A DNA stretch of 64,000 nucleotides. Source: an uncultured Pseudomonadota bacterium (GTDB lineage Bacteria > Oederibacteriota > Muellerivitia > Muellerivitales > Muellerivitaceae). Positions 1 to 64,000 of the stretch are shown in pieces. How positions within the stretch are numbered: the first letter of the stretch is position 1; each line of letters begins with the position of its first letter. The stretch covers positions 69,353 through 133,352 of the forward strand of contig CAWIIP010000005.1 of assembly GCA_963836235.1 (NCBI GenBank), read 5' to 3'. The notes beneath the pieces were generated by a model. The model saw nothing but the letters and a program-made list of their open reading frames with translations, made no database searches and was not told where the DNA came from. The translations under genes were made by a program, and so were the position numbers.

Positions 1-346
1 CATAGCGATATCGGGCGATTGGCGGTTGATGGCCACGGAAACCCCGCAGGTATCCGCATCCAAGCCGGCCTTGGCGTCGATATAACCGATCTTTCGGATC
101 GTATCCCGGACCACTTGGGTCCAGTTCACCTGGGCTTTGGTGGTGATTTCACCCGCCACCACCACCCAATTGCAAGTTAAAAGCGTTTCACAAGCGACAC
201 GGCTAAAGGGATCCTCTTTCAGGCAAGCGTCTAAAATTCCATCCGATACCGCGTCCGCCACCTTGTCCGGATGGCCTTCGGTTACTGATTCCGACGTGAA
301 AAAAAACTTTTCCTTGCCCAATGGCGAAAGCGCGGCACTCTTCATT
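1..346 (-). CDS. metK: S-adenosylmethionine synthetase, N-terminal part (gene continues past window start)
   Basis: Minus-strand translation from ATG at 344-346 (GGAG RBS at 352-356 on the plus coordinate) reads [41 protein letters not shown]..., which contains the MetK GHPDK motif. The frame stays open to position 1. The ORF track omits it because it runs off the edge. Confidence 0.85.
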
Positions 347-452
347 CCAAATCTCCTTTGAGGGATAAATTAACATCATTAGCTGCTAACGATCAGTGAA
401 GTTATGGCGTGGAGAAAACAATCATCCTTGTTAAAAGATACAGAAAATCATT

Positions 453-492
453 GACGAAAACGAAAGCCCTTATTCCATCTCTGGAAAAGGGC
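453..492 (-). terminator. Putative rho-independent terminator of the ABC transporter operon
   Basis: Perfect hairpin GCCCTT(465-470)/AAGGGC(487-492) with a 16-nt loop. On the minus strand it is followed by TTTCGTTTTCGTC (453-464). It lies 49 nt downstream of the permease stop at 541. Confidence 0.45.
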
Positions 493-540
493 CAATTCAG
501 AAAAGTAATTATAGGTTTTAAAGTCAAAATTTCAAACGAA

Positions 541-1482
541 CTATTTCAATCCCGTGGTCGCGATACCCTGAATAAAGTACCTCTGTCCTACCAAGAAGAT
601 AATCGCAATCGGGATGGATACCAACAAGGATGCCGCCATCAAGAGGTGGTAATCTTGTCCATAGAGCGAAACGAAGTTTTTTAAGCCTAAAGACAGTGTT
701 TTCTTGCTGTTGGAATCCAAATAAATCAGGGGGTTTAGGTAATCCATCCAGTTATAAACGAAGGCAAATACCGCAACGGTCGTAAGGGCTGGTTTACAAA
801 GCGGCAATAGAATCCGCCAATAAACTCCAAAATTACTGCAACCATCGATTTTAGCGGCTTCGTCCATCTCATAGGGAATGCTCATGAAAAACTGCCGCAT
901 CAGAAAAATGTTATAAGCTCCGCCCCCCAGAAAAGCAGGGACAATCAAGGGATAAAAGGTATCGTACCACCCCAAATTCTTAAAAAGTATGAAGGTCGGT
1001 ATCATAGTCACTTGAGCCGGAACCATCATGGTAGCCAGGCACAAAAGAAACAGTGGGCCCCGACCCGGAAAACGAAGACGGGCGAAAGCAAAAGCCACCA
1101 GTGAGGAAGACATTGTTGCCCCCAAGCAACTCAAAACGGAAATCGTGAGGGTATTCACAATATAGGTAGTGAAAGTGATTCCATGGAAAGTGATTCCGAG
1201 GAAACTCCAATCTTCTCCGGAGTACATTCCCGAAATGGTCCAGGCTGTAGGATAATTTTCAAAATGAAGAGGGTTCGGAATCCAAACAGGCGGAACCGAA
1301 AATACATCCGTCCTCGTTTTGAAAGAAGTGGAGAGCATCCAGACAATAGGCAACATCATGATGAAGGACCCAAAGATCAAAAGAGCTGAAACGACAATCT
1401 TAGTGATTTTCTCGGTGCGACGTTTGCTGGCCCAAAAGCCGTCTGGCGCGGCGGTCGGAGAGGCGATGGTTTGTTCGGTCAT
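541..1482 (-). CDS. Carbohydrate ABC transporter permease (MalG/UgpE-like)
   Basis: 313 aa with six predicted TM helices. It carries the EAA-like loop of sugar ABC permeases (AKIDGCSNFGVYWRILLP). It sits in an operon with a second permease and a substrate-binding protein. Confidence 0.85.
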   Translation of the reverse strand: MTEQTIASPTAAPDGFWASKRRTEKITKIVVSALLIFGSFIMMLPIVWMLSTSFKTRTDVFSVPPVWIPNPLHFENYPTAWTISGMYSGEDWSFLGITFHGITFTTYIVNTLTISVLSCLGATMSSSLVAFAFARLRFPGRGPLFLLCLATMMVPAQVTMIPTFILFKNLGWYDTFYPLIVPAFLGGGAYNIFLMRQFFMSIPYEMDEAAKIDGCSNFGVYWRILLPLCKPALTTVAVFAFVYNWMDYLNPLIYLDSNSKKTLSLGLKNFVSLYGQDYHLLMAASLLVSIPIAIIFLVGQRYFIQGIATTGLK

Positions 1483-1489
1483 ATTTTCC

Positions 1490-2401
1490 CTATTTTCTCA
1501 ATTCGCCTTCGTAGTAAACCCACTTGGAATATTTAAATTGAACCCAAGTGGCCAGCATAATCACGATGAATAAAACCCAAGACAAAGCCGAAGCGTAACC
1601 CATTTGGTAATATTTGAAAGCTTTTTGATAAATATAAAGAACCATCACCAAAGTGGAATCCGCCGGGCCGCCCAATCCATCAGTCATAACGTCTACTTGC
1701 GTAAAAATTTGAAAGGAACTGACAATGGAAATGATCAATTGAAAAAACATAACCGGCGAAAGACCAGGCAGGGTAACGGTTAAGAACTGTTGCCAACGAT
1801 TCGCCCCGTCAATTTCAGCGGCTTCATAAAGTGCCGTGGGAATACCCTGGAGTCCGGCCAGATAAATGATCATGCTACCGCCGACTCCCCAAAGACTCAT
1901 GATTACCAGTGCGGGCTTGCTCCAAACCTCGCTAGCCATCCACTTGGGGCAATCCGACATAGGAATGCCTGTCAAAAGGGAAATCATGTAGTTCAAAAGT
2001 CCGGAATCCGCGTTGAAAATCCATTTCCAAAGAACCGCAACGGCCACACCCGCACCCACAACGGACGGAAGATAAAAAAGCGTCCTGTAAAGGCCAATCC
2101 CTTTTACCTTTTGGTTCATCAAGAGGGCCACCACAATGGACAAAACCAATCCAGGAAGAACGGAAAGGATAGTGAAATAGGCCGTATTCCCCATGGCTTT
2201 CCAAAACCGCGGGTCATTGAAAAACATTTCTTTATAGTTGTCTAAACCCACAAACTGGATGGGAGTCAATATGTCCCATTTGCAGAAAGATAGGAAAAAA
2301 GCCGCCAATATGGGCCCACCCATAATAAAAACCATCCAAATCAAAAAAGGTATTAGGAAAATAAAAGCACTAATAGCTTCTTTACGTTCGGCGGATGTCA
2401 T
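1490..2401 (-). CDS. Carbohydrate ABC transporter permease (MalF/UgpA-like)
   Basis: 303 aa, multi-TM, with the conserved permease EAA motif (EAAEIDGANRWQQFLTVTLP). It is 8 nt upstream of the next permease. Confidence 0.85.
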   Translation of the reverse strand: MTSAERKEAISAFIFLIPFLIWMVFIMGGPILAAFFLSFCKWDILTPIQFVGLDNYKEMFFNDPRFWKAMGNTAYFTILSVLPGLVLSIVVALLMNQKVKGIGLYRTLFYLPSVVGAGVAVAVLWKWIFNADSGLLNYMISLLTGIPMSDCPKWMASEVWSKPALVIMSLWGVGGSMIIYLAGLQGIPTALYEAAEIDGANRWQQFLTVTLPGLSPVMFFQLIISIVSSFQIFTQVDVMTDGLGGPADSTLVMVLYIYQKAFKYYQMGYASALSWVLFIVIMLATWVQFKYSKWVYYEGELRK

Positions 2402-2416
2402 TCTTCGTCGGTCTCC

Positions 2417-3709
2417 CTATTGAACTTGCGGCGGATTTTTTTCAAGCAAAGGTTTTAGATTTTCCATGGCTTGTTCGGCCGTTTCCGTTCCGTTCCAAAC
2501 TTTATCCATCTCCGGGTTGATAATGCTGTCGTGGACTTCCAACCAGTTCTTGCACATGGGATTGTATTTCACGTACTTCATGGCTTCCAAAATCATTTTC
2601 TTATTTTTCGGGTCTTGACCATCGAGGAAAATGGGAGAATTTGATACCGACATGATGGCCGGTTGGGCCAGCCCAGTGGCCGCCAGTTTTTTCGCTCCCT
2701 CTTGGCCAGCGATATATTTCACTAAATCCCAAGCCTCTTTCTTGTTGGCCGAGGACTTTAATATCCCATAGCCCGATCCGCCCGAGGAAAATCCTCGGAA
2801 ACCGCTTGGGCTTTTAGGCAACATGACCACATCCCAATTGAGATCCTTGGCTCGGCGGAAGGTGGGGGTCTTCCAGAGCCCCGAGAGGAACATCGCCACG
2901 GTTCCATTCGTGAACATGTCACCCGTGCCCATGCCGCCCATGGCCGTCAACCCCGAAGGCGGAAGCATGACTTTGTATTTGTTAATCAAGTCGGCGCGGA
3001 ATTGGATTCCCTTGAGAGTGTTTGGATCTGTGGCAAAAGTCCACTTAGTGGGATGTTTCACGTCATCGGTAAAACTGCCGCCTGCGTCATAAACCCAGGC
3101 GTCAAAAAGTGGCCAATCTTCCACGTAGCCCCAACGGGTGACCTTGCCGGAAGCATCGGTTTTCATGACTTTCTTGCCAGCGGCCACGAATTGGCTCCAA
3201 TCCCAATCGTCGGCGGGATAAGGAACGCCGGCCTCGTCAAAAGCTTTCTTGTTGTAGTAAACCACTCCAATAGGAGCCGTGTCCCGCGGAATGACATAAG
3301 TTTGGTTATCAACCGTATAACGGTCTATGACCTGGGGATAATAAGCATTCAAGTCCAAATGGTCGGCTTGGATGTAAGGATTCAAGGGCTCCAAAGCCCC
3401 CCGCAAATAAAAGCTGACAAAATTATTGGCTTCCACAAAGATCACATCAGGGGCTTCCCCGCCAGCGATCTGAGTCAAAAGATGCTGAACGTAATCCGGA
3501 AATGCCGTGCGTTCCAAGACGGCGGTGACGCCAGGATGGGATTGGTTGTATTGGTTAATAAGATCAACGAGGATTTGATTTTCTTCGGGAGAACCCCAAG
3601 AAGAAACCCGGATTTTAGTCCCTCCGCCCTTGGAACATCCCGTCAAAACAAAAGTTGTCGCAAGAATCAAACATACAAAACCAGCCAAAACCAACCGAAG
3701 ATTTTTCAT
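2417..3709 (-). CDS. ABC transporter extracellular solute-binding lipoprotein (sugar-binding)
   Basis: Start chosen at ATG 3709, preceded by a GGGAGG RBS. This gives MKNLRLVLAGFVCLILATTFVLTGCSKGG, a lipoprotein signal with a lipobox Cys. The remainder resembles family-1 sugar-binding proteins. The ORF track begins it 57 nt further upstream. Confidence 0.8.
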   Translation of the reverse strand: MKNLRLVLAGFVCLILATTFVLTGCSKGGGTKIRVSSWGSPEENQILVDLINQYNQSHPGVTAVLERTAFPDYVQHLLTQIAGGEAPDVIFVEANNFVSFYLRGALEPLNPYIQADHLDLNAYYPQVIDRYTVDNQTYVIPRDTAPIGVVYYNKKAFDEAGVPYPADDWDWSQFVAAGKKVMKTDASGKVTRWGYVEDWPLFDAWVYDAGGSFTDDVKHPTKWTFATDPNTLKGIQFRADLINKYKVMLPPSGLTAMGGMGTGDMFTNGTVAMFLSGLWKTPTFRRAKDLNWDVVMLPKSPSGFRGFSSGGSGYGILKSSANKKEAWDLVKYIAGQEGAKKLAATGLAQPAIMSVSNSPIFLDGQDPKNKKMILEAMKYVKYNPMCKNWLEVHDSIINPEMDKVWNGTETAEQAMENLKPLLEKNPPQVQ

Positions 3710-4021
3710 GAAACCTCCCAAACAGGTACTGGGTGTCTTTTGTTGGATGAAACGGAAAGGGCTCAAACGGTGTACAGTATGTCATAGCCCCCAATGGTCG
3801 TCAACGAAGAAAACCCCGCCACCTTTATTCGACGAGAATTTTTTTAAAGAAAGCGCTTGCTAATACACGAACTCGGCAAGGTTCCCAATTCCTTCAAAAT
3901 GACCACAAGAAAAAATGAATTTTTCTTTGTGGTTAAGATGGTTAGGTTAGAATTGTTGCTCGGTTTTCCCTGCAATCTTTTACCATTGCTGAAAACCTTC
4001 AATCTTTTAAAGGAAACATCA

Positions 4022-6304
4022 ATGAAAAACCAATTTGTTGCAATGGCATTGTTGCTTTTATCAGCATCATCTTTAGTTGCGACTCAAAGCATTTCTTCTT
4101 CTAGTGCCAAGACACCTGCCAAACCCAAGGCTTCTCCAAGCCGTTCTCCTATCGATGCTAAAGTGAATGCCCTTTTGGCGAAAATGACCTTGGACGAAAA
4201 AATTGGCCAAATGGTTCAGTACGCGCCTTGGAAATCCACCGAAGACAAGATCAAGGGTGAAACAGCCCAAGGACAAGTCGGCTCCCTACTGAATGTATTC
4301 GGGGCGAAGAACGCCAATGAATACCAAAAAATCGCCGTCGATCAAACCCGCCTTCATATCCCTCTCTTGTTTGGTCTTGATGTAATCCACGGTTACAAAA
4401 CCATCTTTCCCATTCCCTTAGCGGAAGACTGCGCGTGGAATCCAGATTTGCTCCAAAAATGCGCTGGCGTGGCTGCCCAGGAAGCCTCTGCGGCAGGCGT
4501 ACGCTGGACTTTTGCTCCCATGGTAGATGTTTCTCGTGAACCCCGGTGGGGCCGCATTTCGGAAGGTTCGGGAGAAGATCCCACGCTAGGTTCGATTCTT
4601 GCCACCGCTCGAGTCCACGGTTTCCAGGGCCAGCATTTAAGTGATCCGGGTTCTATCGCGGCCTGCGCTAAGCATTTCGTGGGTTACGGCGCTCCTGTAG
4701 CCGGTCGGGAATACAACACCACCGACATGTCGGAAGTTACTTTGCGTGAAATCCACTTGCCTCCCTTTAAAGCCGCGGTGGAAGCGGGGGTGGAAACTTT
4801 AATGAGCGGCTTCAATGATCTCAATGGCGTGCCCGCTTCCGGAAACAAACATACTCTTCGAGAGATCCTAAAAGGCGAATGGGGGTTCAAAGGTTTCGTG
4901 GTTTCCGACTGGGCTTCCGTCCAACAACTTGTTACGCATGGGTTCGCGACCGATAACAAGGACGCAACCATGAAAGGAGTTTTAGCGGGCGTTGATATGG
5001 ATATGCAATCCCACGTTTATGGTGATTACATCTCCGAGTTGGTAAAAGAAAAGAAAATTCCCCTACGATTAATAAATGACGCGGTACGCCGCATCCTCAA
5101 GGTGAAATACGAATTGGGGCTTTTCGATAACCCTTATGCCGACGAATCTAAGGAAGCCGACCTCACCCTGACCCAGGCCAATCTCGACCTAGCCCTCCAA
5201 GAAGCGGAGCAATCCATCGTTCTTTTAAAAAACGACAAGAATCTGCTTCCACTTTCGAAGAACCTGAAAGCCATTGCCGTTATTGGATCGCTTGCCAATT
5301 CCAAGCTCGATCCCCTGGGTTCCTGGCATTGTCGCGGCGAAGATGTTTTGGATAAGGTCACCACCGTTCTGGACGGCATCAAGTCCAAGGTTTCGCCTGA
5401 TTGCAAGATCCTTTACGCCCCGGGGGTAGGCGTCACGACGGAAACAACAACCGATAAATCCTTGACCGAAGCGGTTGACACCGCCAAAAAATCTCAAATA
5501 GCCATCGTCGTCGTTGGCGAAACCCAGAACATGAGCGGTGAAGCCGCCGCCCGCACCTCCCTCGATCTACCAGGCCGCCAGGAAGAGATGGTGAAGGCCC
5601 TCCAAGCAACGGGCGTACCAGTAGTCTTGGTCTTGATGAACGGACGCCCCCTCACCATTCCTTGGGAAGCGGAACATCTCCCCGCCATCGTGGAAAGCTG
5701 GTTTTTGGGAACCCAACAGGGGAACGCCTTAGCCAATATTCTTTTCGGCGACACGAATCCTTCCGGCAAGTTAGTGGTAACTTTCCCCCGCAACTTGGGA
5801 CAAGTTCCCATTTACTACGCTCAAATGACCACGGGCCGCCCGAACATCGGGAAGGAAAAATGGGAATCAAGATATATCGATTCTCCCAATAGTCCGCAAT
5901 TTCCTTTCGGCTTCGGCTTAAGCTATACACAGTTTGATTACAGCAACCTGGTTTTAAGCGATAAAACCCTTGGCCTCTCCGGCCTGTTGAAGATCACCGC
6001 CATGGTGAAGAATACGGGCGCCATCAAGGGAAGCGAAATCGTCCAGCTTTATATCCAAGATATCGCGGCTAACATTACCCAACCCATTCGAAAGCTGATG
6101 GATTTCAAACGCCTGACGCTAGAAGCCGGTGAAAGCCAATTGGTGGAGTTTGATCTTCCCGCCTCCAAACTCGGTTATTACAACGAATTGGGAAAATATG
6201 TCGTGGAACCCGGAAAATTCAACCTTTGGGTGGCCAAGGATTCCACCGACAGCGCTTTGACAGACTCCTTCGAATTGACCGGAATTCTTAAAGCCGTCCA
6301 TTAA
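4022..6304 (+). CDS. Secreted glycoside hydrolase family 3 beta-glucosidase (BglX-like)
   Basis: GH3 hallmarks are present: GLDVIHGY, the catalytic-nucleophile region GFKGFVVSDWASV, and a C-terminal fibronectin-like domain. Start chosen at ATG 4022 (AGGAAA RBS), giving the signal peptide MKNQFVAMALLLLSASSLVA. The ORF track extends to 3857, which is probably spurious. Confidence 0.85.
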   Translation: MKNQFVAMALLLLSASSLVATQSISSSSAKTPAKPKASPSRSPIDAKVNALLAKMTLDEKIGQMVQYAPWKSTEDKIKGETAQGQVGSLLNVFGAKNANEYQKIAVDQTRLHIPLLFGLDVIHGYKTIFPIPLAEDCAWNPDLLQKCAGVAAQEASAAGVRWTFAPMVDVSREPRWGRISEGSGEDPTLGSILATARVHGFQGQHLSDPGSIAACAKHFVGYGAPVAGREYNTTDMSEVTLREIHLPPFKAAVEAGVETLMSGFNDLNGVPASGNKHTLREILKGEWGFKGFVVSDWASVQQLVTHGFATDNKDATMKGVLAGVDMDMQSHVYGDYISELVKEKKIPLRLINDAVRRILKVKYELGLFDNPYADESKEADLTLTQANLDLALQEAEQSIVLLKNDKNLLPLSKNLKAIAVIGSLANSKLDPLGSWHCRGEDVLDKVTTVLDGIKSKVSPDCKILYAPGVGVTTETTTDKSLTEAVDTAKKSQIAIVVVGETQNMSGEAAARTSLDLPGRQEEMVKALQATGVPVVLVLMNGRPLTIPWEAEHLPAIVESWFLGTQQGNALANILFGDTNPSGKLVVTFPRNLGQVPIYYAQMTTGRPNIGKEKWESRYIDSPNSPQFPFGFGLSYTQFDYSNLVLSDKTLGLSGLLKITAMVKNTGAIKGSEIVQLYIQDIAANITQPIRKLMDFKRLTLEAGESQLVEFDLPASKLGYYNELGKYVVEPGKFNLWVAKDSTDSALTDSFELTGILKAVH

Positions 6305-6312
6305 GGCTAATT

Positions 6313-7026
6313 ATGGGTTCGGTTAAAAAATGGGATGGTCAGCGCGAAACCCTGGATGATCTTTCCGAAGCCACCCATTACAACGAATGGATTTACAAGA
6401 TACTGAAGCCTTATGTTGGAACCCGCATTTTGGAGATCGGTTGTGGAACCGGAAACCTGACGGGATACCTCCAAAAGCACGGCCCAGTTTTGGCAGTGGA
6501 TTTTCACGCCGGGTATCTTCAGACGGCTCAAAAAAAGCTCAAGTTTCTTTCCGGCATAACTTATAAAAAAATTGATCTCGAAAAAAGTCTGACTTCCTTG
6601 CGCGCCTTTCATCCCGACACTCTCATTTGCGTTAATGTTTTAGAACATCTCTCAAACGATCAGCAAGTTTTAAATCGATGTTTCCGCCTTCTGCCACCCG
6701 GCGGAAGACTTTTATTATTCGTCCCCGCTTTCCAATTTCTTTTCGGCACCATGGACCTAAGTTACGGCCATTTCCGCCGCTATTCCCTTTCGGAGCTGAG
6801 GAATAAGATGGAAAGGACGGGATTCCAAGTCGACTATTGCCGTTACTTAAACTTATTGGGTGTTTTGGGTTGGTGGCTGAACGGAAAAATTCTCAAAAAG
6901 AAAATCATTCCCAAGTCACAGATGCTTCTTTACAACAAAGTAGTCCGGTACTCCTCAAAAATAGAAAAATTTCTTCCAAAACCATTAGGGCTTTCCCTTT
7001 TTTGCGTCGGCCAAAGGCCTAAGTGA
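6313..7026 (+). CDS. Class I SAM-dependent methyltransferase
   Basis: Motif I ILEIGCGTGNLTGYL and a post-I acidic residue. 237 aa. Confidence 0.75.
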   Translation: MGSVKKWDGQRETLDDLSEATHYNEWIYKILKPYVGTRILEIGCGTGNLTGYLQKHGPVLAVDFHAGYLQTAQKKLKFLSGITYKKIDLEKSLTSLRAFHPDTLICVNVLEHLSNDQQVLNRCFRLLPPGGRLLLFVPAFQFLFGTMDLSYGHFRRYSLSELRNKMERTGFQVDYCRYLNLLGVLGWWLNGKILKKKIIPKSQMLLYNKVVRYSSKIEKFLPKPLGLSLFCVGQRPK

Positions 7027-7123
7027 TTCCCTGGAAGAAAATTCGTTTTTATTTGCTCGTTGAATATTAATCTTATACAGTGAGGGCTAGCATTTCCTGA
7101 CATATTACGCGCCTGGAAAAAAA

Positions 7124-7828
7124 ATGGTTTTTCAAAAACCTCGATCCTTATCCATCATTGTTCCCGTTTATAACGAAGAAAAAACCCTTCTCCAACTTTT
7201 AAAAAAAGTCCAGGCGGTTAAACTTTTGGGGCTCAAAAAGCAAATTATTATTGTCAACGACGGCTCTACCGATAAAACTCCCCAAATTCTTAAAACCCTT
7301 AAGATTCCCGGCGGCAAGATCCTCCAACACGATAAAAACCGGGGTAAAGGTGCCGCCATCCGGACGGCCATTCCCCATACCACAGGCGACATCGTTATTA
7401 TTCAGGACGCGGACCTTGAATATGACCCTTCCGACTACAAAACCGTCTTAGCCCCAATTTTGGACGGGTCAGCGGACGTCGTTTACGGTTCCCGCTTCAA
7501 GGGCATCCATCGGGCGTTTCTTTTCTGGCATTACGTTGGAAATAAATTTTTGACCTTTTTGACAAACCTCTTATATGACACTGTTTTGACCGACATGGAA
7601 ACCTGTTACAAAGCCTTCCGAGGTGAAATTATCCGTTCCTTGCGATTACGATCGAATCGTTTTGATTTCGAGCCTGAAGTCACCGCCAAAGTCCTGAAGC
7701 GCGGATGCAAACTTTTCGAGGTCCCGATTTCGTTTCGCGGACGTGGGTTTGAGGAAGGTAAGAAAATCACCTGGCGAGACGGTGTTGTGGCACTATATTG
7801 CCTTATTCGTTACCGCTTCTTGGATTGA
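7124..7828 (+). CDS. GT2 polyprenol-phosphate sugar synthase (Dpm1/GtrB-like, soluble)
   Basis: GT-A motifs: SIIVPVYNEEKTL, DGSTD, and the DxD-type DADLEYDP. 234 aa with no TM helices, as for Dpm1-type dolichol/polyprenol-P-mannose synthases. Confidence 0.8.
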   Translation: MVFQKPRSLSIIVPVYNEEKTLLQLLKKVQAVKLLGLKKQIIIVNDGSTDKTPQILKTLKIPGGKILQHDKNRGKGAAIRTAIPHTTGDIVIIQDADLEYDPSDYKTVLAPILDGSADVVYGSRFKGIHRAFLFWHYVGNKFLTFLTNLLYDTVLTDMETCYKAFRGEIIRSLRLRSNRFDFEPEVTAKVLKRGCKLFEVPISFRGRGFEEGKKITWRDGVVALYCLIRYRFLD

Positions 7829-8028
7829 TCGTCTCCCCCCCATTAGAAGATTTCGAGCCATTTCAAAAGCCCTGAATACAAGGGTTTTGCCTTCTTTTAA
7901 AGGTTCCTAATTTCCCTGTTAAAAAAACCTTTACAAGCTCATTTTGCGGGCAAAAACTCCTGTAAACATGTTATCTTTACTTCTCTTTCGACCGACCGCC
8001 GTGATTCAACTATGGAGCGAGGAAAATC

Positions 8029-9033
8029 ATGCCAAAAATTTCAAGGAAAAAAAGCTCACTCAAAAGCAAATCTGCGGCCAAACGAACCCCGCGCAAAGGA
8101 TCAAGAAAAATATTATTCCTTTTCGTGATTTTGGGATTATTTATATCGGCAGATTTGATTTCGGTACTCTACAACAAATCCAACGAGGCCAAGATAATCA
8201 CCGTTCAGAAAATTCAGGAATTCACCGGTGACAGCCAAGCTTCCGGAGCTTTCAAAGGCTGGGATATTTTAGCCCTTCCAAACGCCATAGCCCTGACGGA
8301 CCAAGGCCAAAGCCGGATTCTCCTATTTGACCGACAGGGAAAATTTCTGAGTAAAATCGACCAAGACCAATCCGGCCCTCCTCCCTTCAAAGAACCTTCC
8401 TGTCTGACCGCCGATTCAAATGGAAATCTTTATGTAATGGATACCTGGAACACCATGATCCGCGGTTTCAACACCAAAGGAGATTCCATCCTCAAGCTTG
8501 ACCTAAGCGCCAAAAGTTTTTATGGTCCCCGGGGTTTGGCTTGGGATAACAACGCTTTCGTAATCGCCGATACCGGCAGTCATCGCGTCGCAAAGGTTTC
8601 ACCGGATGGAACGGTCTCCGGGGCTTGGGGGAGCCGAGGGTCAGGCAAAGTCATGTTTAACAACCCTTATGAAGTCGCCACCGATGGCCACAGTAATTAT
8701 TATGTGGTTGACCGGGATAATAACCGGATCGAAGTTCTTGATTCACAAGGCCGGTTTGTCCGCGAAATTCGCATTGGCGCTCCCCCAACGGCCGAAGCCA
8801 TTGATCCAGAGCGCAAACTGCTTTATGTCTCTTCCATGGACGGACAGTTTGTTAAGGTTTTCGACTTGGATGGCAAATTCATTGGCAGCGTCTCTGAATT
8901 AGGTCAAAAGGGACAGCCCTTGACGGGAATCAACGCCCTCAGTGTTTTCCCGGATGGAGATATTTTGGCCCTTCGTGACGGAAGCCGGGTCCAAATTTAC
9001 CACACTGTTCCCACACCCGAAAAGACACAATAG
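8029..9033 (+). CDS. Membrane-anchored NHL-repeat beta-propeller protein (paralog 1)
   Basis: Lys/Arg-rich N-terminal tail, one TM helix (ILFLFVILGLFISADLISVL), then repeated NHL-like blades (e.g. GNLYVMDTWN, FVIADTGSHRV, YYVVDRDNNRIEV). Paralogous to 28660-29682 and 37619-38641. Confidence 0.7.
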   Translation: MPKISRKKSSLKSKSAAKRTPRKGSRKILFLFVILGLFISADLISVLYNKSNEAKIITVQKIQEFTGDSQASGAFKGWDILALPNAIALTDQGQSRILLFDRQGKFLSKIDQDQSGPPPFKEPSCLTADSNGNLYVMDTWNTMIRGFNTKGDSILKLDLSAKSFYGPRGLAWDNNAFVIADTGSHRVAKVSPDGTVSGAWGSRGSGKVMFNNPYEVATDGHSNYYVVDRDNNRIEVLDSQGRFVREIRIGAPPTAEAIDPERKLLYVSSMDGQFVKVFDLDGKFIGSVSELGQKGQPLTGINALSVFPDGDILALRDGSRVQIYHTVPTPEKTQ

Positions 9034-9196
9034 AGATTCTTAGCATGCTTGTCTTACCCTATGGAAAACCCTTGATCAGAATGTATCTGCCTAAACAATC
9101 TGTACTTTGCATTTTACAAAGTTGTCTATTGAATTCGAAAAGTTTGTTCTTCGATTTTTTTAATTCTTCATTAAATTTATCCCAAGAAAGTACACT

Positions 9197-10321
9197 GTGA
9201 GCTTTTTCAAGCAAGATTGCAAACACTTCACTGGTGAGAAACCTTGTGCCCCCCACAAGGCCGAAGGCGTAGTCTGCCAGGACTGCCCTCGGTATGACTC
9301 CGTCAAGGAGCGGGTTTTAATCATCAAATTGGATGCTGCGGGGGACGTTTTGCGCTCCACTTCTATCCTCCCCGCCTTCAAAACCGGCAACCCAGGGCTT
9401 TCAGTCTGGTGGGTGACGGAAAACTCCTCAAAACCTCTTTTGGAAAAAAATCCCTATATCGATGTCCTTTTGGGAATCGACTCTGTTCTTCCAAGCCTTC
9501 TTTCCACCGTTTCTTTCGGCCGCGCCTTCAATTTCGATATGGGTCGAAAAGCCGCGGCCATTTTGGCCATGGCCAACAGCCAAGACAAAAAAGGTTTTGG
9601 CCTTTCCCCGGAAGGTTCCGTTATTCCCCTGGAAAAGTCGGCCGAAACCTGGTTTGAGATGGGCATTTTCGACACCATTAAGCGCGCCAACCAAAGAACT
9701 TACCAGGACCACTTATTCCAACTAGGTGGATTTAAATACCGGGGTGAAAAACCTCAATTGATCCTGACATCCAAGGAAAAAGAATGGGCCCAGGCTTTTG
9801 CCAAGAAAAACAAGCTTTCCAAGTTCAAAAAGATTGTGGGCCTCAACATTGGATCAGGCGGACGTTGGCCCATGAAACGCTGGCGTTTGGACGGGTTTGA
9901 GTGGCTGGCTAAGGCGCTAAAGAAAAAACAGCCACAAGCCGGCATCCTGCTCTATGGCGGTCCGGAAGAAAAAAACTTGATGCCGGACCTCGCCAAAAAA
10001 CTAAAAGGCCTTTGCCTGCCGACGGGCACGGAAAACACACTCCGCCAATTTGCTTCCCTAGTGGGTTTGGTTGACGTTCTGGTGACGGGCGACACCCTGG
10101 CCTTGCACGTGGCGGTAGCCTTGCAAAAGCGGCTCGTGGCTTATTTTGGTCCCACTTCGGATACTGAAATCGACCTTTATGAAAGTGGGGAAAAAGTGCT
10201 TCCCGTCTCTCCTTGCCAATGTTATTACCAGAGTCAATGCACCGTGAAGATTTCCTGTATGGACAACTTGAAGGAAAAAGACATGCTGGCGGCGGTTTTA
10301 AGGCAACTAAAACAAAGCTAA
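9197..10321 (+). CDS. GT9-family glycosyltransferase (heptosyltransferase-like) with N-terminal 4-Cys motif
   Basis: GT9 signatures: LIIKLDAAGDVLRSTSILPA near the N-terminal domain and VTGDTLALHVAVAL in the C-terminal domain. The first 35 aa carry C-x7-C-x10-C-x2-C. GTG start with no strong RBS. No alternative in-frame start occurs before the GT9 core. Confidence 0.7.
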   Translation: MSFFKQDCKHFTGEKPCAPHKAEGVVCQDCPRYDSVKERVLIIKLDAAGDVLRSTSILPAFKTGNPGLSVWWVTENSSKPLLEKNPYIDVLLGIDSVLPSLLSTVSFGRAFNFDMGRKAAAILAMANSQDKKGFGLSPEGSVIPLEKSAETWFEMGIFDTIKRANQRTYQDHLFQLGGFKYRGEKPQLILTSKEKEWAQAFAKKNKLSKFKKIVGLNIGSGGRWPMKRWRLDGFEWLAKALKKKQPQAGILLYGGPEEKNLMPDLAKKLKGLCLPTGTENTLRQFASLVGLVDVLVTGDTLALHVAVALQKRLVAYFGPTSDTEIDLYESGEKVLPVSPCQCYYQSQCTVKISCMDNLKEKDMLAAVLRQLKQS

Positions 10322-10356
10322 ATACGAATTTCAGATCATTGAGAGCGACTCCGCCA

Positions 10357-11085
10357 ATGAAGCTACTAAAAACCGTCATTATGGTTCCCACCTACAACGA
10401 AAGGGCCAATATTGCCGAATTGGTCAAACTGCTTCATAAAAGCGTTCCACAGGCTGAAATTTTGGTCGTTGACGACTCGTCTCCCGACGAAACTTTCACG
10501 GAAGTTAAAAAATTAATGAAGAGAGACAAAAAGCTGCATTTGCTATTAAGGGATCGATCCATCAAAGGCAGAGGCTGGGCTGGTCGGGATGGATTTATGA
10601 AAGGTCTTTTAATGGGGGCTGACGCTATAGTGGAAATGGACGCCGACTTGTCCCATCAGCCGAAATTTATCCCTGCTATGTTGAAGCCCCTTCTTATCAA
10701 GGAAGCGGATGTCGTCATCGGGAGCCGTTATATGGAGGGCGGTAAAGATATGGATCGCCCCTTTCACCGCCAATGGACCAGCAATTTTGCCCGCTATTAT
10801 TTGAAATTTTTCTTGGGTTTAAGCCCGAAGGATCCTACTTCCGGATTCCGTGTTTTTTCAAAAGAAGCTCTTAGAAAAATCAAGGTTGAAACCCTAACAG
10901 CCCGCGATCCCTTCACGGTTTCTGAAATCTTGTACCGTTGTTCACGGGCGAAATTGAGGATAAAAGAAGTCCCGATTGAATTTATCGACCGGACCCGGGG
11001 CGAATCCAAATTACACCTTACTACTCTTTTAAAATACCTGGGCCGAGCCCTCTTACTCAGGCTTGGCCCTAATCCTCTCAACTGA
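10357..11085 (+). CDS. GT2 polyprenol-phosphate mannose/glucose synthase (Dpm1-like)
   Basis: MKLLKTVIMVPTYNERANIAELV, VVDDSSPDET and the DAD motif (EMDADLSHQP) are typical of Dpm1/Ppm1-type synthases. Start chosen at ATG 10357. The ORF-track start at 10213 would overlap the GT9 gene by 109 nt. Confidence 0.75.
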   Translation: MKLLKTVIMVPTYNERANIAELVKLLHKSVPQAEILVVDDSSPDETFTEVKKLMKRDKKLHLLLRDRSIKGRGWAGRDGFMKGLLMGADAIVEMDADLSHQPKFIPAMLKPLLIKEADVVIGSRYMEGGKDMDRPFHRQWTSNFARYYLKFFLGLSPKDPTSGFRVFSKEALRKIKVETLTARDPFTVSEILYRCSRAKLRIKEVPIEFIDRTRGESKLHLTTLLKYLGRALLLRLGPNPLN

Positions 11086-11134
11086 TAAAACCAATCTTTA
11101 ATTCCGTCAGGTAAAAAAATAAAGCAAAATTGTA

Positions 11135-11174
11135 GAAATAAAATTTTTCGTTTAAGTGCTGAAAATTTTATTTC
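11135..11174. terminator. AT-rich perfect inverted repeat between convergent genes (possible bidirectional terminator)
   Basis: GAAATAAAATTTT (11135-11147) and AAAATTTTATTTC (11162-11174) are perfect reverse complements around a 14-nt loop. T-runs lie on both sides. The element sits between the GT2 stop (11085) and the convergent MTase stop (11168). Confidence 0.3.
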
Positions 11175-11887
11175 TTGGCGGCGACATAATACTGAGCGCC
11201 CAAAGGAAGCCAGCTGAGGCCCCGATCAAACGAGCGGAAAAGACCGCCTCGAAAAGGAGTGAATAAAATATATTTCTTTTCAACGACCTCCACTGGCGCC
11301 TGCCCCATAAGTTTTTCCACCTGTCTCGTCCTCAAAAGAATGGCATCGTCATCCATATCACAGTTAGAAACCGCGATTTGAGTAAGGGGATTCCAGGGAT
11401 TGTGCTCAAAAATGGCGATCAATCCCCCTTTTTTTGTCACCCGGGCCATCTCACTAACAAATTGGCTCAGTCCATCCGGCATCACGTGATGCATAACGCA
11501 AATGGCAAAGGTGATATCCATGGATTGGGAAGGATAAGGAAGGATTTTCCCAGCGTAATGGCGGTAAGACCCTTGGGAATTCAATGCGGCAGCTTTCTGA
11601 ACAACTCCCCGGCTTAAATCCACGCCATAAAGTTTACGGAAATACCTGATTAAATAATAATCGGTGATCCCCACCCCACAGCCGACATCCAAAATTTTCA
11701 GTTTCGAGGGATCGCCTACATGCCGGCGCGTTAAATCCAGAAGATAGTCCGCTTTGACTTGGGTAAAAAAATCCAAATCCTGGCCGATAAATGATATTGA
11801 CTCTTGGATTTCCTGACGATAAGTGTCTTTATAACGCTCAAATTCGACTCGAGATGGAATGTCTAATTTAAAACGTTTGGAATTCAT
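11168..11887 (-). CDS. Class I SAM-dependent methyltransferase
   Basis: Motif I LKILDVGCGVGITDYYL, acidic D in VDLS, and motif III-like ITFAICVMHHV. 239 aa. Confidence 0.75.
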   Translation of the reverse strand: MNSKRFKLDIPSRVEFERYKDTYRQEIQESISFIGQDLDFFTQVKADYLLDLTRRHVGDPSKLKILDVGCGVGITDYYLIRYFRKLYGVDLSRGVVQKAAALNSQGSYRHYAGKILPYPSQSMDITFAICVMHHVMPDGLSQFVSEMARVTKKGGLIAIFEHNPWNPLTQIAVSNCDMDDDAILLRTRQVEKLMGQAPVEVVEKKYILFTPFRGGLFRSFDRGLSWLPLGAQYYVAAKK

Positions 11888-12104
11888 GCATTTTCCAATT
11901 TTAAGCGTTATTGAAATACTCGATGGGTATTTTAAACTGGGATAAGTTTATCATAACTACTTTAGGATCCAGGCAAAATTTCAAAACCGCTTTCTCAAAA
12001 ACTCACCCGGTATTTTGAAAGTTTTCTCTATCCCGCGCCCATGGAAAAGAAGGCTCTATCAATTAACCGTGACTTCCTCCTTTTTTACTTTACTAAAAGT
12101 CATT

Positions 12105-12386
12105 TCAAAAACTTTTAAAGAACAATAGGTACATAGAACCACCATAGGTCTTCAATACCCGGTCATAGCGCACCAAGACACTCGGGAAATTGGCAATCAG
12201 CTGATAATTTGTTCCGCAACCACAGTTTCCGATACCGTTTGAGCATCTATCCTGGTCGATAACCTTCCGGTTGTTGCGTCGGACCAGAATAATGGGTTGA
12301 ATGCGCCTCCTCTTTAGAAGCTTTCGGACTTTATTGAAGTCGCATCCCCAGTCAGCGATCAGCCTTTCAGGTTTTCTCTCTACCAC
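12105..12386 (-). mobile_element. IS5-family (DDE_Tnp_1) transposase C-terminal remnant
   Basis: The 93-aa ORF ends ...LIADWGCDF...NCGCGTNYQLIANFPSVLVRYDRVLKTYGGSMYLLFF. This matches the conserved C-terminal block of IS5/IS4-type transposases (LIADKGYD ... ERTNxxLKxFKRLxxRYEK). The expected ~200-aa N-terminal part is missing. Only about 380 bp of non-coding DNA follows before the next gene. Confidence 0.55.
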
Positions 12387-12767
12387 TTGGACTATCCAAG
12401 GTCACTTCCAGAAGCTTCACTTCCGACAGGGACGCTGAGTCCCGATATGTTCGTAATGGAGCATCCGCGTCATCGACCAGAACCATACATTTTGTTCCTT
12501 TCCCCCTCTTGGTTTTCCTGATTTTAAAACACATTTTTTAGCCCGGAAAAAGGATCCGTCAAGGAAGCACTCAAATCCGTCCCGAATTGGTAGCCGCCTC
12601 TTTGAATGGATAGATTAAATTCTTGATGTGATTTTTCTACCAAGACATGGTAAGAAAAGACGAAACGTATCATCCTCTACCCAAGGTTTTGACAAACAAA
12701 AGTCCTAAAATTGATACCTCAACCCAAAACATTAAACAGCAAATATCCTGAGCGCCCCAACCAATAA

Positions 12768-14813
12768 TCATTTCGAAGTTTGGCTTTCAAAAGGAATTAG
12801 CTTTTGATGGATAAGTTCATGGGCAAATATGGTCCCCAGCAAAGTATGCCCATTATGGTTGAAATGATAAATACCGCCGTGCTCTGCGGTGGGATAGGAG
12901 CTCGCTTTCAAAACGGACATTTGATCCGTCAGATCCATGAACGAAAGACCACTTCTCGCGCAAACGTCTTTCCAGAAAAGACGGTAAGGTTCGTTAGGAT
13001 ATTCCGAATCACCAATATTTCCAATTGGAAGAAACCAAAGTCCAAACATCATTGGTTTCCCATCCTTCGTTTTCATCTTTTCAATCTTTTTTCCTAATAA
13101 AACCGATGGTTTGCCGACCAATTGAATCAAATCCTCCCGAACATCCCCATCTCCCAACATCTGGTCCATTGGGACAAAGGTTTCAAGATTGCCGGCCTTA
13201 CCGAAATGATTTTCGATACACCGATGGTAAAAATCCTTTAAGACAGGGCTTTCTTCCGCTCGCTGGTCCAACGGTTTCAAAAAAAATTCCGTGTCCACGT
13301 TTTCACCCGGAATCCCATCCTTCGTTAAAGGGCTAAAAAAATACGGTTTGTACTGATCCTCCGTGGAAGGCGTCATCACCAAAAGACAAAGATCGATGTC
13401 GTAGGTCTGGAGAACAGGTGGAACTTCATAATAGGGCCACAAACCTAGAAAAAAGGTTCCGTCACGCCCTAAGCTCAATACCTGGAAGTGAACCGGAACA
13501 TCCTCCAGGGCTCCCCAAGTGTTCAACATCTGCTCAAGCCGTTTGGGAAATGTTTCCATTCGGTTGTAACCCCAATCCCATCTTTTTTTATATTCATCAC
13601 TATTGGTATGAACAGTATGGGAATCCCCGACGATAAGGATCCGAAAAGTATTAGGGGGTTTTGCGGCGGGAAAATCAAAATCCGTAATGCCTCCCGCCGT
13701 TCTTCGATCCCATACAAAATCGGTGTCCTTGTACTTGTCAAAACGGTAATCCCGAAGACTGAAAATCACATTGCGGTTGGACATTGAAACAAAAAACCGC
13801 TTAGGATCCGCCGGATCGGCGACAAAACCTGGCAAGTAAGGTATGTAGTTCATCAAAACCGAGAGGTCGGGTTCACCTTTGTCTTGAATAAAGTCTCCCC
13901 AGACCGACATCATTTTAAGCGGACCGGCTTCGTTGGCGGGGGCGATTTGTACCCAATCGTTACCCTGACCCCAAGGCAATCCGTACAAAACGTCACCGGA
14001 AGAGGCTATAGCAGATATTGGGGTCACGCTTTTACCGACCATCGAAATTGCGACTTGGGCGGTTAGGGTTCCAGCGCCGGGTTCCAATTCATATACCGCA
14101 TTCGATACTCCGTCACCGACACAAACATGATTTCCGTAAACACATATTCCCCAAGGATGCGTCATTTCCAACCGGCCTTGGACAACGTTTGAAAACAACT
14201 GTTTTTCCATATCTAGTTTCGAAACTATTCCTTCACCGCTCCGGGTAAAATAAATAGAATTTTCCTCGGGAAAAAAAATCATGTCGCCCACGTCTGCGAT
14301 GGTATCTAACACACTGCCATCAGAAGTCTTAGGATGAAGCGTTGACACCATTTGCGTGTTCAAATTGACAAGGCGGAGACGGCCCTGATCGTAAACTACC
14401 AACTGGTTCGTTGGCAAGAAGACTAAAAGACTAGGTTTGTTAAAAGTAGTTTTTGGAAAAGAACCATCTTTGTTGCCCCTTATGGATGAACCCGCAAGCG
14501 TTTGGACTTCATTATTCTTGTCCAATCCGACAACCCGAATTCGGTGATTTTCAGCATCAGCTACAAAAAGTCGGGTTCCCTTTGCGTCAACCGCGAGGCC
14601 TTGTGGCGTGTCGAATAAAGCCGAAATAAACGAGCCGTCACGGAACCCCCTTGCCCCCTGTCCGGCAACAAGATCGTTATACTCCACCATGGGCGTTATT
14701 CCCCACAGTTTCGGGGAAAGTATTAGAAATAAAAAAATTATTTTTTTCAAAGTCCGCCTTATTGTGCAGGATTTCCGAAATGACCTTTCATCGACGCGAA
14801 ATACGTTTACCAA
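12768..14813 (-). CDS. Secreted/anchored NHL beta-propeller fused to SGNH/GDSL-type hydrolase domain
   Basis: N-terminal hydrophobic signal/anchor, then NHL blades (LAVDAKGTRLFVADAENHRIRVV). The C-terminal ~300 aa carry the SGNH block-I motif RILIVGDSHTVHTN. The true start may be an internal TTG/ATG near 14750. Confidence 0.65.
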   Translation of the reverse strand: MVNVFRVDERSFRKSCTIRRTLKKIIFLFLILSPKLWGITPMVEYNDLVAGQGARGFRDGSFISALFDTPQGLAVDAKGTRLFVADAENHRIRVVGLDKNNEVQTLAGSSIRGNKDGSFPKTTFNKPSLLVFLPTNQLVVYDQGRLRLVNLNTQMVSTLHPKTSDGSVLDTIADVGDMIFFPEENSIYFTRSGEGIVSKLDMEKQLFSNVVQGRLEMTHPWGICVYGNHVCVGDGVSNAVYELEPGAGTLTAQVAISMVGKSVTPISAIASSGDVLYGLPWGQGNDWVQIAPANEAGPLKMMSVWGDFIQDKGEPDLSVLMNYIPYLPGFVADPADPKRFFVSMSNRNVIFSLRDYRFDKYKDTDFVWDRRTAGGITDFDFPAAKPPNTFRILIVGDSHTVHTNSDEYKKRWDWGYNRMETFPKRLEQMLNTWGALEDVPVHFQVLSLGRDGTFFLGLWPYYEVPPVLQTYDIDLCLLVMTPSTEDQYKPYFFSPLTKDGIPGENVDTEFFLKPLDQRAEESPVLKDFYHRCIENHFGKAGNLETFVPMDQMLGDGDVREDLIQLVGKPSVLLGKKIEKMKTKDGKPMMFGLWFLPIGNIGDSEYPNEPYRLFWKDVCARSGLSFMDLTDQMSVLKASSYPTAEHGGIYHFNHNGHTLLGTIFAHELIHQKLIPFESQTSK

Positions 14814-15265
14814 TTACAACACACCCTTCCTGCCCTACCACTCTATGCTACCTGATCGTGTTTATGACCATTCGACATATCAGGAAGTCGATGCTCACTA
14901 GTTTGGTATCGTCATATTTTTAAGAAGCCAGGAAATCGAAGATCAATTGACGGCTAAATTCTTTCGTCTTTCATTGCGCATTCCCCTGAATTCAATCAGC
15001 CAGAAGGCGGTTTCCAATCAACTCTTTCAAACAACACTTTTTCCAACTCATAATGGTTGTCAACCCGTCATAAGTAGGATTTACCCTCATTAAGCTTCAT
15101 TTTAAAAACCCATCAAAAACCTCTGAAGATTCCTTTCGCCAGTTTATCCGTTGTTTTTTCTCCGGTAGTCTCCAAAGTGAAAGATGTCGCAACCATCATG
15201 CGAAAGATGTTCTATTTACTTTAAATAAATTTCATCTGAAAAACCCGAAATCGAAGCCTCTTAAC

Positions 15266-18200
15266 TCAAGGAACTTCACCAAAAACCGAGGTCGGCATGA
15301 CCTCTCGTTTACCGTCGGGCTTGACCCAATAAAGGTTAAAGTTTGAAAGGTTGGACCCGGTCCTCCAACCATAGATATCTATGGAATGCTTACCGGCCAT
15401 CAGATAGATTTCTTGGTTTTGTCCATTCGCCATTTCTGGAGTTTTATTATCAATCTTCAGTTCCTTTTGGCTGTCCGTTTGGATAAAAAACTGGTAATGC
15501 CCCGACTCCGCCACGTTGAACTTCCCGATCCAATGGACGGCGCTGGCAGGCACGGTGAAATCATTACCATTAGTATAATTTAAAATCGGGTCATATTCGG
15601 ACAAGTAGGGTGTTTCGCTCCAATTCGGCCCACGAAGATAGTCTCCCTTAAGCCCTCTGAAGGGTGGCAAGCTATCAAATGCGCCCGCGTCCAACAAAGT
15701 CGGAACTCCCTTCTCACTCACTTGTTGTATCTGGAGGTTGGGCTTAACTCCTTCCGGCACGTCCATTTTGACTTTCACCGGATAATAGCCCTTAATCAAG
15801 GACTCGAAACGGGAAGAAGAACGGGTCTTCCCTACTTTCAAAACGACCGGAAAATCCGCCTTAATCACCCATTGGTAATTCCCAGGTACATCCACGTAAA
15901 GATGCCCGGTTAAGGTCACGTGATAAGGTCCAGCCGGAAGACCCGATGGGAATTGGGCGATTTGCTGATCCGTTTTCCCGCCAACTTCTCGATCAAAATG
16001 AGCCGTCAGGCCCCGAACCTTAGCAACTTCTTCAGCTGGGACTTTATAGAAATACTCCACCGTGTTTCCCGCAGGATCCACCATGTACTCATCATGACCA
16101 CCCGGGTAAAAATATTGAAGCATAGGAATGAATCCCGTCTTCCCTTCTTCCATGGCAAAGTAGAGGCCCCGGGAAGTATCGGCACTATGAGAAATGAGGG
16201 AATTCGGCATTAACAATGGAAAGGTTTGCTTTTGATAAAAATAGCCTAAAAAATCAATGGTGTAATAATTGTAGTAGTCGGGCGAGACATAGTAATTATA
16301 GGCATCGCCGTTTTTTTGAATGATACGGCCTACCATTGTTTGCTGGGGGGCATATTCATGCCACCCGCCGAAGCTTTTGGCCTGTTTATTGAAATAAACA
16401 TCGAAATTCTGGGCGGCCATCAGCCACAGGAAGGGAGCCAAGAAAACAAGGAACATCCATTCATTTTTTTCTCCGCCAAAGCTTTTTATTCTTCCCCAAA
16501 AGGCAGATATCGGCGCGGCCACAAAAAAAGCGATGAAAGGCGTCAAGGCGAATAAACGATTGGCATGGGCGGCATCGATGGAAAGAACGCAAGGCAGGCT
16601 CATCACCAGGAAACCTACCACAACATAAAAATACTTCCGGCGGAACACGCGAAAAATGGAATAGGCAATTCCCAAAACAAAAAGGGCGCCTGAAATATCG
16701 TCCAGCATGCGATAATCCTGAAGATTATGGCGGGCATTGGGATCCCCCAGTCGGTTAAACATAATGGCGGTGCGCCCGACCACTTGCAGAAATTGTTTGA
16801 GGCCATGAACCATCAAGTCGTGCTCCCGAGTCTGGGGGTTCCAAATGACGGGAAGACAAAGAACTATGGATAATCCCGCGAATAATGCGATTTCTTTCCA
16901 AAGAATCCTGACTATCTTGAAATTAACAAAAACCTCATACAAACCATAAATAAGTATAAGTAGGGGAAAAACTTTATAAGCCTGGTAAGTGTATGCCCCT
17001 GCCACAAAAAAACCGGCCGCGATAAGGGTCGCCACAAGCGGCTCCCGATTTTTCGAGGTTTTAACTAAAAAGGTCAGAAAAGAAAGAACGGCTAGAGTTA
17101 AAACCCCCGATAAGATAGCCAGTGGTAAACGCATTTGTAATAACATCGAATAAAAAGAAAAAAAGGCGAAAGGGAAAACACCTAAGACAAAGAATGCGCA
17201 AGATCCAATGGTCATTGCGTAAAATAGCTGTTTCTTAGAAGACTTACTCCCATGAATGGCATAAATCAAAAAAGCAATGGTCCCAAACATATAAAGGGAC
17301 ATCTGAACGGTAGGAAACCCGTTCCGGCTGAAATTAATATTCCAACGCATGACAGCTAGGATGAAAAGAGAAAGCAAAGCTATGCGAATTCCCGCCAACT
17401 GCCGAAAAGTCCAATAAATAAGAGGAAAACCAAGAAGTCCTAAAAAGGCGTAAAAAAGCTTTAGGCTTACTTCGTTAGAACCAAACAGCTTAAACCAAAG
17501 AGCCAACTGGAAAAGGGCTAAAGAATAAGCGTGAAATACATCTTCCACATAAAAAGGATGCCAGCCTTCATGCAGAATCCGAAGAGCCGCAAGCCCCTCA
17601 AAACCCTGGTCAATAAATAATCCCGATGGGACAGAGGCAATTTGGTAAGCCCGCATGAAAATGGCCACAACCATGACAAAAACCAAAAAAAACATTTCCC
17701 ACTTAAAATCCAGGGATACCTTCTTCAACTGCTCACGGTACCAAGGCCAAAAGCTGGTTATAAATAAAATAACCGCCGCCAGGAAAAACCATGCTCCCTT
17801 AGGAAAAGTGGAGGCCTCCGCCGATTGGGCCCAATAATTCTGGCCAATCCCGGCCAGGACGAGCGAAACCACCGCCCCAAACCCTCGCAAAACAGCTAAA
17901 GGTTGGATAGTTTTAATGGGGAAGGATGAAAAGGATATCTTTGAAGGCCGTATTTTTATTTCCCTTCTCCTCTTTTGAGGGCGAATGAATGAATATCTCT
18001 TTTTTCGGAATAAGAAAATAATTTCTTCTTCAAAATACGTTGCCAATCCCAAACAAACCGCCAACAAGGAGATGGTTAAACCCCAACCGGATCGACCTTT
18101 AAAAATAAAAACTTGTCCAAGAACCAACAGACCTAAGGCGATAAAATATATAAAATTTATGACATTTTTATTTTTTTGAAGGGGCATTGCTCTATTTGAA

Positions 18201-18286
18201 AAAGCTGTCGGTAAGTTCTTCTTTGCCGCCAGCTTTCCTTTATGCTTTTTGGATGGCAAGCTCGGCTCCTCTTGACCAAAGTTCAA
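15266..18286 (-). CDS. PMT/ArnT-like GT-C membrane glycosyltransferase (GT39/GT83-like) with two C-terminal PA14-like domains
   Basis: About 13 TM helices. The first periplasmic loop is RAYQIASVPSGLFIDQGFEGLAALRILHEGWHPFYVEDVFHAYSLALFQL, typical of PMT_2/ArnT enzymes. The C-terminal soluble region has two PA14-like segments (GHLYVDVPGNYQWVIKADFPVVLKVG and GKFNVAESGHYQFFIQTDSQKELKIDNK). Confidence 0.7.
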   Translation of the reverse strand: MNFGQEEPSLPSKKHKGKLAAKKNLPTAFSNRAMPLQKNKNVINFIYFIALGLLVLGQVFIFKGRSGWGLTISLLAVCLGLATYFEEEIIFLFRKKRYSFIRPQKRRREIKIRPSKISFSSFPIKTIQPLAVLRGFGAVVSLVLAGIGQNYWAQSAEASTFPKGAWFFLAAVILFITSFWPWYREQLKKVSLDFKWEMFFLVFVMVVAIFMRAYQIASVPSGLFIDQGFEGLAALRILHEGWHPFYVEDVFHAYSLALFQLALWFKLFGSNEVSLKLFYAFLGLLGFPLIYWTFRQLAGIRIALLSLFILAVMRWNINFSRNGFPTVQMSLYMFGTIAFLIYAIHGSKSSKKQLFYAMTIGSCAFFVLGVFPFAFFSFYSMLLQMRLPLAILSGVLTLAVLSFLTFLVKTSKNREPLVATLIAAGFFVAGAYTYQAYKVFPLLILIYGLYEVFVNFKIVRILWKEIALFAGLSIVLCLPVIWNPQTREHDLMVHGLKQFLQVVGRTAIMFNRLGDPNARHNLQDYRMLDDISGALFVLGIAYSIFRVFRRKYFYVVVGFLVMSLPCVLSIDAAHANRLFALTPFIAFFVAAPISAFWGRIKSFGGEKNEWMFLVFLAPFLWLMAAQNFDVYFNKQAKSFGGWHEYAPQQTMVGRIIQKNGDAYNYYVSPDYYNYYTIDFLGYFYQKQTFPLLMPNSLISHSADTSRGLYFAMEEGKTGFIPMLQYFYPGGHDEYMVDPAGNTVEYFYKVPAEEVAKVRGLTAHFDREVGGKTDQQIAQFPSGLPAGPYHVTLTGHLYVDVPGNYQWVIKADFPVVLKVGKTRSSSRFESLIKGYYPVKVKMDVPEGVKPNLQIQQVSEKGVPTLLDAGAFDSLPPFRGLKGDYLRGPNWSETPYLSEYDPILNYTNGNDFTVPASAVHWIGKFNVAESGHYQFFIQTDSQKELKIDNKTPEMANGQNQEIYLMAGKHSIDIYGWRTGSNLSNFNLYWVKPDGKREVMPTSVFGEVP

Positions 18287-18718
18287 TCACGGTTTCTCAA
18301 ACAGGCTAGATTTTATTACCTTAACCAGCCTTAAAGAAGGATGAAATGTGATTTCAGCTGGTAAAACAAGTAAAAACCCTCAACTTTTTTAAAAAAATAT
18401 TTTCTTTTTCATCGGTTTTAAAAAATATACTCTTAAGCATAAAAGCTCTCTTCGTTTTATTCCAACTTACTCCCATGAAGCTTTAAAACCGAATAAGCAT
18501 CTATTTAAACAAGATGCCGGGCCAAAACCCCGGGAAGCCTTCCCTGACCGAAGAAATCATATTGAATATAGTTTGACTTCCGGCTTACAAAAAAATTTTA
18601 AAATCATTAAGAAGACCGCCCGTTAAAAAAACTAGTAACACGGTTAAAATGATCAACTTAATCATGATCATTTTTTGCGACTTTTTAAAAAATTTTAAAA
18701 ATTTTTTTCCAAATGTTA

Positions 18719-21070
18719 TTAAAGCTTTATCTTCTTGCCGCGGTTGGATCGTTTTGGGGAAAGAATTTCTTCTTTTGCCAATTCAACAGTTCTTGGACTC
18801 GTTTGTAAAGGCATGGAGAATGGCCAAATCCCTCCCAAAGAATCCCGGACCCACACTCCAAGACTCTGCCGCTTCAACCAGCCGATCAATAATACGACCC
18901 AGATAAAAAGTGAATACCAAAAGGTATAAACAATTATTCCCGGGTGATAGGACATTTTTACCGTATGATGACCTGGATTTTTAAGCTCCACAACACGGAA
19001 AGCTGAGTCGGCCTGATAAACAGTCTCTTCTTTTCCATCCACTGTGGCCCTCCAACCGGGATAGTAAGTGTCCGATAAAAATAGGAAACAAGGCCGGTTG
19101 TTAGTACAGTCCATCTCCAGGTCGTTGAAATCGTACTGGGTGATTTTCGCCGCTCCAACCCATCCCTGTGGCCAGGAAGGTTTTCCCTCCGGCTCGGCGG
19201 TCAAAATAACTTCTTGGTGCGCGTCCACCTTTGCATCGCGGATGTCGTAAACCGTTTGATCCGTATCGGGATCGACCTCATACCCCCCCACCATGAAGGC
19301 CCGGGGAAAGGCCTTCGTGTCCGTCATGTAACCCGCATTTCCAAGCAAGGGTTGCCATCGATCACTGACTTTCCACTCGGGTCGCTGAAAGCGGTAGGTC
19401 AACCGAATAAGATCAGGTAAAGGCGTTTCATTGTAACGCCATTGTTCCGCAAGATATTTATGGGAAGTCTGGATAAGTACGGGATACCCCGTCATAGCCG
19501 CAGAAATTCGGTGTAAAATTTCATAGTCCTCAATTCCTTCGGGTTGTACTCGCGGATAGCTATCGTCGAGCTGGATTTTTGCTAACAATGAAGGGTCCAT
19601 TATCGTTGCCGGGCTTAAAATAGAATAAGAATTGTCAACGACAAGATGCTTTTCGTCGAATCGCCAAAGATCTGTAATTGTTCCGATTAAAAGAAATCCG
19701 GGTGTCAAAAACAAAAGGAGGGCCCGAGATATCTGCCCAAGTTTCTGACCGCGCCAATACCTAAACCAAGCATCCAATCCCAGCCCCGCCAAACTCGATA
19801 GGGCAAAAGCGGTCACCACCATAATCCGCCCTATGCTTCGATTGTGGCCGAATCCAGGAAGATACTTGAAAAAAAAGAGGTAGAAGGAATGAGTAAAGGT
19901 GGTGGAGTCTCCCATAGCCAACAGAGTGCTGAAAAGAATAACAAGAAAAAGCCACCAAACAAAAGGTCGTTTCAAGAAAAGCCACAAAAATCCTAAAGAC
20001 GCCAAAAAAAATGGGATTAAACCAATATAGATAATGATCTCGTGATAACCCCAGCGCCCAATGTCACCTCCCGGCATCCCCAGAGCAAAAGGTTGAATGA
20101 GAATGCGTAAATACGAAGGAGAAAAATAATCTTTCATTAAATCGTTCCATTGCCAAACCCATCGATCACTCAATCGCGCAAACTGGTAGGCGGGGGCTAA
20201 TTGACACAAGGAAAGGGAGAAAGAGACAAAAACAAAAACTATCTCCGATAGCAGAAGTTGTTTAAACGTAATTTTTCGCCGCACCCATCCCCATCCAAGC
20301 AATAGTCCGCTAAACATCATGGCATACATGTTCATTTGCGGCATACCTTCCAGGACACAAAAACCCATAGCCACCGCAGCTAACAAAATGTCAGAAAAAA
20401 GGCCACTATTCGTGAACCGTTGGACACCAAAAAAAACGAAGGGAATCCAGCTGGCCGCCAAGACAATGCAAGTATGCCCAGCGAATAAGTGTCCAACAAA
20501 AAATCCAGAAAAAGCGAAGGATAGGCCGCCCAAACAACCCGCCAACCATACGCATCCCAAACCACGAATGAAAAAATAAGTTCCCACCGCGGCTAAAAGA
20601 AAATGGAAATAGTAACTTAAGGTGAAGGCATAAGAGACGGAAAAAATAAAAAATAGAAAATTGAGAGGAGCATAAGGACCAGACTCGGTCATAGCCAAGA
20701 AAGGTTGGCCTAAGGCACTAAAGGGGTCCCAAAATGCAGGATAAAAATTTTTGAGGCTTTGAATCCAAACATATTTGTAAGCATAGAAATAGGAAATATC
20801 CATGCAGCCAGGAACCATGTCCGGATGAGTCAAAGGCTTCCAAAAAACGAAGAGGGCAAAGACAGAAAACAGCAAGAACGCACTGAACGAACCTTTATTG
20901 AAAATTTTGGTCAAGGCTTGCTTTTCCAAGATATTTTCGTTTAATGAAATACTGGATATCCAAGAAAAGAAAGACTCACGCCGTCCGGGCGCTGGAAACG
21001 AAGTTGAAAATGACGGGTCTAAAATAATGCCTTTTGCCGGTACTTTCTGTTTTGGAATTGTTTTTTTCAC
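18719..21070 (-). CDS. YfhO-like GT-C membrane protein (paralog A)
   Basis: 783 aa with about 13 N-terminal TM helices. A large C-terminal extracytoplasmic domain is followed by a terminal TM (IIVYTFWYSLFIWVVLLIGWL). The N-terminal motif DISYFYAYKYVWIQSLKNFYPAFWDPFSALGQPFLA resembles the YfhO family. About 45% identical to the paralog at 32818-35148. Confidence 0.6.
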   Translation of the reverse strand: MKKTIPKQKVPAKGIILDPSFSTSFPAPGRRESFFSWISSISLNENILEKQALTKIFNKGSFSAFLLFSVFALFVFWKPLTHPDMVPGCMDISYFYAYKYVWIQSLKNFYPAFWDPFSALGQPFLAMTESGPYAPLNFLFFIFSVSYAFTLSYYFHFLLAAVGTYFFIRGLGCVWLAGCLGGLSFAFSGFFVGHLFAGHTCIVLAASWIPFVFFGVQRFTNSGLFSDILLAAVAMGFCVLEGMPQMNMYAMMFSGLLLGWGWVRRKITFKQLLLSEIVFVFVSFSLSLCQLAPAYQFARLSDRWVWQWNDLMKDYFSPSYLRILIQPFALGMPGGDIGRWGYHEIIIYIGLIPFFLASLGFLWLFLKRPFVWWLFLVILFSTLLAMGDSTTFTHSFYLFFFKYLPGFGHNRSIGRIMVVTAFALSSLAGLGLDAWFRYWRGQKLGQISRALLLFLTPGFLLIGTITDLWRFDEKHLVVDNSYSILSPATIMDPSLLAKIQLDDSYPRVQPEGIEDYEILHRISAAMTGYPVLIQTSHKYLAEQWRYNETPLPDLIRLTYRFQRPEWKVSDRWQPLLGNAGYMTDTKAFPRAFMVGGYEVDPDTDQTVYDIRDAKVDAHQEVILTAEPEGKPSWPQGWVGAAKITQYDFNDLEMDCTNNRPCFLFLSDTYYPGWRATVDGKEETVYQADSAFRVVELKNPGHHTVKMSYHPGIIVYTFWYSLFIWVVLLIGWLKRQSLGVWVRDSLGGIWPFSMPLQTSPRTVELAKEEILSPKRSNRGKKIKL

Positions 21071-21114
21071 ACGCTACTCCATTCCCTTTGAAAAGAAGGA
21101 ATTAAATAATTCGA

Positions 21115-23607
21115 TTAGGGGTTCTTAGCTGGTGTTACGAAAGAAGAGTTATTGTTCAAGTCTATGGAAAGTTCGTCCAAGGATTTATCCCATCCACCCG
21201 AAATGGAATGCACATGGACCGTTGGAAATTGGTGTTCCTGGATAAAAGCCGTCAAAATCTCAACCGAATGATTTCCTGCCGTGAGGTTTAACTTGGACTT
21301 TCGTGGAAGATTACCCTCGGGACTTTTGGTCACCAGTACTTCTCGCCCATCCACCCATAACTCGCTGGTATTGGCCGTTTGAAAACTGACTTCATATTCA
21401 CCCGGAGTGGTCACTTTCCATTCGCCCGTAATTCGGCCAACGTATCCGCCTTGTAGAAAAGGCGCGGGAACTGGATCGTTCCAACGAGCCTCCCGATCCT
21501 CGAATTGGATCATCCCCCGGCCCAAACCTAATCCCGCGTAAAAGCGCCGGAACCAATCAAAGGCGGGTTTGTACCGGACATAGAAATAATCAGTGGGATT
21601 CTGGGATAATTTTTCAAAGGGCACGATGATCCATTTAAGGGAAGTAATGGGCCAAGCGCTTACCCTTTCATGCCATGTTCCCTCAGGGAATGCCCTGCTT
21701 AATTTATCCTTCGCCGGATCATCTCCCCCCCAAATGACTATCGCCAAGTCTTTTCCCTTTTCCCCTTCCACGAGGTCGATGGGATTAGAGTCGATCGCCA
21801 GATGGGCGTCCCTTCCCTCGCAAACTAAGTCCAGTCCGCTTTCCCCAAAATGCGAAGGATTTGGAACTAGGTAAGCCCTTTTCCCGGCGATGGAAGGGTC
21901 ATCCAAAACATCCTGGGCCAGGGTATCGTTCCAGCGCATGTTCATCCATTTTTCCAAAATTTGGACGTTCGTAACCAATGACCAAACTCCGATAATCAAA
22001 AGTAGGACTGTCCCCCATTTCGCTCCATTCCGAATCGTGGAAAAACGAAAAGCTTGCCATAACCGGTAAGCCCCCCAGGCCGCGATCAGATACATTGGCA
22101 GAAGGGTCGCCATCAGGCGATTGGAATGGGCCCCGTGGGTCACGAAGAAGGCGGCGTATCCCACGAAGAAAAGACCAAGAGTAACGCTCTGAATGAGGCG
22201 GGGCCGCGCCAGGAAGGACGCTAAGGCCGCCAGGCCGAAAGCGGGCACGAAGAAATCCATATAGGAATCGCCCTTCATGGGGGGAATGTTCCAGAATGGA
22301 TTCTGGTCGTCCCAGCTGAATAAAAGCTTGAATCCATTCCAAAAATTCGCGATACAATATTTTGTCGCTTCCCATTTGGTCAACTCGAAGCGCGGATCGA
22401 AAATGACCATCTCATTGGGATGGGCCGAGTACCCAGGCTGCATCCAAAGGGGGCTTAACAACATGGCTGTTAGCAGGGACCCGGTGGCCCACTTCCAAAC
22501 CCAGTCATTTCCCCGGCTATCCAGCCCCACTCGAACATAAAGCGCGCCCAGGCCCGCCAAGATCATCCAGAGTCCCCAACCCGAACCGAAAAATTGCACC
22601 CATCCCCATTCGTGAGGCACAACTCGGTTCACGTAAAAAAAAGCGAAAGCCCAACTCAACATCACGGAGAAAGCCAGTGCCCAAGCCATCCGGTTTTTAG
22701 GCCTTAAGGACGGACTCCAAAGCATCCAAAGCCACAAACCTCCAATCAGGACAGGGGTCCAAAGACGAAAAGCCACATAGAGATAAGACCCCAGGGTCAA
22801 GGCCAACCCCCACGCGATGAAACGGGAAAGCTTTGGATTCTTCAAGAGCCGGAAGAGGAAAAGGACCACTAATGCGCAGGCCAAGACATCGGTGTGGAAG
22901 CCAAAATTAATTTTTGAAATTTGGATAAGGGTCTTGCTGATGGTCCCCATTACCATGAGGAGGATGCCTACCCGCCGCCCGCCCACTTCCTTGCCCAGAA
23001 GGTAAAAAGACCAAAGGATAAGAAGGTCCACCACAACGCAGGATATTCGCATGGCGACAATGGCGGTCGCGTGGGGCATAAGAGACCAAAGGGCAGCCGA
23101 AAAATAAGCAAAAAGCGGTTCTCTCGTACCATAAGGCAGGAGGATAGGCCGGTCTCCGGCCACCATGATTTGGAGCGCCTCATTGGCGTAAATCCAATGG
23201 TCATTGTCAATGCAACCCGATATCCGGTGCAGGTCATATAGCCGAAGGATGGCGCCTAACAAAAGAAGCCCGAAAAAAGCCGGTCGGGAAACAAGAGGAC
23301 CTATGTCACCTTCCGGCCCACTTTCGGGAATTTTCCGAAAGAAATAAACCATCCCGGCAAAACCCAGCAAAAGCAGCGGGTAAAATGGAAGTTTGGAAAA
23401 AAGATCCCAGCCAGGAATGAGGAGTTGGGCATTGGGAAGGGACAAGAGGGCCAGGAACGTCAAACCCCAAGAAGCCAACAAGCCCCAAAAAACAGGAGAC
23501 TTCACTATCACTTCGGAAGTCGAAAGAACGGGGACGGAAGTATTGATTTTTTTTACTCGAACGGACTTACGCTGCGGGACGGATTTGCGTCTTTTGGTGG
23601 ATGCCAT
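21115..23607 (-). CDS. PMT/ArnT-like GT-C glycosyltransferase with C-terminal PA14-like domain (tandem paralog 3)
   Basis: Basic N-terminal tail and 12-13 TM helices. GT39/83-like loop GTREPLFAYFSAALWSL. C-terminal GRGMIQFEDREARWNDP...GEYEVSFQTANTSELWVDGREVLV is a PA14-like fold motif. Confidence 0.7.
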   Translation of the reverse strand: MASTKRRKSVPQRKSVRVKKINTSVPVLSTSEVIVKSPVFWGLLASWGLTFLALLSLPNAQLLIPGWDLFSKLPFYPLLLLGFAGMVYFFRKIPESGPEGDIGPLVSRPAFFGLLLLGAILRLYDLHRISGCIDNDHWIYANEALQIMVAGDRPILLPYGTREPLFAYFSAALWSLMPHATAIVAMRISCVVVDLLILWSFYLLGKEVGGRRVGILLMVMGTISKTLIQISKINFGFHTDVLACALVVLFLFRLLKNPKLSRFIAWGLALTLGSYLYVAFRLWTPVLIGGLWLWMLWSPSLRPKNRMAWALAFSVMLSWAFAFFYVNRVVPHEWGWVQFFGSGWGLWMILAGLGALYVRVGLDSRGNDWVWKWATGSLLTAMLLSPLWMQPGYSAHPNEMVIFDPRFELTKWEATKYCIANFWNGFKLLFSWDDQNPFWNIPPMKGDSYMDFFVPAFGLAALASFLARPRLIQSVTLGLFFVGYAAFFVTHGAHSNRLMATLLPMYLIAAWGAYRLWQAFRFSTIRNGAKWGTVLLLIIGVWSLVTNVQILEKWMNMRWNDTLAQDVLDDPSIAGKRAYLVPNPSHFGESGLDLVCEGRDAHLAIDSNPIDLVEGEKGKDLAIVIWGGDDPAKDKLSRAFPEGTWHERVSAWPITSLKWIIVPFEKLSQNPTDYFYVRYKPAFDWFRRFYAGLGLGRGMIQFEDREARWNDPVPAPFLQGGYVGRITGEWKVTTPGEYEVSFQTANTSELWVDGREVLVTKSPEGNLPRKSKLNLTAGNHSVEILTAFIQEHQFPTVHVHSISGGWDKSLDELSIDLNNNSSFVTPAKNP

Positions 23608-23610
23608 AAG

Positions 23611-26157
23611 TTACCGAGTCCCCAGCACGGGGATGGATCCCTGCGAAGAAGCACCTGCCGCCAGTTCGTCCAAGGGAACTTCTCCTGCCGCTCCAGGAGC
23701 CGTAACCATGATCAGGGGAACTTGATGTTCCGCCGCGAAAGCCGTGACCAGTTCCACGTGATGGAGGCCCGCCGCCAGGGAAACCTCCCGAGTCTTCACC
23801 TGACTTTCATCGGGCTTCATTTCCAATACTTTTTTTCCATCCAGGAAAAATCGGAACACATCCCCGGTGTGTAGCTCCAATTTATATTCCCCGGGCGTTT
23901 GGACATTCCAATCCCCTTCCACCCGCATGGAATTATTCCAATCGATGAATTGGCGGGGGGGTAAGGAATCATTCCACCGGGCCGCACGGTCTTCATAAAG
24001 GATCAAACCACGGCCCAAGCCGTAATAACCATAGCACCTGCGCTTCCAAGTCTGGAGCGAAACCCGCCGGACATGAAAAAAAGCCTTCTCGTCTTGGGGA
24101 ATCCGGTTAAAGGGGATCTCGGTCCACCACATATATGGAATATCGCCTTCCCCTTGCAGATAATAACTCTTCTTTTGCCATTGGATTCCGGGAAACTCTT
24201 GCTCTATCTTTTTTTGGCTTTCCACGTCGCGTCCAGCCACGAAAACGGCCAAATCTTTTCCTTTTTCATCGGGCGTTAGGTCAATGCTATTACTATCGGT
24301 TGTTTGAAACAAATCGGCCCCGTCCGCCAAAACCTCCATGGCGCAAGCGGCATAAAAACCAGGATTGTGCTCCACAATATATACCCGGTGGTCGGGCATT
24401 TCCTTTCGGGCCTGATCCCAAACAATGGTGTTTTGGGCCTCCTGGGCGATCCACTCCCAAACGAGCTTATGATTCTGACCCGCTTCCCATCCCAAGCCCA
24501 AAAGGATCACGCCCACGAAAAGGCCGTTCACCCACTTTCCAGACCTGGTTTGAAGAAGGGCAAGCCAAAGCCTGTTAACACCCCAAGCACCCGTCAAGAG
24601 GAGGGGCAGATCGCAAATCACGTAACGGAAGGAATGAGGCCCGTTAGATAGGATTCCCGCCACCGTGCTGACGAAAAAAAGCGAAACGATAAAAGCGGAA
24701 AGCCACCTTGGTCTGGCGATAAAATAGGCGGCTCCCAATAGAGCGCAAGCGGCTACCATAAATTCGTAAAGCGAATCCCCGATGGCGGGCATGCGAGATA
24801 CGTGATCCACTTGCCCGAACAGAAGTTTGAAGGTGAAAGACGTGTTTCCGATAACCTTCGCCCAGCCTTGCCCCGGTTCGGTAAATTTGGAACTAAAAGC
24901 CGAGATATCCGCCACATGCTCCGAATAATGGGGATGAAGGTAAAAAGGAGCCATAATTAGCGCGGTCAAAAGAGCGCCGGTCGCCCACCCAAAAAGCTTG
25001 CTGAATCCCTTTTCTTTTTCCTCCAAGAAAACTTTCGCGTAACTTCCGGCTAAAGCCAGTGCCGCAAGGATGGCCCCGGGACCGGAAAGAAAGCGGACCC
25101 ACCCGCTGGTTTCGGGCAAGAAAGAGTTTTTATAAATGAAAAGGAACGCCCAAGCGACCAGGAGGCCTGGCCCCAGGACTAACCGATAAGGTCCAAATTT
25201 TCTTTCTTTTGGGTCGCTGAATACCCATAGCCAGGCCCCTCCCAAAAAAACTGGAACCCAAGGCCGGAAAGGCACGTAGGCAAAAGCCCCAAAACCGAGG
25301 GCCGCGCCCCATTCGAGGAAATGGGTCATATCGGGTTTCTTAAGAAGCCGGATGAAAAAGAGGGTCGCCGCCGCGCTGGCTAGGACCGCCGTATCGTTGC
25401 CATACTCAAACTTGGTAACCATAATCATGGTCTTGCAGATGGACCCCATGGCTAAAAGCAACAGACCCATCCTGCGTCCGCCGATTTCCTTGCCCAAAAG
25501 GTAAAAAAGCCAAAGTGCCGTCAGATCGATGATGACTGAGCTCCATAAAACGATGATCAGCCCGGGGGCCTTGGGAAATGGCACCCAAAGCAATGCGCTC
25601 AAATAGGGAAAGAGCGCTTCCCTCCATCCGACGGGAAAGAGGAAATAAAACTTGTGGAAGTCCAGCATGTTACGGATATCGGAATCGATCGTGTAATGAT
25701 CGTCCCAGAAAAACCCGACAGGTTGGTTAGGATTTTCCAATCGGAAGAAAGCCCCGACAGCCATAAAAAACCAGAAACCGGTTCGGGCTGCCCAAACAGG
25801 AATATCCCACTCTCCTTCCTGCACAGGTGGTATCAACCTAAAAAAAACTATCAACGCGATGAAGCCAACCGTAACCAGCAAGCCCCCGGGAAGCCTGGCA
25901 AACAAATTATCCGGAGGAAAAGCTTGGATTTGATTGAGAATAAAAGCGTTCCCCTCGTGGAAAAGCAGATTGTAATTAGGAAAAGCAAAAAGACCCGCCA
26001 TCACCACCAACCATGCGATGAGAAGGTATACGAATTTTTCCAGCCCGAAAGAAGCCGATTCGGGCGCCAAAACCGCCACAGCCCTTGGGGCCTTCGCCTT
26101 AGAGAACGGTTTAATATTCCGGGTAGATTTTTTTCTAGACGTTTTTCGGGTTGGCAT
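23611..26157 (-). CDS. PMT/ArnT-like GT-C glycosyltransferase with C-terminal PA14-like domain (tandem paralog 2)
   Basis: Same architecture as its neighbours (REALFPYLSALLWVPFP loop; C-terminal GLGRGLILYEDRAARWND...GEYKLELHTGDVFRFFLDGKKVLEM). It ends 3 nt before the next paralog starts. Confidence 0.7.
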   Translation of the reverse strand: MPTRKTSRKKSTRNIKPFSKAKAPRAVAVLAPESASFGLEKFVYLLIAWLVVMAGLFAFPNYNLLFHEGNAFILNQIQAFPPDNLFARLPGGLLVTVGFIALIVFFRLIPPVQEGEWDIPVWAARTGFWFFMAVGAFFRLENPNQPVGFFWDDHYTIDSDIRNMLDFHKFYFLFPVGWREALFPYLSALLWVPFPKAPGLIIVLWSSVIIDLTALWLFYLLGKEIGGRRMGLLLLAMGSICKTMIMVTKFEYGNDTAVLASAAATLFFIRLLKKPDMTHFLEWGAALGFGAFAYVPFRPWVPVFLGGAWLWVFSDPKERKFGPYRLVLGPGLLVAWAFLFIYKNSFLPETSGWVRFLSGPGAILAALALAGSYAKVFLEEKEKGFSKLFGWATGALLTALIMAPFYLHPHYSEHVADISAFSSKFTEPGQGWAKVIGNTSFTFKLLFGQVDHVSRMPAIGDSLYEFMVAACALLGAAYFIARPRWLSAFIVSLFFVSTVAGILSNGPHSFRYVICDLPLLLTGAWGVNRLWLALLQTRSGKWVNGLFVGVILLGLGWEAGQNHKLVWEWIAQEAQNTIVWDQARKEMPDHRVYIVEHNPGFYAACAMEVLADGADLFQTTDSNSIDLTPDEKGKDLAVFVAGRDVESQKKIEQEFPGIQWQKKSYYLQGEGDIPYMWWTEIPFNRIPQDEKAFFHVRRVSLQTWKRRCYGYYGLGRGLILYEDRAARWNDSLPPRQFIDWNNSMRVEGDWNVQTPGEYKLELHTGDVFRFFLDGKKVLEMKPDESQVKTREVSLAAGLHHVELVTAFAAEHQVPLIMVTAPGAAGEVPLDELAAGASSQGSIPVLGTR

Positions 26158-26179
26158 TTTTTCTCCCTCGCTTTAAAAC

Positions 26180-28621
26180 TTATTGACCCAGGACTTGGGA
26201 GAAACCAATTCCCGGATTTCTGATGGTGACGTCCTCAAACCAGGCGTTCGATATTAAAAAAGATAAATAATGAATTTGATGAGGGCCTTTTGAAAGAAAA
26301 CGAGTCTGAGAAACTGCGTGAGGCCTTATCCATTCGACCGGAATGGACGAAAGGGCTTTCTTCCCGTCGATCCAAATTTGAACCGGATTGGGACTGTTAA
26401 TGGTAAAGGTATATTTCCCATTCTCCGGTACCATCCATTGGCCGTCCGCTGATACAGAATGAGCCCCCATTCCCCCAGGTAACGGGTTCAATTTGGCGTT
26501 AGAATCTTCATACTGAATCATGCCTCGTCCCAAGCCAAAGTAAGTGACATAAACGCGTCGGAGCCACTTTTTTTCCGGAACCACCCGAAACATGAACAAC
26601 TTTCCTGGCTTTTCGGGTATGTCCCCTGCGGGAATGACCACGTCATACATGGTGGGAGGGTCCGCCTTTGATTGGTAATATTCCCACTTTGGAATCCATT
26701 GGGCCTTAGGAAAATCCTTCTTCAATATAGGGGCCCATTGTTTATCCAGCCCGGCAATAATAACGGATAAATCCTTACGAGGCTCGTTCGCAAGAACATC
26801 AATCACATTGGTGGTCTGTAGCAGGTAAAGAGGCTCGCCATCGTGAATGACCCCCTCCACTGCAGGAGAAGCATACCCCATTCCGTCATAAACCCCCATG
26901 TAAACCCGTTTCGTCGGAAGTTGATCCGATATTTCCTGGGAAACCAGGATGTCGGGCCGCATCATGTTCCACCACTTATCGTAAACCCTGGTGAAAGTGC
27001 TCTTCCCTTCCCACGCCCAAAAGACCGTCAGGCCCAGGATTAGAAGAATGCCCATCCAGCGCCGAACGCCCTTTCCGGCCATGAACCCAGAAACCCACTC
27101 TTCCAGTCCCCAGCAGGAAAGCAGCATCATGGCGGGAAAAGCCCCCAGAATTTTCGCGCTGGTGGGATCAACCGTCATAAGTCTGCCGGCCACGCCCACA
27201 AAACAACAAAGGACTAAAAACAACCTGGTCCAAGAAAAGCGGGAGACCGCGAAAACCAGTCCCACGAAGGCCAATACGGCCGCTTGGTAATCAAAAAAGG
27301 GATCGCCTTCCACGTTCATGTCCGAACGGTCATCACCGGTGACAAAAAGGGTCCGGACGCAGATGGACAACTGGGAGATCATGGCGCGTAAGGGGATACG
27401 TTCATCGTGGATTTTAATCGTGATTTCCGGGTCCATCGCCAGCGGATAAACCAAGAAGCCGGCCAAAAGAACGCCCAACCCCCAACTCACCCACAACCGT
27501 TCCTTGCCCTGGGCGGTCCGATAGAAATATCCCATGGCGGTAAAGAGCAAGACTTGGATCACCATCCAAACGGTGAGGTTCCAGCTCCAAAATTTGGAAA
27601 TGGGATTGCTTGGAAAAACGAAGAACAGCCTGTCCAGGAGGAAAAGAAAAAGCCCGGAAAAGGCCGGGATAAGGAAAATAGCCAGGGGCCAGCGGATGGA
27701 TCGGGCCCTCTCCTTCCAAAAAATCCAGGCGAAAGTGACGAAAGCCAGGAAAAGCATCCAAGGCCGATAGGCGATGTAACTATAGAAGCCAAAACCCAAG
27801 AGGAACCCCCATTGAAGAAAATGGGACAAGTCGGGCTTGCGGAATAGGCGGAATTGGAACCAAAGGATAAGGGTAATGATGAAGGGAAGGGTCAAGCCCG
27901 GCATCCCCCCGAGGTTCTGCATGATCATGGGCTTGCTGAAGGTGCCCAGAGCCGCCAGGAAAAGTCCCGTCATCCTTTTCCCCGTTATTTCCCGGCCTAA
28001 CCGGTAAAAGAGCCAGCCCGCCCCGACGTCAAATAGTGTTGAGGTGATTCTTTGCACCAAGAGACCTTTCATGGTCGGGAAAAGCGACCACAAACCCGCC
28101 GCTGCGTATGGGTAGAGGGGTTCCCGGTGGCCGATGGCGAAGGTCATTCGGAATACGTGGAGCTCAAAAATATTGCAGGGATCGATAATGCAAATGGCGG
28201 GATCGTCCCAATAACGTCCCATGGGTTGGTCGCCCCGGTAAAGCCTCATATAAGCGGTCAAGGCCAAGAGACCCAAGAGAGCCGGGTAGGCAATCAATCG
28301 GGGTACATCCAAAGAAGTGGGTTGGGAAGGAAGTCCTCGAAAACCCAAAAATAAAATAAAGGCCGCCAGCCACAGGAGAAAGTTTAAGTGATTGACCGGT
28401 AGCGGGAAAGGAACCCCCAACCACCGAAAGGCATCGAACTGCAGGAAAACCGCCCCCACCAGCAGGAAACCCAGTAAAAGAAGAAAAAAAGTTTCAGGCG
28501 CGACGCGGGTCGGTGGCGCGGCAAGTGTAGAAACGGCGGAAGGGTGGGCCGTCCCCCCTTCCTTTTTCAAAGGAAAGGTCTTCCGGCGGACGACTCTCCG
28601 TTTTCGGTTAGGCTTGGCCAA
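26180..28621 (-). CDS. PMT/ArnT-like GT-C glycosyltransferase with C-terminal PA14-like domain (tandem paralog 1)
   Basis: Same architecture (REPLYPYAAAGLWSLFP loop; C-terminal GLGRGMIQYEDSNAKLNP...GKYTFTINSPNPVQIWIDGKKAL). It starts 38 nt downstream of the NHL gene on the same strand. Confidence 0.7.
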   Translation of the reverse strand: MAKPNRKRRVVRRKTFPLKKEGGTAHPSAVSTLAAPPTRVAPETFFLLLLGFLLVGAVFLQFDAFRWLGVPFPLPVNHLNFLLWLAAFILFLGFRGLPSQPTSLDVPRLIAYPALLGLLALTAYMRLYRGDQPMGRYWDDPAICIIDPCNIFELHVFRMTFAIGHREPLYPYAAAGLWSLFPTMKGLLVQRITSTLFDVGAGWLFYRLGREITGKRMTGLFLAALGTFSKPMIMQNLGGMPGLTLPFIITLILWFQFRLFRKPDLSHFLQWGFLLGFGFYSYIAYRPWMLFLAFVTFAWIFWKERARSIRWPLAIFLIPAFSGLFLFLLDRLFFVFPSNPISKFWSWNLTVWMVIQVLLFTAMGYFYRTAQGKERLWVSWGLGVLLAGFLVYPLAMDPEITIKIHDERIPLRAMISQLSICVRTLFVTGDDRSDMNVEGDPFFDYQAAVLAFVGLVFAVSRFSWTRLFLVLCCFVGVAGRLMTVDPTSAKILGAFPAMMLLSCWGLEEWVSGFMAGKGVRRWMGILLILGLTVFWAWEGKSTFTRVYDKWWNMMRPDILVSQEISDQLPTKRVYMGVYDGMGYASPAVEGVIHDGEPLYLLQTTNVIDVLANEPRKDLSVIIAGLDKQWAPILKKDFPKAQWIPKWEYYQSKADPPTMYDVVIPAGDIPEKPGKLFMFRVVPEKKWLRRVYVTYFGLGRGMIQYEDSNAKLNPLPGGMGAHSVSADGQWMVPENGKYTFTINSPNPVQIWIDGKKALSSIPVEWIRPHAVSQTRFLSKGPHQIHYLSFLISNAWFEDVTIRNPGIGFSQVLGQ

Positions 28622-28659
28622 GTTAAAGAACCGCCCTCTGTGTCATGTTATCCGTTTAA

Positions 28660-29682
28660 TCAGGGAGTCGTTGGCGGCAATTGGTACAAGCCGACATGAT
28701 CGCCGCCGGCTATCATTAAAACATCGTCCGGGCTAACGGCCAAACCCCGGTCTCCCTGGATCAACACTCCTTTTTCATCCGTGAGGTCTCCCAGATAGCC
28801 GGTTTTAATACTATAGGCTTTCACGCAGCTGTTTCCGTTGGTGGCCGTGGAAACGAAGAATCTACCGTCTTTGTCCACCGCAACGGCAGCGACGCCGGCC
28901 TTGTACTTGAAAACCTTGAGTACTTTTCCGTCCTGGTCAAGCCATTGAAGACGCTCGTTTTCCGAATCGGCGACGAAATAATTCCCCTTCCCGTCCGAAG
29001 CCACGTCCAAAGGACTTTTGAATTGACCTTCGTCGGTGCCAAATCTTCCCCAAGAAGCGGCAACATGGCGATCAGGGGCGATCAAAAGAATTCTGTGGCT
29101 TCCCGTGTCGGCCAACAGGAAATTCTTCCCGTCGTAACCGATTCCCCGGGGGCCGTAAAGGTTTTTATCCCCTAAGTCGAGGTTTAATATTTGTTTTCCA
29201 TTTTCGTCATAACCCTTGATGGTACTGTTCCATGTATCGATTACATAACCGAACCCCTTATCGTCGGAAACCATTCCAGAGGGTTCATGAAAGCCCACAG
29301 AACCGCCTCCAGGCTTCCCCCAACTTTTTAAGAGGTTGCCCTTCCGGTCGAAAACCAAGACGCGGTTGTTTCCCTGGTCGACCACCATGACCTTGTCCTT
29401 CCCAACCGGCCCCACGCCCCAGGCGTTAAAGGGACCGCACTTGCTGTTTACACCCGAAAAGGTGCTGAGGGTCTGGACTTTGTAATCCTTAGGGACTTCC
29501 CCGTGGAAAAGGTTCATGCTTTCCACCAAGCAACCGATCAAGACCAGGGCTATCAATATCCGGATAACCGCCTTGCTTGAGCCAGACGCCGGGGGCGACA
29601 CCAGGGGTGGCGCTACGGGGGTTGTATACGCCGTCCCCCCCAAGTTCTTTTTTTTCGCGCTAGTTTTTTTCCGTGGCGGCAT
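28660..29682 (-). CDS. Membrane-anchored NHL-repeat beta-propeller protein (paralog 2)
   Basis: Lys-rich tail MPPRKKTSAKKKNL, a Pro/Ser-rich linker, one TM helix, then NHL blades. About 75% identical to the 37619-38641 product across the propeller. It is the first gene of the NHL/GT-C/GT-C/GT-C/YfhO gene string. Confidence 0.7.
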   Translation of the reverse strand: MPPRKKTSAKKKNLGGTAYTTPVAPPLVSPPASGSSKAVIRILIALVLIGCLVESMNLFHGEVPKDYKVQTLSTFSGVNSKCGPFNAWGVGPVGKDKVMVVDQGNNRVLVFDRKGNLLKSWGKPGGGSVGFHEPSGMVSDDKGFGYVIDTWNSTIKGYDENGKQILNLDLGDKNLYGPRGIGYDGKNFLLADTGSHRILLIAPDRHVAASWGRFGTDEGQFKSPLDVASDGKGNYFVADSENERLQWLDQDGKVLKVFKYKAGVAAVAVDKDGRFFVSTATNGNSCVKAYSIKTGYLGDLTDEKGVLIQGDRGLAVSPDDVLMIAGGDHVGLYQLPPTTP

Positions 29683-29715
29683 AAACCCTCCAATGAGATT
29701 CCAAATTTAGACGTC
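29683..29715 (-). promoter_or_regulatory. Conserved 5' leader/RBS element shared with the paralog at 37589-37618
   Basis: The 30 nt directly upstream of the ATG (GTCTAAATTTGGAATCTCATTGGAGGGTTT, minus strand) match the leader of the NHL paralog at 37589-37618 (GTCTAAGTTTGGGATCTCATCGGAGGGTTT) at 27 of 30 positions. Sequence further upstream and the first ~30 codons are unrelated. Confidence 0.4.
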
Positions 29716-30179
29716 CGACCCTGAATTCATTCTTTAATTTCAAAAAATAGAAGACCAAAAAAATCAACCCTTACCAGTGCCAGAATAAAAGCATAAAATC
29801 GGGCCCGCCCGAAACACGGGGTTTTTCACAAAAACACAGGGATTTTCCTTCGTAGAATGGCAAGGCCAGTAGGATATAACATCCTTTCGGCGATAACAAA
29901 GATTTTTTGGTGGTTGAACGCCTAAAACTTTCATGGCACCGTTCGAAAAAGGGCATTAACCAGGGGCAGTGGCATTGAGGGGGTGGAAGCCCAATCCGAA
30001 CGCTACCAACGGACACGCAAGCGTGTCTTCGCCTATTCTCAAGCCGTAAAAAATGGCTTTAAATTCAAACCTCAGGGCATCTTTACGTTTGTGTCCTACC
30101 CTTGACCCAAGTCAAGGGCCCCCCGACGCCAATTGGCAGCTGCATCCGGATTCAAAACCATCGGATGATCAAGTTTGAT

Positions 30180-32414
30180 TTAGTTCCATAGAGTTGTCCA
30201 TGAGTCCCTCTGCATGAACCAATCGGTCAAAGCCGGAAAATTGTGGCGCATGTAATAATATTCGTTGAAGGGGCAATCGTCGGTAATAACGATGCGCTTA
30301 TTCGAGTTGGTAAATCGGGCGTCCACGGAGTCCCCCAAAAAATCCCCCAGCAAGCTCTCGAGGGTTGTGCCAGAAGGCGCCCATTCCAGCATGTCGGCTT
30401 GGGCGGCAGGCGGTACCCTCGTAATCAACTCACTCACCGCAGGCACCTGGATGGGCTCCATGGAAGCGACATAATAAAGGCCGCCGACATTTCGGGTAAC
30501 AGTAGGAAAAACTTTGACATAGGGAAAGGACTCGAGGATGGTCCGGTTGAAAGCATTATCGGTATTGTAATTGTCCGCGTAATACCAAATTTGAAAAAGA
30601 CCTCCCTTTTTCAAGTGCGCCTTGATGATGCTAAAAAATTCCTTGGACAACAATAGGCTGCAGCCCGCGGCTTGCGGCGGCGGAGGCGGGTCAATGACAA
30701 TAACGTCATAAAGATCCTTCGTGCGCTTCAGGTATCTCCGGCCGTCGTCGATGACAACCTTGGCTTTGGGATTGCTCATTATTTTTTCGGCGTCGTCAAA
30801 AAAATACCCAAAGGAATCCCTCACGCTGGGGGTCAACTCCACGGCCGTGGTATCAATGCCCCAACTAACGAGAGACCGGAAGGACCCCCCCATCCCGAAA
30901 CAAATGGTCAAGGCGTTTTCAGGTTTGTGATCCAGCAAGCATAGGGGTATGTGGGCCATGAACTTGGTTGTGGTTCTAAGAACTGTCATTCTAATACCAT
31001 TGACGTATAACATCCGGTCAAAACCCGTGTCAGCGCAAATGACGGTAGCGTTGTAATCTCGGCGGACGACCCCCTTCACGAGCGTCTCATAACTATTGCT
31101 GATGAGAACAGAAACGAACATAAGAAGGATGGCGGCGGTGGGCACGGCCAGCTCACGAGGTTTCAGCGCCTTCCAATGCTTCAGTATCAGGATTAAAAAA
31201 GGGAAAGCCAAAAGCGCTAAGGAAAGCTTCACTCCCAGCCACGGAAGACAGAGATAGGAAGCGAGCAGGGGCCCCAAAATGCATCCAATCACGTTCACCG
31301 CATAAGCCTTCCCGGCGTTTTTGGGATTCCCTCGACCGATTTCGTCCACCAACTTGGGGGTCAGGTACCCCAGAATGGCGCAAAAAGGGACGATGGTCAG
31401 AAGAATGCAAAAAGTGGAATGGTTAAATCGGGGATCGGTGAACACGACCGGGAAAAGGGAAAAAACAGCCACCCAAGCCAGGAGCATTTGATGGGTGAGT
31501 TTCTTGGCAAAAACCCATCCGGACCGGTAAACAAGGGAGCCGATCCACGTCGACAAAAGATAGGTGAACAGGATCGCGCCGAAAGAATAGACCTCGTTTC
31601 CGATGATGGGAATGAAGGCCCTGGTCCATATCACTTCCATGGCCATGGAGCCGAAACCGCTGAGGAATAGAATGCTCACCATAAGTTTCGTGTCAGGCCG
31701 CCAAAATGGCCGGGAATCCAGTTCGGGCTTCGTTTTTTTACCCGCTCTGGGGGCGGCTTTGGTTTCCGATGGCCATATTCTCAATACGATACCCATGGCG
31801 ATCCCCAAGAAAGCGACGCTGAAATTCATCAAGGCCCCAATAATAAGGGTTCCTGAAAAGCCGAGTAGTTCGATGAAGGCAATGACGGTAAGAAAGGTCC
31901 CCCCCAGGGCGCCCAGTACATTCGCCACATAAAGATAGCTGAAACTGGTCGTCTCGGAAGGTACCCTTTCCTTAACAAAAGCCATCATGAGGGGAAAAGT
32001 CGCCCCCATAAAGAAGCACCAAGGAAGGATGGAAATCGCGATAAACATCGCCGAGGCAAGGAGATAACCGAACGAATTCATCTCGCCGAACCCCAAGAGA
32101 ACGCTCGAGCTCCAATGAAAAAGTTTAGGTACCGCGAAAGCTCCCAGGCCGATAAATAATTCCGCCAAGGCGTAGAAAAAGATCGGCGAGATTTTCAACT
32201 TTCCCGCTACGCGCGAAACCCAGACCCCGGCCAGCCAAGATCCAAGGGCTAAACCCATCATGAAGATGGAAATGACGACTGAGAGAACGGGGGTATTGAC
32301 CCCATAGGTGGCGTAGGCCAAGCGCACCCAGACGATTTGGTAAAGCAGCCCGCAAAATCCGGAAAAAAAGAACATAAGAAACACGAAGGGAAAAAGGATT
32401 TTATTTTTTTGCAA
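30180..32414 (-). CDS. Fused MFS-like transporter / spermidine-synthase-like (PABS-fold) protein
   Basis: N-terminal ~480 aa carry 12-14 TM helices of MFS type. The C-terminal ~260 aa have a class-I MTase/spermidine-synthase-like fold (ALTICFGMGGSF ... VVIDDGRRYL ... DVIVIDPPPP) with a degenerate GGGDG motif. Confidence 0.7.
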   Translation of the reverse strand: MQKNKILFPFVFLMFFFSGFCGLLYQIVWVRLAYATYGVNTPVLSVVISIFMMGLALGSWLAGVWVSRVAGKLKISPIFFYALAELFIGLGAFAVPKLFHWSSSVLLGFGEMNSFGYLLASAMFIAISILPWCFFMGATFPLMMAFVKERVPSETTSFSYLYVANVLGALGGTFLTVIAFIELLGFSGTLIIGALMNFSVAFLGIAMGIVLRIWPSETKAAPRAGKKTKPELDSRPFWRPDTKLMVSILFLSGFGSMAMEVIWTRAFIPIIGNEVYSFGAILFTYLLSTWIGSLVYRSGWVFAKKLTHQMLLAWVAVFSLFPVVFTDPRFNHSTFCILLTIVPFCAILGYLTPKLVDEIGRGNPKNAGKAYAVNVIGCILGPLLASYLCLPWLGVKLSLALLAFPFLILILKHWKALKPRELAVPTAAILLMFVSVLISNSYETLVKGVVRRDYNATVICADTGFDRMLYVNGIRMTVLRTTTKFMAHIPLCLLDHKPENALTICFGMGGSFRSLVSWGIDTTAVELTPSVRDSFGYFFDDAEKIMSNPKAKVVIDDGRRYLKRTKDLYDVIVIDPPPPPQAAGCSLLLSKEFFSIIKAHLKKGGLFQIWYYADNYNTDNAFNRTILESFPYVKVFPTVTRNVGGLYYVASMEPIQVPAVSELITRVPPAAQADMLEWAPSGTTLESLLGDFLGDSVDARFTNSNKRIVITDDCPFNEYYYMRHNFPALTDWFMQRDSWTTLWN

Positions 32415-32817
32415 AAGGAGTCCTCCGGGCGAATGATAAAAGACGGCTAAATTCCTAACAAAAATAAACTAAAACCACACAAAAAAAATTCCTTCAATCG
32501 GACCACCGCTCAATTTCCACCCCCGGCAATTATCAAAAGGGCTTAACCTCTCACCGACAAGACACCGGAGGGAGGAAGTCCTGAAAGGCTCTGCTCATGA
32601 CGGATAAAAACCGGATTTCAAAAACGGACTCTCCCAGAGGGGCAGCCGAATTATATCACAAAAGAATCAGGGGCGATCAATGAGCGGATTTCCAGCACCC
32701 TTTTAAAAACCACCTTTGAAATCTTCGAACCGACCGGGTTTGCGTGAGGCTTCATCTGCATAAAAAAAATTCATTTCCATTGTGGGTTTTAACGGCTCGG
32801 CCTTAAGACTCCATCCA

Positions 32818-35148
32818 CTACGATCGTTTTCCGGAAGGGCGCGGGCTTTTTCTACGGCCTTCAAAATTCGCGGCCACGGTTTTCACTGGTCGAGCTAAAG
32901 GGAAAACTCCTCCAAATCGGGTGGAGAACCATTGGTCCAACCGCCGGTGGAAGAACCAAGCGGCCACTAGGGCTATCCAGGTGAACAGTGAATAATAGAA
33001 AGTATAAACAATGATGGGTGGATAGAAGGACATTTTCACCTGATGGTGGCCTGTCATTAAAAGGGGGACCGCCCGGAAGGTTCCATCCGCCTGGTAAATG
33101 GGTTCCTCCTTGCCATCCACCCATGCCTTCCATCCCGGGAAGTAGGAATCCGAGAGGAAAAGAAAACAGGGCCGATCGTTCGAGCATTCCATTTCCACGT
33201 CGTTGTAATCGTAACGTGTGATCTTGGCTTCACCCACCCACCCTTTCAGCCCCTCTGGTTTTTCCACGGGCTCTCGGGCCAAGACCACTTCCTGCCGGGG
33301 GTCCAACTTCTCATCCCGGATGTCCTCAATGACTTGGTTATAATCCGGATTCACCCTGTAGCCGCCCACCATAAAGGCGCGAGGATAGGCCTTCATGTTG
33401 TTCCAAACCGACACCATGGCTCCTGGGATCGGTTGCCAACGATCAGTGGGATGGGAACCTTCCGGCCGGTAATTGTATTTAAGTCGTATCAAATCTACCA
33501 GCGGCGTTTCCTGATGGTAATATTCCTCATCCATGTATTTTTGGGTCGTCTGGATAAAAAGGGAACCGCACCCGGTAACAACGGAACTGATGTTTTGAAG
33601 GAGCTGGTATTCGCAATAGGTGCTTCCGGGCTGGGCTCTCGGATAGGTGGGGTCATCCTTGATCTTTTTGAGGAGGCCGGGCGGAAATAAATCGGTAAAG
33701 AAGAAATTGGACCCGCCCGAACCAATGGCATTTTTCGCGTCGAAACGGTAAAGGTCGATAGCCGTGCCCAAGAGCAGGAATGTGGGGACCCCAAATGCGA
33801 GAAAGAACCTAAAAAACCCGGTTAAGCGCTTTTGATTCCTCCAGTAGTTGGTCCAGACGTCCAAAGTCAGGCCAGCCATGCAAGCCAGCACGAAAGTCGT
33901 CAAAATCATAATACGGGAGGGAACCCGGTTACGCGCAAGCCCTGGAATGAATTTGGAAAAGAACAAATAAATATAATGGGTCGGCGTGGTGGTATCGGCC
34001 ATGGCCAAGGTCATGCTTAAAACGGCCACAAGGCCCAGCCACCAAACCACGGGCCTCTTCCGTAACCCTACAAAGCCCAAAAGGGCAAGGAAAATAGGGA
34101 TAAGTCCCAGGTAAGCAATGACTTCCGCGTATCCCCCTGTTCCATGGTAATTTCCCGGATCTCCAGCGAAAAAAGGATCGATAAAAAAACGGAAATTGGC
34201 AGGGACAAAAGCATCCCGCATAAAATCATGCGAATCCCAAAGCATGCGATTGCTTAAAAGGGCGAACTGATAGGTCGGCGCCATTTGGCACAACCCCAGG
34301 GAAAAACCAATCAGGATAAAAGCCGATTCCGCGCCCAAGAATTCCTTCCAATTGATTCCGCCTCTCATCCAGGCCCAAAGGAGAAAAAAACCGGTAATCA
34401 TCAGGACATATAGGCTGATTTGGGGCGTGCCATCCAGGATACACAAGCCGAAAGCCCCGGATGAAAATAATAGGGCGGAAATCCGGTGGTTATCCGTAAA
34501 TCGCTTGAGACCGTAAAGAGCAAACGGAAACCAAGCGGCCCCGGTAATAATGTTTAAGCCACCCATATAAAATTTACCCATAAAGTATCCGGAAAAGGCG
34601 AAAGCCAACCCGCCCAGGCAAGCCCCTATCCAACCGGTTCCCAGGCTTCGGATGAAAAGGTAGGTTCCGAAAGCCAAAATGATGAAATGGAAAAAGTAGC
34701 TCAACGTAAAGGCATAGCTGGTTGGATACATGAAAAAAAGGAAATTAAAAGGTGCATAGGGCCCAGAGCTGGCACTGGCCAAGAAAGGCTGGCCCATGCT
34801 GCTATAGGGATTCCACAGCGCAGGGTAGCCCCTTTTCAAGCTTTCGATCCAAACATACTTGTAGGGCCACGCGCATATCATGTCCCCAATGCCGGGGATC
34901 CACTCGCGATGGGTTAAAAAGGGCCAAAGGAAGAGGGCGCTAAATATGGCGAAAAAGACGCAGGCATAAAGGGATTCTAATTCAAAAACACGCCCATTAT
35001 TTTCCGTTTCCGAAACCGGCTCTTGACGCGGCAAGTCCAATGAATGGGACGCCCAAGACGAAACCTCGGGGGAACGTTTGGATCTAATTCCGCCTTTTTT
35101 CGACATGAATTTTTTTTTCAAAATAAATTCCTTGATATCCGGATTCAT
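32818..35148 (-). CDS. YfhO-like GT-C membrane protein (paralog B)
   Basis: 776 aa. N-terminal motif MICAWPYKYVWIESLKRGYPALWNPYSSMGQPFLASASSGPYAPFNFLFF parallels 18719-21070. Same topology, including a terminal TM helix. Confidence 0.6.
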   Translation of the reverse strand: MNPDIKEFILKKKFMSKKGGIRSKRSPEVSSWASHSLDLPRQEPVSETENNGRVFELESLYACVFFAIFSALFLWPFLTHREWIPGIGDMICAWPYKYVWIESLKRGYPALWNPYSSMGQPFLASASSGPYAPFNFLFFMYPTSYAFTLSYFFHFIILAFGTYLFIRSLGTGWIGACLGGLAFAFSGYFMGKFYMGGLNIITGAAWFPFALYGLKRFTDNHRISALLFSSGAFGLCILDGTPQISLYVLMITGFFLLWAWMRGGINWKEFLGAESAFILIGFSLGLCQMAPTYQFALLSNRMLWDSHDFMRDAFVPANFRFFIDPFFAGDPGNYHGTGGYAEVIAYLGLIPIFLALLGFVGLRKRPVVWWLGLVAVLSMTLAMADTTTPTHYIYLFFSKFIPGLARNRVPSRIMILTTFVLACMAGLTLDVWTNYWRNQKRLTGFFRFFLAFGVPTFLLLGTAIDLYRFDAKNAIGSGGSNFFFTDLFPPGLLKKIKDDPTYPRAQPGSTYCEYQLLQNISSVVTGCGSLFIQTTQKYMDEEYYHQETPLVDLIRLKYNYRPEGSHPTDRWQPIPGAMVSVWNNMKAYPRAFMVGGYRVNPDYNQVIEDIRDEKLDPRQEVVLAREPVEKPEGLKGWVGEAKITRYDYNDVEMECSNDRPCFLFLSDSYFPGWKAWVDGKEEPIYQADGTFRAVPLLMTGHHQVKMSFYPPIIVYTFYYSLFTWIALVAAWFFHRRLDQWFSTRFGGVFPLARPVKTVAANFEGRRKSPRPSGKRS

Positions 35149-35218
35149 TTCGACCGACTTAAATTATCGCATAAAATCACCGTCTGGGGTAAAGGCCAGC
35201 CATTTCAAAAGTTTGAAC

Positions 35219-36280
35219 TTACGTGTTTTGGGTCTTATGGGCAGTGGCATAGAGCAGAAGCCCGTTGACCACGAAAACTCTTTCCAGGGTAAAGCCATTC
35301 TCAGCCAAAGTCCTTTTTAACCGCACCTTGGTGAAATGGTGGATATGCCCGCAACGGTACTTATGGTAAACACTCCCTCGGATATAACCCATGTAAAGGC
35401 AGTTCAAGTTGAAAAGGATGAAGAAGGGCCCGAGGAAGAAATCGTAAGGAACGGTGATGAGAAATTTTCCATTGTCCTTCAGTATCCGGCGGACCTCCCC
35501 CAAAACATCCTTTTGGTTGAAGACATGCTCCAAAACCTCGGACATAAGCACCACGTCAAACCCCTTGGATTTTAAGCCCGTTTTGGACAGGTCCGCCGCG
35601 ACCTTGAAACCCGTCAGCCGCTTGTTCTTTTTCGCCCATTTCAACATTTGGGCATTGATGTCCACCCCGAAGACCGGCAGGTGGTGGATGTTCCATTTGC
35701 AGTTTCCGCAGCCCAGGTCCGCCATCTTCATACCCTTTTGGAAGGACTCGGATACGAATTGGGTTAACCGCTCATAACGGGAACGGTGATACCAAGCCCT
35801 GAACTTGCTCACTTTGGTTTCATCCGTCATTTCATCGTAATAACTTTCGTTCATCTCCTTGTATTCCACCTCGGCCATCTTTGCCGAGCTAAAAGTGGAG
35901 ATGCGGTTCAAAAAGGCGTTGGAAACCGCCAGGATGATCAGGCAGGTAATGAGCCCCTCGGGCAGGCTGAAGCCCTGGCTCATGAAAACCCAAAGCATGG
36001 CCGCGCTCCCTACCGAAACCCAAAAACTCATGAACAAATGCAGGGGGAACGAGGTTTTCATTTGAATTTCGTGGTTCACATAGACCACGTTGTAATAAAC
36101 GAAGTGGAAGGCTTGGTTGAAAAAGGTCCCGATGAAAAAAGCGATCATGGGATTCCAACCGAGGCGGAGGGCCAGGAAAAGGGTCACTCCCAAATTGAGC
36201 GCGGCGCCCAAAAATCCCCCCAGCAGGAAAATGAGGATCGCGGGGTGTCGCCAGCGTTGGACCACGGCATGCTCAGGCAT
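35219..36280 (-). CDS. GtrA-like membrane domain fused to class I SAM-dependent methyltransferase
   Basis: The N-terminal ~150 aa form a 4-TM GtrA-like module (ILIFLLGGFLGAALNLGVTLFLAL...). The C-terminal domain has MTase motif I MADLGCGNCKW and motif III DVVLMSEVLEHV. Confidence 0.65.
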   Translation of the reverse strand: MPEHAVVQRWRHPAILIFLLGGFLGAALNLGVTLFLALRLGWNPMIAFFIGTFFNQAFHFVYYNVVYVNHEIQMKTSFPLHLFMSFWVSVGSAAMLWVFMSQGFSLPEGLITCLIILAVSNAFLNRISTFSSAKMAEVEYKEMNESYYDEMTDETKVSKFRAWYHRSRYERLTQFVSESFQKGMKMADLGCGNCKWNIHHLPVFGVDINAQMLKWAKKNKRLTGFKVAADLSKTGLKSKGFDVVLMSEVLEHVFNQKDVLGEVRRILKDNGKFLITVPYDFFLGPFFILFNLNCLYMGYIRGSVYHKYRCGHIHHFTKVRLKRTLAENGFTLERVFVVNGLLLYATAHKTQNT

Positions 36281-36283
36281 GGT

Positions 36284-37093
36284 TTATCCTTTACGCGCGA
36301 CGATGAAGTAACAGGCTCCCGGCGCGCCATCGGTGTTGAGGTCTTTGCGCAACCAATTCGTCGCGAACCACTTGACCGGCCCACGGGGGCCGACGACCCA
36401 CCGTCCAAATAGAAGTTTGATGATCTTGGAAGGAAAGGCCAGGATCATCCAGCGTTCATAGGTATGAAAAGTCTTCAGGGGAATAATGTAGTCGGCCTTT
36501 TCCATTTTGAGCCCGGCTTTTTTCAAGCGTTTTTTCCAGATTTCGGCGTTGTCTACATGGAAGTGCTTGAAGGTTTGATTCAGTTTGTCCACATACAACT
36601 TGCCCAAGCCAGAAAGACCCACTTTCGAAAGCAGGTTACGGAAGAAGGAATCGTTGCTGAAGCATTCGCTAGGGACGGTAATTATCAGGCGGCCCTTAGG
36701 CTTCAGCACCCGGTGAATTTCCTTTAAGGCGCCGTCGATATCCGGAATATGTTCCAACACACAATTACTGACCACGGTCTTAAAGGAGTTTTTGGGGAAA
36801 GGCAGTTCAGTGGCGCTGGCGCAAAGAGCCTTTTTGTAGCTTTTACTCTCAACCGCTCTTTTAACCTCGTCCGGGTCTAGGTCAATGCCAGCTTCCAAGT
36901 TGCCACCAAAGGCGACCCTAGCCAGGAAGCCATCCCCGCAACCCACGTCCAAAACAGGATGTTCCAACTTTTCCTTCGAGAATCGGTGGCATTCCATCGA
37001 ACGCCAAAAAGCCATGGCGATGGGTGTTTTTTCCAGGTATTGGCGAAAAAATTCCTCACGGCTTCTTGGGTCAATTTTCAAATGCTTCTCCAT
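36284..37093 (-). CDS. Class I SAM-dependent methyltransferase
   Basis: Motif I VLDVGCGDGFLA, VVSNCVLEHIPD, and RVLKPKGRLIITVP. It stops 3 nt upstream of the GtrA-MTase gene. Confidence 0.75.
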   Translation of the reverse strand: MEKHLKIDPRSREEFFRQYLEKTPIAMAFWRSMECHRFSKEKLEHPVLDVGCGDGFLARVAFGGNLEAGIDLDPDEVKRAVESKSYKKALCASATELPFPKNSFKTVVSNCVLEHIPDIDGALKEIHRVLKPKGRLIITVPSECFSNDSFFRNLLSKVGLSGLGKLYVDKLNQTFKHFHVDNAEIWKKRLKKAGLKMEKADYIIPLKTFHTYERWMILAFPSKIIKLLFGRWVVGPRGPVKWFATNWLRKDLNTDGAPGACYFIVARKG

Positions 37094-37588
37094 AAAGGAC
37101 TTGGTTTACTAAAAAGGTACCGAAAATACTTTTAAGCAACCTGTTAAAAGTATCTTAGTTTACCAGTAAAGGGTCGTTTCCGGATTGCCAACTTTAAAAT
37201 CTTCTAAAAAATTGTGCTGAACTACCTTCCCGGCACTAATGTAATCAGCCAATTCTTCGCTCGGTCCGAACTCCCGGAGACCAACAACGCGGCGTCAAAA
37301 TCCGAATGACAAAGCGAAACTTTCCTCCCTTTTGACATTTAACTGGAAAATTGGTCTTGATCGGCTCCGAAGCTTAAAGCCAAAAGACTTAAAGTGATTG
37401 ACCTTCTAAAACTGGATCGTAAAATCATGTCTCGGGATATTTGTTTAGCTTTAGTCAATTTGATTCAGTGGATGAGAGCTAAAACTCGATTGGGTGGTTG
37501 ATGTCCATTTGCCGCAAGCTCCAAATCCGGGTTAATACGCCAACAAAGCTTCTAACGATATAATCATGGGAATGTATCAACCTAAAAT

Positions 37589-37618
37589 GTCTAAGTTTGG
37601 GATCTCATCGGAGGGTTT
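37589..37618 (+). promoter_or_regulatory. Conserved 5' leader/RBS element (partner of 29683-29715)
   Basis: See 29683-29715. The two 30-nt leaders of inverted NHL paralogs match at 27 of 30 positions and include the GGAGGG RBS. Confidence 0.4.
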
Positions 37619-38641
37619 ATGTCGTCGTTGAAAAGCACAAACACCAGTCAAGAAAACTTGGGAAATTCCAACCATCAACCGGCGCCAATGCCGCTTCAGG
37701 GAACGCCCCGGGCATCAGGCGGGGGCAAAACCTTCGTCCGGATTTTGATCGCCCTCGTGTTGATTGCGGGCGTGGCGGGAAGCTTGTATTTTTTCCTGGG
37801 GAAAACCCCTAAAGATTTCAAAGTCCAGTCCCTCGTTACCTTTTACGGAAATAACAACAAATGCGGGGCTTTTAATGCCTGGGGCATCGGGCCCGTTGGG
37901 AAGGACAAGGTGATGGTGGTGGACCAAGCGAACAACCGCATCTTGGTTTTCGATCGAAAAGGTAACTTCTTAAAAAGCTGGGGAAAACTCGGATCGGGCC
38001 CTATGGGCTTTCATAGCCCCACTGGAATGGTTTCGGACGACAAAATCGGCTACGTGATCGACTCCTGGAACAGCGCCATCAAAGGTTATGACGAAAATGG
38101 AAAACAAGTGTTTAAGCTTGATTTGGGAGACAAAAAGCTTTACGGCCCCCGGGGAATCGGCTTTGACGGAAAGAATTTCCTCCTGGCCGACACGGGAAAC
38201 CATCGGATCCTTTTGATCACACCCGATGGCCATACCGCCGTCTTTTGGGGAACAATGGGTGCAGAAGAAGGTCAATTCAATGAACCCGCTGATGTCGTTT
38301 CAGACGGCAAAGGAAATTATTTCGTGGCGGACACGCTAAACAACCGCGTCCAATGGTTAGATCAAGATGGAAAGGTGGTTAAAGTTTTTAAATTAGAAAA
38401 GAATGTAGCGGTTGTAACCCTGGATCAGGACGGAAGGCTTTATGTGTCAACCGCTACCAAGGATGGAGCCAGTTGCGTAATGGTTTACAGTCTCAAAAAG
38501 GGTTACTTGGGCGAACTTAAGGACGAAAACGGCTCTTTGGTTCCGGTGGACCGAGGCATGGCGGTTAGTTCAGATGATGTTTTAATGATTGCAGACAGTG
38601 ACCACGTTAATTTGTACCAAGTGCCTGCCACTGACCCCTGA
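37619..38641 (+). CDS. Membrane-anchored NHL-repeat beta-propeller protein (paralog 3)
   Basis: N-terminal tail, one TM helix (FVRILIALVLIAGVAGSLYFFL), then NHL blades. About 75% identical to 28660-29682. Confidence 0.7.
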   Translation: MSSLKSTNTSQENLGNSNHQPAPMPLQGTPRASGGGKTFVRILIALVLIAGVAGSLYFFLGKTPKDFKVQSLVTFYGNNNKCGAFNAWGIGPVGKDKVMVVDQANNRILVFDRKGNFLKSWGKLGSGPMGFHSPTGMVSDDKIGYVIDSWNSAIKGYDENGKQVFKLDLGDKKLYGPRGIGFDGKNFLLADTGNHRILLITPDGHTAVFWGTMGAEEGQFNEPADVVSDGKGNYFVADTLNNRVQWLDQDGKVVKVFKLEKNVAVVTLDQDGRLYVSTATKDGASCVMVYSLKKGYLGELKDENGSLVPVDRGMAVSSDDVLMIADSDHVNLYQVPATDP

Positions 38642-38744
38642 TGGTTGTAAATTCGATCTTATTAGAAAACGTTCACCGAATCGGGCGAGCTTTAAAAAGC
38701 TTCCTGCCGACAGAATTTAAAAAAAAGTTAAACCTTAATTCGCA

Positions 38745-40639
38745 TTATCTACGCTTCTTAACCTTCGGCTTCTTCCCTAGAACGCGCCATATCCCATAGG
38801 ACAAGAATCCCGCGCAGGTGGCGAAGGCATCTCCGGTAGCGGCCTCGCCGGTATTCTCATCCACCGATTCACAGGCGATCCCATTGTCCATTTTGGCGTT
38901 CTTGAGAAACTTCAAGGCCCTGTCTTTTTGCTCCGCCAGCAGGCTGTTCACCGAAGCCAAAACCCAGGGGTGGGGGGCGTGGGCGCAGCCCACTTCCTCA
39001 AAGGGCTTGCCCGGGAAGGAATAGGGATAGTCCGCCGAGTAAATCCAATCCCGGCACCTCTTCCAAAGGGGGTAAGAAACCTTGCAAAATCCGTAATGGG
39101 GCAGAAGCAAAAGACTTCCGGGCGGTTCGTCGTAAAGCATGTGGCCGTTTTTCGGTTCCAGGTCCGCCGACCAGGCGAACATGCGGCCCTTGGGGCCCTT
39201 CACCACGCAATAGCGGATGATGGCGGCCTTCACCAGGCCCGCTTGGCGTTGGAGGCGGCTGATTTTGACCGACAAAAGCTTGTTCTTCTCCATGCGGTAA
39301 ATCTGAGCTAAGTCCATCAAGGCCCGCCAGACCAGGACGTTGTCGTAGGTCACATAGCGTTGGGGCCAAGGGTCATCGGAGGGCAGTAGCCAGGTTTGGT
39401 ACAGGTCTTTCTTAGGGTGCTTCTTCAGCTGCCAATTCCCTCTCGAACCTCTCCAGGCTTTCCCGAACCCCCGGCTGGTTTAAAAAGCCCAGGTCCCGGG
39501 TGGCCTCCAGGTAATTCCTCAGGGCGATCAACTGGCGCGCAAAACTCATCCAGTTCAAACCCCGGTTCCAATACCGCCCCGTTCAAATAACGGCTATGCA
39601 CTCCGAAATTCCTCGCCTGCCGGGTAAAGACGTAACCCAGGACTTTCCGGGCCCATTCCGGGTCCAAGGCCAGAATCGAGGGGAAGGACCAAAGCAGGGT
39701 ATCCCTGTCCCAATAGGCCCCACTGACATAATAACGGTTGCTTCGGGAAGTCAGGCAAACCGTTTCTTCCGTGTCGATGGTCACCCCGGTCGCGTAAAAG
39801 CGGTTGAAGAAGGCGTTCACGTTCATCAGGCTATCCAGCTGGGGGTCCTTGGTTTTGGTGGTCCGCTGTTTCTCTCCCAGCCACTTCACCGTTTGCTGCC
39901 GGAGGGCCTTCCCGCCCGTCCTTTGCAGTTCCCTAGCGGAGGAGAAGGCGCCGATCTCATCCAACCCGAGCCCGAAATAAAAGTGGGCCTGCCAGGCCTC
40001 TCCCTTTTTCACTTCCTTGGATTGAAGCCAATGTAAAAGCAGGCTCTCCTCCCCTTCCAATAAGGTTTCCCGTCCCGTGGGATTTAAGGCTTGAAGGCCT
40101 TTGCGGAAGAAGAAGCGGCTGGTCTTATCTTGGGGATAGGGTGCCAAGGCAACCAGGGGGGCGGGCGAACGGAATTCGAGGGCCGGCATGTCCTCCCAAG
40201 TCTTGGCCACTAAAAAGCGGCTTCCTTGGAGGGGTTTGGTGACATTGATGCTATGCAAAAGGGAAGACCAAGCTATATCCGCAGAAAGGCCGCAATAGAA
40301 GGAGTTCTGGGAAAGGTTGGAGATCCTCAGGGAAAGAACAAAACCCCTTTGGCCGAAGGGGCAAAAGTAAAGACCTTCCACTTCCAGCCAATCTTCCTTC
40401 AGACGGAACTTCGGCAGCCAGTCCCCTTCCCTTTCCCAGGTGAAGCGGCCATCCAGGACCAAATCCTCGTCATTGATGGTGATCCGGGGGGTCAAAAAGG
40501 GGGTCGCCCCTCCTGAAAAAGCCAATAGGCCGTTCGCGCCCATGTGAATGACATTCACCTGTTCCACCGCCCCATCCCTTTCACGGATGGTTGGCAGGGC
40601 CACATACTCGTTGCCAGTCGGGATGTATTTTTCTTTCAT
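38745..40639 (-). pseudogene. Frameshift-disrupted glycoside-hydrolase-like gene: N-terminal beta-sandwich plus (alpha/alpha)6-barrel; GH15/GH125/GDE-type, family uncertain
   Basis: Two adjacent ORFs (39425-40639 and 38745-39353) lie in different frames. The upstream ORF ends in a low-complexity tail (DRPEELPGGHPGPGLFKPAGGSGKPG). The downstream frame stays open upstream to 39479 (…DLYQTWLLPSDDPWPQRYVTYDNVLVWRAL). Both pieces look like parts of one (alpha/alpha)6 glycosidase (YVSGAYWDRDTLLW; NVLVWRAL). Confidence 0.4.
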
Positions 40640-40711
40640 TCAATCATTTCCTTTAAGCCGTCTTTGCCGGGGATTTCCGGAACATCATAACGATGTTTTG
40701 AAGCCGTATCC

Positions 40712-42805
40712 TCACTGATTCGATGGCCGGTAAGCCCCCTGTTGCACCAGGTAATCCAGGCCCCTTTTGGCCTCCGCGTGATCCGGTTGGAGTTTCAACA
40801 CCTTTTCGAATAATTTGCCCGCCAGGGCATTATTGCCCGTCTGTAAAGCCACGACGGCCCAGTTGAAATAAGCGACGATATATTGGGGATCGAGTTGGGC
40901 GGCCTTTTCATACCAAGCCAAGGCATCGTTCACCCGGCCTACGTGGTAACAAGCGTTCCCCAGGTTATAGGCATATTGAGCATTTTGGGGGTCCCATTTC
41001 TGGGCCCACTGGAAACAATTCAAAGACCTCTCATAATCCTGTTCAAGTGTCAACAAATCAGCGGCCTTGGAATGGGACGTGAGTTGGGCCTTGGCGTCGT
41101 CCCCCTTGTCCTCATAAAAAGTCCCCAGGCTGTTGCGGAAAACGCCGTAATCCTTATAAATAAAATTGCGAGTCTGATCATCCATGACAAACCCGGCTTC
41201 CACCATGTGCCTCAACCTCAGGGCGTTCCAAACCGCGTCGGAACGGGCCTCGTCCAGAACCAGCTTTTCCCCCGGCAAAAAACCCTTACCCGTCACCCCA
41301 TAAAGAACCATTTTAATTTCCGGCAGGGGCCCGTCTTTATAACGGTTATAGCTGAAATAAAGTTCCCGGTCCGGGTTCTTATCGATCATCCATTTCGCCA
41401 AGGGGGATACCGCTTCATTACCCATCGGCTGGGTGGTTCGGGGAACTTTCAAACCCGGATGGAATCGGGCCAGATTCGCCCGTACCCATTCCATAGGCAA
41501 GCCGTCGATACCCACCATCGCGACGTCGGGACGCTTTTGTTCCACCCATTGGAAATACCAGGCGGGAAAAATGATGGTGTCGCCCCGGCAAAGGTACAAG
41601 GCGTTTCGGGGAAGGGCCTTGAATCCGTTCAAAACCGAATCGTAGGAATAGGTGTAATCAGTCTGCCTTTCGGTGGAAAAACGATGGACGGCCAACCCCA
41701 CCAGCCAAAGAAGAACAAAGCCAAAAATTATTTTTTCAATCCTCGGTCTCCATTCCGCCTTCAAAATTGAAAGACCGGTTTCCAAACCCCAGGCCGAAAA
41801 CAGAAGAATGAACAAATGGGCGGTCATCCCATACTCTTGGATGAGAAAAAACTTTTCCTTTGAGAGATTCAGGTAAATTCCTAAAATCAAAACGATGGAA
41901 ACCCACGGCGCGATAAATACCCAAGCCCAGGATTTCAGGGGAGACCACCGTCGAACCGCGTAGATTCCCCCGAAAGCCGCCAAAAGCATTCCCCCAAATT
42001 CCCAGAAAGCCGCTTGAAGATAGGTCCACCACTGTTGAAACCAGACCAAGGGACCCCCACCCACATCGGGCGCCAGATATTGGCTTCTTAAAAAGTCATA
42101 AACAAAGTTATGCCACGTGACGGGATTGCCCCAATTCAAAGCCGGGCCTTGAAGCGACCTCAGGGGAAGTAAAAGATAAAGGGAAAGGCCCAATAAGCCG
42201 GCGGAAGCCAATTGGATCAAGGGCTTTTGTTCAAACCCTTTTTCCTTCCATCTAAAATAAAAGAAAAGGCTGAAGCCCGGAAGGTAAGCCATCATGGTCA
42301 TCCAGTGATTGGCGAAGGAAAGCCCCAAAAGAAAGCCAAAAAATAATAGGCGCCCTTCGAAGAAGGCCCAAAGGATCGCCAGAACGAAAAGAGCCGTCAA
42401 TTGATAGATACCGGTCTTGGCGCTTAAGGCGGCCGGAAAGGTGGTGGCCCCGGCCAGCCAAAAGAGGGCGAAAAGGGCGGCCCATCGGTTGGAGACATGG
42501 AGTTTTTGCCTCAAAAAACCGTAAAGCAGCAGGCAAACCCCCGCCGCCAGACAGGCGGACAAGAGGTTCACCCGGAAGGGGTAATGGGACAGGGGAAGGC
42601 GGGAGAAAAGGAACCCCATTAGGGTGAAAAGGGGGTAACCGGGCGGGTGGGGTATCCCCAAACTCACACTGGCGGTGACTGTTTCCGGGCTGTCATCCGC
42701 GTAGAAAGTGGGATTCAGCCCCACCAGAGCGAAGGAAAAAACCAGAAAAACCAGGAGAAAGGGCGTCAGCCGCTCCCATCGGTTGGTTGGGGGAAGGTTG
42801 TCCAT
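40712..42805 (-). CDS. DUF2723 (TMEM260-like) GT-C-fold membrane protein with C-terminal TPR repeats
   Basis: N-terminal motif YADDSPETVTASVSLGIPHPPGYPLFTLMGFLF is the DUF2723 signature, followed by about 11 TM helices. The C-terminal ~180 aa have 3-4 TPR repeats (AQYAYNLGNACYHVGRVNDALAWYEKAAQLDPQY...). Confidence 0.7.
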   Translation of the reverse strand: MDNLPPTNRWERLTPFLLVFLVFSFALVGLNPTFYADDSPETVTASVSLGIPHPPGYPLFTLMGFLFSRLPLSHYPFRVNLLSACLAAGVCLLLYGFLRQKLHVSNRWAALFALFWLAGATTFPAALSAKTGIYQLTALFVLAILWAFFEGRLLFFGFLLGLSFANHWMTMMAYLPGFSLFFYFRWKEKGFEQKPLIQLASAGLLGLSLYLLLPLRSLQGPALNWGNPVTWHNFVYDFLRSQYLAPDVGGGPLVWFQQWWTYLQAAFWEFGGMLLAAFGGIYAVRRWSPLKSWAWVFIAPWVSIVLILGIYLNLSKEKFFLIQEYGMTAHLFILLFSAWGLETGLSILKAEWRPRIEKIIFGFVLLWLVGLAVHRFSTERQTDYTYSYDSVLNGFKALPRNALYLCRGDTIIFPAWYFQWVEQKRPDVAMVGIDGLPMEWVRANLARFHPGLKVPRTTQPMGNEAVSPLAKWMIDKNPDRELYFSYNRYKDGPLPEIKMVLYGVTGKGFLPGEKLVLDEARSDAVWNALRLRHMVEAGFVMDDQTRNFIYKDYGVFRNSLGTFYEDKGDDAKAQLTSHSKAADLLTLEQDYERSLNCFQWAQKWDPQNAQYAYNLGNACYHVGRVNDALAWYEKAAQLDPQYIVAYFNWAVVALQTGNNALAGKLFEKVLKLQPDHAEAKRGLDYLVQQGAYRPSNQ

Positions 42806-43081
42806 AGACGGGACATTTTAACCAAGGATGAATAAAGAAGAGTTTAAATTTTAAGAATTTACGGCCATATCAACCACGACTATTGGAGTTAACCCAACTT
42901 CGTCGCGATTAGTTGCTCCGGCGTCCACCGGATCGGCGGTCCCCTTTGCGCGGAGCCCCGGGGCGTTTGTCGATCAACCGGCCCGGAAAACGCCGGTCAC
43001 CTGGTTTCCGGCGTTCAGCTTTTCGTTTATTGATAACGGCACCGGTCTTTTTCTTTTTCAACATGCCCAAGCCTCCTTACC

Positions 43082-44836
43082 CTAAAACAAAATGGCCCGT
43101 AACTCGGACGGAACGTTATCTCGGATCAGCTTCAACACCTCATCGGAGGTCTTCATTTGCAGGGCGGCCTTGGCGATTTCCTTGGATTTCTCGAAGGGCA
43201 TCATGCGGATGACCTTCTTGATTTCCGGGATGACGGAAACGCTCACCGAAAACTCATCCAGCCCCATCCCCAGCAGAAGCGGGACAAACTGTGGGTCGCC
43301 GGCCATCTCGCCGCACATGCCTACCCATTTCCCGGCGTTGTGGCAGGCGTCCACCGTCATCCGAATCAGCCGCAGGATAGCGGGATTAAGCGGGTCATAA
43401 AGATAAGCCACCGATTCGTTCACCCGGTCCACCGCCAGGGTATATTGGATGAGGTCGTTGGTACCAATCGAAAGGAAGTCCAGTTCTTGAATGAGAATAT
43501 CCGCCACTACCGCCGCGGAGGGGATTTCGATCATGGCGCCCACCTCGATGCCGGAACGGAAAATCTGCCCCTCTTTCTTCAACTGTTGAACGCACTGGTT
43601 GAGGAGCACTTTTGATTCACGAACTTCCGCCAAGGTGGAAATCATCGGAAACATAACTTTGATAGGCCCATGGGCCGCGGCTTTGAGGATGGCCCGAAGC
43701 TGGGCCTTAAAAAGGTCCGGGCGCTTCAGGCATAAACGGATGGCCCTTAACCCCAGGAAAGGATTACTTTCGTTGAAGGCGTTGAGGTGGGATAAAAACT
43801 TATCCCCGCCCAGGTCGAGTGTCCGGATGATGGCTGGATTGACCCCCGTTTTGGTAGCCAGTTCTTTGTAGGCTAAGTACTGTTCCTCTTCCGTCGGAAT
43901 CTCCTCCCGGTTCAGGAACAAAAACTCGGTTCGGAAGAGCCCAATCCCTTCCGCGCCATGCTTGAAAATTTCATCCAATTCCTGGGGAATCTCAATATTG
44001 GCGGCCAGGGTCACTTGGTGCCCATCCGGGGTTGTCGCGGGAAGGTTGCGCAGTTCTTCCAGGCTCTTCTGAAAAGCCTCGTAACTGTCTTTTAACCGCT
44101 GATACTGCTTAAGCGTGGGGGGGAGGGGGTTTACCACCACCAGGCCCTTGTTGCCGTCCACGATGATCATGTCCCCGTCTTGTACTTCGGCGGTAAGAGT
44201 TTGCATGCCCAGGACCGCCGGAAGCCCCAAGGAACGGGCGACGATAGCCACGTGGGAAGTCCGCCCCCCCACATCCGTGCAGAAGCCCTTGACGGTGCCG
44301 GTTTGCATGCTGACCGTATCGGAAGGCGCCAGGTCGTTGGCGATAACAATGACTTCCCGGTCCAGTTTCTTTAGTTGGTCCTTCTCGGCGCCGGTTAGGT
44401 TCTGGACAAGACGATTACCTACGTCCTGGATATCCCCGCCCCTTTCCCGGAAATAATTATCGTCGAGGGACGCCATAACCGTTTTAAACTTTTCCAGCCC
44501 CTCATACAGGAGGAACTCGGCGTTCAAACGGCGGGTTTGGATAGATTTGGGGATTTCCTCCATGAAAAGGGGGTCATCCAGGACCACTTGGTGGGCTTGG
44601 AATATCGCGGCGTGTTCTTCCCCTAATTTCGCCTTCATCTTTTCTTCAAGTTCCGAGATTTGGACACGGGTTTTCTCGAGCGATAACTGGTAACGGTCCA
44701 GTTCGTCCTTGATCTCCTCGGCCCTTAAATTCCGCCGGGGCGCGGAAAGACCTTGCGGATGGTAAAGAAAAGCGGGGCCGATGGCGATGCCGCCGGAAGC
44801 CGGAATTCCATTGTAAATTTTCTCTGCCACGAACAA
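43082..44836 (-). CDS. ptsI: Phosphoenolpyruvate-protein phosphotransferase (PTS Enzyme I)
   Basis: 584 aa. Phosphohistidine-domain motif GGRTSHVAIVARSLGLP and the PEP-utilizing C-terminal domain. Confidence 0.9.
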   Translation of the reverse strand: MFVAEKIYNGIPASGGIAIGPAFLYHPQGLSAPRRNLRAEEIKDELDRYQLSLEKTRVQISELEEKMKAKLGEEHAAIFQAHQVVLDDPLFMEEIPKSIQTRRLNAEFLLYEGLEKFKTVMASLDDNYFRERGGDIQDVGNRLVQNLTGAEKDQLKKLDREVIVIANDLAPSDTVSMQTGTVKGFCTDVGGRTSHVAIVARSLGLPAVLGMQTLTAEVQDGDMIIVDGNKGLVVVNPLPPTLKQYQRLKDSYEAFQKSLEELRNLPATTPDGHQVTLAANIEIPQELDEIFKHGAEGIGLFRTEFLFLNREEIPTEEEQYLAYKELATKTGVNPAIIRTLDLGGDKFLSHLNAFNESNPFLGLRAIRLCLKRPDLFKAQLRAILKAAAHGPIKVMFPMISTLAEVRESKVLLNQCVQQLKKEGQIFRSGIEVGAMIEIPSAAVVADILIQELDFLSIGTNDLIQYTLAVDRVNESVAYLYDPLNPAILRLIRMTVDACHNAGKWVGMCGEMAGDPQFVPLLLGMGLDEFSVSVSVIPEIKKVIRMMPFEKSKEIAKAALQMKTSDEVLKLIRDNVPSELRAILF

Positions 44837-44935
44837 CTCCTTTAAATTTCAGCCATTGGCGGTCAGCGGGTGGCTGGCAGCTTGTTTATCTTTCATATTT
44901 TGCTGACAGCCATCGGCTGCCGGCTAAAAGCCGGT

Positions 44936-45208
44936 TTATTCCTTTTCCCCGAACTTGTTTGCGAATAGCTGTTTTAAAGCCGCCAAGGCTTCTTTGGCGT
45001 CGTCACCCTCGGCCGTCATTTCCAATTCCGTTCCCTTGGCCGCGGCCAAAGTCATCAGGCCCATCAGGCTTTTAGCATTTACGTTTTGAATGCCGTGGTT
45101 GATAAAAATCTGGCTTTTGAATTTATTGGACACCTTCACCAACTCCGCGGCGGCCCTTAAATGAAGCCCCAGCTTATTGATGATGGGCAATTTTTCGGTT
45201 ACTTTCAT
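44936..45208 (-). CDS. ptsH: HPr-family phosphocarrier protein
   Basis: 90 aa. Active-site region NKLGLHLRAAAELV contains the catalytic His. Confidence 0.85.
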   Translation of the reverse strand: MKVTEKLPIINKLGLHLRAAAELVKVSNKFKSQIFINHGIQNVNAKSLMGLMTLAAAKGTELEMTAEGDDAKEALAALKQLFANKFGEKE

Positions 45209-45329
45209 TGGACTCCCCTTTGATCCTTCATTCTCCTACCCCCAAAAGAAGAGGGGGCGCCATCTTGTCTTTCATAAAAGGGTTGAACTTCAACCCGAAA
45301 ACGAGAAAGAAGATGGCATGTCCCCTGTT

Positions 45330-46181
45330 TCATTGCCCACTTCCCAGCGGGAGAACAGGGGGCGCACTCAGTGTCGGCCAAAAAGCCAGCATGAGAGCGA
45401 ATAAAACCGCGGCGTAAAACATTTGGCTGGGGCTGATCTTGCGGTGCAGGGCAAAGGTAAAAAGCCCTACAATCGCGGTAAAAAAAGTCAGCTTGAGAAT
45501 GAACAACCCCACTTCTTTTTCCAATACCGACAAGTTGACGAAAACAATCAAAACACCCAAAAGCAGGATGGAAGCCAGCTTTAAACCCCGAATCGCTTCC
45601 TGAAAACCATACTTTCGGAGGGTCAAAACCACCTGGTCGCTATGGCGATACCCTTGCAGGAATCCCATGAGCCGGATGCCCACATGGGCGATATTGAAAA
45701 CCGCCAGGAAGAGGAGCGGGATAATCCAATATTGCCCCTTGATCTGAAACGCGTGGGACAAAACCAGCGTCACCGCGATCAACCCGCAATAAGGGCGGAT
45801 GGTGGCCCAAAAAAGGTTGTCCCCCATGGCCGCGATAGGGCCCATCATTCCAATTTTTAGCGCGCTGATCTCGTCCTCTTTCTGCTTTTGCTTGTTTCTG
45901 GGCTCCTTCTGTTTGTCCTCTTCCATTCGAAGGATAGCCCCCAACACGAAGGAAGCCATGTAAGGATGGGTATTGAAATACTCCATGTGCCGGGTCATGG
46001 CCTGGGCCCTCTCCTCGCGCGAAGTGTAAATTTTTCTCAAGACCGGCATCAAGACAAAGGTTACCCCATAGCTCAAATAACGCTCGAAATTCCAAACCAC
46101 CTGGAGAAAAAAGACCCTCCAAAAACAATGGGCCAAGTCAAAGACCGTAACCCGGGCCGCGGGCTTCTCGTCGGGGGTCAA
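45330..46181 (-). CDS. PTS mannose/fructose/sorbose-family IID component
   Basis: EIID signature HMEYFNTHPYMASFVLGAILRMEE. 283 aa. Confidence 0.8.
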   Translation of the reverse strand: MTPDEKPAARVTVFDLAHCFWRVFFLQVVWNFERYLSYGVTFVLMPVLRKIYTSREERAQAMTRHMEYFNTHPYMASFVLGAILRMEEDKQKEPRNKQKQKEDEISALKIGMMGPIAAMGDNLFWATIRPYCGLIAVTLVLSHAFQIKGQYWIIPLLFLAVFNIAHVGIRLMGFLQGYRHSDQVVLTLRKYGFQEAIRGLKLASILLLGVLIVFVNLSVLEKEVGLFILKLTFFTAIVGLFTFALHRKISPSQMFYAAVLFALMLAFWPTLSAPPVLPLGSGQ

Positions 46182-46957
46182 GCGGGTTCCCCTTTCCCCA
46201 CGTAAAACAAGGTGAGGATAAACCCCGCGAAGAGGGCAATGGCGACGAGGTAAACTCCCGGCAAGGGCGACAAGACCGCCAGGGTCATCATGGACACAAT
46301 GGACAGGATCAAATAGATGGCGGTCTTTTTTTCAACCAAGAGGTCGATGACCGCCGAGCACCCTAGGGCCAAGAGAAGCCAATGGGCATAGTAAAAACCT
46401 TCTATGACCTTGCCATCCAAAAGGCTGCCTAAAAGCGTATAAAACCCGGCGCTGAAATGGGCGATGGTCAGGCAAGCCGCCGACACGAGGAACCCTTTCA
46501 ATAGTTGTTCCATCAACACGAAAAAGTTAATCCACTCAAATGTTTTTAAATGGGAGCTGAAGGCCATCCGCTGCGCGAAATGGAGCCACCGGACATGGAA
46601 CTTACGTAGGGCCACTTCGACCTCCGTGCTCAAAACCGCCAGGGGGATCGCGATTCCCAAAGCATAGGTCATGACGGCTTCGGGGCTTTGGCCTTTTACC
46701 AACCCACAGGCCAGGGCGACGGCGGTGCCCGTTAACATCGTCAGGTCCAGGGGTAAATGGGCGCCCACCGGCAAATCACCGATCCAAATGAGTTCTATCA
46801 AAGCCCCCATTTCCAATCCGATGTCGGCCCGTCCAATAAGCCAGCCCACCACCGGGCCGGTCACAATAGGCCTTGAAACCATAAACTGGCCGACCGCCGT
46901 CTCGTCTAAACTTAAAAAGGCCATCACGAGCGCGATGGAAAACCAGTGATCCATCAT
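46178..46957 (-). CDS. PTS mannose-family IIC component
   Basis: 259 aa with 6-7 TM helices. It lies between the IIB/GH57 genes and IID and overlaps both neighbours by 4 nt. Confidence 0.7.
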   Translation of the reverse strand: MMDHWFSIALVMAFLSLDETAVGQFMVSRPIVTGPVVGWLIGRADIGLEMGALIELIWIGDLPVGAHLPLDLTMLTGTAVALACGLVKGQSPEAVMTYALGIAIPLAVLSTEVEVALRKFHVRWLHFAQRMAFSSHLKTFEWINFFVLMEQLLKGFLVSAACLTIAHFSAGFYTLLGSLLDGKVIEGFYYAHWLLLALGCSAVIDLLVEKKTAIYLILSIVSMMTLAVLSPLPGVYLVAIALFAGFILTLFYVGKGEPA

Positions 46958-49119
46958 TTGCCTTTTTTCTCCAATAGCTGGGTGACCACCTTCGTTTTAA
47001 AGGTTTCCGCGGGTTTGAGGGAGACTTCCCATCCCAATAAAAGACAGGAGCCTTGATAGACCTTCTCAAAACCACCCTCGGATTGGGAAATGGTTTCAAC
47101 CGGATACCGCCAAAACTTGGCCGGATGGGGAGACTTAAAGTTGATTTCCAATTCCAACCAGCCGTCCCGCATGCCCATCTCCGTCACTCCCGTTTCCTCT
47201 CCAACACTGTTTAACCGGGGCTGGAGGAGATCCCGTCCTTTCACAAAATAATTCCGGTCCGGAGAATCTCCCGCAAGGAGGGTAAGGTTCCATTCCACGA
47301 GAAAAAGGAAATTCTGGCTGTGAGGGCCCTTATTTTGGAGTTCGTAGCCTGCTTCCAGCGTGAAATCTCCTGCCTCAAACTCGAGTTTTTTAGCCAACTT
47401 TAACGGCAGTCCCTCCACATGCCCCAACCGGGATAGGACCACTTGTGCCGGTTGGCCTTTTTTCTTGGGTGCTTGGATTTTCGATTCAAATAGGCCGTTA
47501 CGAAAATCCCCCCGTTCCTCGTAACGATTCGTCATCATTTGCTCAACCGTGGTTAAATCCGTCACGAAATGTTCGGTCAGGCTAACTCGGCGGGCCGAAT
47601 CATAGAAAAGTTTCTTGTCCAGTCCTGGTTCCTTCATACGGACCATGTCATGGATGCTGGACACCCCACCCTGGGGCTGGCCCTGGTTTGCGGCGGCCAC
47701 GAGTTTGTTATGGTAGGCCTCTTTGCGGCGGGTCAGGGTATCGGAAAGGTTGATTGGGTTTTTCAGGTAATCTAACTCGGTCAAGACCCCGCCAACAGTT
47801 TCCAACAGGGCGTGATAATTCAGGCTCTCCACGACAATTTCATCTCTTCCATCTTTATTGAAGTCCGTCTCTTGGACTTGTACCCCAAAAGTCGAAGAAG
47901 GCAGGAGGGATTCTGCCAGTTTTTCCGCTTCAATCAATTCACGGTAAACGGCAAATCGCAAATGGTTCAAGTAAAGACCACCGAAAACACCATGCCAGTA
48001 AGGGCAATTGCACTCTCCCCGGTAAAGAGCCCGAACGGCTTTATCCAAAACCGCTTTTTGCTTAGAGGTGGCTTTTTTAGACAACCTCTGCCGGGCTTTC
48101 TCGACCTTGGCGGAGACCCATAAAAGCTTTTTATGCATATGACTGCTCTCGACATATTTGGTGAAAAAGTTTCGCCAAAATCCACCTTTTAAATAACGCT
48201 CGTAACGGGGCATTTCTCCCCGATCTCTCACCTCATGGCGGATGTGCTCAAATTCCTCGGCCGCGTCTGCCGGTAAAGCCCATTCTCCCATTTCGGTATA
48301 GGAACCCGTGGGCAGACTGAGGATGCCCTTTGGCGCCTGCTGGGCGACATATTCGGAGAATGTGGCCAGATTCAGCCAGGAGGAATTATCTTCCAGAGCG
48401 GTAAAGAACCTCTCCAACCAACCTTCCTCGTAAACCCACTTGTAGGTATCAGGCCATCCCCCGAACTTTTCACCGTCGTCCATCAAGACCACGCAACGGT
48501 CCCCCTCTTCCGTGGCGACGGACTGGAGATATTGAAGGCTTTCTTCCACGGCCTTGAAAGGAACCATGTATCGCATCTTTTCAGAAATGGGAAAAACACC
48601 CGCCGTTTCACCCTGCTCTTCCATGAGGTAATAGCCGAAGGTTTCCTCTTCCTTTAATCCCACGGCCTTGAAGTGAGCGTCGTCCATCACGATATATTTC
48701 ACGCCAGCATCCGCGAGGTTTTTGGTCAAATGGGGTTCCCAAACACGCTCAGCGGTCCACATACCTTTCGCCTCAACTTTAAAATGCTTCCTTAGATAGT
48801 CGGTCAGCATCCGGATTTGTCCCGCCTTATCCCGATCCGGAAGAACCGACAGAATAGGCTCATACATGCCCCCCGTAAAAAACTCAATCTGGCCCCGGTC
48901 GGCCATTTCCTTCAACATTTTGAAATAGGGGGGACGGTTTTGTTCCAGCCATTCCAAAAGGGGTCCGGTCACGTGAAAAGTGCATTTCACCTTGGGATGC
49001 CTATGGAGAATGTGGAGGAAGGGTTCATAAGACTTCTTGAACAATTCCTCAAAAACTTGACCGAAATTGCCTACCGGTTGATGGTTGTGGACACCGAAGA
49101 TAAACGTGACTTTTTTCAC
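46954..49119 (-). CDS. Glycoside hydrolase family 57 alpha-glucan-active enzyme (4-alpha-glucanotransferase/amylopullulanase-like) with C-terminal extension
   Basis: The N-terminus MKKVTFIFGVHNHQPVGNF matches the GH57 HxHQP start. A (beta/alpha)7 region follows, then about 250 extra C-terminal residues. 721 aa. Confidence 0.75.
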   Translation of the reverse strand: MKKVTFIFGVHNHQPVGNFGQVFEELFKKSYEPFLHILHRHPKVKCTFHVTGPLLEWLEQNRPPYFKMLKEMADRGQIEFFTGGMYEPILSVLPDRDKAGQIRMLTDYLRKHFKVEAKGMWTAERVWEPHLTKNLADAGVKYIVMDDAHFKAVGLKEEETFGYYLMEEQGETAGVFPISEKMRYMVPFKAVEESLQYLQSVATEEGDRCVVLMDDGEKFGGWPDTYKWVYEEGWLERFFTALEDNSSWLNLATFSEYVAQQAPKGILSLPTGSYTEMGEWALPADAAEEFEHIRHEVRDRGEMPRYERYLKGGFWRNFFTKYVESSHMHKKLLWVSAKVEKARQRLSKKATSKQKAVLDKAVRALYRGECNCPYWHGVFGGLYLNHLRFAVYRELIEAEKLAESLLPSSTFGVQVQETDFNKDGRDEIVVESLNYHALLETVGGVLTELDYLKNPINLSDTLTRRKEAYHNKLVAAANQGQPQGGVSSIHDMVRMKEPGLDKKLFYDSARRVSLTEHFVTDLTTVEQMMTNRYEERGDFRNGLFESKIQAPKKKGQPAQVVLSRLGHVEGLPLKLAKKLEFEAGDFTLEAGYELQNKGPHSQNFLFLVEWNLTLLAGDSPDRNYFVKGRDLLQPRLNSVGEETGVTEMGMRDGWLELEINFKSPHPAKFWRYPVETISQSEGGFEKVYQGSCLLLGWEVSLKPAETFKTKVVTQLLEKKGK

Positions 49120-49129
49120 TTTAGACCTC

Positions 49130-49624
49130 TCACTGACCGCTGTTCTTCAACTGATGAATGTATTTTTCCAATGATTCTTTGACATCACCTGGCACCGCTC
49201 GCACTTCCAGTTCCACTCCCTGCCTTTTTAGTTCTTTAAAGGACTCAATATCAGCTTCATGAACGCAAACCGTTTTACTAACTTGTTGTTTCCCCTCACA
49301 AAAATGCATCCCCCCAACATTCACCGCCGATAAGGCCCCACCCCTCTTGCCAAACTCCACCACATCCGAAGGATTAGAAAAAAGAAGGAGGCTACGATCC
49401 TTGGAATCCCCCTTGCGACAGTTTTGGGCCGCCTCTTCCACGGTATAAAAACTCACCTTTAACCCCGAGGGAACCGCCATCTCCATGAGGGTCTTTTGCA
49501 TCGAATTTTTGGCAATAACGTCATTTACCACGACCAGACGCTCAATTCCCAGGGCCTTAACCCAACCCACAACCACTTGCCCATGTATAAGCCGGTCATC
49601 AATTCGAATCAGTTGGATTTCCAT
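49130..49624 (-). CDS. PTS mannose/sorbose-family IIB component
   Basis: IRIDDRLIHGQVVVGW contains the phosphorylatable His of EIIB-Man. Confidence 0.8.
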   Translation of the reverse strand: MEIQLIRIDDRLIHGQVVVGWVKALGIERLVVVNDVIAKNSMQKTLMEMAVPSGLKVSFYTVEEAAQNCRKGDSKDRSLLLFSNPSDVVEFGKRGGALSAVNVGGMHFCEGKQQVSKTVCVHEADIESFKELKRQGVELEVRAVPGDVKESLEKYIHQLKNSGQ

Positions 49625-49650
49625 TCGGCCTCTCGAATCCAGAGTTAGCC

Positions 49651-50052
49651 CTATTTTTTAAGGAGTTCTAACGACGTCACAATACTTTCTCGGGTCGCGC
49701 TTTGAATCTCCGGAATCAACCGGTTCATTTCGGCTTCATCCCGACTCGAAACGACCTTGATCAGCATCGGCAGGTTCACTCCAGTCACAATCTGAAGTTT
49801 ACGGGTTTGAGCCAACCGAAGAGCCACATTAAAAGGCGTGCCACCCAGCATATCCACCAATACCAGCGTCCCCGTTCCCATTGGATCCACGGTTTCAAGA
49901 GCTTTCTCCATTTTAACCTGGAAAGACTCCATAGAATCCTGTGAAATTAGATCGATCGCCAAAATGGCTTCCGTTTCACCCAAAATCATTCGGAGGGTGG
50001 AAAGAAGGGCGAGGCCGAGTTCCCCGTGGGTTGCCACAATCACGCCTATCAT
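49651..50052 (-). CDS. PTS mannose-family IIA component
   Basis: MIGVIVATHGELG contains the EIIA-Man active-site His. 133 aa. Confidence 0.75.
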   Translation of the reverse strand: MIGVIVATHGELGLALLSTLRMILGETEAILAIDLISQDSMESFQVKMEKALETVDPMGTGTLVLVDMLGGTPFNVALRLAQTRKLQIVTGVNLPMLIKVVSSRDEAEMNRLIPEIQSATRESIVTSLELLKK

Positions 50053-50400
50053 TAAAAATCTCCTTTAAAATCGCCAAAAGGTTTTTTGAGTCTGTTTCAA
50101 TAGTCCGAAGATGCTTTTTTTCACCAAGAGATTAAAAGGAACCCCCGGCATTATCAACTTAATGTTCCCGGGAATGGGGATATAACCGAGAAATCCCAGC
50201 GGAGAGCCAGAAAAATCAGAGTAAATACATGGTTTTCAATAATAAAAATCGACTGCTTGTTACTTTTTGGGCACTGAAATTGAAAAAAGCGGAAACCTCT
50301 CCACGTTGACATTCACCATTTCAATGGACAATCTTATGAAGGAAAGCATTTCTTGGCGCCTGTTAAAGATAAAGCTGCTCAGGTATCGTTCGAACATTAA

Positions 50401-51672
50401 TTACATTACCAGCCTTCGGACAATGGCTTTTCCCAGCTTTTCCGGGCTATGCCGCACGTAATCTTCCTGATGGAGTAAATTCACTTGTATTAATTCAACA
50501 TCAAGAGCCTTAACTGCTTCTTCATCCACCACAACGGGCTTCTGTCCATTAGCTTCGTAACGGGCCAATAGTTGCGCGGGAACCTTTTCCTTGTTAGCGA
50601 TGACGTAGTGGATAAACCCAGGACTGGTGTGCTTGAGGATGGCTTTCACGTGGTCAGAAACGGTAAGGTTATCCGTTTCTCCCGGTTGTGTCATGACATT
50701 ACAAACATACATTTTCACCGCGCGGGCCAGGGCGATCGTTTCGGCCACTTCCGGAATCAAAAGATTCGGAAGAATGCTGGTATAAAGACTACCCGGCCCA
50801 AAGACAATGGCGTCCGCTTCCAATATGGCCTTCAAAACATCTTTGTTGGGGCGGATTTTTTTTTCTTTTAGCATAATCCGGTCAATAGGGGATTTTCCGT
50901 TTGGAATCCGGGATTCCCCAGTAATAATTTTTCCATTTTTCAGCTTGGCCTGGAGCGTCATATTCTCGAAAGTGACGGGCATGACGGTGCCCCGGGTCGC
51001 CAATACACGGCTGGATTCCTCCACGGCCCTGCCAAAATCACCCGTGATTTCCTTCATAACTGTAATAAAAAGATTTCCAAAACTATGGCCCTTCAGGTCG
51101 CCGTGGCCCTTGAACCGATATTGGAAAAGATCTTTGAGGAGGGTTTCCTGGTCGGATAAAGCAACAATGCAATTGCGGATGTCCCCCGGAGGCGGGGTTC
51201 CAAAATCCCTTCTGAGCCTACCCGAACTTCCGCCGTCATCGGCGACCGTCACAACCGCGGTAAGGTTGCTGGTGTAGTGTTTGAGGCTGGAAAGGACATT
51301 GGGAAGCCCCGTACCCCCGCCCACCGCCACAATCCGGGGCCCGCGCTTGAGGCGTGTTCGCTGATAGGCGATATTGATGAATTCCTTCTCCCTCGCAGGA
51401 GCGTAAACCGTGAGTACCGAAAAGATCAAACGCCTTATACCCAAAATCAGCCCCCAAAAAGCCAGGAGCATGAAAAGAAAATCGACGAACTTGAGGTGTT
51501 TGAGGTGATCTTCCAGTTCGACAATTACCGGTGGGCGCAAATGGATACCCCCCGTATGTTGACTCATGACGCCTGAGAATCCGACGTAAAGGACAATCAT
51601 CGAGAGGACAATGAGAAAAATCCAGCGTTTGAGACGCAAACCAGGATAGAGCCAGGGGAAACTCAACATCAA
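50401..51672 (-). CDS. YvcK/CofD-like (UPF0052) gluconeogenesis-factor family protein with N-terminal TM extension
   Basis: VAVGGGTGLPNVLSSLK ... VVTVADDGGSSGRLRRDFG ... GDIRNCIVAL are YvcK family motifs. The first ~90 aa carry two TM helices. It overlaps hprK by 4 nt. Confidence 0.8.
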   Translation of the reverse strand: MMLSFPWLYPGLRLKRWIFLIVLSMIVLYVGFSGVMSQHTGGIHLRPPVIVELEDHLKHLKFVDFLFMLLAFWGLILGIRRLIFSVLTVYAPAREKEFINIAYQRTRLKRGPRIVAVGGGTGLPNVLSSLKHYTSNLTAVVTVADDGGSSGRLRRDFGTPPPGDIRNCIVALSDQETLLKDLFQYRFKGHGDLKGHSFGNLFITVMKEITGDFGRAVEESSRVLATRGTVMPVTFENMTLQAKLKNGKIITGESRIPNGKSPIDRIMLKEKKIRPNKDVLKAILEADAIVFGPGSLYTSILPNLLIPEVAETIALARAVKMYVCNVMTQPGETDNLTVSDHVKAILKHTSPGFIHYVIANKEKVPAQLLARYEANGQKPVVVDEEAVKALDVELIQVNLLHQEDYVRHSPEKLGKAIVRRLVM

Positions 51673-52640
51673 ATTTTGCCCTTGAGTTTGGGAGAATTGC
51701 GCCTGGCCGTTTCCTCCGCCATCATACGGGAAACTCGGTCGGCAAACTCCTGGGCAGTGAAGTAACCCAGTTTCATCAGGCGGTGGTTCATGGCCGCTAC
51801 TTCGATGATCACCGCCAGGTTCCGGCCCGGCCTCACCGGAATAAGGAACATGGGAATTTCCACGTCAAAAATCTTGTGCGTGGCGGGCGTCAAGCCCAGC
51901 CGGTCGTATTCCTTTTTATTGTCCCATTCTTCTAACCGGATAATCAGTTCGATACGTTTTTTGTCGCGAATCGCTCCCACACCAAAGAGACTTTCAATAT
52001 TAATGATCCCCAAGCCTCTTATCTCCATGTGATGCTTGATGATTTCAGACCGGGAACCCATCAATATCCGGTTGGCCAGCCGCTTGATGTAAACCAGGTC
52101 GTCCGCCACCAGCCGGTGGCCACGTTCTACCAGATCCAAGGCGCACTCACTTTTCCCGATGCCCGAGTTTCCCAAAATAAGTATCCCCACTCCATAGACA
52201 TCCAAAAGCGTCCCATGGATGGTCGTTTCAGGGGCGAATTCCTCCTCAAGGAAAACCGAAATTTCAGAAACAAACTTGGTCGTGGGCGTAACAGTCGAGA
52301 AAAGGGGGATTTTCCGCGCCTCGGCCTCGGAAACCAAATCTGTGGGCGGTTTCATTTTGTGGGTCACTACGATGCAGGGAAGCCGATGGGACAATAGGGT
52401 CTTCAATATTTTTTTACGCTGGGTTGGTTTTAGCGTTCGAAGGAAATGGATTTCGGTTTTCCCCAAAATCTGGAGGCGTTCGTAAGGAAACCACTTGAGG
52501 TACCCGGTCAGGGCCATTCCCATCCGGTTGATGTCCACACTGACGATAAACCGATCGGACATTCCCGCTTCGGCCACGGGGGAAAGATGGAGCCGTTCCT
52601 TGGCCTGTTGAAAAAAAGACTCCACGGAAATTTTCTTCAT
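51669..52640 (-). CDS. hprK: HPr kinase/phosphorylase
   Basis: P-loop GILILGNSGIGKSECALDL and the HprK C-terminal signature. 323 aa. Confidence 0.9.
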   Translation of the reverse strand: MKKISVESFFQQAKERLHLSPVAEAGMSDRFIVSVDINRMGMALTGYLKWFPYERLQILGKTEIHFLRTLKPTQRKKILKTLLSHRLPCIVVTHKMKPPTDLVSEAEARKIPLFSTVTPTTKFVSEISVFLEEEFAPETTIHGTLLDVYGVGILILGNSGIGKSECALDLVERGHRLVADDLVYIKRLANRILMGSRSEIIKHHMEIRGLGIINIESLFGVGAIRDKKRIELIIRLEEWDNKKEYDRLGLTPATHKIFDVEIPMFLIPVRPGRNLAVIIEVAAMNHRLMKLGYFTAQEFADRVSRMMAEETARRNSPKLKGKI

Positions 52641-52680
52641 GGTCCCCGTCGCTTTGGCTTTTTCCCTGCCGGGAAGCCGG

Positions 52681-53145
52681 TCAATGCTTAAGTTTTTCTT
52701 CTTCTTGGATGATTTTGACCACGTCCTCGGGGGTTTTCGCCGAGAGGAGCGACTTGCGGAAATATTTATCTTTTAAGAGGCTGGAAATACGGGCCAAGGC
52801 TTTCAAGTGGGCCCCCGCAGCTCCTTCCGGGGCCACCAGCAGGAAAAAAATATTCACAGGCTCACCATCCAATGAGTCAAAGCTGATCCCGTCGACAGAA
52901 AGCCCGAAAGCCGCCGCCAAATCCGAAACGGTATCCGACTTTCCATGGGGAATGGCTATTCCCTGGCCAATTCCTGTGGAGCCAAGCTCTTCACGCTCCA
53001 TGAGTGTCTGAAGCATTTTCTTTTTGTCCTTCACTTTGCCCGTTTTGACCAAAAGTTCCACCATCTCTTTAATGGCGTCTTTCTTGTTTTTGGATTCCAG
53101 GGACATCTTGATGGCGTCAGCCGTTAAAAAATCCAATATCTGCAT
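52681..53145 (-). CDS. ptsN: PTS IIA-like nitrogen-regulatory protein (EIIA-Ntr, fructose/mannitol-type IIA)
   Basis: 154 aa. GIAIPHGKSD contains the phospho-His. It lies directly downstream of hpf, as in the rpoN operon. Confidence 0.8.
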   Translation of the reverse strand: MQILDFLTADAIKMSLESKNKKDAIKEMVELLVKTGKVKDKKKMLQTLMEREELGSTGIGQGIAIPHGKSDTVSDLAAAFGLSVDGISFDSLDGEPVNIFFLLVAPEGAAGAHLKALARISSLLKDKYFRKSLLSAKTPEDVVKIIQEEEKLKH

Positions 53146-53202
53146 GAAACTTCCTCCCGAAAAGCCAGTTGATAACTTTCAGCCGCAACTAAAACCCGCC
53201 GT

Positions 53203-53742
53203 TCAATATTCCGGCTCAATCAGACCGATATGATGATCCTTCCGCTTGTAAACCACTCCCGTTCGTTCGGTCTCGGCATTCGAAAAAACCAAAAACTCAT
53301 CTTTGGAAGAAGCCAATTGTAAAGCTGCTTCCTCAATCGTCATGGGCTTCACTGCGTATTTTTTAGTTCGTAAAACCTTGACTCCATCTCCTTCCATCGA
53401 TGCCGGAACAAGTCCAAAAGGTTTCGAACTCATGGCTTTAGGATGTTCGGGTCGATGATGTTCCGCTCGTTTGTCTTTTTGCTTGTGCGCCTGCTTCTCC
53501 AATCTTTGCAGCGCCACGTCAATGGATTGATACATATCGTGGGAGGAAGCCTTGGCGCTTAATTTCAAGCCCTTTGCGCTCAAGGTTACTTCGCAAATAT
53601 GCAACTTCCTCTCAAAGTTCAATACCACATGAGCTTCTTTGATTTTTCCCAAGTATCTTTCCACTCGCTGAATCTTGTCCTCAATGTGGATTCTTAATCC
53701 ATCGGTGAGTTGCTCATGGCGGCTGGTAATATGAATTTTCAT
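53203..53742 (-). CDS. hpf: Ribosome hibernation-promoting factor, long form
   Basis: MKIHITSRHEQLTDGLRIHIEDKIQRVERYL matches the RaiA/HPF fold N-terminus. The C-terminal extension is typical of long HPF. Confidence 0.85.
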   Translation of the reverse strand: MKIHITSRHEQLTDGLRIHIEDKIQRVERYLGKIKEAHVVLNFERKLHICEVTLSAKGLKLSAKASSHDMYQSIDVALQRLEKQAHKQKDKRAEHHRPEHPKAMSSKPFGLVPASMEGDGVKVLRTKKYAVKPMTIEEAALQLASSKDEFLVFSNAETERTGVVYKRKDHHIGLIEPEY

Positions 53743-53931
53743 TATTTTTCCTATTGGATAAAAAAGACCGGATTTCTTCAGCCCTATTCGGGCGGAAAAA
53801 CCCTATAAAAGAATTGTCATTCTAACACTCGAAAACCGGAAGTCAATCCGCACTCGGTTTTCATAACATTGGACAGCCAGAAGTTCCAAGAGGAATCACT
53901 TTGTCTCCAAATAGAATGTTCAATTGATTTG

Positions 53932-55461
53932 TCACAATTTTCGCCGTTGGGAAGCCGAAGGAATCTTGAGTTCTTCACGGTATTTGGCGATGGTACGGCG
54001 AGCGATACTGAGTCCCTGGTCGTTTAAGACTTGCATGATCTTTTGATCCGAAAAGGGTTTTTGAGGGGATTCCTGAGAAACCAGTTCCTTTATCTTTTCC
54101 TTGACCGACAAAGAAGACACATCCAAACCGTCCACCGATTCTAACCCGCTGGTGAAAAAATATTTTAATTCAAATAATCCCCGAGGAGTCTGAACGTACT
54201 TGTGGGTGGTCACCCGACTGACCGTGGATTCATGCATGCCGATGATGTCGGCAACTTGCTTTAACGTCAGGGGCTTTAAAACACTGATTCCAATTTCAAG
54301 AAAATCCCTTTGAATGCGGAAAATGGCTTCCGTAACCCGGAAGATGGTTTTACGCCGTTGCTCGATATTCTTGATCAGCCAAATAGCGGATTGAATCTTA
54401 TTTTCCAAAAACTTTTTGGTTTCTTTCCCCTCAAGAGCTTTTTTGTCCTTCATTAGCCTTCGGTAATAAGGCGAAATCCGAAGTTTTGGCACCGGTTCGT
54501 CGTTCAAAACCACAACGTACTCCCCGTCCATTTTACGAATGTACACATCCGGCGTGATGTACTTAGTCTCATTCTCCTGAAAGGACCTTCCCGGCTTCGG
54601 CTCCAGCGTTGCGATAAAAGTCAAAATTTCCCTTAATTGTTCATCGGTGCAACCCAAGGCTTTGGTAATAGCGGGATATTTTCTCTTTTCCATTTCCTCG
54701 AAATGGTCATGCACCACTTGGTAGGATTTGCGGGCCGTTTCTCCAGTTTTATTTTCCAATTGGAGCAAAAGACACTCCCTTAAATTTCGCGCACCCACCC
54801 CCGCCGGCTCAAAGGTCTGGATCAACCCCAAAATCCTCTCTATCTCTAGGGGTGATACTTCTTGTGATGTCGCGATATCCTCCACCTTGTCCGTTAAATA
54901 CCCGTTATCGTCCAAGTTTCCGATGATGACTTTACCAAGGATCTTTTCCTGATCATCCTTGGCAACCAGCAGTAACTGCCATTCCAAGCTTTCAGAGAGA
55001 GTCTGAGAACGGGTGATGGAAGCTTCAATAAAATCCCGTTTTTCTTGGTCGGTTTGGGAACTCTCCCTGCCGCCATATTCGGTGTCGTTGGATTCCCCAT
55101 ATTCCTCCGACTCTCTGTAAAGATTCCAGGTGTCGTCGCTGAATCGATCGCCATCCTTTAAATGCTCCACCAAGTCAGTCTGATGACGGTCGCGAGCCAA
55201 TTCCAAAAGTTTGTCGGAATCAGGATTGGATTGTTCTGCGGGAGGAGCATCTAATGGTTCGGTAGGAGAAGCTTTATCAATGGTCTCAACTGGAGTTTCT
55301 TCATTTTCTTCCTCCAAGGTGGGGTTCTCCAGCATTTCCTTTTCCACCCATTCCTTCAATTCCAGAGTGGAAAGTTGAAGGATCTTCATGGCTTGTTGCA
55401 GCATCGGAGTCATAATCATCCGTTGCTGCATCTTTTGGTTCATTCCGAACTGCTGCCGCAT
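53932..55461 (-). CDS. rpoN: RNA polymerase sigma-54 factor
   Basis: N-terminal Gln/Leu-rich region I, core-binding domain, HTH, and the C-terminal RpoN box ARRTIAKYRE. Confidence 0.9.
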   Translation of the reverse strand: MRQQFGMNQKMQQRMIMTPMLQQAMKILQLSTLELKEWVEKEMLENPTLEEENEETPVETIDKASPTEPLDAPPAEQSNPDSDKLLELARDRHQTDLVEHLKDGDRFSDDTWNLYRESEEYGESNDTEYGGRESSQTDQEKRDFIEASITRSQTLSESLEWQLLLVAKDDQEKILGKVIIGNLDDNGYLTDKVEDIATSQEVSPLEIERILGLIQTFEPAGVGARNLRECLLLQLENKTGETARKSYQVVHDHFEEMEKRKYPAITKALGCTDEQLREILTFIATLEPKPGRSFQENETKYITPDVYIRKMDGEYVVVLNDEPVPKLRISPYYRRLMKDKKALEGKETKKFLENKIQSAIWLIKNIEQRRKTIFRVTEAIFRIQRDFLEIGISVLKPLTLKQVADIIGMHESTVSRVTTHKYVQTPRGLFELKYFFTSGLESVDGLDVSSLSVKEKIKELVSQESPQKPFSDQKIMQVLNDQGLSIARRTIAKYREELKIPSASQRRKL

Positions 55462-55585
55462 AACTCATGCCACCTAAAGAAGAATGTCTTGAGCAAGAAT
55501 TATACCTTTTTATGGTTTAGAGGTACCCATTAAAAGGATCAAGTTCCAGGCAGTATAGACAATCAAAACAACTGAAGAAATTCGC

Positions 55586-55906
55586 TTAACGAATCCACAA
55601 AAGGTATACCAAGAAGTTTAGGGATAAAACCAAGATCGCCCCATAAAGAACACCCTTGGCGACATACGGTTGATTTTTTTTCCTAAAAAAAAGAAAACAG
55701 GGGATGACATAAACCCACTGGCTTAATCCACAAAATCCCAGGACAAGCATGGGGAAAGTCGCCCAATCGTTGGTAGGGCCATTAGGGCCCCAATCCGCCC
55801 AAGTGTCAAAAATAGCGAAGGCAAAAAGAAACAAAGCAAAAAGAACGGCAAGAACAATCCCCATACCTTCAAATACCTGATAGCGCCGGGAAGATTCCTC
55901 AACCAT
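55586..55906 (-). CDS. Small integral membrane protein (3 TM), function unknown
   Basis: Start chosen at the internal ATG 55906, preceded by a GGGGGAGGAG RBS and beginning just past the upstream gene's stop at 55899. The ORF-track start at 55987 would overlap the amidohydrolase gene by 89 nt. Confidence 0.4.
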   Translation of the reverse strand: MVEESSRRYQVFEGMGIVLAVLFALFLFAFAIFDTWADWGPNGPTNDWATFPMLVLGFCGLSQWVYVIPCFLFFRKKNQPYVAKGVLYGAILVLSLNFLVYLLWIR

Positions 55907-57257
55907 TTTTCTCCTCCCCCGAACTTTCCTGCCAACCCTTTTTGAATTTTGTCTTTTCCCATTGACGAATCCAAAAATCCAAGTCAAAAGGTTGGGGAAA
56001 CTCCAGTTCCCCCGCCGGATAAGGGCGTCCCCCTTTAAGAACCAGTTTTAATGTCCGGAAATACTGCGGGTCTTTTAATGGATCGTGTTGATAAAGAGCC
56101 AAATCGGCGAATTTCCCTTTTTCAACCGTACCTAGTTTCTCTTCCATTCCCAATAGTTTCGCCGCGTCCCGAGTGGCCATTTTCAAACACTGGAAAGGAG
56201 TCAACCCCGTGGATTGCAAATCTTTCCATTCTTTTACGGAAACGCCAAAAGGCATGTGGGGATTCCCCGCGTCCGTTCCGTAAGCTACTTGGCCTCCGAG
56301 ACTCAAGAACCTCTCCAGGTTTTTTTGGCATTGGTGGTGCCCCGCCCTAAACCCATGCTGGCAATACTGACCGAAAGGATGATCAGCCCGGCGTTTCCAC
56401 TCTTCCGCCCAACCCGCATGGGCGTGAAGTGTCGGAATGATCACGACTTTCCTTTTAATGGCTTCCTTCCAAAGATCATCGGAAACGGGGCGGGCTGGAA
56501 TGTGTGCCACTTCATTAACACCACTTTTCACGCAAACTTCAAAATCATCCTCATTGGTGATGTGGGCGGTAACCCGTTTGGAATGAGTGTGGGCCGCGGT
56601 CACGATGGCCGAAACCTCTGTCTCCGAAAGACAAGCGCCCAACTCATGTTCCATCCCCAGTTTAATAATATCCACACCCATTCCAATCAATTTTTTAACT
56701 TTATCCTGAGATTGGTAGCGCCCCTGGACGGGTGCCGAAACTTTGGGACCCCAAACGTTTTCAGGATAACCTTTGGGACAGGTTAAAACAGGCCCGGAAA
56801 TAAAAATTCGCGGCGCGGCAATGAGCCCCGATTGCTCCTTGGCCTTCCAAGCGAGCGCGTCAAAGATATCACTGGCAAGATCCCTGACGCTGGTAACACC
56901 ATTCTTTAAAAAACTCGATAGAGTTTTTTCGTCCACGAGGCCGTGGACATGCAGGTCAATTAAACCCGGAAGAACAAAAAGTCCACGACCATCAATGACT
57001 TCCACCGCCTGATAGGCCGGGGCTTTGGAATGGTTCCCGGCATATATTATTTTTTCCCCCGATACGAGGATGGTGGAATTCGCGGCAGCCTTATCTTTGG
57101 CGCCGTCATAGAGAGTCACATTTTCAATTGCGGTGTTAATTTGAAGCATAGAACCCCAAAATCCATCCATGGATTTGTGCGGACAAGTCAAACAATCAAC
57201 ATCATTTTCATTCGGAGCGAGAAGGCTTTGGCCAAAGAAAGTCGGAGTCCCTATCAT
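55899..57257 (-). CDS. Amidohydrolase-family metal-dependent hydrolase
   Basis: VIDGRGLFVLPGLIDLHVHG carries the HxH metal ligands. AYGTDAGNP carries the distal Asp. The N-terminal ~45 aa may be a signal sequence or an over-extension. Confidence 0.7.
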   Translation of the reverse strand: MIGTPTFFGQSLLAPNENDVDCLTCPHKSMDGFWGSMLQINTAIENVTLYDGAKDKAAANSTILVSGEKIIYAGNHSKAPAYQAVEVIDGRGLFVLPGLIDLHVHGLVDEKTLSSFLKNGVTSVRDLASDIFDALAWKAKEQSGLIAAPRIFISGPVLTCPKGYPENVWGPKVSAPVQGRYQSQDKVKKLIGMGVDIIKLGMEHELGACLSETEVSAIVTAAHTHSKRVTAHITNEDDFEVCVKSGVNEVAHIPARPVSDDLWKEAIKRKVVIIPTLHAHAGWAEEWKRRADHPFGQYCQHGFRAGHHQCQKNLERFLSLGGQVAYGTDAGNPHMPFGVSVKEWKDLQSTGLTPFQCLKMATRDAAKLLGMEEKLGTVEKGKFADLALYQHDPLKDPQYFRTLKLVLKGGRPYPAGELEFPQPFDLDFWIRQWEKTKFKKGWQESSGEEKNG

Positions 57258-57277
57258 TAATCCATTTTGATCCGTGG

Positions 57278-58159
57278 CTATGGTTGTGGTTTTTCAAAAA
57301 TTCCATTTAACAAATAAGCCAGCCTAACTCCAGCCTTTTCCAACTGATCGTCCACGATCAAACGCATCTTACCCGAATAGTAGTCTTCCGGCAGATCCTT
57401 TCCCCACCGATTCCGTTCTAAAAGCTGACCTTCGGGAAGTTCCTTGTAAATCTTGTTTTGGGCCGTAAGAAAACTTTCATAGGCCCAATCAGATGCCTTT
57501 CCTTGGGCCCAATTTTTCTCATCCCCTGGTTTGATTTCCTTCTCTAACCGGGAAGCAAGCCAGCGTGGGTTTTCATTGGCTTTAGGCTGAAGAAGATTGT
57601 CCCAAAAACTGTGGAATTCGATCCAGGAATAATGACGTGAACGTCCACGGGAACCATGATACCGAAACCATTTATCGTTTCCGCCGCGATCATGATCATC
57701 CGAGCAATGAAGAGGCTGATGAATATCCCCCATGAAATGGACAAGGAACTTCAGCGCTTCTTTCTTATCCCTGGGCGAGGCAAAAGGTTCCCGGAGGACC
57801 ACTAGATCTTTCTCGATTTGGTCAACGACACAATCATGGTGGGGACAAACATCAGAAATGTCATATTCGCTCTGGTCTTGGCGAACATCCAGGTTGAAAA
57901 AATGCCACGACGCGGTTTCAGGCCTCGCTCTCACAATAGCATCCGCCCAGGTGGAAACGCTCACCAAATCCTCTTCTGGCCCCAGAATTCCCGCCACCGC
58001 TCTTTGGGTGTCGAGAGTCAATCGGTCCTGGGCGATATAAGCCACAGTCTGGTGCCCCACACGCCCCCAGGCCCCAACTCGGGACGCGATCGGCATAATC
58101 ACAGCCGCAATCAAAGAGATATTCAAGCATGCTTTAACCCGCAATAGAATTTCTCCCAA
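57278..58159 (-). CDS. S1/P1-family nuclease (secreted)
   Basis: The mature N-terminus WGRVGHQTVAYIA matches S1-P1 nuclease Zn-ligand Trp/His. Conserved HFMGDIHQPLH and a signal peptide are present. Confidence 0.7.
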   Translation of the reverse strand: MGEILLRVKACLNISLIAAVIMPIASRVGAWGRVGHQTVAYIAQDRLTLDTQRAVAGILGPEEDLVSVSTWADAIVRARPETASWHFFNLDVRQDQSEYDISDVCPHHDCVVDQIEKDLVVLREPFASPRDKKEALKFLVHFMGDIHQPLHCSDDHDRGGNDKWFRYHGSRGRSRHYSWIEFHSFWDNLLQPKANENPRWLASRLEKEIKPGDEKNWAQGKASDWAYESFLTAQNKIYKELPEGQLLERNRWGKDLPEDYYSGKMRLIVDDQLEKAGVRLAYLLNGIFEKPQP

Positions 58160-58211
58160 ATAAAAAAGCCCGGGATTTTTCCCGGGCTTTGAGAATTAAG
58201 TTCGCTTTTTC

Positions 58212-59312
58212 TTACCGCGCCTTTACAGGCTCCCCGGCTTTGGCGTACTTGGCGATAAAAGTTTCCACCAACTCATGGGCCTCTGCGTCCGAATATTGGA
58301 CCGGAGGTGTTTTAAAGAAATAAGAAGACGGACCTTCTAAGGAGCCCGCCAATTTCGAATCCAATGCCAATTTACAGCAACGGATGGCATCAATACCGAC
58401 TCCGGCGCTATTGGGAGAATCCCATACTTCTAATTTCAATTCGATCGTCACGGGTACATTCCCAAATTCCCTACCTTCCAAACGGATATGGGCCCATTTG
58501 CGGTCCTGCAACCAAGGAACATAATCCGAAGGGCCTATATAAATGTTGTCCGGATCAATGGGATGGGATAATTGACTGACCACGGCGCCGGTCTTGGAGA
58601 TTTTCTTAGATTCCAACCGTTCTCGTTCCAACATATTCTTGAAATCCATATTTCCACCGAAATTCAATTGGGACGTGCGGTCCAAAGTGACGCCCCGATC
58701 AGAAAACATCTTGGCTAGTATTCGATGGGTGATGGTGGCGCCAACTTGGGCCTTGATATCGTCGCCTAAGATCGGCAGGCCCGCTTGCTCGAATTTCTTA
58801 GCCCAAGCGGGATTGGAGGCGATAAAAACCGGCATGCAGTTGACTACCCCGACTCCCGCCTTTATGGCTTCATTCATATAAAACTTCGTGGCTTCCTCAC
58901 TCCCCACTGGAAGGTAATTGATAAGGACATCGGTTTTAGTTTCTTTGAGGATTTGGGCAATGTCGGCTGGCTTTTCAGCGGATTCCGTGACGACTTCCCG
59001 GTAATACTTGCCAAGACCATCATAAGTATGGCCGCGATAAACCTTGATACCCAGCTTGGGAACATCACAAAACTTGATAGTATTATTGATGGGAGTAAAA
59101 ATGGCCTCTCCCAAGTCTTTGCCGACTTTGTTGGAGTCCACGTCGAAGGCGCAGGAAAACTCGATGTCACCCACGTGGTATTTGCCCAAACGCACGTGCA
59201 TCAGCCCTGGGACAAACCCCTCTTCTTCGGCGTTTTGATAAAAACGGACACCCTGAACCAAAGAAGAAGCGCAACAGCCAACGCCCACGACCGCAACCCG
59301 AATTTTAGCCAT
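58212..59312 (-). CDS. myo-Inositol-1-phosphate synthase (bacterial/archaeal short type)
   Basis: [21 protein letters not shown] is the NAD-binding Rossmann start typical of MIPS. 366 aa. Confidence 0.8.
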
Positions 59313-59344
59313 AACCTCAGGAACCTCCCGACAAGATGACAGCT

Positions 59345-59896
59345 TTACCTGCTTTTAACATTCTGCGTTTTAGTCCAGACCCAATGTACCCGTTGGGCCA
59401 CTGTCACCAAGGACAATATTCCTACGACTTCCAGGGCCAATATCGGTTTGGCGAAAAAAAAACCGAGCGCCAGCAGGATGACTCTTCCTGGCCGGGGTAA
59501 CCACCCGACCTCGCAATCAATGCCAAGCCCTTCCGCCCGAGCCCTTGTATAGGAAACCAACAGGGACAATATACAGACGCCAAAAGCCAATAAAAAAACC
59601 TGAGGATTCTGGTGTTGGTAATAATACAATAGAAATCCGCCAAAAACGACCGCTTCCGACACCCGGTCCAAAGTGGAATCCCAAAACGCCCCAAAAAGCT
59701 TCGGTTGCCCGTTATTCCGGGCTAAAGATCCATCAAGGACATCAAAGAATCCGGCCCCCAAAAGCCAAAGCCCCGAGGGGATCCATCTTTCCTTTAAAAA
59801 CTCAACGGGCACCATGAAGGTCACCAAAGCCCCAGTAAAAGTCACCGTATTCGGTCCTATATGCATGGCGCTTAATACCCCACAAAAGGGTTTCAA
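59345..59896 (-). CDS. CDP-alcohol phosphatidyltransferase (candidate phosphatidylinositol-phosphate synthase)
   Basis: CDP-OH_P_transf motif [30 protein letters not shown] (D-x2-DG-x2-AR...G-x3-D-x3-D). 183 aa with 5-6 TM helices. It is adjacent to MIPS. Confidence 0.75.
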
Positions 59897-59965
59897 AGTA
59901 TTGTCAATCCATGTTTTAAGCCGACTTTTCTTTTTGGAAGGTCTCTTGATAAAAATCTCCTGGAA

Positions 59966-60703
59966 CTACTTCAGCGAAAACCGTTCGCCCAAGTAAATCT
60001 CGCGGGCTTTCTTGTTGGACGCCAATTTTGCTGCCGTACCCGAAAGAAGGATTTTTCCCTCGAACATGATATAGGCCCGGTCCACGATAGAAAGGGTTTC
60101 CCGAACATTGTGGTCCGTAATGAGGATTCCGATTTTCTTTTTCTTAAGAAAACGAATGATGACTTGGATATCCTGAACGGCGATGGGGTCGATACCCACA
60201 AAAGGTTCATCCAAAAGGATAAAATTAGGTTGGAGTACCAGGGCCCTGGCAATTTCCACCCGCCGCCTCTCCCCTCCCGACAAGGTATAGGCTTTTTGTT
60301 TGGATAGATGGGAAACTTTCAGCTCCTCCAATAACTCCTGTTTCCTTTTCTCTCGGTCTACTTTTGAGAGAGGTGTCAATTCGAGAATCGCCATTAGGTT
60401 CTCTTCCACCGAGAGCTTTCGGAAAATAGAAGCTTCCTGGGGAAGATAAGCGATCCCCATCCTAGCTCGTTTGTACATGGGCATATGGGTAATGTCATGG
60501 GCTTGGCCCTCTTCCTCAAAAAAAACCAGGCCAGCGTCGGGAGCGATAAACCCAGTTGTCATATAAAAAGTAGTGGTCTTTCCGGCTCCGTTGGGTCCCA
60601 AAAGCCCGACGACTTCTCCTTGGTGGACTTCGATCGATACGTGATCCACCACTTTTTTCTTGGAATAAAGTTTCACTAGATTTTGAGTCCGAAGAATTTT
60701 CAC
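59966..60703 (-). CDS. lptB: LPS export ABC transporter ATP-binding protein
   Basis: Walker [13 protein letters not shown] signature [15 protein letters not shown], Walker B ILLDEP. It sits adjacent to lptA/lptC-like genes and rpoN. Confidence 0.85.
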
Positions 60704-60747
60704 CGGTACGGCCTCACGTTCATTTTTCAGGCTTTAGATAACATACT

Positions 60748-61698
60748 TCAAAACCCACCCGGATGCTGGGGTGAACCAGTATTATTCGGCATAATGGCAT
60801 TATTACCTAAACCGTTGGGATTCGTCATCGGGGCCGAAGGACTAGTAACCGTACTGGGACCAGAAGTCCCGGAAGTCGGGCTTCCGCCAAGCCCGGCTTT
60901 TTTATCCGTTTGAGTAGTCACAGGCTTTCCGTTGGGATTGAAAATAGCGTCGGCCATTCCTTCCACAAAAACGCTCCTATCTCCTCCCATAGTGGTAACA
61001 ATCCGCCGACCTGACAAAAGGCCATTTTCGGCATAAACCTTCGGATCATCTTCCAGGACGAACTTATCGTCTTGCGAAAGAAAAGTCGCCTTTTGGGCCT
61101 CCGCATGCCCGTCTTTATGAAGGATTTGGATATTTTGGTTGATAACCACCGTCTTTTTCTTGGAATCCACCTCCATTTGCCGCCCAGTAACCGTAACGGG
61201 ACTCCCGTTTTCATCCAAAGTGGTTAAAACCGGATGGTCGTGGGCCGTCATCAAATTCATAAGATCTTGGTATTCCAAATTCCCGCAAGTAAGAGTGATG
61301 CCCTGGCTCGAATCCACCACATAGACATGGCCGTTGGCGGTGGCCTCCCGATTATCTTCCATTGCATGGATCTCGTCGGATATCAGGACAATCTTGTCAT
61401 GTATAGCTTTCACATTGCCCGAAAAAAGGGTAAGCCCCTTGGGCTTGTCGAACATGAGCCGGTGGGATGAAATATTAACCGGTTTTTTGGACGAAATTTG
61501 CTGGTCTTTTTCAACTTCAAAAGCCGAAAGAAAAACAGCGGTCCCAAAAAAAGTCGCTATAAACGTAAATAAAAACCAAGTCTTGGAAAACGATGCGATT
61601 TTTTCAAAAAGGGCACAACGAACTAACCGATAGAATAGTATCGCCGTCCCTGATTCACGATCAGGTATCAAAATTTTTATTTTCTGTTTTAAAATCAT
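60748..61698 (-). CDS. LptA/OstA-N-like periplasmic LPS transport protein with Ser/Thr/Pro-rich C-terminal tail
   Basis: Hydrophobic N-terminus, then a beta-jellyroll-like OstA-N repeat region (HAMEDNREATANGHVYVVDS...ITLTCGNLEY...). Assigned by position between lptC and lptB. The true start is probably internal. Confidence 0.55.
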   Translation of the reverse strand: MILKQKIKILIPDRESGTAILFYRLVRCALFEKIASFSKTWFLFTFIATFFGTAVFLSAFEVEKDQQISSKKPVNISSHRLMFDKPKGLTLFSGNVKAIHDKIVLISDEIHAMEDNREATANGHVYVVDSSQGITLTCGNLEYQDLMNLMTAHDHPVLTTLDENGSPVTVTGRQMEVDSKKKTVVINQNIQILHKDGHAEAQKATFLSQDDKFVLEDDPKVYAENGLLSGRRIVTTMGGDRSVFVEGMADAIFNPNGKPVTTQTDKKAGLGGSPTSGTSGPSTVTSPSAPMTNPNGLGNNAIMPNNTGSPQHPGGF

Positions 61699-61712
61699 TT
61701 TAACCGTATTTT

Positions 61713-62375
61713 CTAAAAAGGTTTGGCTTTTGAAAAATCCTGGATCTCCTGCATATCCCTCACTTGAGTCCTTACGTCTTTATTAAAGCGGATGTTATTG
61801 AGTTGCGTATCGGCAACCAATCCAACGGCAGTGATATCGTCCATCCCCTTAAAAACATGGACCAATCCATCAGTTTTGATCTGGTCCGTATCCGGATCCC
61901 AGTTGAGCTTGTCGGTCTCCAGCTTCGATCCATTTTCCACGATCAATTCCACATGGCCTTCGGCTTGAGTGGCGTTAGTCTCCGTATTCACAATGGCGCT
62001 GTCGGCAGTCAGGGTTGAGACTAACTTATCCTTTTTATAGTACTGGGCATAAACATTGTCTGAGTAGGCTTGTTTTTGATTTTGGTACATCCTGGCCACA
62101 TCAGAAAACAACTCCCACCGCTTTTGACCTTGCACGGTGGAAACCAAGTGGAATTTTTCAATCGTGGCATCGGGAGAATTCGCCCCCTCGAACACTGTTT
62201 CAGGATTTGTGGGCGAGGGATCATTTTTGACCAATCCTAACGCCAAAATAACCATGGTCATAACCGCCGCCCCTAAAAGCCAAAAATACCTTTTAAGGCG
62301 GACAGATCGGGGTTCTTCCTCGGGGACTTCCGTAATAGGTTCCAAAGGAACTGAAAGATTTTTATTTTTCGGCAT
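61713..62375 (-). CDS. LptC-like membrane-anchored LPS transport protein
   Basis: Single N-terminal TM helix (YFWLLGAAVMTMVILALGL), then an ~180-aa periplasmic beta-rich domain. Assigned by its position upstream of the lptA-like gene. Confidence 0.55.
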   Translation of the reverse strand: MPKNKNLSVPLEPITEVPEEEPRSVRLKRYFWLLGAAVMTMVILALGLVKNDPSPTNPETVFEGANSPDATIEKFHLVSTVQGQKRWELFSDVARMYQNQKQAYSDNVYAQYYKKDKLVSTLTADSAIVNTETNATQAEGHVELIVENGSKLETDKLNWDPDTDQIKTDGLVHVFKGMDDITAVGLVADTQLNNIRFNKDVRTQVRDMQEIQDFSKAKPF

Positions 62376-62476
62376 TTACCAGCCCCTGTTCACAATTCAA
62401 TACTTCTTCCATAATTTGGACGCGCCCATCGGCAAAGGCGGGCTTATCCCGAGCGGAACCCCAAGTATACTCCTGA

Positions 62477-63445
62477 TCAAAAGGGCCAATCATCCTTCTT
62501 AGGCTTGGTTTTCCAACGTTCGTGCATCCACATCCATTGGTCGGGATAGGCCCGGACATAGGATTCAATGACTTCGGTATAGCTTTGGACGATTTCCAGA
62601 ATATCTTTTTCCTTATTTATCGTTTGGGGAACTTCTATTTCTTTTTCCACGAGAAGCTCATACTTCCCATCCTTTCCTCGAACCGCAAAGGCCGGCACCA
62701 AGGCAGCCCCGGTCTTTCGGGCGATCCGGGCTACCCCCGATTGGGTCCAAGCCAGTTTCCCAAAAAAAGGGACGAAGACACCCTCGTTCCCTGTGTCCTG
62801 GTCGCACAGAGCCAGGATAAACTGTTTTTCTTTTAACGCGTCCAAAATACCCCTCAAGGCCAATCCCCTCTTGATCATCAATGTGGCGCCCAACTTCTCG
62901 CTGCGAAACCAATTCACCAGATCGTCAAACCGCGGGTCATAAAGACTTTGGGCCAGCGCCGATCCCTTGCCTTGGGTGCCCAAATACCCCCCCAATAACT
63001 CCCAATTGCCCAAATGGGCGGTCACGACGAAAAGACCCTTGCCGCGCTTTAAGGCTTCTTCGAAATGTTCCAGCCCTTGAACCCGGACAACCTGGGACAC
63101 AATTTCCTCCCGGGTCCAATTCAATTGTCGAATGATCTCGAAAAGATTTTGACCCACCCGCGCCCACACGGCTTTTGCCAATTGCTTTTTTTCCATCTCT
63201 TTTAGTTGGGTAGGATAAGCCGTAGAAATGCTTTCAAGGGTTTTGCGCCTTTCATCTTCCGAAAAGGCAAAAACCAAGTTTCCAAATATCTTTCCCAAAA
63301 CGCTAACCCACTGCTCAGGCAAAAACAAAAGGATGGCGATAATCAGTTGAGCGGAGTAATAAATCAGGTGATTTTTGAATTTTTTCATATCATTTTTCTC
63401 TTCCCAACCGCTAAATGAATCACGTTTGGAAAACAACCAATTCAA
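62477..63445 (-). CDS. Lipid A biosynthesis lauroyl/myristoyl acyltransferase family (LpxL/HtrB-like)
   Basis: N-terminal TM helix. Acyltransferase HX4D-type motif VVTAHLGNWELLG. 322 aa. Confidence 0.7.
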   Translation of the reverse strand: MNWLFSKRDSFSGWEEKNDMKKFKNHLIYYSAQLIIAILLFLPEQWVSVLGKIFGNLVFAFSEDERRKTLESISTAYPTQLKEMEKKQLAKAVWARVGQNLFEIIRQLNWTREEIVSQVVRVQGLEHFEEALKRGKGLFVVTAHLGNWELLGGYLGTQGKGSALAQSLYDPRFDDLVNWFRSEKLGATLMIKRGLALRGILDALKEKQFILALCDQDTGNEGVFVPFFGKLAWTQSGVARIARKTGAALVPAFAVRGKDGKYELLVEKEIEVPQTINKEKDILEIVQSYTEVIESYVRAYPDQWMWMHERWKTKPKKDDWPF

Positions 63446-63473
63446 ATGGGTGGTTTAAATTGGACAAAAACCC

Positions 63474-64000
63474 TTAGATAAAAAGACTGTTCGCAGAGGA
63501 AGCTTTCTGGCTATTGGCCCGGTGAAAAAGTCTGACGGTTTGATTCCACCGACCCTGGGCCTTCAATATTTTTTCCACCACTTCCCGGAAAGCTCCTCCC
63601 CCCGCGGGAGTCCGCGTGACGTAATGAACGGCTTTTTTCACCTCAGAACGGCCATAAGGTACGGTAGCGGACCACCCCACTTGGGTTAAAAGGGGCAGAT
63701 CGATTAAGTCATCCCCCATATAAGCCACCTGGGAAAGTTTCAACCCAAGCTTTTGGCAGAGATTTTGGGCGACGGTCAGTTTGTCCAGCTTACCCTGATA
63801 AAGGAAGGGAACCTTCAAGTGCTTAGCGCGCTTTTCCACCGGTTTGGAAAGTCGTCCCGAGAGCCAGCCTACGGGAAGATTTCCATAGGCTGCCAAGCGA
63901 TGGCCAATACCATCTTGGATGTCAAACCCGACAAATTCTTCCTTGACGCCCAGGCAAACTTTTCCATCGGTTAATATCCCGTCGACATCTGTCAAAAGCA
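63474..64000 (-). CDS. kdsC: 3-deoxy-D-manno-octulosonate 8-phosphate phosphatase (HAD superfamily), 5' end beyond window
   Basis: DVDGILTDGKV is HAD motif I and YMGDDLIDLP is motif III, as in KdsC. The frame stays open to the window end, so the N-terminus is probably truncated. Confidence 0.8.
   Translation of the reverse strand, partial: LLTDVDGILTDGKVCLGVKEEFVGFDIQDGIGHRLAAYGNLPVGWLSGRLSKPVEKRAKHLKVPFLYQGKLDKLTVAQNLCQKLGLKLSQVAYMGDDLIDLPLLTQVGWSATVPYGRSEVKKAVHYVTRTPAGGGAFREVVEKILKAQGRWNQTVRLFHRANSQKASSANSLFI

Follow-up and report, generated by a model that had tools for sequence, protein, structure and literature searches.

The locus raises the question of whether a bacterium encodes a counterpart of human TMEM260 and, if so, which sugar the enzyme transfers and to what. 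The window (the whole 64,000-nucleotide stretch of DNA that was analyzed) came from an uncultured organism. The preliminary description had assigned an open reading frame to positions 40712 to 42805 of the minus strand, and this proved exact. The ORF is intact, with an ATG start and a stop codon within the interval, and encodes 697 amino acids. Homologues with 71 to 84% identity were equal in length to the query and covered 100% of it, which supports the ATG start. A scan of both intergenic regions for sigma-70 promoters and terminators revealed no informative site on the strand of this gene. The closest relatives in the genome collection were MAGs labeled "uncultured proteobacterium" (58%) and candidate division FCPU426 (43%).

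The 697-aa protein belongs to the DUF2723/TMEM260 family (Pfam PF11028, CAZy GT117). This membership had been proposed from an N-terminal hallmark block, VSLGIPHPPGYPLFTLMGFLF, which was found at residues 47 to 67. Model PF11028 ("TMEM260-like") matched residues 38 to 187 over profile positions 1 to 174 of 179 (E 3.8e-18), with a score of 66.3 bits compared with a gathering cutoff of 24.2 bits. Close homologues also carry precomputed annotations with the newer model PF28495 ("TMEM260_2"). A phmmer search of PDB sequences matched human TMEM260 (9rql_A; E 3e-20, 75 bits) over ~440 residues, aligning query residues 16 to 457 with chain residues 33 to 489. Both scores are far past chance level. 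Near the C terminus, the models TPR_2, TPR_1, TPR_16, TPR_8, and TPR_11 all scored above their own cutoffs within residues ~588 to 686, in agreement with the TPR tail of the preliminary description.

Human TMEM260 is, as the preliminary description stated, a protein O-mannosyltransferase for IPT domains, a role recognized only in 2023 (PMC10214176); its mechanism was described only in 2026 (preprint 10.64898/2026.03.17.711096). Bacterial relatives receive one sentence in the 2023 paper (PMC10214176). The openly accessible literature on DUF2723, GT117, or TMEM260 together with bacteria or Bacteroid* yielded no characterized bacterial member, as expected from the preliminary description. Such proteins are annotated simply as "DUF2723 domain-containing protein." The family has >10,000 cluster representatives, and the gene studied here is an ordinary member of this very large bacterial family, not a new kind of system. 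Homologues occur in at least 558 genomes, and cultured carriers of an orthologue include relatives in Ignavibacterium, Melioribacter, and Gemmatimonas.

Domain architecture and active-site residues

The AlphaFold2 model of the protein (pLDDT 94.7, pTM 0.92) consists of a helical membrane core with a GT-C fold, followed by a periplasmic five-stranded alpha/beta domain and then a TPR domain (Table 1). The modules have the same order as, and sizes similar to, the GT-C core, Rossmann-like domain, and TPR domain of human TMEM260 (residues 24 to 415, 416 to 564, and 565 to 706; preprint 10.64898/2026.03.17.711096). The TPR tail had initially been viewed as a trait shared with TMTC enzymes. That view was not sustained: the same layout is found in human TMEM260 itself, and no TMTC or PMT family model matched. 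Because the architecture of TMEM260 includes a TPR domain, the tail is no TMTC-like novelty. TPR repeats were absent in 17 of the 89 homologues described below, and therefore peptide acceptors need not be general to the DUF2723 family.

Table 1. Positions of the TMEM260-like gene, its predicted functional parts, and the adjacent GH125-like gene within the window
Feature	Residues	Window positions	Strand	Remarks
TMEM260-like (PF11028/CAZy GT117-type) GT-C glycosyltransferase, complete gene		40712..42805	-	ORF, Pfam, phmmer, AF2 model
Transmembrane GT-C core, putative polyprenyl-phosphate-sugar binding module	1-380	41666..42805	-	
First extracytoplasmic loop, counterpart of human sugar-recognition motif	30-74	42584..42718	-	
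D38	38	42692..42694	-	First extracytoplasmic loop; aligns to human D52
H53	53	42647..42649	-	Within G-I-P-H-P-P-G-Y-P block; aligns to human H67
Counterpart of human donor-loading loop	239-255	42041..42091	-	
R240	240	42086..42088	-	Aligns to human R264 (phosphate)
Y243	243	42077..42079	-	Aligns to human Y267 (mannose)
Periplasmic alpha/beta (Rossmann-like) "palm" domain	386-530	41216..41650	-	Five strands flanked by helices (model)
D409, predicted catalytic base	409	41579..41581	-	In R407-G408-D409 of palm domain; aligns to human D441
TPR domain	543-688	40742..41179	-	Seven helices (about three repeats)
GH125-like gene, broken by two frameshifts		38745..40639	-	72 bp downstream of TMEM260-like gene; context, not part of the enzyme

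Conservation was evaluated in 89 homologues with identities down to about 20%. Only four columns were invariant: D38, H53, P58, and D409. In the phmmer alignment, human D52, H67, R264, Y267, and R439-G440-D441 map to D38, H53, R240, Y243, and R407-G408-D409, respectively, and thus three of the invariant residues are the counterparts of D52, H67, and the catalytic base D441. R240 was conserved in 73/89 homologues and Y243 in 70/89, with Phe in a further 4. The alanine variants D52A, H67A, R264A, Y267A, and D441A of the human enzyme are all inactive (preprint 10.64898/2026.03.17.711096). The coincidence of invariant columns with residues needed for human catalysis indicates purifying selection on the active site.

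The preliminary description had staked its assignment on conserved acidic residues in the first periplasmic loop. This loop contains the stretch A-D37-D38-S-P-E41, in which D38 never varies and E41 is kept in 87/89 homologues. This check covers half of the active site, because the catalytic base (D441 in human TMEM260, D409 here) sits in the periplasmic alpha/beta domain; both halves pass the check for conservation. In all, mutagenesis has probed the function of six human residues, of which five are kept here. These alignments suggest that the "split active site" described for human TMEM260 is kept whole in the 697-aa protein.

Neighboring genes and the GH125-like partner

The preliminary description placed the gene beside a GT-C island. 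YfhO-like, PMT_2-like, and Dpm1/ArnC-like GT2 genes are present in the window, but the direct neighbors are ptsI upstream and the frameshifted GH125-like gene downstream. The nearest YfhO-like gene and the start of a GT-C/YfhO/NHL island lie about 5.6 kb from the TMEM260-like gene, and genes in the vicinity encode NHL-propeller and PA14 proteins that are candidates for export. The PMT_2-like genes, with scores at or below the Pfam cutoff, are 14 to 24 kb away, and the two Dpm1/ArnC-like (polyprenyl-phosphate-sugar-synthase-like) GT2 genes are 30 to 33 kb away.

The GH125-like gene is readable only in three frames (40633..39530, 39582..39439, and 39425..38775), with both apparent frameshifts inside positions 39420 to 39590. 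In four relatives (L001, L081, L082/L083, and L085) an intact GH125-like ORF of 623 to 630 aa lies directly downstream of the TMEM260-like gene. The gene matches PF06824 at E 1e-19, and its product has GH125 matches among PDB sequences, with a conserved PSDD motif. This GH125-family gene is a conserved downstream partner, at 44 to 84% identity, across four different upstream contexts. To our knowledge, GH125 is known for alpha-mannosidases only. The acid residues of CpGH125 are D220 and E393 (PMC9883506). The partner has no signal peptide and therefore would not be expected to act on periplasmic glycoproteins.

A mannose-family PTS is encoded just upstream. Mannose-family PTS transporters are not specific for mannose, and thus this neighbor is only a weak pointer to that sugar. 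A functional link to the PTS operon was rejected; the arrangement, kept in the window, L002, L081, and L084 and broken in L001, L082, and L085, was judged to be inherited synteny. The GH125-like partner and the two polyprenyl-phosphate-sugar-synthase-like GT2 genes are consistent with mannose.

No partner gene (donor synthase or substrate) was universal among the immediate neighbors of family genes at 64 and 73 loci. GlnE (13/73 loci) and DUF4837 (6/64 loci) were considered as partners and rejected, as both seem to reflect synteny within a lineage. Genes for PMT_2, GT2, YfhO, pilin-like N_methyl, and prepilin peptidase were found at 2 to 4 loci each. The human IPT-domain acceptor sequon, P-x5-P-x3-G-P-x2-[GA]-G-G-x2-[ST], had no full, core, or relaxed match in the window or in 85 related loci, 1.22 Mb of sequence altogether, and no protein with an IPT/TIG domain was noticed near the TMEM260-like gene. 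Bacterial enzymes may read a motif other than the human IPT sequon.

Proposed function and alternatives

A glycosyltransferase that may act on protein, as suggested in the preliminary description, is the best reading of the family match, the architecture, and the conserved active-site residues. On balance, we lean toward a TMEM260-family GT-C glycosyltransferase of the inner membrane with a split active site. It would attach one hexose, probably mannose, to Ser/Thr residues of extended exported polypeptides, with a polyprenyl phosphate as the carrier of the donor sugar. The parts of this proposal differ in strength. It is very probable that the protein is a GT-C enzyme that uses a polyprenyl-phosphate sugar. 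Protein Ser/Thr is a somewhat favored acceptor, and whether the sugar is mannose is close to an even call. We infer the identity of both the lipid carrier and the modified proteins.

In the proposed mechanism, the transmembrane core would bind a polyprenyl-phosphate-hexose, in bacteria presumably undecaprenyl-phosphate-mannose, with R240 holding the phosphate and D38, H53, and Y243 holding the sugar at the membrane-periplasm interface. The C-terminal TPR domain would grip an extended, still unfolded stretch of an exported polypeptide, and the periplasmic palm would position a Ser/Thr beside D409. D409 would then deprotonate the hydroxyl, and one sugar would be transferred with inversion.

ArnT, the Aft arabinosyltransferases, and many bacterial GT-C enzymes transfer a polyprenyl-phosphate sugar onto a periplasmic glycan or glycolipid. 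It is conceivable that the donor chemistry and fold are as proposed here and that the acceptor is such a molecule (LPS core, capsule, or a cell-wall polymer) rather than a protein, with the TPR domain contacting an assembly machine. We consider this unlikely. The predicted catalytic base is on the soluble palm, within the conserved motif [KR]-G-D, and the human residues that correspond to this motif touch the peptide backbone (preprint 10.64898/2026.03.17.711096). The TPR domain has asparagines at position 6 (N614 and N648), typical of peptide-gripping TPRs and conserved among homologues, as well as a further Asn, N617. The conserved position-6 residues parallel the Asn ladder of the human TPR domain, which is needed for acceptor recruitment (preprint 10.64898/2026.03.17.711096), although no one-to-one assignment to human N602/N638/N642/N680 was obtained. 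Furthermore, the one family member characterized so far acts strictly on protein, as an O-mannosyltransferase (PMC10214176).

If the acceptor is a protein, the enzyme might still transfer another sugar, such as glucose, galactose, GalNAc, or one of the aminoarabinose type, with undecaprenyl phosphate carrying that sugar as the donor. Human R355, an Arg in TMH10 that contacts mannose, is replaced by E324, and the column is variable in bacterial homologues (D/S/N/V/E); sugar specificity may therefore differ from that of the human enzyme. R355 is also the sole one of the six human active-site positions whose alanine variant retains activity, about 20% in R355A (preprint 10.64898/2026.03.17.711096). 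The GT2 donor-synthase candidates are about equally similar to DPMS and to AglJ, ArnC, PpgS, and dolichyl-phosphate hexose transferases, and all their scores are far under the NCBIfam cutoffs. However, the counterparts of D52, H67, and Y267, three of the four human mannose contacts, are kept, and the conserved partner gene belongs to an alpha-mannosidase family and has the acid-residue motif PSDD. The upstream PTS is a weak further point for mannose. Transfer of another sugar to protein is thus an improbable alternative. A third reading takes the protein for a relative without catalytic activity, or for a TPR scaffold or chaperone that only looks like a glycosyltransferase; this is highly improbable, given that the sole invariant columns among the homologues are residues that the human enzyme needs for catalysis.

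More broadly, and only tentatively, we suggest that bacterial GT117 enzymes may form a widespread, unrecognized system that O-mannosylates (or O-hexosylates) periplasmic proteins in bacteria other than Actinobacteria. With TPR "fingers" and a split active site of the human type, each enzyme might recognize a linear sequon of its own in exported proteins that are still unfolded. In this candidate-phylum clade, the system might have a genetic link to a GH125-like mannoside hydrolase of the cytoplasm. If this is true, TMEM260-type glycosylation would have arisen long ago in bacteria, and the bacterial enzymes would offer a tractable model of a human disease enzyme. The role of the >10,000 bacterial DUF2723 protein clusters becomes directly testable with the point mutants named above and the known synthetic donor analogue farnesyl-phosphate-mannose, and the conserved GH125-like partner gene provides a lead on function in this clade. 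The family was already known in Pfam and CAZy, and the present copy is one ordinary member. What is new is that the entire three-domain build is kept in a bacterial member and that the invariant positions are human catalytic residues, including the unusual base on a soluble domain.

Comparison with known glycosyltransferases

ArnT, PglB, and AglB belong to separate families with other acceptors (lipid A or Asn in a sequon) and have no TPR domain, and the donors of PglB and AglB are diphosphate-linked oligosaccharides. Enzymes of the PMT/POMT family (GT39, including actinobacterial Pmt) had just 8 to 12% identity with the bacterial protein in structural alignments, and the PMT, PMT_4TMC, and MIR Pfam models did not match it. 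PMTs carry their MIR domain as a loop insertion and have no C-terminal palm and TPR domain.

TMTC1-4 (GT105) are ER O-mannosyltransferases for cadherins, responsible for Dol-P-Man-dependent O-mannosylation of Ig-like domains (PMC10214176, PMC11292533). Like the bacterial protein, they have a GT-C membrane domain and, after it, TPR repeats, which are luminal in TMTCs. However, the TMTC/DUF1736 and PMT_2 models had no match to the 697-aa protein even at E <= 1, and membership in the TMTC or PMT families was rejected for lack of HMM matches. In addition, the TPR array of the bacterial protein comprises only about 3 repeats and is set off from the membrane domain by the alpha/beta domain with the predicted catalytic base.

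The closest known system is human TMEM260 (GT117; PDB 9RQL/9RQM/9RQN), an O-mannosyltransferase of 707 aa that, like the bacterial protein, is recognized by PF11028. The two differ in several respects. The phmmer match is limited in score and does not extend beyond query residue 457; the TPR fold has five helices in the human enzyme and seven in the bacterial model; and R355 is not kept. The human enzyme functions in the ER with a dolichol donor lipid, whereas the bacterial enzyme would face the periplasm from the inner membrane and must draw on a bacterial polyprenol as donor lipid. A division of labor with the base on a soluble domain has been presented as setting TMEM260 apart from other GT-C enzymes (preprint 10.64898/2026.03.17.711096). 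The bacterial protein resembles the human enzyme in the identical order of GT-C membrane core, alpha/beta palm, and TPR fingers and in its counterparts of D52, H67, R264, Y267, and D441, with the R-G-D motif around the predicted base.

Family assignment, architecture, and distribution

The TMEM260-like gene is an uninterrupted 697-codon open reading frame with an ATG start, and its boundaries are sound because homologues with 71 to 84% identity are also 697 amino acids long and cover 100% of the query. A Pfam profile search placed PF11028, currently named "Protein O-mannosyl-transferase TMEM260-like," on residues 38 to 187 (66.3 bits; gathering score, 24.2). A phmmer search of all PDB chain sequences retrieved human TMEM260, solved by cryo-EM (9rql_A; also 9rqm and 9rqn; E value, 3e-20), with chain residues 33 to 489 aligned to query residues 16 to 457. 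With the tetratricopeptide repeat (TPR) tail removed, human TMEM260 was the sole PDB match. An NCBIfam search gave no specific model, and all TPR matches were subthreshold. The protein is an intact, well-conserved bacterial member of the TMEM260 family, classified in CAZy as GT117 (PMC11292533).

The preliminary description had assigned the protein to DUF2723/TMEM260 from a motif block, found at residues 47 to 67, and both the Pfam score and the direct TMEM260 match bear this out. It had also proposed a C-terminal TPR tail, and ten TPR models exceeded their Pfam cutoffs at residues ~588 to 686. The likening of this tail to that of TMTC enzymes did not hold, as the TPR domain is a feature of TMEM260 itself. 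The Pfam search matched no TMTC or PMT model, and membership in those families was rejected. The 2023 discovery paper on TMEM260 already mentioned "distant homologs in bacteria" as well as the TPR region at the C terminus (PMC10214176).

According to a 2026 preprint, human TMEM260 comprises an 11-helix GT-C transmembrane module (residues 24 to 415), an ER-luminal, Rossmann-like "palm" (residues 416 to 564), and a TPR "fingers" domain (residues 565 to 706) (10.64898/2026.03.17.711096). The query shares this architecture. A very confident AlphaFold2 model built on an 89-sequence alignment (mean pLDDT, 94.7; pTM, 0.92) had an all-helical membrane region up to approximately residue 380, a five-stranded alpha/beta domain in which helices flank the strands (403 to 406, 429 to 432, 482 to 484, 498 to 502, and 505 to 509), and seven TPR-type helices from residue 543 to 688.

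DUF2723 proteins are commonplace in bacterial genomes. Scanning genomes for the motif G[IV][PA]HP[PT]GYP yielded at least 558 confirmed loci, the best 80 of which were all from MAGs, of FCPU426, Firestonebacteria, Hydrogenedentota, Ignavibacteriota, Elusimicrobia, the Patescibacteria group (CPR), Verrucomicrobiota, Gemmatimonadota, Chloroflexota, and others. Residues 1 to 560, run in an exhaustive phmmer search, recovered 10,266 cluster representatives at E values of ≤1e-3 and 4,166 at ≤1e-10. Homologues with names were called "hypothetical protein," "tetratricopeptide (TPR) repeat protein," or "DUF2723 domain-containing protein." As the preliminary description had supposed, no characterized bacterial member was found in the literature searched.

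Gene neighborhood

Coordinates of the TMEM260-like gene and surrounding features in the window
Feature	Window coordinates	Strand	Remarks
PTS/rpoN block	43082..55461	-	Upstream of the TMEM260-like gene
Basic ORF, 51 codons	42909..43064	-	MLKKKKTGAVINKRKAERRKPGDRRFPGRLIDKRPGAPRKGDRRSGGRRSN
TMEM260-like gene	40712..42805	-	
GH125-like gene	38745..40639	-	72 bp downstream of the TMEM260-like gene
NHL beta-propeller gene	37619..38641	+	
Two SAM-dependent methyltransferases	35219..37093	-	269 and 353 aa
Nearest YfhO-like gene	from 35148		5.6 kb from the TMEM260-like gene
Fused MFS/spermidine-synthase-like gene	30180..32414	-	744 aa; NCBIfam NF037959 above cutoff; between YfhO-like and NHL genes
Apparent operon	18719..29682	-	NHL propeller, three paralogous membrane proteins, YfhO-like
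NHL beta-propeller gene	28660..29682	-	
PMT_2+PA14 gene	15266..18286	-	1006 aa; adjoins the apparent operon
NHL beta-propeller gene	12768..14813	-	
GT2 gene	10213..11085		Resembles polyprenyl-phosphate-sugar synthases
NHL beta-propeller gene	8029..9033	+	
GT2 gene	7124..7828		Resembles polyprenyl-phosphate-sugar synthases

The gene had been described as lying beside a GT-C island, which is approximately so, but its direct neighbors are ptsI and a GH125-like gene. The upstream block has the order rpoN, hprK, yvcK/CofD-like, EIIB-Man, GH57, EIIC, EIID, and ptsI, which ends 276 bp from the TMEM260-like gene. The order from yvcK to ptsI is kept in two loci from relatives, L002 and L081, and hprK precedes yvcK in L081 too. 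The GH57 alpha-amylase/4-alpha-glucanotransferase gene is embedded between IIB and IIC of the mannose-family PTS. An extremely basic small ORF in the ptsI gap has a strong AAGGAGG ribosome-binding site and starts 18 bp past the ptsI stop; its counterpart at the same position in L081 (9727 to 9876) shows 80% protein-level conservation without a stop codon and is absent from the gene calls. The ptsI junction is a rearrangement site, because L001, from another relative, has a Mutator-family transposase (2994..4214, minus strand) and NHL, Kelch, and FlgD_ig genes inserted there, between ptsI and the TMEM260-like gene.

Downstream, the GH125-like gene is split over frames -1 (40633..39530), -2 (39582..39439), and -3 (39425..38775), with frameshifts near 39430 and 39530 to 39580; it could be a pseudogene or carry assembly indel errors. 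Four relatives have an intact GH125-like ORF of 623 to 630 amino acids directly after the TMEM260-like gene: L001 (58% identity to the query; NHL, Kelch, and FlgD_ig genes upstream), L081 (75%; ptsI upstream), L082/L083 (84%; accA upstream in L082), and L085 (44%; carbonic anhydrase upstream). It is absent beside the TMEM260-like gene in L002 (43%) and L084 (51%). The two genes are a conserved pair at the clade level. No universal partner gene was found among 64 downstream and 73 upstream neighbors across the wider family.

Similarity of the partner to GH125 is limited to its C-terminal ~190 residues (PF06824, E value of 1e-19; BT3781, 1e-11; characterized exo-alpha-1,6-mannosidases, 1e-4 to 1e-6), and no Pfam match was found for the N-terminal ~400 residues. 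A P-S-D-D motif is conserved, the counterpart of which in CpGH125 holds the catalytic acid D220 (PMC9883506). The partner has no signal peptide and therefore should be cytoplasmic. It is only suggestive as a pointer to mannose. Alternatively, this putative hydrolase might act together with the two nearby methyltransferases, an arrangement that recalls the mycobacterial methylmannose-polysaccharide cluster of a hydrolase, two methyltransferases, and a mannosyltransferase (PMC9883506). L081 and L082 likewise have conserved copies of both methyltransferases close to the GH125-like gene.

Beyond the GH125-like gene come an NHL-propeller gene, the two methyltransferases, YfhO-like and MFS/spermidine-synthase genes, another NHL gene, three PMT_2/PA14-type paralogues, a second YfhO-like gene, and the 1006-aa protein. 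The three paralogous membrane proteins (813 to 848 aa, 27 to 35% identical) have weak PMT_2 similarity, with PA14-domain similarity in two. PMT_2(+PA14) membrane and NHL-propeller proteins recur within 5 to 8 kb in L001 and L002. Matches of the GT2 genes (AglJ, ArnC, DPMS, and PpgS) all fell far under equivalog cutoffs. Three of the four NHL proteins are paralogues of 334 to 340 amino acids, two being 66% identical to each other and ~33% to the third, each with a basic N terminus and then a single hydrophobic helix (type II anchor). Scattered among the GT-C genes, the NHL proteins could be partners or substrates of the GT-C enzymes.

Active site and proposed function

Pairwise alignment with 9rql matched human D52, E55, H67, R264, Y267, and R439-G440-D441 with query D38, E41, H53, R240, Y243, and R407-G408-D409. 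The positions of the corresponding codons in the window were confirmed. In the human enzyme, mannose is contacted by two residues of the first luminal loop (D52 and H67), by Y267 of the donor-loading loop, and by R355 of TMH10; R264 touches the phosphate, and the catalytic base is D441, located in the palm (10.64898/2026.03.17.711096). The D52A, H67A, R264A, Y267A, and D441A variants are inactive, R355A keeps ~20% activity, and removal of the TPR asparagine ladder leaves ~10% (10.64898/2026.03.17.711096).

Conservation was evaluated with the query and 88 homologues (89 sequences), with identity from 84% down to ~20%. Exactly four columns were invariant: D38, H53, P58, and D409. E41 was present in 87/89 sequences, R240 in 73, Y243 in 70 (plus 4 with F), and G408 in 71, with K or R at position 407 in 54. 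The acidic first loop anticipated in the preliminary description is thus present, and the family's catalytic base, on the soluble palm, falls outside a test of that loop. The conservation pattern speaks against a catalytically dead enzyme, which is very unlikely.

In the mechanism that homology makes most likely, the membrane core would hold a polyprenyl-phosphate-hexose, R240 contacting the phosphate and D38, H53, and Y243 contacting the sugar. An extended stretch of exported polypeptide would be gripped by the TPR domain, and the palm would bring a Ser or Thr to D409. This residue would serve as the general base, and a single sugar would be transferred, with inversion, at the periplasmic face. 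The donor lipid is probably a polyprenyl-phosphate carrier. The palm base within a [KR]-G-D motif and the TPR asparagines point to a protein acceptor. The same chemistry with a glycan or lipid acceptor is the main alternative, although an unlikely one. The human IPT sequon occurs neither in the window nor in 85 related loci, and therefore any bacterial sequon probably differs. Mannose is the probable sugar, as three of the four sugar contacts are retained. The fourth, R355, is missing, and hints from gene context are weak. A different sugar would be a still less likely alternative.

The split active site and the clade-specific GH125-like partner permit concrete experiments on a family that numbers over 10,000 clusters. 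The query resembles human TMEM260 in conserving the complete split active site; the sole mapped position without a counterpart is human R355, which is E324 in the query, in a variable column.

Follow-up and report, generated by a model that had tools for sequence, protein, structure and literature searches.

A GH57 alpha-glucan enzyme is encoded inside an rpoN-linked regulatory PTS cluster in candidate division (phylum) FCPU426, the lineage of the window (the whole stretch of 64,000 nucleotides analyzed here). The explanation that we favor, with a probability of roughly 0.55, is that a GH57 acting on glycogen or maltodextrin was recruited into this cluster and couples storage-glucan turnover to the state of the PTS. 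The cluster has the order lptCAB ... rpoN-hpf-ptsN-hprK-yvcK-EIIA(Man)-EIIB-[GH57]-EIIC-EIID-ptsH-ptsI, and its features are as follows.

59966-62375: lptB, lptA and lptC, preceding rpoN
53932..55461, minus strand: rpoN (sigma-54), head of the cluster; PF04963, PF04552, PF00309
53203..53742, minus strand: hpf (ribosome hibernation/sigma-54 modulation protein); PF02482, PF16321
52681..53145, minus strand: ptsN (EIIA-Ntr type); PF00359, 3.3e-42; GIAIPH histidine intact
51669..52640, minus strand: hprK (HPr kinase/phosphorylase); PF07475, PF02603; P-loop GNSGIGKS intact
50401..51672, minus strand: YvcK/CofD-like protein; PF01933, 1.6e-113, residues 114-400
50289..50304, minus strand: terminator-like hairpin and T-run 3' of the yvcK-like gene, GTGGAGAGGTTTCCGC then TTTTTTCAAT
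50124..50158, minus strand: upstream block GTTGATAA-N-CCTTTTAATCTCTTGG, conserved among relatives
49651..50052, minus strand: EIIA, mannose family, 133 aa; PF03610, 4.7e-25; phospho-acceptor His9 (VATHG) intact
49130..49624, minus strand: EIIB, mannose/sorbose family, 164 aa; PF03830, 1.7e-49
46954..49119, minus strand: GH57 alpha-glucan enzyme, 721 aa, GTG start
46178..46957, minus strand: EIIC, mannose family, divergent, 259 aa; PF03609, 5.7e-26
45330..46181, minus strand: EIID, mannose family, 283 aa, TTG start; PF03613, 5.4e-50
45280..45296, minus strand: terminator-like hairpin in the IID-HPr gap, GGGTTGA-AGT-TCAACCC followed by TTTTAT
44936..45208, minus strand: HPr (ptsH); PF00381, 4.5e-29; His16 and HprK-target Ser47 intact
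43082..44836, minus strand: Enzyme I (ptsI); TIGR01417, 2.9e-197; GGRTSH histidine intact

The first-pass annotation had described a mannose-family PTS operon with the minus-strand order IIA, IIB, GH57, IIC, and IID. The five open reading frames and their order are as it described, but instead of a stand-alone sugar-catabolic operon they form the tail of an rpoN-hpf-ptsN-hprK regulatory cluster of the type treated in PMC2405797; the HPr and EI genes directly 3', and those for YvcK-like protein, HprK, PtsN, HPF, and RpoN directly 5', had been overlooked. The two 4-nt overlaps that it noted were confirmed, with the GH57 stop and IIC start sharing ATGA at 46954-46957 and the IIC stop and IID start sharing TTGA at 46178-46181, which supports its view that the GH57 gene sits within a mannose-family EII set and is translationally coupled to it. 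In addition, the yvcK-like gene overlaps hprK by 4 nt, and its product is extended at the N terminus by about 110 aa, a stretch that looks hydrophobic. CofD-family genes of 414-420 aa also occur 5' of GH57 in Omnitrophota. The EIIB match to TIGR00854 exceeds the family cut-off, and its His14 (DDRLIHGQ) is intact. EIID matches solved IID chains (E = 6e-34), although its C-terminal third is divergent and the PF03613 profile is covered only at positions 3-198 of 265, whereas EIIC matches solved IIC chains weakly (3.4e-9).

The assignment of the embedded gene to GH57 was borne out by Pfam profiles, with matches to PF03065 (6e-54), PF09094 (1.6e-29), and PF09095 (3.7e-73). The protein aligns over residues 1-693, spanning all three domains, with the 4-alpha-glucanotransferase of Thermococcus litoralis (PDB 1K1W; E = 1.8e-147). 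All five GH57 conserved regions are intact, and all 77 relatives keep the nucleophile E124 and the acid/base D215 without exception. These sequence features mark the window protein as a true GH57 of the 4-alpha-glucanotransferase (TLGT) type, predicted to act on alpha-glucan as a transferase or a hydrolase (4-alpha-glucanotransferase/amylase type). The GH57 domain also matches the GH38 N-domain weakly (1.1e-6). Because the N terminus aligns with the Thermococcus enzyme from residue 1 and inspection by eye found no signal-like hydrophobic stretch there, the window enzyme is read as cytoplasmic. Besides the three-domain architecture (PDB 1K1W, 1K1X, and 1K1Y), the two enzymes have in common the catalytic Glu/Asp pair and the motifs HNHQP, GQxE, WxxERVW, DDGEKFG, and CNxxYWHG. 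The window enzyme exceeds the T. litoralis one in length by about 60 residues, carrying insertions past residue 340 and within the C-terminal domain, and it is bacterial, from a lineage with bog and palsa MAG relatives; its gene lies inside a PTS/rpoN cluster, whereas that of T. litoralis lies with maltodextrin genes. The proposal that GH57 reflects a thermophile-like toolkit does not fit: the relatives are bog, palsa, and other environmental (MFD-labelled) MAGs, and GH57s of this type are widespread among environmental MAGs from many phyla.

A disrupted (alpha/alpha)6 gene at 38.7-40.6 kb had been suggested as the cognate debranching or exo-acting partner of GH57. It is indeed frameshifted, being intact in the closest relative (L008), but nothing ties it to glucan debranching. 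Its sole family match is to GH125, an alpha-mannosidase family (3.2e-15), and EI, HPr, and a TMEM260-like/TPR gene lie between it and the PTS operon; the gene was thus rejected as a partner.

Related genomes retain the arrangement. GH57 occupies the same cluster position in all 20 FCPU426 loci, each from a different species-level genome, and the window's gene order from the amidohydrolase through EI is kept at every junction that the contigs reach, which is far from what chance would give. The genes are closely packed, and the homology-inferred GH57-IIC spacing is -4 nt in 11 of 17 FCPU426 loci. In comparison with L008, all five genes from IIA to IID are under strong purifying selection (dN/dS 0.04-0.10; 0.02-0.10 for the genes overall), and the constraint on IIC and IID makes a working permease likely. 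The upstream block at 50124..50158 is a possible promoter (TTGATA-N17-TAATCT) for IIA-IIB-GH57-IIC-IID; it is kept in the window, L008, L001, L003, and L004 and partly in L016. The block failed a sigma-70 consensus scan, and a sigma-54 scan gave zero matches.

The cluster without GH57 appears to be the base state, as indicated by its closest EII relatives and by the ancestral rpoN cluster. The nearest IID homologs outside FCPU426 (L081 and L082) lie in clusters with the order hpf-ptsN-hprK-rapZ-yvcK-IIA-IIB-IIC-IID-HPr-EI, which lack GH57. The ancestral cluster comprises rpoN, hpf, ptsN, ptsK/hprK, EIIA-Man, ptsH/ptsO, and ptsI of the EI-R group, and a variant in Desulfovibrio vulgaris has a putative mannose-class transporter (Zuniga et al. 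2008, PMC2405797). The window is collinear with that cluster through lptCAB, rpoN, hpf, ptsN, hprK, and EIIA-Man and then HPr and EI, and it has IIB, IIC, and IID, as proposed for D. vulgaris (PMC2405797). It differs in the GH57 gene between IIB and IIC, in four unrelated genes that split lptB from rpoN, in the lack of RapZ from the window (hprK is directly 5' of the yvcK-like gene), and in its host, which belongs to an uncultivated nonproteobacterial phylum. A glycoside hydrolase in the rpoN cluster is not mentioned in PMC2405797.

Linkage between this GH57 subfamily and the rpoN-PTS system also recurs beyond FCPU426. The survey covered the 80 nearest relatives of the window GH57 (20 FCPU426 loci and 60 others), which are not a random sample, and rpoN or PTS genes adjoin GH57 in 21 of the 60 non-FCPU loci, or in 18 of the 42 that have 3 kb or more of sequence upstream. 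Linked loci come from, among others, Mcinerneyibacteriota, Omnitrophota, Desantisbacteria, Methylomirabilota, and related bins and often lack IIC and IID altogether; these absences are soft, since PTS genes in other phyla were sought with the window proteins as queries. The order is IIA-IIB-GH57-IIC-IID-HPr-EI in Mcinerneyibacteriota; HprK-IIA-(IIB)-GH57-HPr-EI, with IIC/IID absent, in two unclassified MAGs; HprK, a GH57 branching enzyme, and then GH57-HPr-EI in Desantisbacteria; PtsN-YvcK-GH57-HPr-EI-PGI-NTP transferase-MetK-AhcY in Omnitrophota; and RpoN-HPF-RapZ-GH57-MetK in Methylomirabilota and relatives. In Omnitrophota, two nonhomologous PGI types fill one slot. Unlinked members of the subfamily adjoin GlgA, GlgC-like, GH57 branching enzyme, and GalT-like genes.

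The first-pass annotation offered two readings of the PTS, and its idea that the system senses glycogen or alpha-glucan turnover points in the right direction. Its other idea, a PTS dedicated to a glucan-derived sugar, is disfavored by the occurrence of the GH57 subfamily beside HPr-EI, PtsN, YvcK, or RapZ in clusters lacking IIC/IID (Omnitrophota, Desantisbacteria, Methylomirabilota, and the two unclassified MAGs). In such a catabolic operon, the mannose-class EII would import and phosphorylate glucose, maltose, or another alpha-glucoside, and GH57 would process the product or channel it into or out of glycogen. The position of GH57 between IIB and IIC, its conserved overlap with IIC, and the purifying selection on IIC and IID are consistent with this, and a transport-linked role could explain why GH57 is so tightly coupled to IIC/IID in FCPU426. 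There is also a precedent in Escherichia coli MngA/MngB, a PTS permease paired with a GH38 enzyme, beside which the weak GH38 match may be set. We nevertheless consider a catabolic operon rather unlikely: characterized relatives of the three-domain TLGT-type GH57 use unphosphorylated alpha-1,4-glucans, the operon lacks a phosphatase or phospho-glycosidase, and the FCPU EII proteins are nearer to those of the GH57-less L081 and L082 than to those of the GH57-containing L032.

A neutral passenger that entered the ancestral FCPU426 cluster in a single insertion and was then inherited vertically, with linkage in other phyla due to block transfer or chance rather than functional coupling, is unlikely. 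The FCPU426 GH57s form a single clade, so their arrangement could stem from one ancestral event, and the enzyme has no PTS-specific residues. However, in a neighbor-joining tree without support values, linked loci occupy no fewer than six separate and distant clades and represent at least five phyla; their partner genes vary, and the stop/start overlaps are conserved. This distribution may reflect repeated gains or an old linkage with later losses. The cluster proteins of FCPU426 and Mcinerneyibacteriota are 26-40% identical, which argues against recent block transfer, and rpoN is usually single copy, which makes repeated chance adjacency within about 3 kb very unlikely.

It is very unlikely that the PTS serves as a PEP-dependent kinase, with EIIB~P (with or without IIC/IID) replacing ATP-dependent glucokinase in phosphorylating glucose freed by GH57 from intracellular maltodextrin or glycogen: this would be comparable to DhaM-DhaL-DhaK and to intracellular phosphorylation by EII-Man, soluble IIA and IIB lie beside GH57 in two clusters without IIC/IID (L057 and probably L046), where EIIB~P would have no membrane partner, and genes for PGI, a sugar-1-P nucleotidyltransferase, and FBP aldolase lie 3' of EI in Omnitrophota, but IIA-Man and IIB are both absent from many linked clusters (Omnitrophota and Methylomirabilota), the window gives no sign of a missing glucokinase, and the argument is inference throughout.

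In the favored explanation, recruitment of a GH57, the rpoN-linked regulatory PTS cluster of FCPU426, which carries a complete mannose-class EII, would have taken up a cytoplasmic enzyme of a type otherwise found in glycogen gene clusters. Judging from gene spacing, GH57 would share a transcript with the EII proteins and, being translationally coupled to IIC-IID, glucan remodeling or mobilization would be coexpressed with the PEP-EI-HPr-EIIA/B phosphorelay. The phosphorelay would report the carbon supply of the cell and probably controls GH57. Linkage would then reflect functional coupling of the PTS state with glucan turnover, either by coexpression alone or by direct protein contact or phosphorylation, as for HPr with E. 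coli glycogen phosphorylase.

In proteobacteria, PTS-Ntr controls the accumulation of storage polymer (PHA/PHB). There, too, an rpoN-linked regulatory PTS is connected with how a carbon-storage polymer is metabolized, although the polymer is a polyester rather than an alpha-glucan, the regulated genes are unlinked, and no polymer enzyme lies inside the PTS cluster. Two reviews deal with PHA regulation (PMC9049629 and PMC7204398). E. coli glycogen phosphorylase is bound and histidine-phosphorylated by HPr (PMC13324651; reviewed in PMC11046441), and this coupling of a PTS phosphocarrier to a glycogen-breakdown enzyme is a plausible model for phosphorelay action on GH57. The E. coli target, however, is a GT35 phosphorylase whose gene lies elsewhere in the genome, with biochemical coupling and no gene linkage, whereas the window case is known from gene linkage. 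A search for residues peculiar to the PTS-adjacent GH57s found none, whether histidine or otherwise, so their sequences give no hint of a dedicated phospho-acceptor or docking site. The recurrence of the linkage in several uncultivated phyla suggests that the signaling system and stored-glucan turnover are connected.

The first-pass annotation had described a GH57 gene inside a five-gene mannose-family PTS operon, and the five minus-strand ORFs and the 4-nt overlaps between GH57 and IIC (ATGA) and between IIC and IID (TTGA) were borne out. It had left out the wider gene context, namely, HPr and Enzyme I (EI) downstream and YvcK-like, HprK, PtsN, HPF, and RpoN upstream. In the order in which they are read on the minus strand, the features of the locus are as follows.

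53932-55461, minus, rpoN, upstream of hpf
53203-53742, minus, hpf, upstream of ptsN
52681-53145, minus, ptsN, upstream of hprK
51669-52640, minus, hprK, upstream of the YvcK/CofD-like gene
50401-51672, minus, YvcK/CofD-like gene, upstream of IIA
50289-50304, minus, terminator-like hairpin 3' of the yvcK-like gene
49651-50052, minus, IIA (PF03610)
49130-49624, minus, IIB (PF03830)
46954-49119, minus, GH57, 721 aa, GTG start with a GAGG motif a few bases 5'
46178-46957, minus, IIC (PF03609)
45330-46181, minus, IID (PF03613), TTG start
45280-45296, minus, terminator-like hairpin 3' of IID
44936-45208, minus, HPr (ptsH), following IID
43082-44836, minus, Enzyme I (ptsI), following IID and HPr

The rpoN, hpf, ptsN, hprK, EIIA-Man, ptsH, and ptsI genes are collinear on the minus strand (43082 to 55461), and lptB, lptA, lptC, a lipid A acyltransferase gene, and a HAD hydrolase gene that may be KdsC-like lie farther upstream. 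Judged by gene content and order, the locus is a classical lptCAB-rpoN-hpf-ptsN cluster. The extended form of the ancestral rpoN cluster includes hprK, EIIA-Man, ptsH, and ptsI, and the rpoN cluster of Desulfovibrio vulgaris also includes a putative mannose-class transporter (Zuniga et al. 2008, PMC2405797). The window also has genes between lptB and rpoN (57278 to 59896, minus) for a CDP-alcohol phosphatidyltransferase and a myo-inositol-1-phosphate synthase, which together hint at a pathway to inositol phospholipids or to inositol-phosphate solutes. Next to them is a gene for a nuclease of the S1/P1 type, a family that, to our knowledge, is uncommon in bacteria. An amidohydrolase gene (55899 to 57257) comes after the nuclease gene, and its adjacency to rpoN is kept across FCPU426, the candidate phylum of the window's relatives. 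The YvcK/CofD-like protein (423 aa) is extended at its N terminus by about 110 residues, which by eye resemble two transmembrane segments. The CofD proteins encoded 5' of GH57 in three Omnitrophota loci (about 5730 to 7001) have 414 to 420 aa, compared with 316 aa in a cluster that has no GH57 gene (L082).

All four mannose-family EII subunits are present, each scoring above its Pfam cut-off. The best NCBIfam matches bearing on sugar specificity are of the Aga and Man types, every one far below cut-off; since IIC and IID fall far under the subfamily cut-offs and the IID match covers only profile positions 3 to 198 of 265, the EII belongs to a divergent subfamily. The phosphorelay residue set is complete. 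The phospho-acceptor histidines are His9 of IIA (in IVATHGELG) and His14 of IIB (in IDDRLIHGQV), which we take, from the motifs, to be the equivalents of E. coli IIA His10 and IIAB His175. His16 and Ser47 of HPr, His195 of EI (in GGRTSH, which starts at residue 190), His67 of PtsN, and the P-loop of HprK are also kept.

The terminator-like hairpins 3' of the yvcK-like gene and of IID, together with a conserved block 5' of IIA, suggest that IIA-IIB-GH57-IIC-IID may be its own transcription unit inside the larger cluster. The block (GTTGATAA ... CCTTTTAAYCTCTTGG, 50124 to 50158, minus) was found by alignment only and is kept in five to six FCPU426 genomes (the window and loci L008, L001, L003, L004, and L016), which are those with a long yvcK-IIA spacer. 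It may be a promoter (TTGATA-N17-TAATCT) or a regulator site. A scan with the sigma-70 consensus returned nothing 5' of IIA, and the block itself did not pass. A search for sigma-54 sites (TGGCAC-N5-TTGCW, with as many as 2 mismatches allowed) returned 20 matches where 25 were expected, none of them convincing 5' of IIA, and no Rfam family reached its gathering threshold anywhere in the window.

The assignment to GH57 held. The catalytic domain matches PF03065 with 183.8 bits against a cut-off of 21.2 (E = 6e-54), followed by the middle helical domain PF09094 (1.6e-29) and the C-terminal beta-sandwich domain PF09095 (3.7e-73, covering profile positions 1 to 282 of 284). Residues 1 to 693 match the Thermococcus litoralis 4-alpha-glucanotransferase (TLGT; PDB 1K1W) with an E value of 1.8e-147. 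All five conserved regions of the family were found (HNHQP, GQIEFF, WTAERVW, MDDGEKFG, and ECNCPYWHG). In the alignment, E124 (in WTAERVW) corresponds to the TLGT nucleophile E123 and D215 (in MDDGEKFG) to the acid/base D214, and both are invariant in 77 of the 77 aligned relatives. By these residues, the enzyme is catalytically intact, and by homology it is a member of the 4-alpha-glucanotransferase/amylase (TLGT-like) type, an assignment that covers both transfer and hydrolysis. Its N terminus, MKKVTFIFGVHNHQP, pairs from residue 1 with that of the archaeal TLGT, and inspection by eye found no hydrophobic signal-like stretch there; GH57 is therefore read as a cytoplasmic enzyme acting on internal alpha-1,4-glucan.

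No glycogen gene other than GH57 was found in the 64-kb window. A disrupted (alpha/alpha)6 gene had been proposed as the glucan-active partner of GH57. The gene (38745 to 40639, minus) is indeed broken: a frameshift divides it into ORFs of 404 and 202 aa, the cause being either pseudogene formation or an error in the assembly. Its homolog in the closest FCPU426 relative (L008, 16405 to 18163) is uninterrupted, with at least 586 aa in one ORF. The partnership did not hold up, as the only family match is to GH125, an alpha-mannosidase family (3.2e-15, in the C-terminal piece), the 404-aa piece has no Pfam match, nor do the N-terminal 370 residues, and nothing ties the gene to GH57 or to glucans. 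Genes at 15266 to 35148 and 40712 to 42805 (both minus) encode very large, likely membrane proteins (697 to 1006 aa) with weak PMT_2, YfhO, TMEM260-like, and PA14 matches, which suggest GT-C-type glycosyltransferases. Scattered among these genes are others for SAM methyltransferases and for NHL-repeat beta-propellers (334 to 340 aa; 8029 to 9033, 28660 to 29682, and 37619 to 38641), and the run is a possible glycan or protein-glycosylation island. At 541 to 6304, minus-strand genes for ABC-type sugar uptake, two of them for permeases and one for a solute-binding protein, are divergent from a GH3 glycosidase gene with an Fn3-like domain, which shows a non-PTS route of glycoside uptake that is unrelated to the PTS locus.

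Conservation was assessed in 80 species-level loci, all from metagenome-assembled genomes (MAGs), the ORFs of which were searched with the window's proteins; the sample is made up of the closest relatives of the window's GH57 and was not drawn as an unbiased survey. The relatives of the window's proteins, at 67 to 88% identity, are in MAGs titled candidate division FCPU426, some wrongly titled "proteobacterium," "Firestonebacteria," or "bacterium." Their source metagenomes include bog, palsa, and other environmental sets with the MFD label, an apparent habitat that does not fit the thermophile-like carbohydrate toolkit suggested earlier. GH57 lies inside the cluster in 20 of 20 FCPU426 loci, so that the orthologous operons do not lack it, a lack that the first-pass annotation had named as a refutation. 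As far as each contig extends, the genes run amidohydrolase-RpoN-HPF-PtsN-HprK-YvcK-IIA-IIB-GH57-IIC-IID-HPr-EI; several contigs stop within the cluster and give a partial view only. The homology-inferred GH57-IIC spacing is -4 nt in 11 of 17 loci, the IIC-IID spacing is mostly -4 nt, and dN/dS against the closest relative is 0.02 to 0.10 for all seven genes.

Outside FCPU426, GH57 lies beside rpoN or PTS genes in 21 of 60 loci and in 18 of the 42 in which the upstream sequence runs to 3 kb or more, both lower bounds because RapZ was not among the queries. The arrangement in Mcinerneyibacteriota is RpoN-HPF-HprK-IIA-IIB-GH57-IIC-IID-HPr-EI, and that in two unclassified MAGs is RpoN-HPF-HprK-IIA-(IIB)-GH57-HPr-EI, without IIC/IID. 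Desantisbacteria have HPF-PtsN-HprK, a GH57 branching enzyme, and then GH57-HPr-EI. Five Omnitrophota loci share PtsN-YvcK-GH57-HPr-EI-PGI-NTP transferase-MetK-AhcY with L053, a record labeled Planctomycetia, the nearest GH57 relatives of which are in Omnitrophota. A search with the L053 GH57 for a cultured organism with this arrangement returned close matches that are all uncultivated, mostly Omnitrophota. At least 13 loci from Methylomirabilota, Rokubacteria, and associated bins have RpoN-HPF-RapZ-GH57-MetK, and in the listed loci of this type the GH57 start overlaps the rapZ stop. The same GH57 subfamily thus occurs in rpoN/PTS clusters without IIC/IID (L027, L036, L041, L046, L053, L057, L083 to L085, and the Methylomirabilota loci). 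In L057, and probably in L046, genes for soluble EIIA-Man and EIIB-Man adjoin GH57-HPr-EI (7104 to 7975 in L057 and 7071 to 7998 in L046), with the IIB histidine kept in L057; no IIC or IID was detected within about 8 kb on each side, which would leave phosphorylated EIIB without a locus-encoded membrane partner. The PGI position after EI in Omnitrophota is filled by bact-PGI_C/SIS (PF10432) in L083 and L084 (11035 to 12121) and by the unrelated cupin-type GPI (PF06560) in L085 (11034 to 11813), a case of non-orthologous replacement at one fixed place in the operon.

Only 103 homologs of IID were found, and identity falls sharply from the FCPU426 clade (at least 48%) to 40% or less. Two distant IIDs occur in clusters without GH57, RapZ-IIA-IIB-IIC-IID-HPr-EI and hpf-ptsN-hprK-rapZ-yvcK-IIA-IIB-IIC-IID-HPr-EI, indicating that GH57 was an addition to a preexisting cluster type. 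The FCPU426 EII proteins are closer to those of these GH57-less clusters than to those of the Mcinerneyibacteriota cluster, and the shared gene order is thus not explained by a recent transfer of the whole block. In a neighbor-joining tree, built without support values, the linked GH57s are spread over six or more separate positions. Unlinked members of the subfamily lie in glycogen clusters with a second GH57, a GH57 branching enzyme with a BE_C domain, and a GalT-like gene, and their further neighbors include a GlgC-like nucleotidyltransferase and a GlgA-type starch synthase, which places the subfamily in storage alpha-glucan metabolism.

As read from the gene overlaps and neighborhoods, GH57 is translationally coupled to IIC/IID in FCPU426 and linked elsewhere to HPr-EI, PtsN, YvcK, or RapZ. 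In a sugar-catabolic PTS operon with a cognate glycosidase for the phosphorylated product, of the MngA/MngB or GH1/GH4 phospho-glycosidase type, the glycosidase would be expected only where there is a PTS permease. The GH57 subfamily departs from this pattern, as it also occurs without IIC/IID and in glycogen clusters; with so many linked clusters lacking IIC/IID, handling of an imported sugar is unlikely as a general explanation of the linkage and may hold for FCPU426 in particular. Under a regulatory reading, the most likely one, glucan remodelling or mobilisation would be co-expressed with the PEP-EI-HPr-EIIA/B phosphorelay, and this relay, as a reporter of carbon supply, would probably govern glucan turnover. 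A biochemical precedent is known from E. coli, where glycogen phosphorylase is bound and histidine-phosphorylated by HPr (PMC13324651; PMC11046441). A more specific and tentative proposal, to which we give a probability of roughly one in five, is that HPr, EIIA-Man, EIIB-Man, or RapZ/YvcK acts directly on GH57, either by binding it or by phosphorylating it on histidine, with glycogen turnover as a conserved, hitherto unrecognised output of the rpoN-linked PTS (EI-R, HPr, and HprK) across FCPU426, Omnitrophota, Mcinerneyibacteriota, Desantisbacteria, and Methylomirabilota. Such regulation would be an analog of the E. coli HPr-glycogen phosphorylase system but hard-wired into the operon. No histidines kept in PTS-adjacent GH57s and missing from unlinked ones were found, and the columns that separate PTS/rpoN-linked from unlinked GH57s are mostly conservative exchanges. 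We take this result as evidence neither for nor against such regulation, and it is compatible with regulation by binding; direct PTS regulation is kept here as a hypothesis.

The components and the backbone cluster were known previously; the new element is that a glycogen-type GH57 repeatedly belongs to the rpoN/PTS cluster. In the literature on GH57 with PTS or HPr and on DUF1926, within a coverage that omits most subscription journals, the linkage is not described, and a full-text search for DUF1926 returned zero papers. We know of no study of the in vivo role of the bacterial three-domain GH57 proteins annotated "DUF1926," to which these loci add a genomic-context subclass. The rpoN-linked PTS (EI, HPr, HprK, EIIA-Ntr, and EIIA-Man) of Gram-negative bacteria and candidate phyla is widely assumed to be regulatory, and it has hardly any known outputs outside proteobacteria. 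The GH57 and PTS proteins form a defined pair or set for in vitro testing, and the phylum-wide presence of a catalytically intact glycogen-type GH57 in the cluster, with the subfamily linked in other lineages as well, provides a concrete candidate for such an output, the control of stored alpha-glucan.

Follow-up and report, generated by a model that had tools for sequence, protein, structure and literature searches.

A probable phosphatidylinositol-synthesis gene pair, linked to lptB and closed by a terminator, in the candidate phylum FCPU426

The stretch of DNA analysed here (64,000 nucleotides, hereafter the window) derives from a bacterium of the candidate division FCPU426, an uncultured candidate phylum. 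On its minus strand, which carries all features of the lpt-rpoN locus described below, lptB and rpoN are separated by five ORFs encoding a CDP-alcohol phosphatidyltransferase (PT), a myo-inositol-1-phosphate (inositol-3-phosphate) synthase (MIPS), an S1/P1 nuclease, an amidohydrolase and a small membrane protein. The ORF list and Pfam agree, with matches far beyond chance, that these five genes interrupt the lptC-lptA-lptB-rpoN arrangement, as originally predicted. Immediately 5′ of PT lies lptB (59966-60703), encoding the LPS-transport ABC ATPase (Pfam ABC_tran, 1e-33), which ends with a TAG stop at 59968-59966 and shares 74-95% identity with its counterpart lying between lptA and PT in all FCPU426 loci. 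Further upstream, ORFs and Pfam matches define a string of kdsC, an lpxL-like gene, lptC and lptA (60748-63995) on the same strand with gaps of 14-101 nt, headed in relatives by kdsD. The lpxL-like protein scores 152 bits as a lipid A lauroyl acyltransferase versus 97 as a PIM acyltransferase. On the other side, rpoN (53932-55461) encodes a sigma-54 factor with all three Pfam sigma-54 domains and is followed downstream by hpf, ptsN, hprK and a CofD/YvcK-like gene. The gene order in E. coli is kdsD-kdsC-lptC-lptA-lptB-rpoN-hpf-ptsN. The flanking genes of the FCPU426 locus follow this same order, but FCPU426 has lpxL ahead of lptC and holds PT-MIPS, a variable slot, the amidohydrolase and often the small membrane protein between lptB and rpoN.

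MIPS (58212-59312, 366 aa) was identified by Pfam (Inos-1-P_synth, PF01658, 3e-36), NCBIfam (TIGR03450, 550 bits) and the PDB, where M. tuberculosis Ino1 (1GR0) matches at 8e-143. The original prediction depended on this gene being functional, and it looks so, given its end-to-end alignment, 62% identity to Ino1 and 74-98% identity among FCPU426 relatives. The gap between PT and MIPS is 32 nt, as claimed. An intrinsic-terminator-like hairpin (58165-58190; 11-bp stem with 7 G-C pairs, 4-nt loop, then a T-run) starts 21 nt past the MIPS stop and ends the PT-MIPS unit. An equivalent hairpin with T-run is present after MIPS in 9 of the 12 loci compared (the window and 8 of 11 relatives), the stem sequences being different. 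Because of this strong terminator hairpin the five genes between lptB and rpoN are not one unit.

Beyond the hairpin, the S1/P1-type zinc nuclease (57278-58159; Pfam S1-P1_nuclease, 2e-57, full profile) is a secreted protein with a signal peptide and the predicted mature N-terminus WGRVGH; S1/P1 nucleases of the PDB align with their first chain residue at ORF residue 31. The gene is missing from three of the FCPU426 loci compared (L009, L010 and L091) and is an accessory gene outside the inositol pathway. The amidohydrolase-superfamily metallohydrolase (ORF 55899-57257; Pfam Amidohydro_1, 3e-24) most likely starts, judged against relatives, at 57149, giving a protein of 416 aa (55899-57149), and belongs to the Xaa-Pro dipeptidase / arginine carboxypeptidase subgroup, with 2QS8 and 3MTW as best PDB matches. 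Comparison with relatives most likely places the start of the small membrane protein (ORF 55586-55987) at 55906, so that the 106-aa gene (55586-55906) overlaps the amidohydrolase stop by 8 nt; no significant family match was found in Pfam or NCBIfam, and homologues occupy the same position in five relatives (L001, L084, L087, L089 and L092). The slot between MIPS and rpoN also takes unrelated genes in FCPU426 relatives, namely a HAD gene, an alcohol dehydrogenase, a toxin-antitoxin pair and a cellulase. The nuclease, the amidohydrolase and the small membrane protein make up a distinct unit that is partly variable and has no detectable inositol link. Of the five intervening genes, only MIPS and PT are part of the inositol pathway.

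The transferase, of the PIP/AIP-synthase type by Pfam, NCBIfam and fold, spans 59345-59950 when read from an ATC codon or 59345-59896 when read from a TTG, and matches Pfam CDP-OH_P_transf (9e-14). The NCBIfam models for archaetidylinositol-phosphate (AIP) synthase and phosphatidylinositol-phosphate (PIP) synthase gave 130 and 122 bits and NF052561, the Bacteroides BT_1523-type PIP synthase, 102 bits, compared to 32 for DIPP synthase, 28 for Pcs, 25 for PgsA and 23 for PssA. Since the AIP and PIP synthase scores are both below the curated equivalog cut-offs (180 and 170, respectively), PT is assigned to a subfamily and is not a certified orthologue. By sequence, the PDB entries that match it best are M. 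tuberculosis PgsA1 (6H53, 1.6e-19) and the PIPS of Renibacterium and M. kansasii, and PIP synthases are its sole strong matches among solved structures. The AlphaFold model (pLDDT 92.6) has a six-helix membrane fold with a juxtamembrane helix at residues 10-28, and its top 14 Foldseek matches are all PIP synthases (TM 0.75-0.84), with PgsA and PSS at about 0.5.

The catalytic signature is complete (D70xxD73G74xxA77R78...G87xxxD91xxxD95, 201-aa numbering). Mutagenesis of M. tuberculosis PgsA1 has shown that S132, K135, R155 and R195 (PMC4634129) and R94, Y133 and R137 (PMC6506517) bind inositol phosphate. In the alignment these residues correspond to S133, R136, R156 and R187, and to R96, Y134 and R138 of PT, positions that are invariant or almost so in 28-44 homologues. 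Model scores, structure matches and retained binding residues thus group PT with the inositol-phosphate users and not with PgsA, the family whose membership would have spoken against the proposed pathway, and mark it at subfamily level as a putative inositol-phosphate-using enzyme. CDP-diacylglycerol and another CDP-activated lipid are indistinguishable by sequence as its donor.

The start of PT probably lies at a conserved AUC/AUU codon, yielding 201 aa rather than the 183 aa from TTG 59896 or the 173 aa from ATG 59866, the latter being the protein-database version, because the frame is open and homologous as far as the ATC at 59950-59948. A Shine-Dalgarno-like GGAG read from the sequence (59957-59960) lies 6 nt 5′ of this codon, and aligned relatives carry a GGAG/AGGAG-type motif 5-9 nt ahead of ATC/ATT, weaker and AAGG-like in L085. 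In 12 species-level sequences an ATC or ATT aligns with this codon, in 10 of them 14 codons ahead of a conserved Trp (Phe in L086), and AUC is as frequent as AUU. In the window and five relatives (L001, L084, L006, L088 and L091), the frame contains no ATG, GTG or TTG from its preceding stop to the conserved LK.WID peptide. Homologue alignments cover residues 7-18 of the extension, which the model places in the helix 10-28. Counting against this start, L089, L007, L008, L085 and L086 have a canonical in-frame codon upstream of ATY. Initiation from AUC or AUU in E. coli reaches just 1-2% of that from AUG (bioRxiv 10.1101/063800), and IF3 discriminates against such codons. The E. coli genes infC and pcnB, both with AUU starts, share with PT the conserved near-cognate codon behind a strong Shine-Dalgarno. 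PT differs from them in being a lipid-synthesis enzyme whose near-cognate start is predicted from sequence, and in that its codon in the window lies 15 nt past the upstream gene's stop, a spacing that makes termination-reinitiation coupling possible.

PT directly follows lptB in all 18 informative related FCPU426-type loci, and the order lptB-PT-MIPS-...-amidohydrolase-rpoN is kept in L001-L010, L084-L087 and L088-L091, with PT identity down to 45%. This conservation indicates that the arrangement is an ancestral trait of the phylum; the notion of genes inserted into the cluster, if understood as a recent event, has to be abandoned. Of about 70 PT loci in other phyla, 33 have MIPS no more than 6 kb from PT. 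Inositol lipids had been regarded as rare in Gram-negative bacteria, but PT-family genes, often adjoining MIPS, occur in many diderm phyla, and the genetic potential is less rare than this implies. Most PT homologues are labelled PgsA in the JGI annotation.

The best explanation of the locus as a whole, which we hold with good confidence, is a phosphatidylinositol (PI)-synthesis pair that is linked to lptB, closed by a terminator and probably begun at a near-cognate PT start. MIPS would convert glucose-6-phosphate to 1L-myo-inositol-1-phosphate, which PT would join with CDP-diacylglycerol to give PIP and CMP, and a phosphatase encoded outside the window would convert PIP to PI, an anionic membrane lipid. 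No PIP phosphatase of the PgpA-like, PAP2, HAD or IMPase kind is encoded in the 64-kb window, and among relatives just one species has the HAD gene after MIPS; PIP itself could for these reasons be the end product.

The same two enzyme families are found in mycobacterial and actinobacterial Ino1 and PgsA1 (PDB 6H53, 5D92 and 6WM5). PT shares with PgsA1 the six-helix and juxtamembrane-helix fold (TM about 0.8), the catalytic signature and the inositol-phosphate-binding residues, at about 26-29% structure-based identity to actinobacterial PIP synthases, and in mycobacteria as in the window a PIP phosphatase is not identifiable. However, PT adjoins the lptCAB operon of an LPS-bearing diderm with no PimA or PatA nearby, unlike the mycobacterial pgsA1-patA-pimA operon, and apparently uses an AUC/AUU start. 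Bacteroides thetaiotaomicron BT_1522-BT_1526 (Heaver et al. 2022, PMC9246714) is likewise Gram-negative with MIPS and PIP synthase clustered, but the FCPU426 pair is without a PgpA-like PIP phosphatase (BT_1525) or inositol-phosphoceramide synthase (BT_1522), and the window shows no sign of sphingolipid synthesis.

A main role for PI as a glycolipid or lipoglycan anchor (PIM/LM/LAM-like or GPI-like) is unlikely. The glycan would be built by enzymes encoded 15-50 kb away, namely a GT2 at 7124-7828 that resembles polyprenyl-phosphate glycosyltransferases and many GT-C-type membrane glycosyltransferases. Large membrane proteins of the PMT_2/YfhO/TMEM260-like kind number about seven in the window, which also holds a fragment of a GH125 alpha-mannosidase. 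Mycobacterial GT-C enzymes do extend PIMs with polyprenol-phosphate-mannose (preprint 10.64898/2026.07.15.738315), and outside FCPU426 the PT family sits mostly in operons resembling pgsA1-patA-pimA, 29 loci having a GT4 glycosyltransferase beside PT and 11 a PatA-like acyltransferase. However, neither a PimA-like GT4 nor a PatA-like acyltransferase is found in the 64-kb window, the Lip_A_acyltrans protein of this locus is by score a lipid A acyltransferase, and rpoN, hpf, PTS genes and a GH57 stand between the glycan island and PT-MIPS. GT-C enzymes have other glycosylation targets too, namely proteins, LPS and teichoic acids.

We find it improbable that the pathway is completed by a neighbour, be it the amidohydrolase, the S1/P1 nuclease-like phosphoesterase or the small membrane protein, for instance as PIP phosphatase, and that the five genes form one module. 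S1/P1 enzymes possess phosphomonoesterase activity, and the amidohydrolase is present between MIPS and rpoN in all FCPU426 loci long enough to include that region. The mycobacterial PIP phosphatase is also still unidentified (PMC4634129, PMC6506517, preprint 10.64898/2026.07.15.738315). Nevertheless, the conserved terminator separates MIPS from all three genes, none of which accompanies PT or MIPS outside FCPU426; the nuclease is exported and not always present, the amidohydrolase belongs to a peptidase/amidase subgroup (2QS8, 3MTW, ochratoxinase), and unrelated genes insert at the same place.

Another donor or product for PT, be it AIP-synthase-like use of an ether/isoprenoid CDP-lipid, DIPP synthesis or ordinary PgsA activity with MIPS serving soluble inositol, is very improbable: the AIP model does score slightly above the PIP model and JGI names favour PgsA, but the 8-bit difference is not meaningful, PgsA fits poorly in score and fold, no cytidylyltransferase (IPCT) domain or gene lies nearby, the window gives no hint of archaeal-type lipids, and the host LPS toolkit is normal (kdsC, lpxL, lptCAB; kdsD in relatives). 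Archaeal AIP synthase shares the inositol-1-phosphate acceptor with PT but uses CDP-archaeol, whereas the PT host is bacterial and has lipid A/LPS genes. The hyperthermophile IPCT/DIPP synthase (PDB 4MND), often adjoined by MIPS, is of the PT superfamily with an inositol-phosphate acceptor; PT lacks its cytidylyltransferase domain, and reaches 32 bits against a cut-off of 580; in its fold search all PIP synthases and AF2299 come ahead of 4MND, which ranks nineteenth.

In FCPU426, PT-MIPS forms the 3′ end of the kdsD-kdsC-lpxL-lptC-lptA-lptB string. The 15-nt spacing between lptB and PT, the 3′-terminal position of the pair and the conserved terminator after MIPS make it most likely that PI synthesis is co-transcribed with LPS transport. 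The near-cognate AUC/AUU behind a good Shine-Dalgarno would keep PT translated at a far lower level than MIPS, and might link PT translation to that of lptB or to IF3 levels. PT and MIPS are enzymes of a well-known kind; it is their position and the apparent AUC/AUU start that are conserved across FCPU426, where PI synthesis may be tied in this way to LPS transport.

The gene directly following lptB (59345–59950, minus strand) encodes a CDP-alcohol phosphatidyltransferase, here termed PT, in which the class I CDP-alcohol phosphotransferase signature D1xxD2G1xxAR...G2xxxD3xxxD4 is complete. Its eight residues (D70, D73, G74, A77, R78, G87, D91 and D95, numbered on a 201-aa product) are invariant in two alignments of 28–44 homologues (A1 and A2), and Pfam family PF01066 was matched at 9e-14. 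Scoring against NCBIfam models yielded 130 bits for archaetidylinositol phosphate (AIP) synthase, 122 for phosphatidylinositol phosphate (PIP) synthase and 102 for the Bacteroides BT_1523-type PIP synthase. Low scores were obtained for DIPP synthase (32 bits), phosphatidylcholine synthase (Pcs, 28), PgsA (25) and PssA (23). The two highest scores lie under the curated equivalog cut-offs, which are annotation thresholds and not biochemical features (122 versus 170 bits for NF045883 and 130 versus 180 for NF040950), and PT is therefore regarded as a divergent member of the subfamily and not as a certified orthologue.

Structural comparisons corroborate these scores. The strong sequence matches of PT in the PDB were PIP synthases only, namely PgsA1 of M. 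tuberculosis (1.6e-19) and the PIP synthases of Renibacterium and M. kansasii. An AlphaFold model built with 44 homologues (pLDDT 92.6) displays an N-terminal juxtamembrane helix at residues 10–28 followed by membrane helices, reproducing the juxtamembrane helix and six transmembrane helices of PIP synthases. When this model was searched with Foldseek, the first 14 matches were PIP synthases (TM 0.75–0.84), followed by AF2299 and IPCT-DIPPS, while PgsA and PSS reached a TM of only about 0.5 (PgsA 7DRJ/7DRK, E about 1e-2). Mutagenesis in the M. tuberculosis enzyme has shown that S132, K135, R155 and R195 (PMC4634129) as well as R94, Y133 and R137 (PMC6506517) bind inositol phosphate. In the alignment of the PDB matches the first four correspond to S133, R136, R156 and R187 of PT, with a Lys to Arg exchange at R136, and the latter three to R96, Y134 and R138; all seven counterparts are invariant or at least 90% conserved among the homologues. 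Taking model scores together with the PDB matches and the ranking by fold, PT is placed as a divergent member of the PIP/AIP synthase subfamily, which uses inositol-1-phosphate as acceptor, and is predicted from its sequence to convert CDP-diacylglycerol and inositol-1-phosphate to PIP and CMP.

Two other assignments were considered. Most of the close homologues (P0005, P0008, P0009 and others) are named CDP-diacylglycerol–glycerol-3-phosphate 3-phosphatidyltransferase, that is PgsA, by JGI. A grouping of PT with PgsA, which would have spoken against the original prediction, is contradicted by 25 bits versus 130 and 122 (the cut-offs of the PgsA models are 109–304), by PIP synthases being the best structural matches against a PgsA fold similarity of about 0.5, and by the retained binding residues. 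The naming is generic annotation and very likely amounts to a systematic misannotation of PIP-synthase-type enzymes. An IPCT/DIPP synthase is discounted by the single domain of 183–201 aa and the absence of an NTP-transferase gene between lptB and rpoN.

[quoted passage not shown] Its product aligned end to end with Ino1 of M. tuberculosis (PDB 1GR0; 8e-143, residues 3–353, 62% identity). Four conserved sequence blocks, which we take to have catalytic roles, are identical or nearly so in the two proteins, and identity among the FCPU426 relatives is 74–98%. The possibility that MIPS is a non-functional gene is not borne out by this full-length alignment, the intact blocks and the conservation in relatives; its 550 bits with TIGR03450 are under the cut-off of 638. 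Family scores, structures, binding residues and the Ino1 match together support the proposed pairing of MIPS with an inositol-phosphate-using transferase. The locus is a divergent version of the already known MIPS and PIP-synthase pathway and leaves knowledge of the enzyme mechanism unchanged.

A phosphatase acting on PIP would complete the pathway to phosphatidylinositol (PI) and is absent from the window: no PgpA-like (including BT_1525), PAP2, HAD or IMPase candidate was found among the scanned ORFs of at least 150 aa. In one relative (L001) MIPS is followed by a HAD hydrolase gene, which gave zero tblastn matches against the window and is confined to one species, discounting it as a general PIP phosphatase. 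An S1/P1-like protein encoded between MIPS and rpoN was considered as a pathway phospholipase or phosphatase and rejected, since it is a full-length nuclease-type match with a signal peptide and is absent from three relatives. The mycobacterial PIP phosphatase likewise still awaits identification, EphE having been put forward in a 2026 preprint (10.64898/2026.07.15.738315). Neither a PimA-like GT4 nor a PatA-like acyltransferase is encoded in the 64-kb window, and PT accordingly lacks the immediate company of a PIM-type operon (pgsA1-patA-pimA). The upstream gene of the Lip_A_acyltrans family, the sole acyltransferase candidate there, does not qualify as a PatA homologue, scoring 152 bits as LpxL versus 97 as PIM acyltransferase.

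The genes flanking the five-ORF insert, all on the minus strand, were all identified with the support of Pfam. Upstream are kdsC (63474–63995), an lpxL-like acyltransferase gene, lptC, lptA and lptB (59966–60703); downstream is rpoN (53932–55461), followed by hpf, ptsN, hprK, a CofD/YvcK-like gene and a mannose-type PTS. The five minus-strand ORFs originally described between lptB and rpoN, PT and MIPS included, are present in the sequence. The PTS set downstream of rpoN (43082–53145, minus strand) looks complete, comprising ptsN (EIIA-Ntr), HPr kinase, mannose-family EIIA, IIB, IIC and IID and Enzyme I, and has a GH57 alpha-amylase/glucanotransferase gene embedded in it.

A strong hairpin with an 11-bp stem and a T-run is located 3′ of MIPS (58190–58165, minus strand). 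Counting the window, 9 of 12 loci have an equivalent terminator behind MIPS, with stem sequences that differ in a partly compensating manner. Across L001–L010 and L084–L087 this terminator borders a variable slot holding different genes by species, or nothing: a HAD hydrolase in L001–L004, a Zn alcohol dehydrogenase in L008, a HigBA-like toxin-antitoxin pair in L010, and a 1321-aa cellulase with another ORF in L085. The S1/P1 nuclease gene is missing from L009, L010 and L091; the mature N-terminus of its product, WGRVGH, falls on residue 1 of S1/P1 nucleases in the alignment. The amidohydrolase, belonging to the Xaa-Pro dipeptidase/arginine carboxypeptidase/ochratoxinase subgroup, is present in every FCPU426 locus extending far enough. 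The fifth ORF (55586–55906, minus strand) encodes a Phe/Leu-rich membrane protein of 106 aa that is found in several FCPU426 loci and for which a search for a family assignment gave none; its start overlaps the amidohydrolase gene by 8 nt, to which it is translationally coupled. None of these three genes was found beside PT or MIPS in other phyla. Based on the terminator after MIPS, the variable gene content beyond it and this lack of shared company, we conclude that the inositol module consists of PT and MIPS only and terminates the kds-lpxL-lptCAB gene string on the 3′ side. An Rfam scan of 53000–64000 yielded no RNA families, and a sigma-70 promoter scan gave site numbers below those of shuffled sequence, with zero between lptB and PT.

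MAGs of candidate division FCPU426 are the nearest genomes; in the best species representative, PT is 77% identical. In all 18 FCPU426-type loci reaching upstream (L001–L010, L084–L087 and L088–L091) PT directly follows lptB, with identities down to 45%, and wherever the sequence extends MIPS comes after PT, with the amidohydrolase gene and rpoN further on; the metagenome scan contributed only six loci. The order rpoN-hpf-ptsN-hprK-cofD is also kept across FCPU426 loci. The location of the pair within the lpt/rpoN cluster is as first described, and the shared placement in 18/18 loci makes the lptB-PT-MIPS arrangement ancestral to the phylum rather than recently inserted.

PT homologues also occur in Chloroflexota, Rubrobacteria, Gemmatimonadota, Nitrospirota, Nitrospinota, Zixibacteria, Ignavibacteria and others; at E <= 1e-10 the family accounts for about 2,100 of 1.84 billion cluster representatives. 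PIP and AIP synthases have already been described as widely distributed (Morii et al. 2014, cited in PMC6506517), and inositol lipids have been reported in Bacteroidetes (PMC9246714). Outside FCPU426 the gene found most often near PT is MIPS, in 33 loci, then a GT4 glycosyltransferase in 29 and a PatA-like acyltransferase in 11; the pgsA1-patA-pimA operon of mycobacteria shows this same pattern. None of the PT loci outside FCPU426 adjoins lptB. The fusion of PT-MIPS to the Lpt operon is a context specific to one phylum.

PT probably has a conserved near-cognate start codon. Past the lptB stop its frame remains open throughout, and FQEIFIKRPSKKKSRLKTWIDNT is encoded ahead of the first canonical start, TTG 59896. 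The LK.WID segment of this extension is conserved in homologues, including those with canonical starts further upstream; residues 7–18 are covered by the homologue alignments. In the AlphaFold model the segment makes up the N-terminal half of the juxtamembrane helix, which is complete only with an ATC start. Between the upstream in-frame stop and LK.WID no ATG, GTG or TTG occurs in the window, L001, L084, L006, L088 or L091. At the aligned start position, all 12 species-level sequences of the clade (the window, L001, L005–L008, L084–L086, L088, L089 and L091) carry ATC (7) or ATT (5), preceded at 5–9 nt by a Shine-Dalgarno-like motif that is GGAG or AGGAG in all except L085. In 10 of the 12 this codon lies 14 codons ahead of a conserved Trp (Phe in L086). 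Deeper branches start with ATG (L009 and L010), GTG (L087) and TTG (L090).

The start region, including the lptB stop, spans 59948–59968 on the minus strand with the ATC/ATT position behind the GGAG-type motif, and the most economical reading of the sequence is that PT would be initiated at AUC 59950, 15 nt past the lptB stop, giving a 201-aa product. Most loci have PT and lptB in one frame, and read-through of the lptB stop was therefore considered; it was rejected because L001 has two intervening stops, L005 and L009 have three, and PT is out of frame in L006 and L007. If initiation is at the apparent ATC/ATT start, database PT proteins (e.g. P0001, 173 aa) are N-terminally truncated and devoid of the juxtamembrane helix. 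AUC and AUU initiate in E. coli at 1–2% of the AUG level (bioRxiv 10.1101/063800); infC and pcnB are the sole confirmed cases of near-cognate starts there, and IF3 discriminates against such codons. It is plausible that PT would be synthesized at a low level, dependent on translational coupling to lptB or on IF3. Being conserved in 12 species-level sequences, the AUC/AUU start makes a clean candidate for a near-cognate initiation codon that is retained for its function.

Elsewhere in the window, about seven large membrane proteins of 700–1000 aa (15266–35148 and 40712–42805, minus strand) give weak PMT_2/YfhO/TMEM260-like (GT-C) matches, interspersed with NHL-repeat proteins and SAM methyltransferases; for those at 21115–23607 and 23611–26157 Pfam returned no match whatsoever. 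In a further minus-strand gene (30180–32414) a spermine-synthase-like domain is fused to a membrane domain whose MFS match is sub-threshold. Judged by these matches, the two segments are a putative large periplasmic glycosylation island. A 234-aa GT2 (7124–7828, plus strand), resembling polyprenyl-phosphate sugar synthases (AglJ, ArnC and DPM-like), could be the source of its lipid-linked sugar donors, and a GT9 heptosyltransferase-like protein and a second GT2 are encoded at 9197–10321 and 10213–11085 (plus strand). A GH125 alpha-mannosidase-like ORF of 202 aa (38745–39353, minus strand) matches the C-terminal half only (profile 227–407 of 414), and the adjoining 404-aa ORF (39425–40639) gave no family match; the former may have arisen by truncation or frameshift of the gene, or the neighbour may represent a divergent N-terminal half. 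A PI-anchored glycoconjugate made with the island enzymes is conceivable and is given a low probability, since nothing links the island to PT-MIPS. Equally improbable is the joint scheme in which PI from the lpt operon would anchor a PIM/LM-like or GPI-like glycolipid, its glycan being built by the polyprenyl-phosphate-sugar/GT-C island and its supply throttled at the AUC/AUU-started, lptB-coupled PIP synthase. If true, it would place an actinobacterial-style lipoglycan system alongside LPS in an outer-membrane-bearing phylum.

Bacterial inositol lipids are still considered comparatively rare (PMC9246714). From the PT-MIPS locus, synthesis of inositol phospholipids is predicted for an entire uncultured phylum of soil and peat, with expression alongside that of the LPS-transport machinery. 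For FCPU426 this provides a concrete hypothesis of a lipid biomarker, and a natural instance of PI synthesis being linked genetically to outer-membrane biogenesis.
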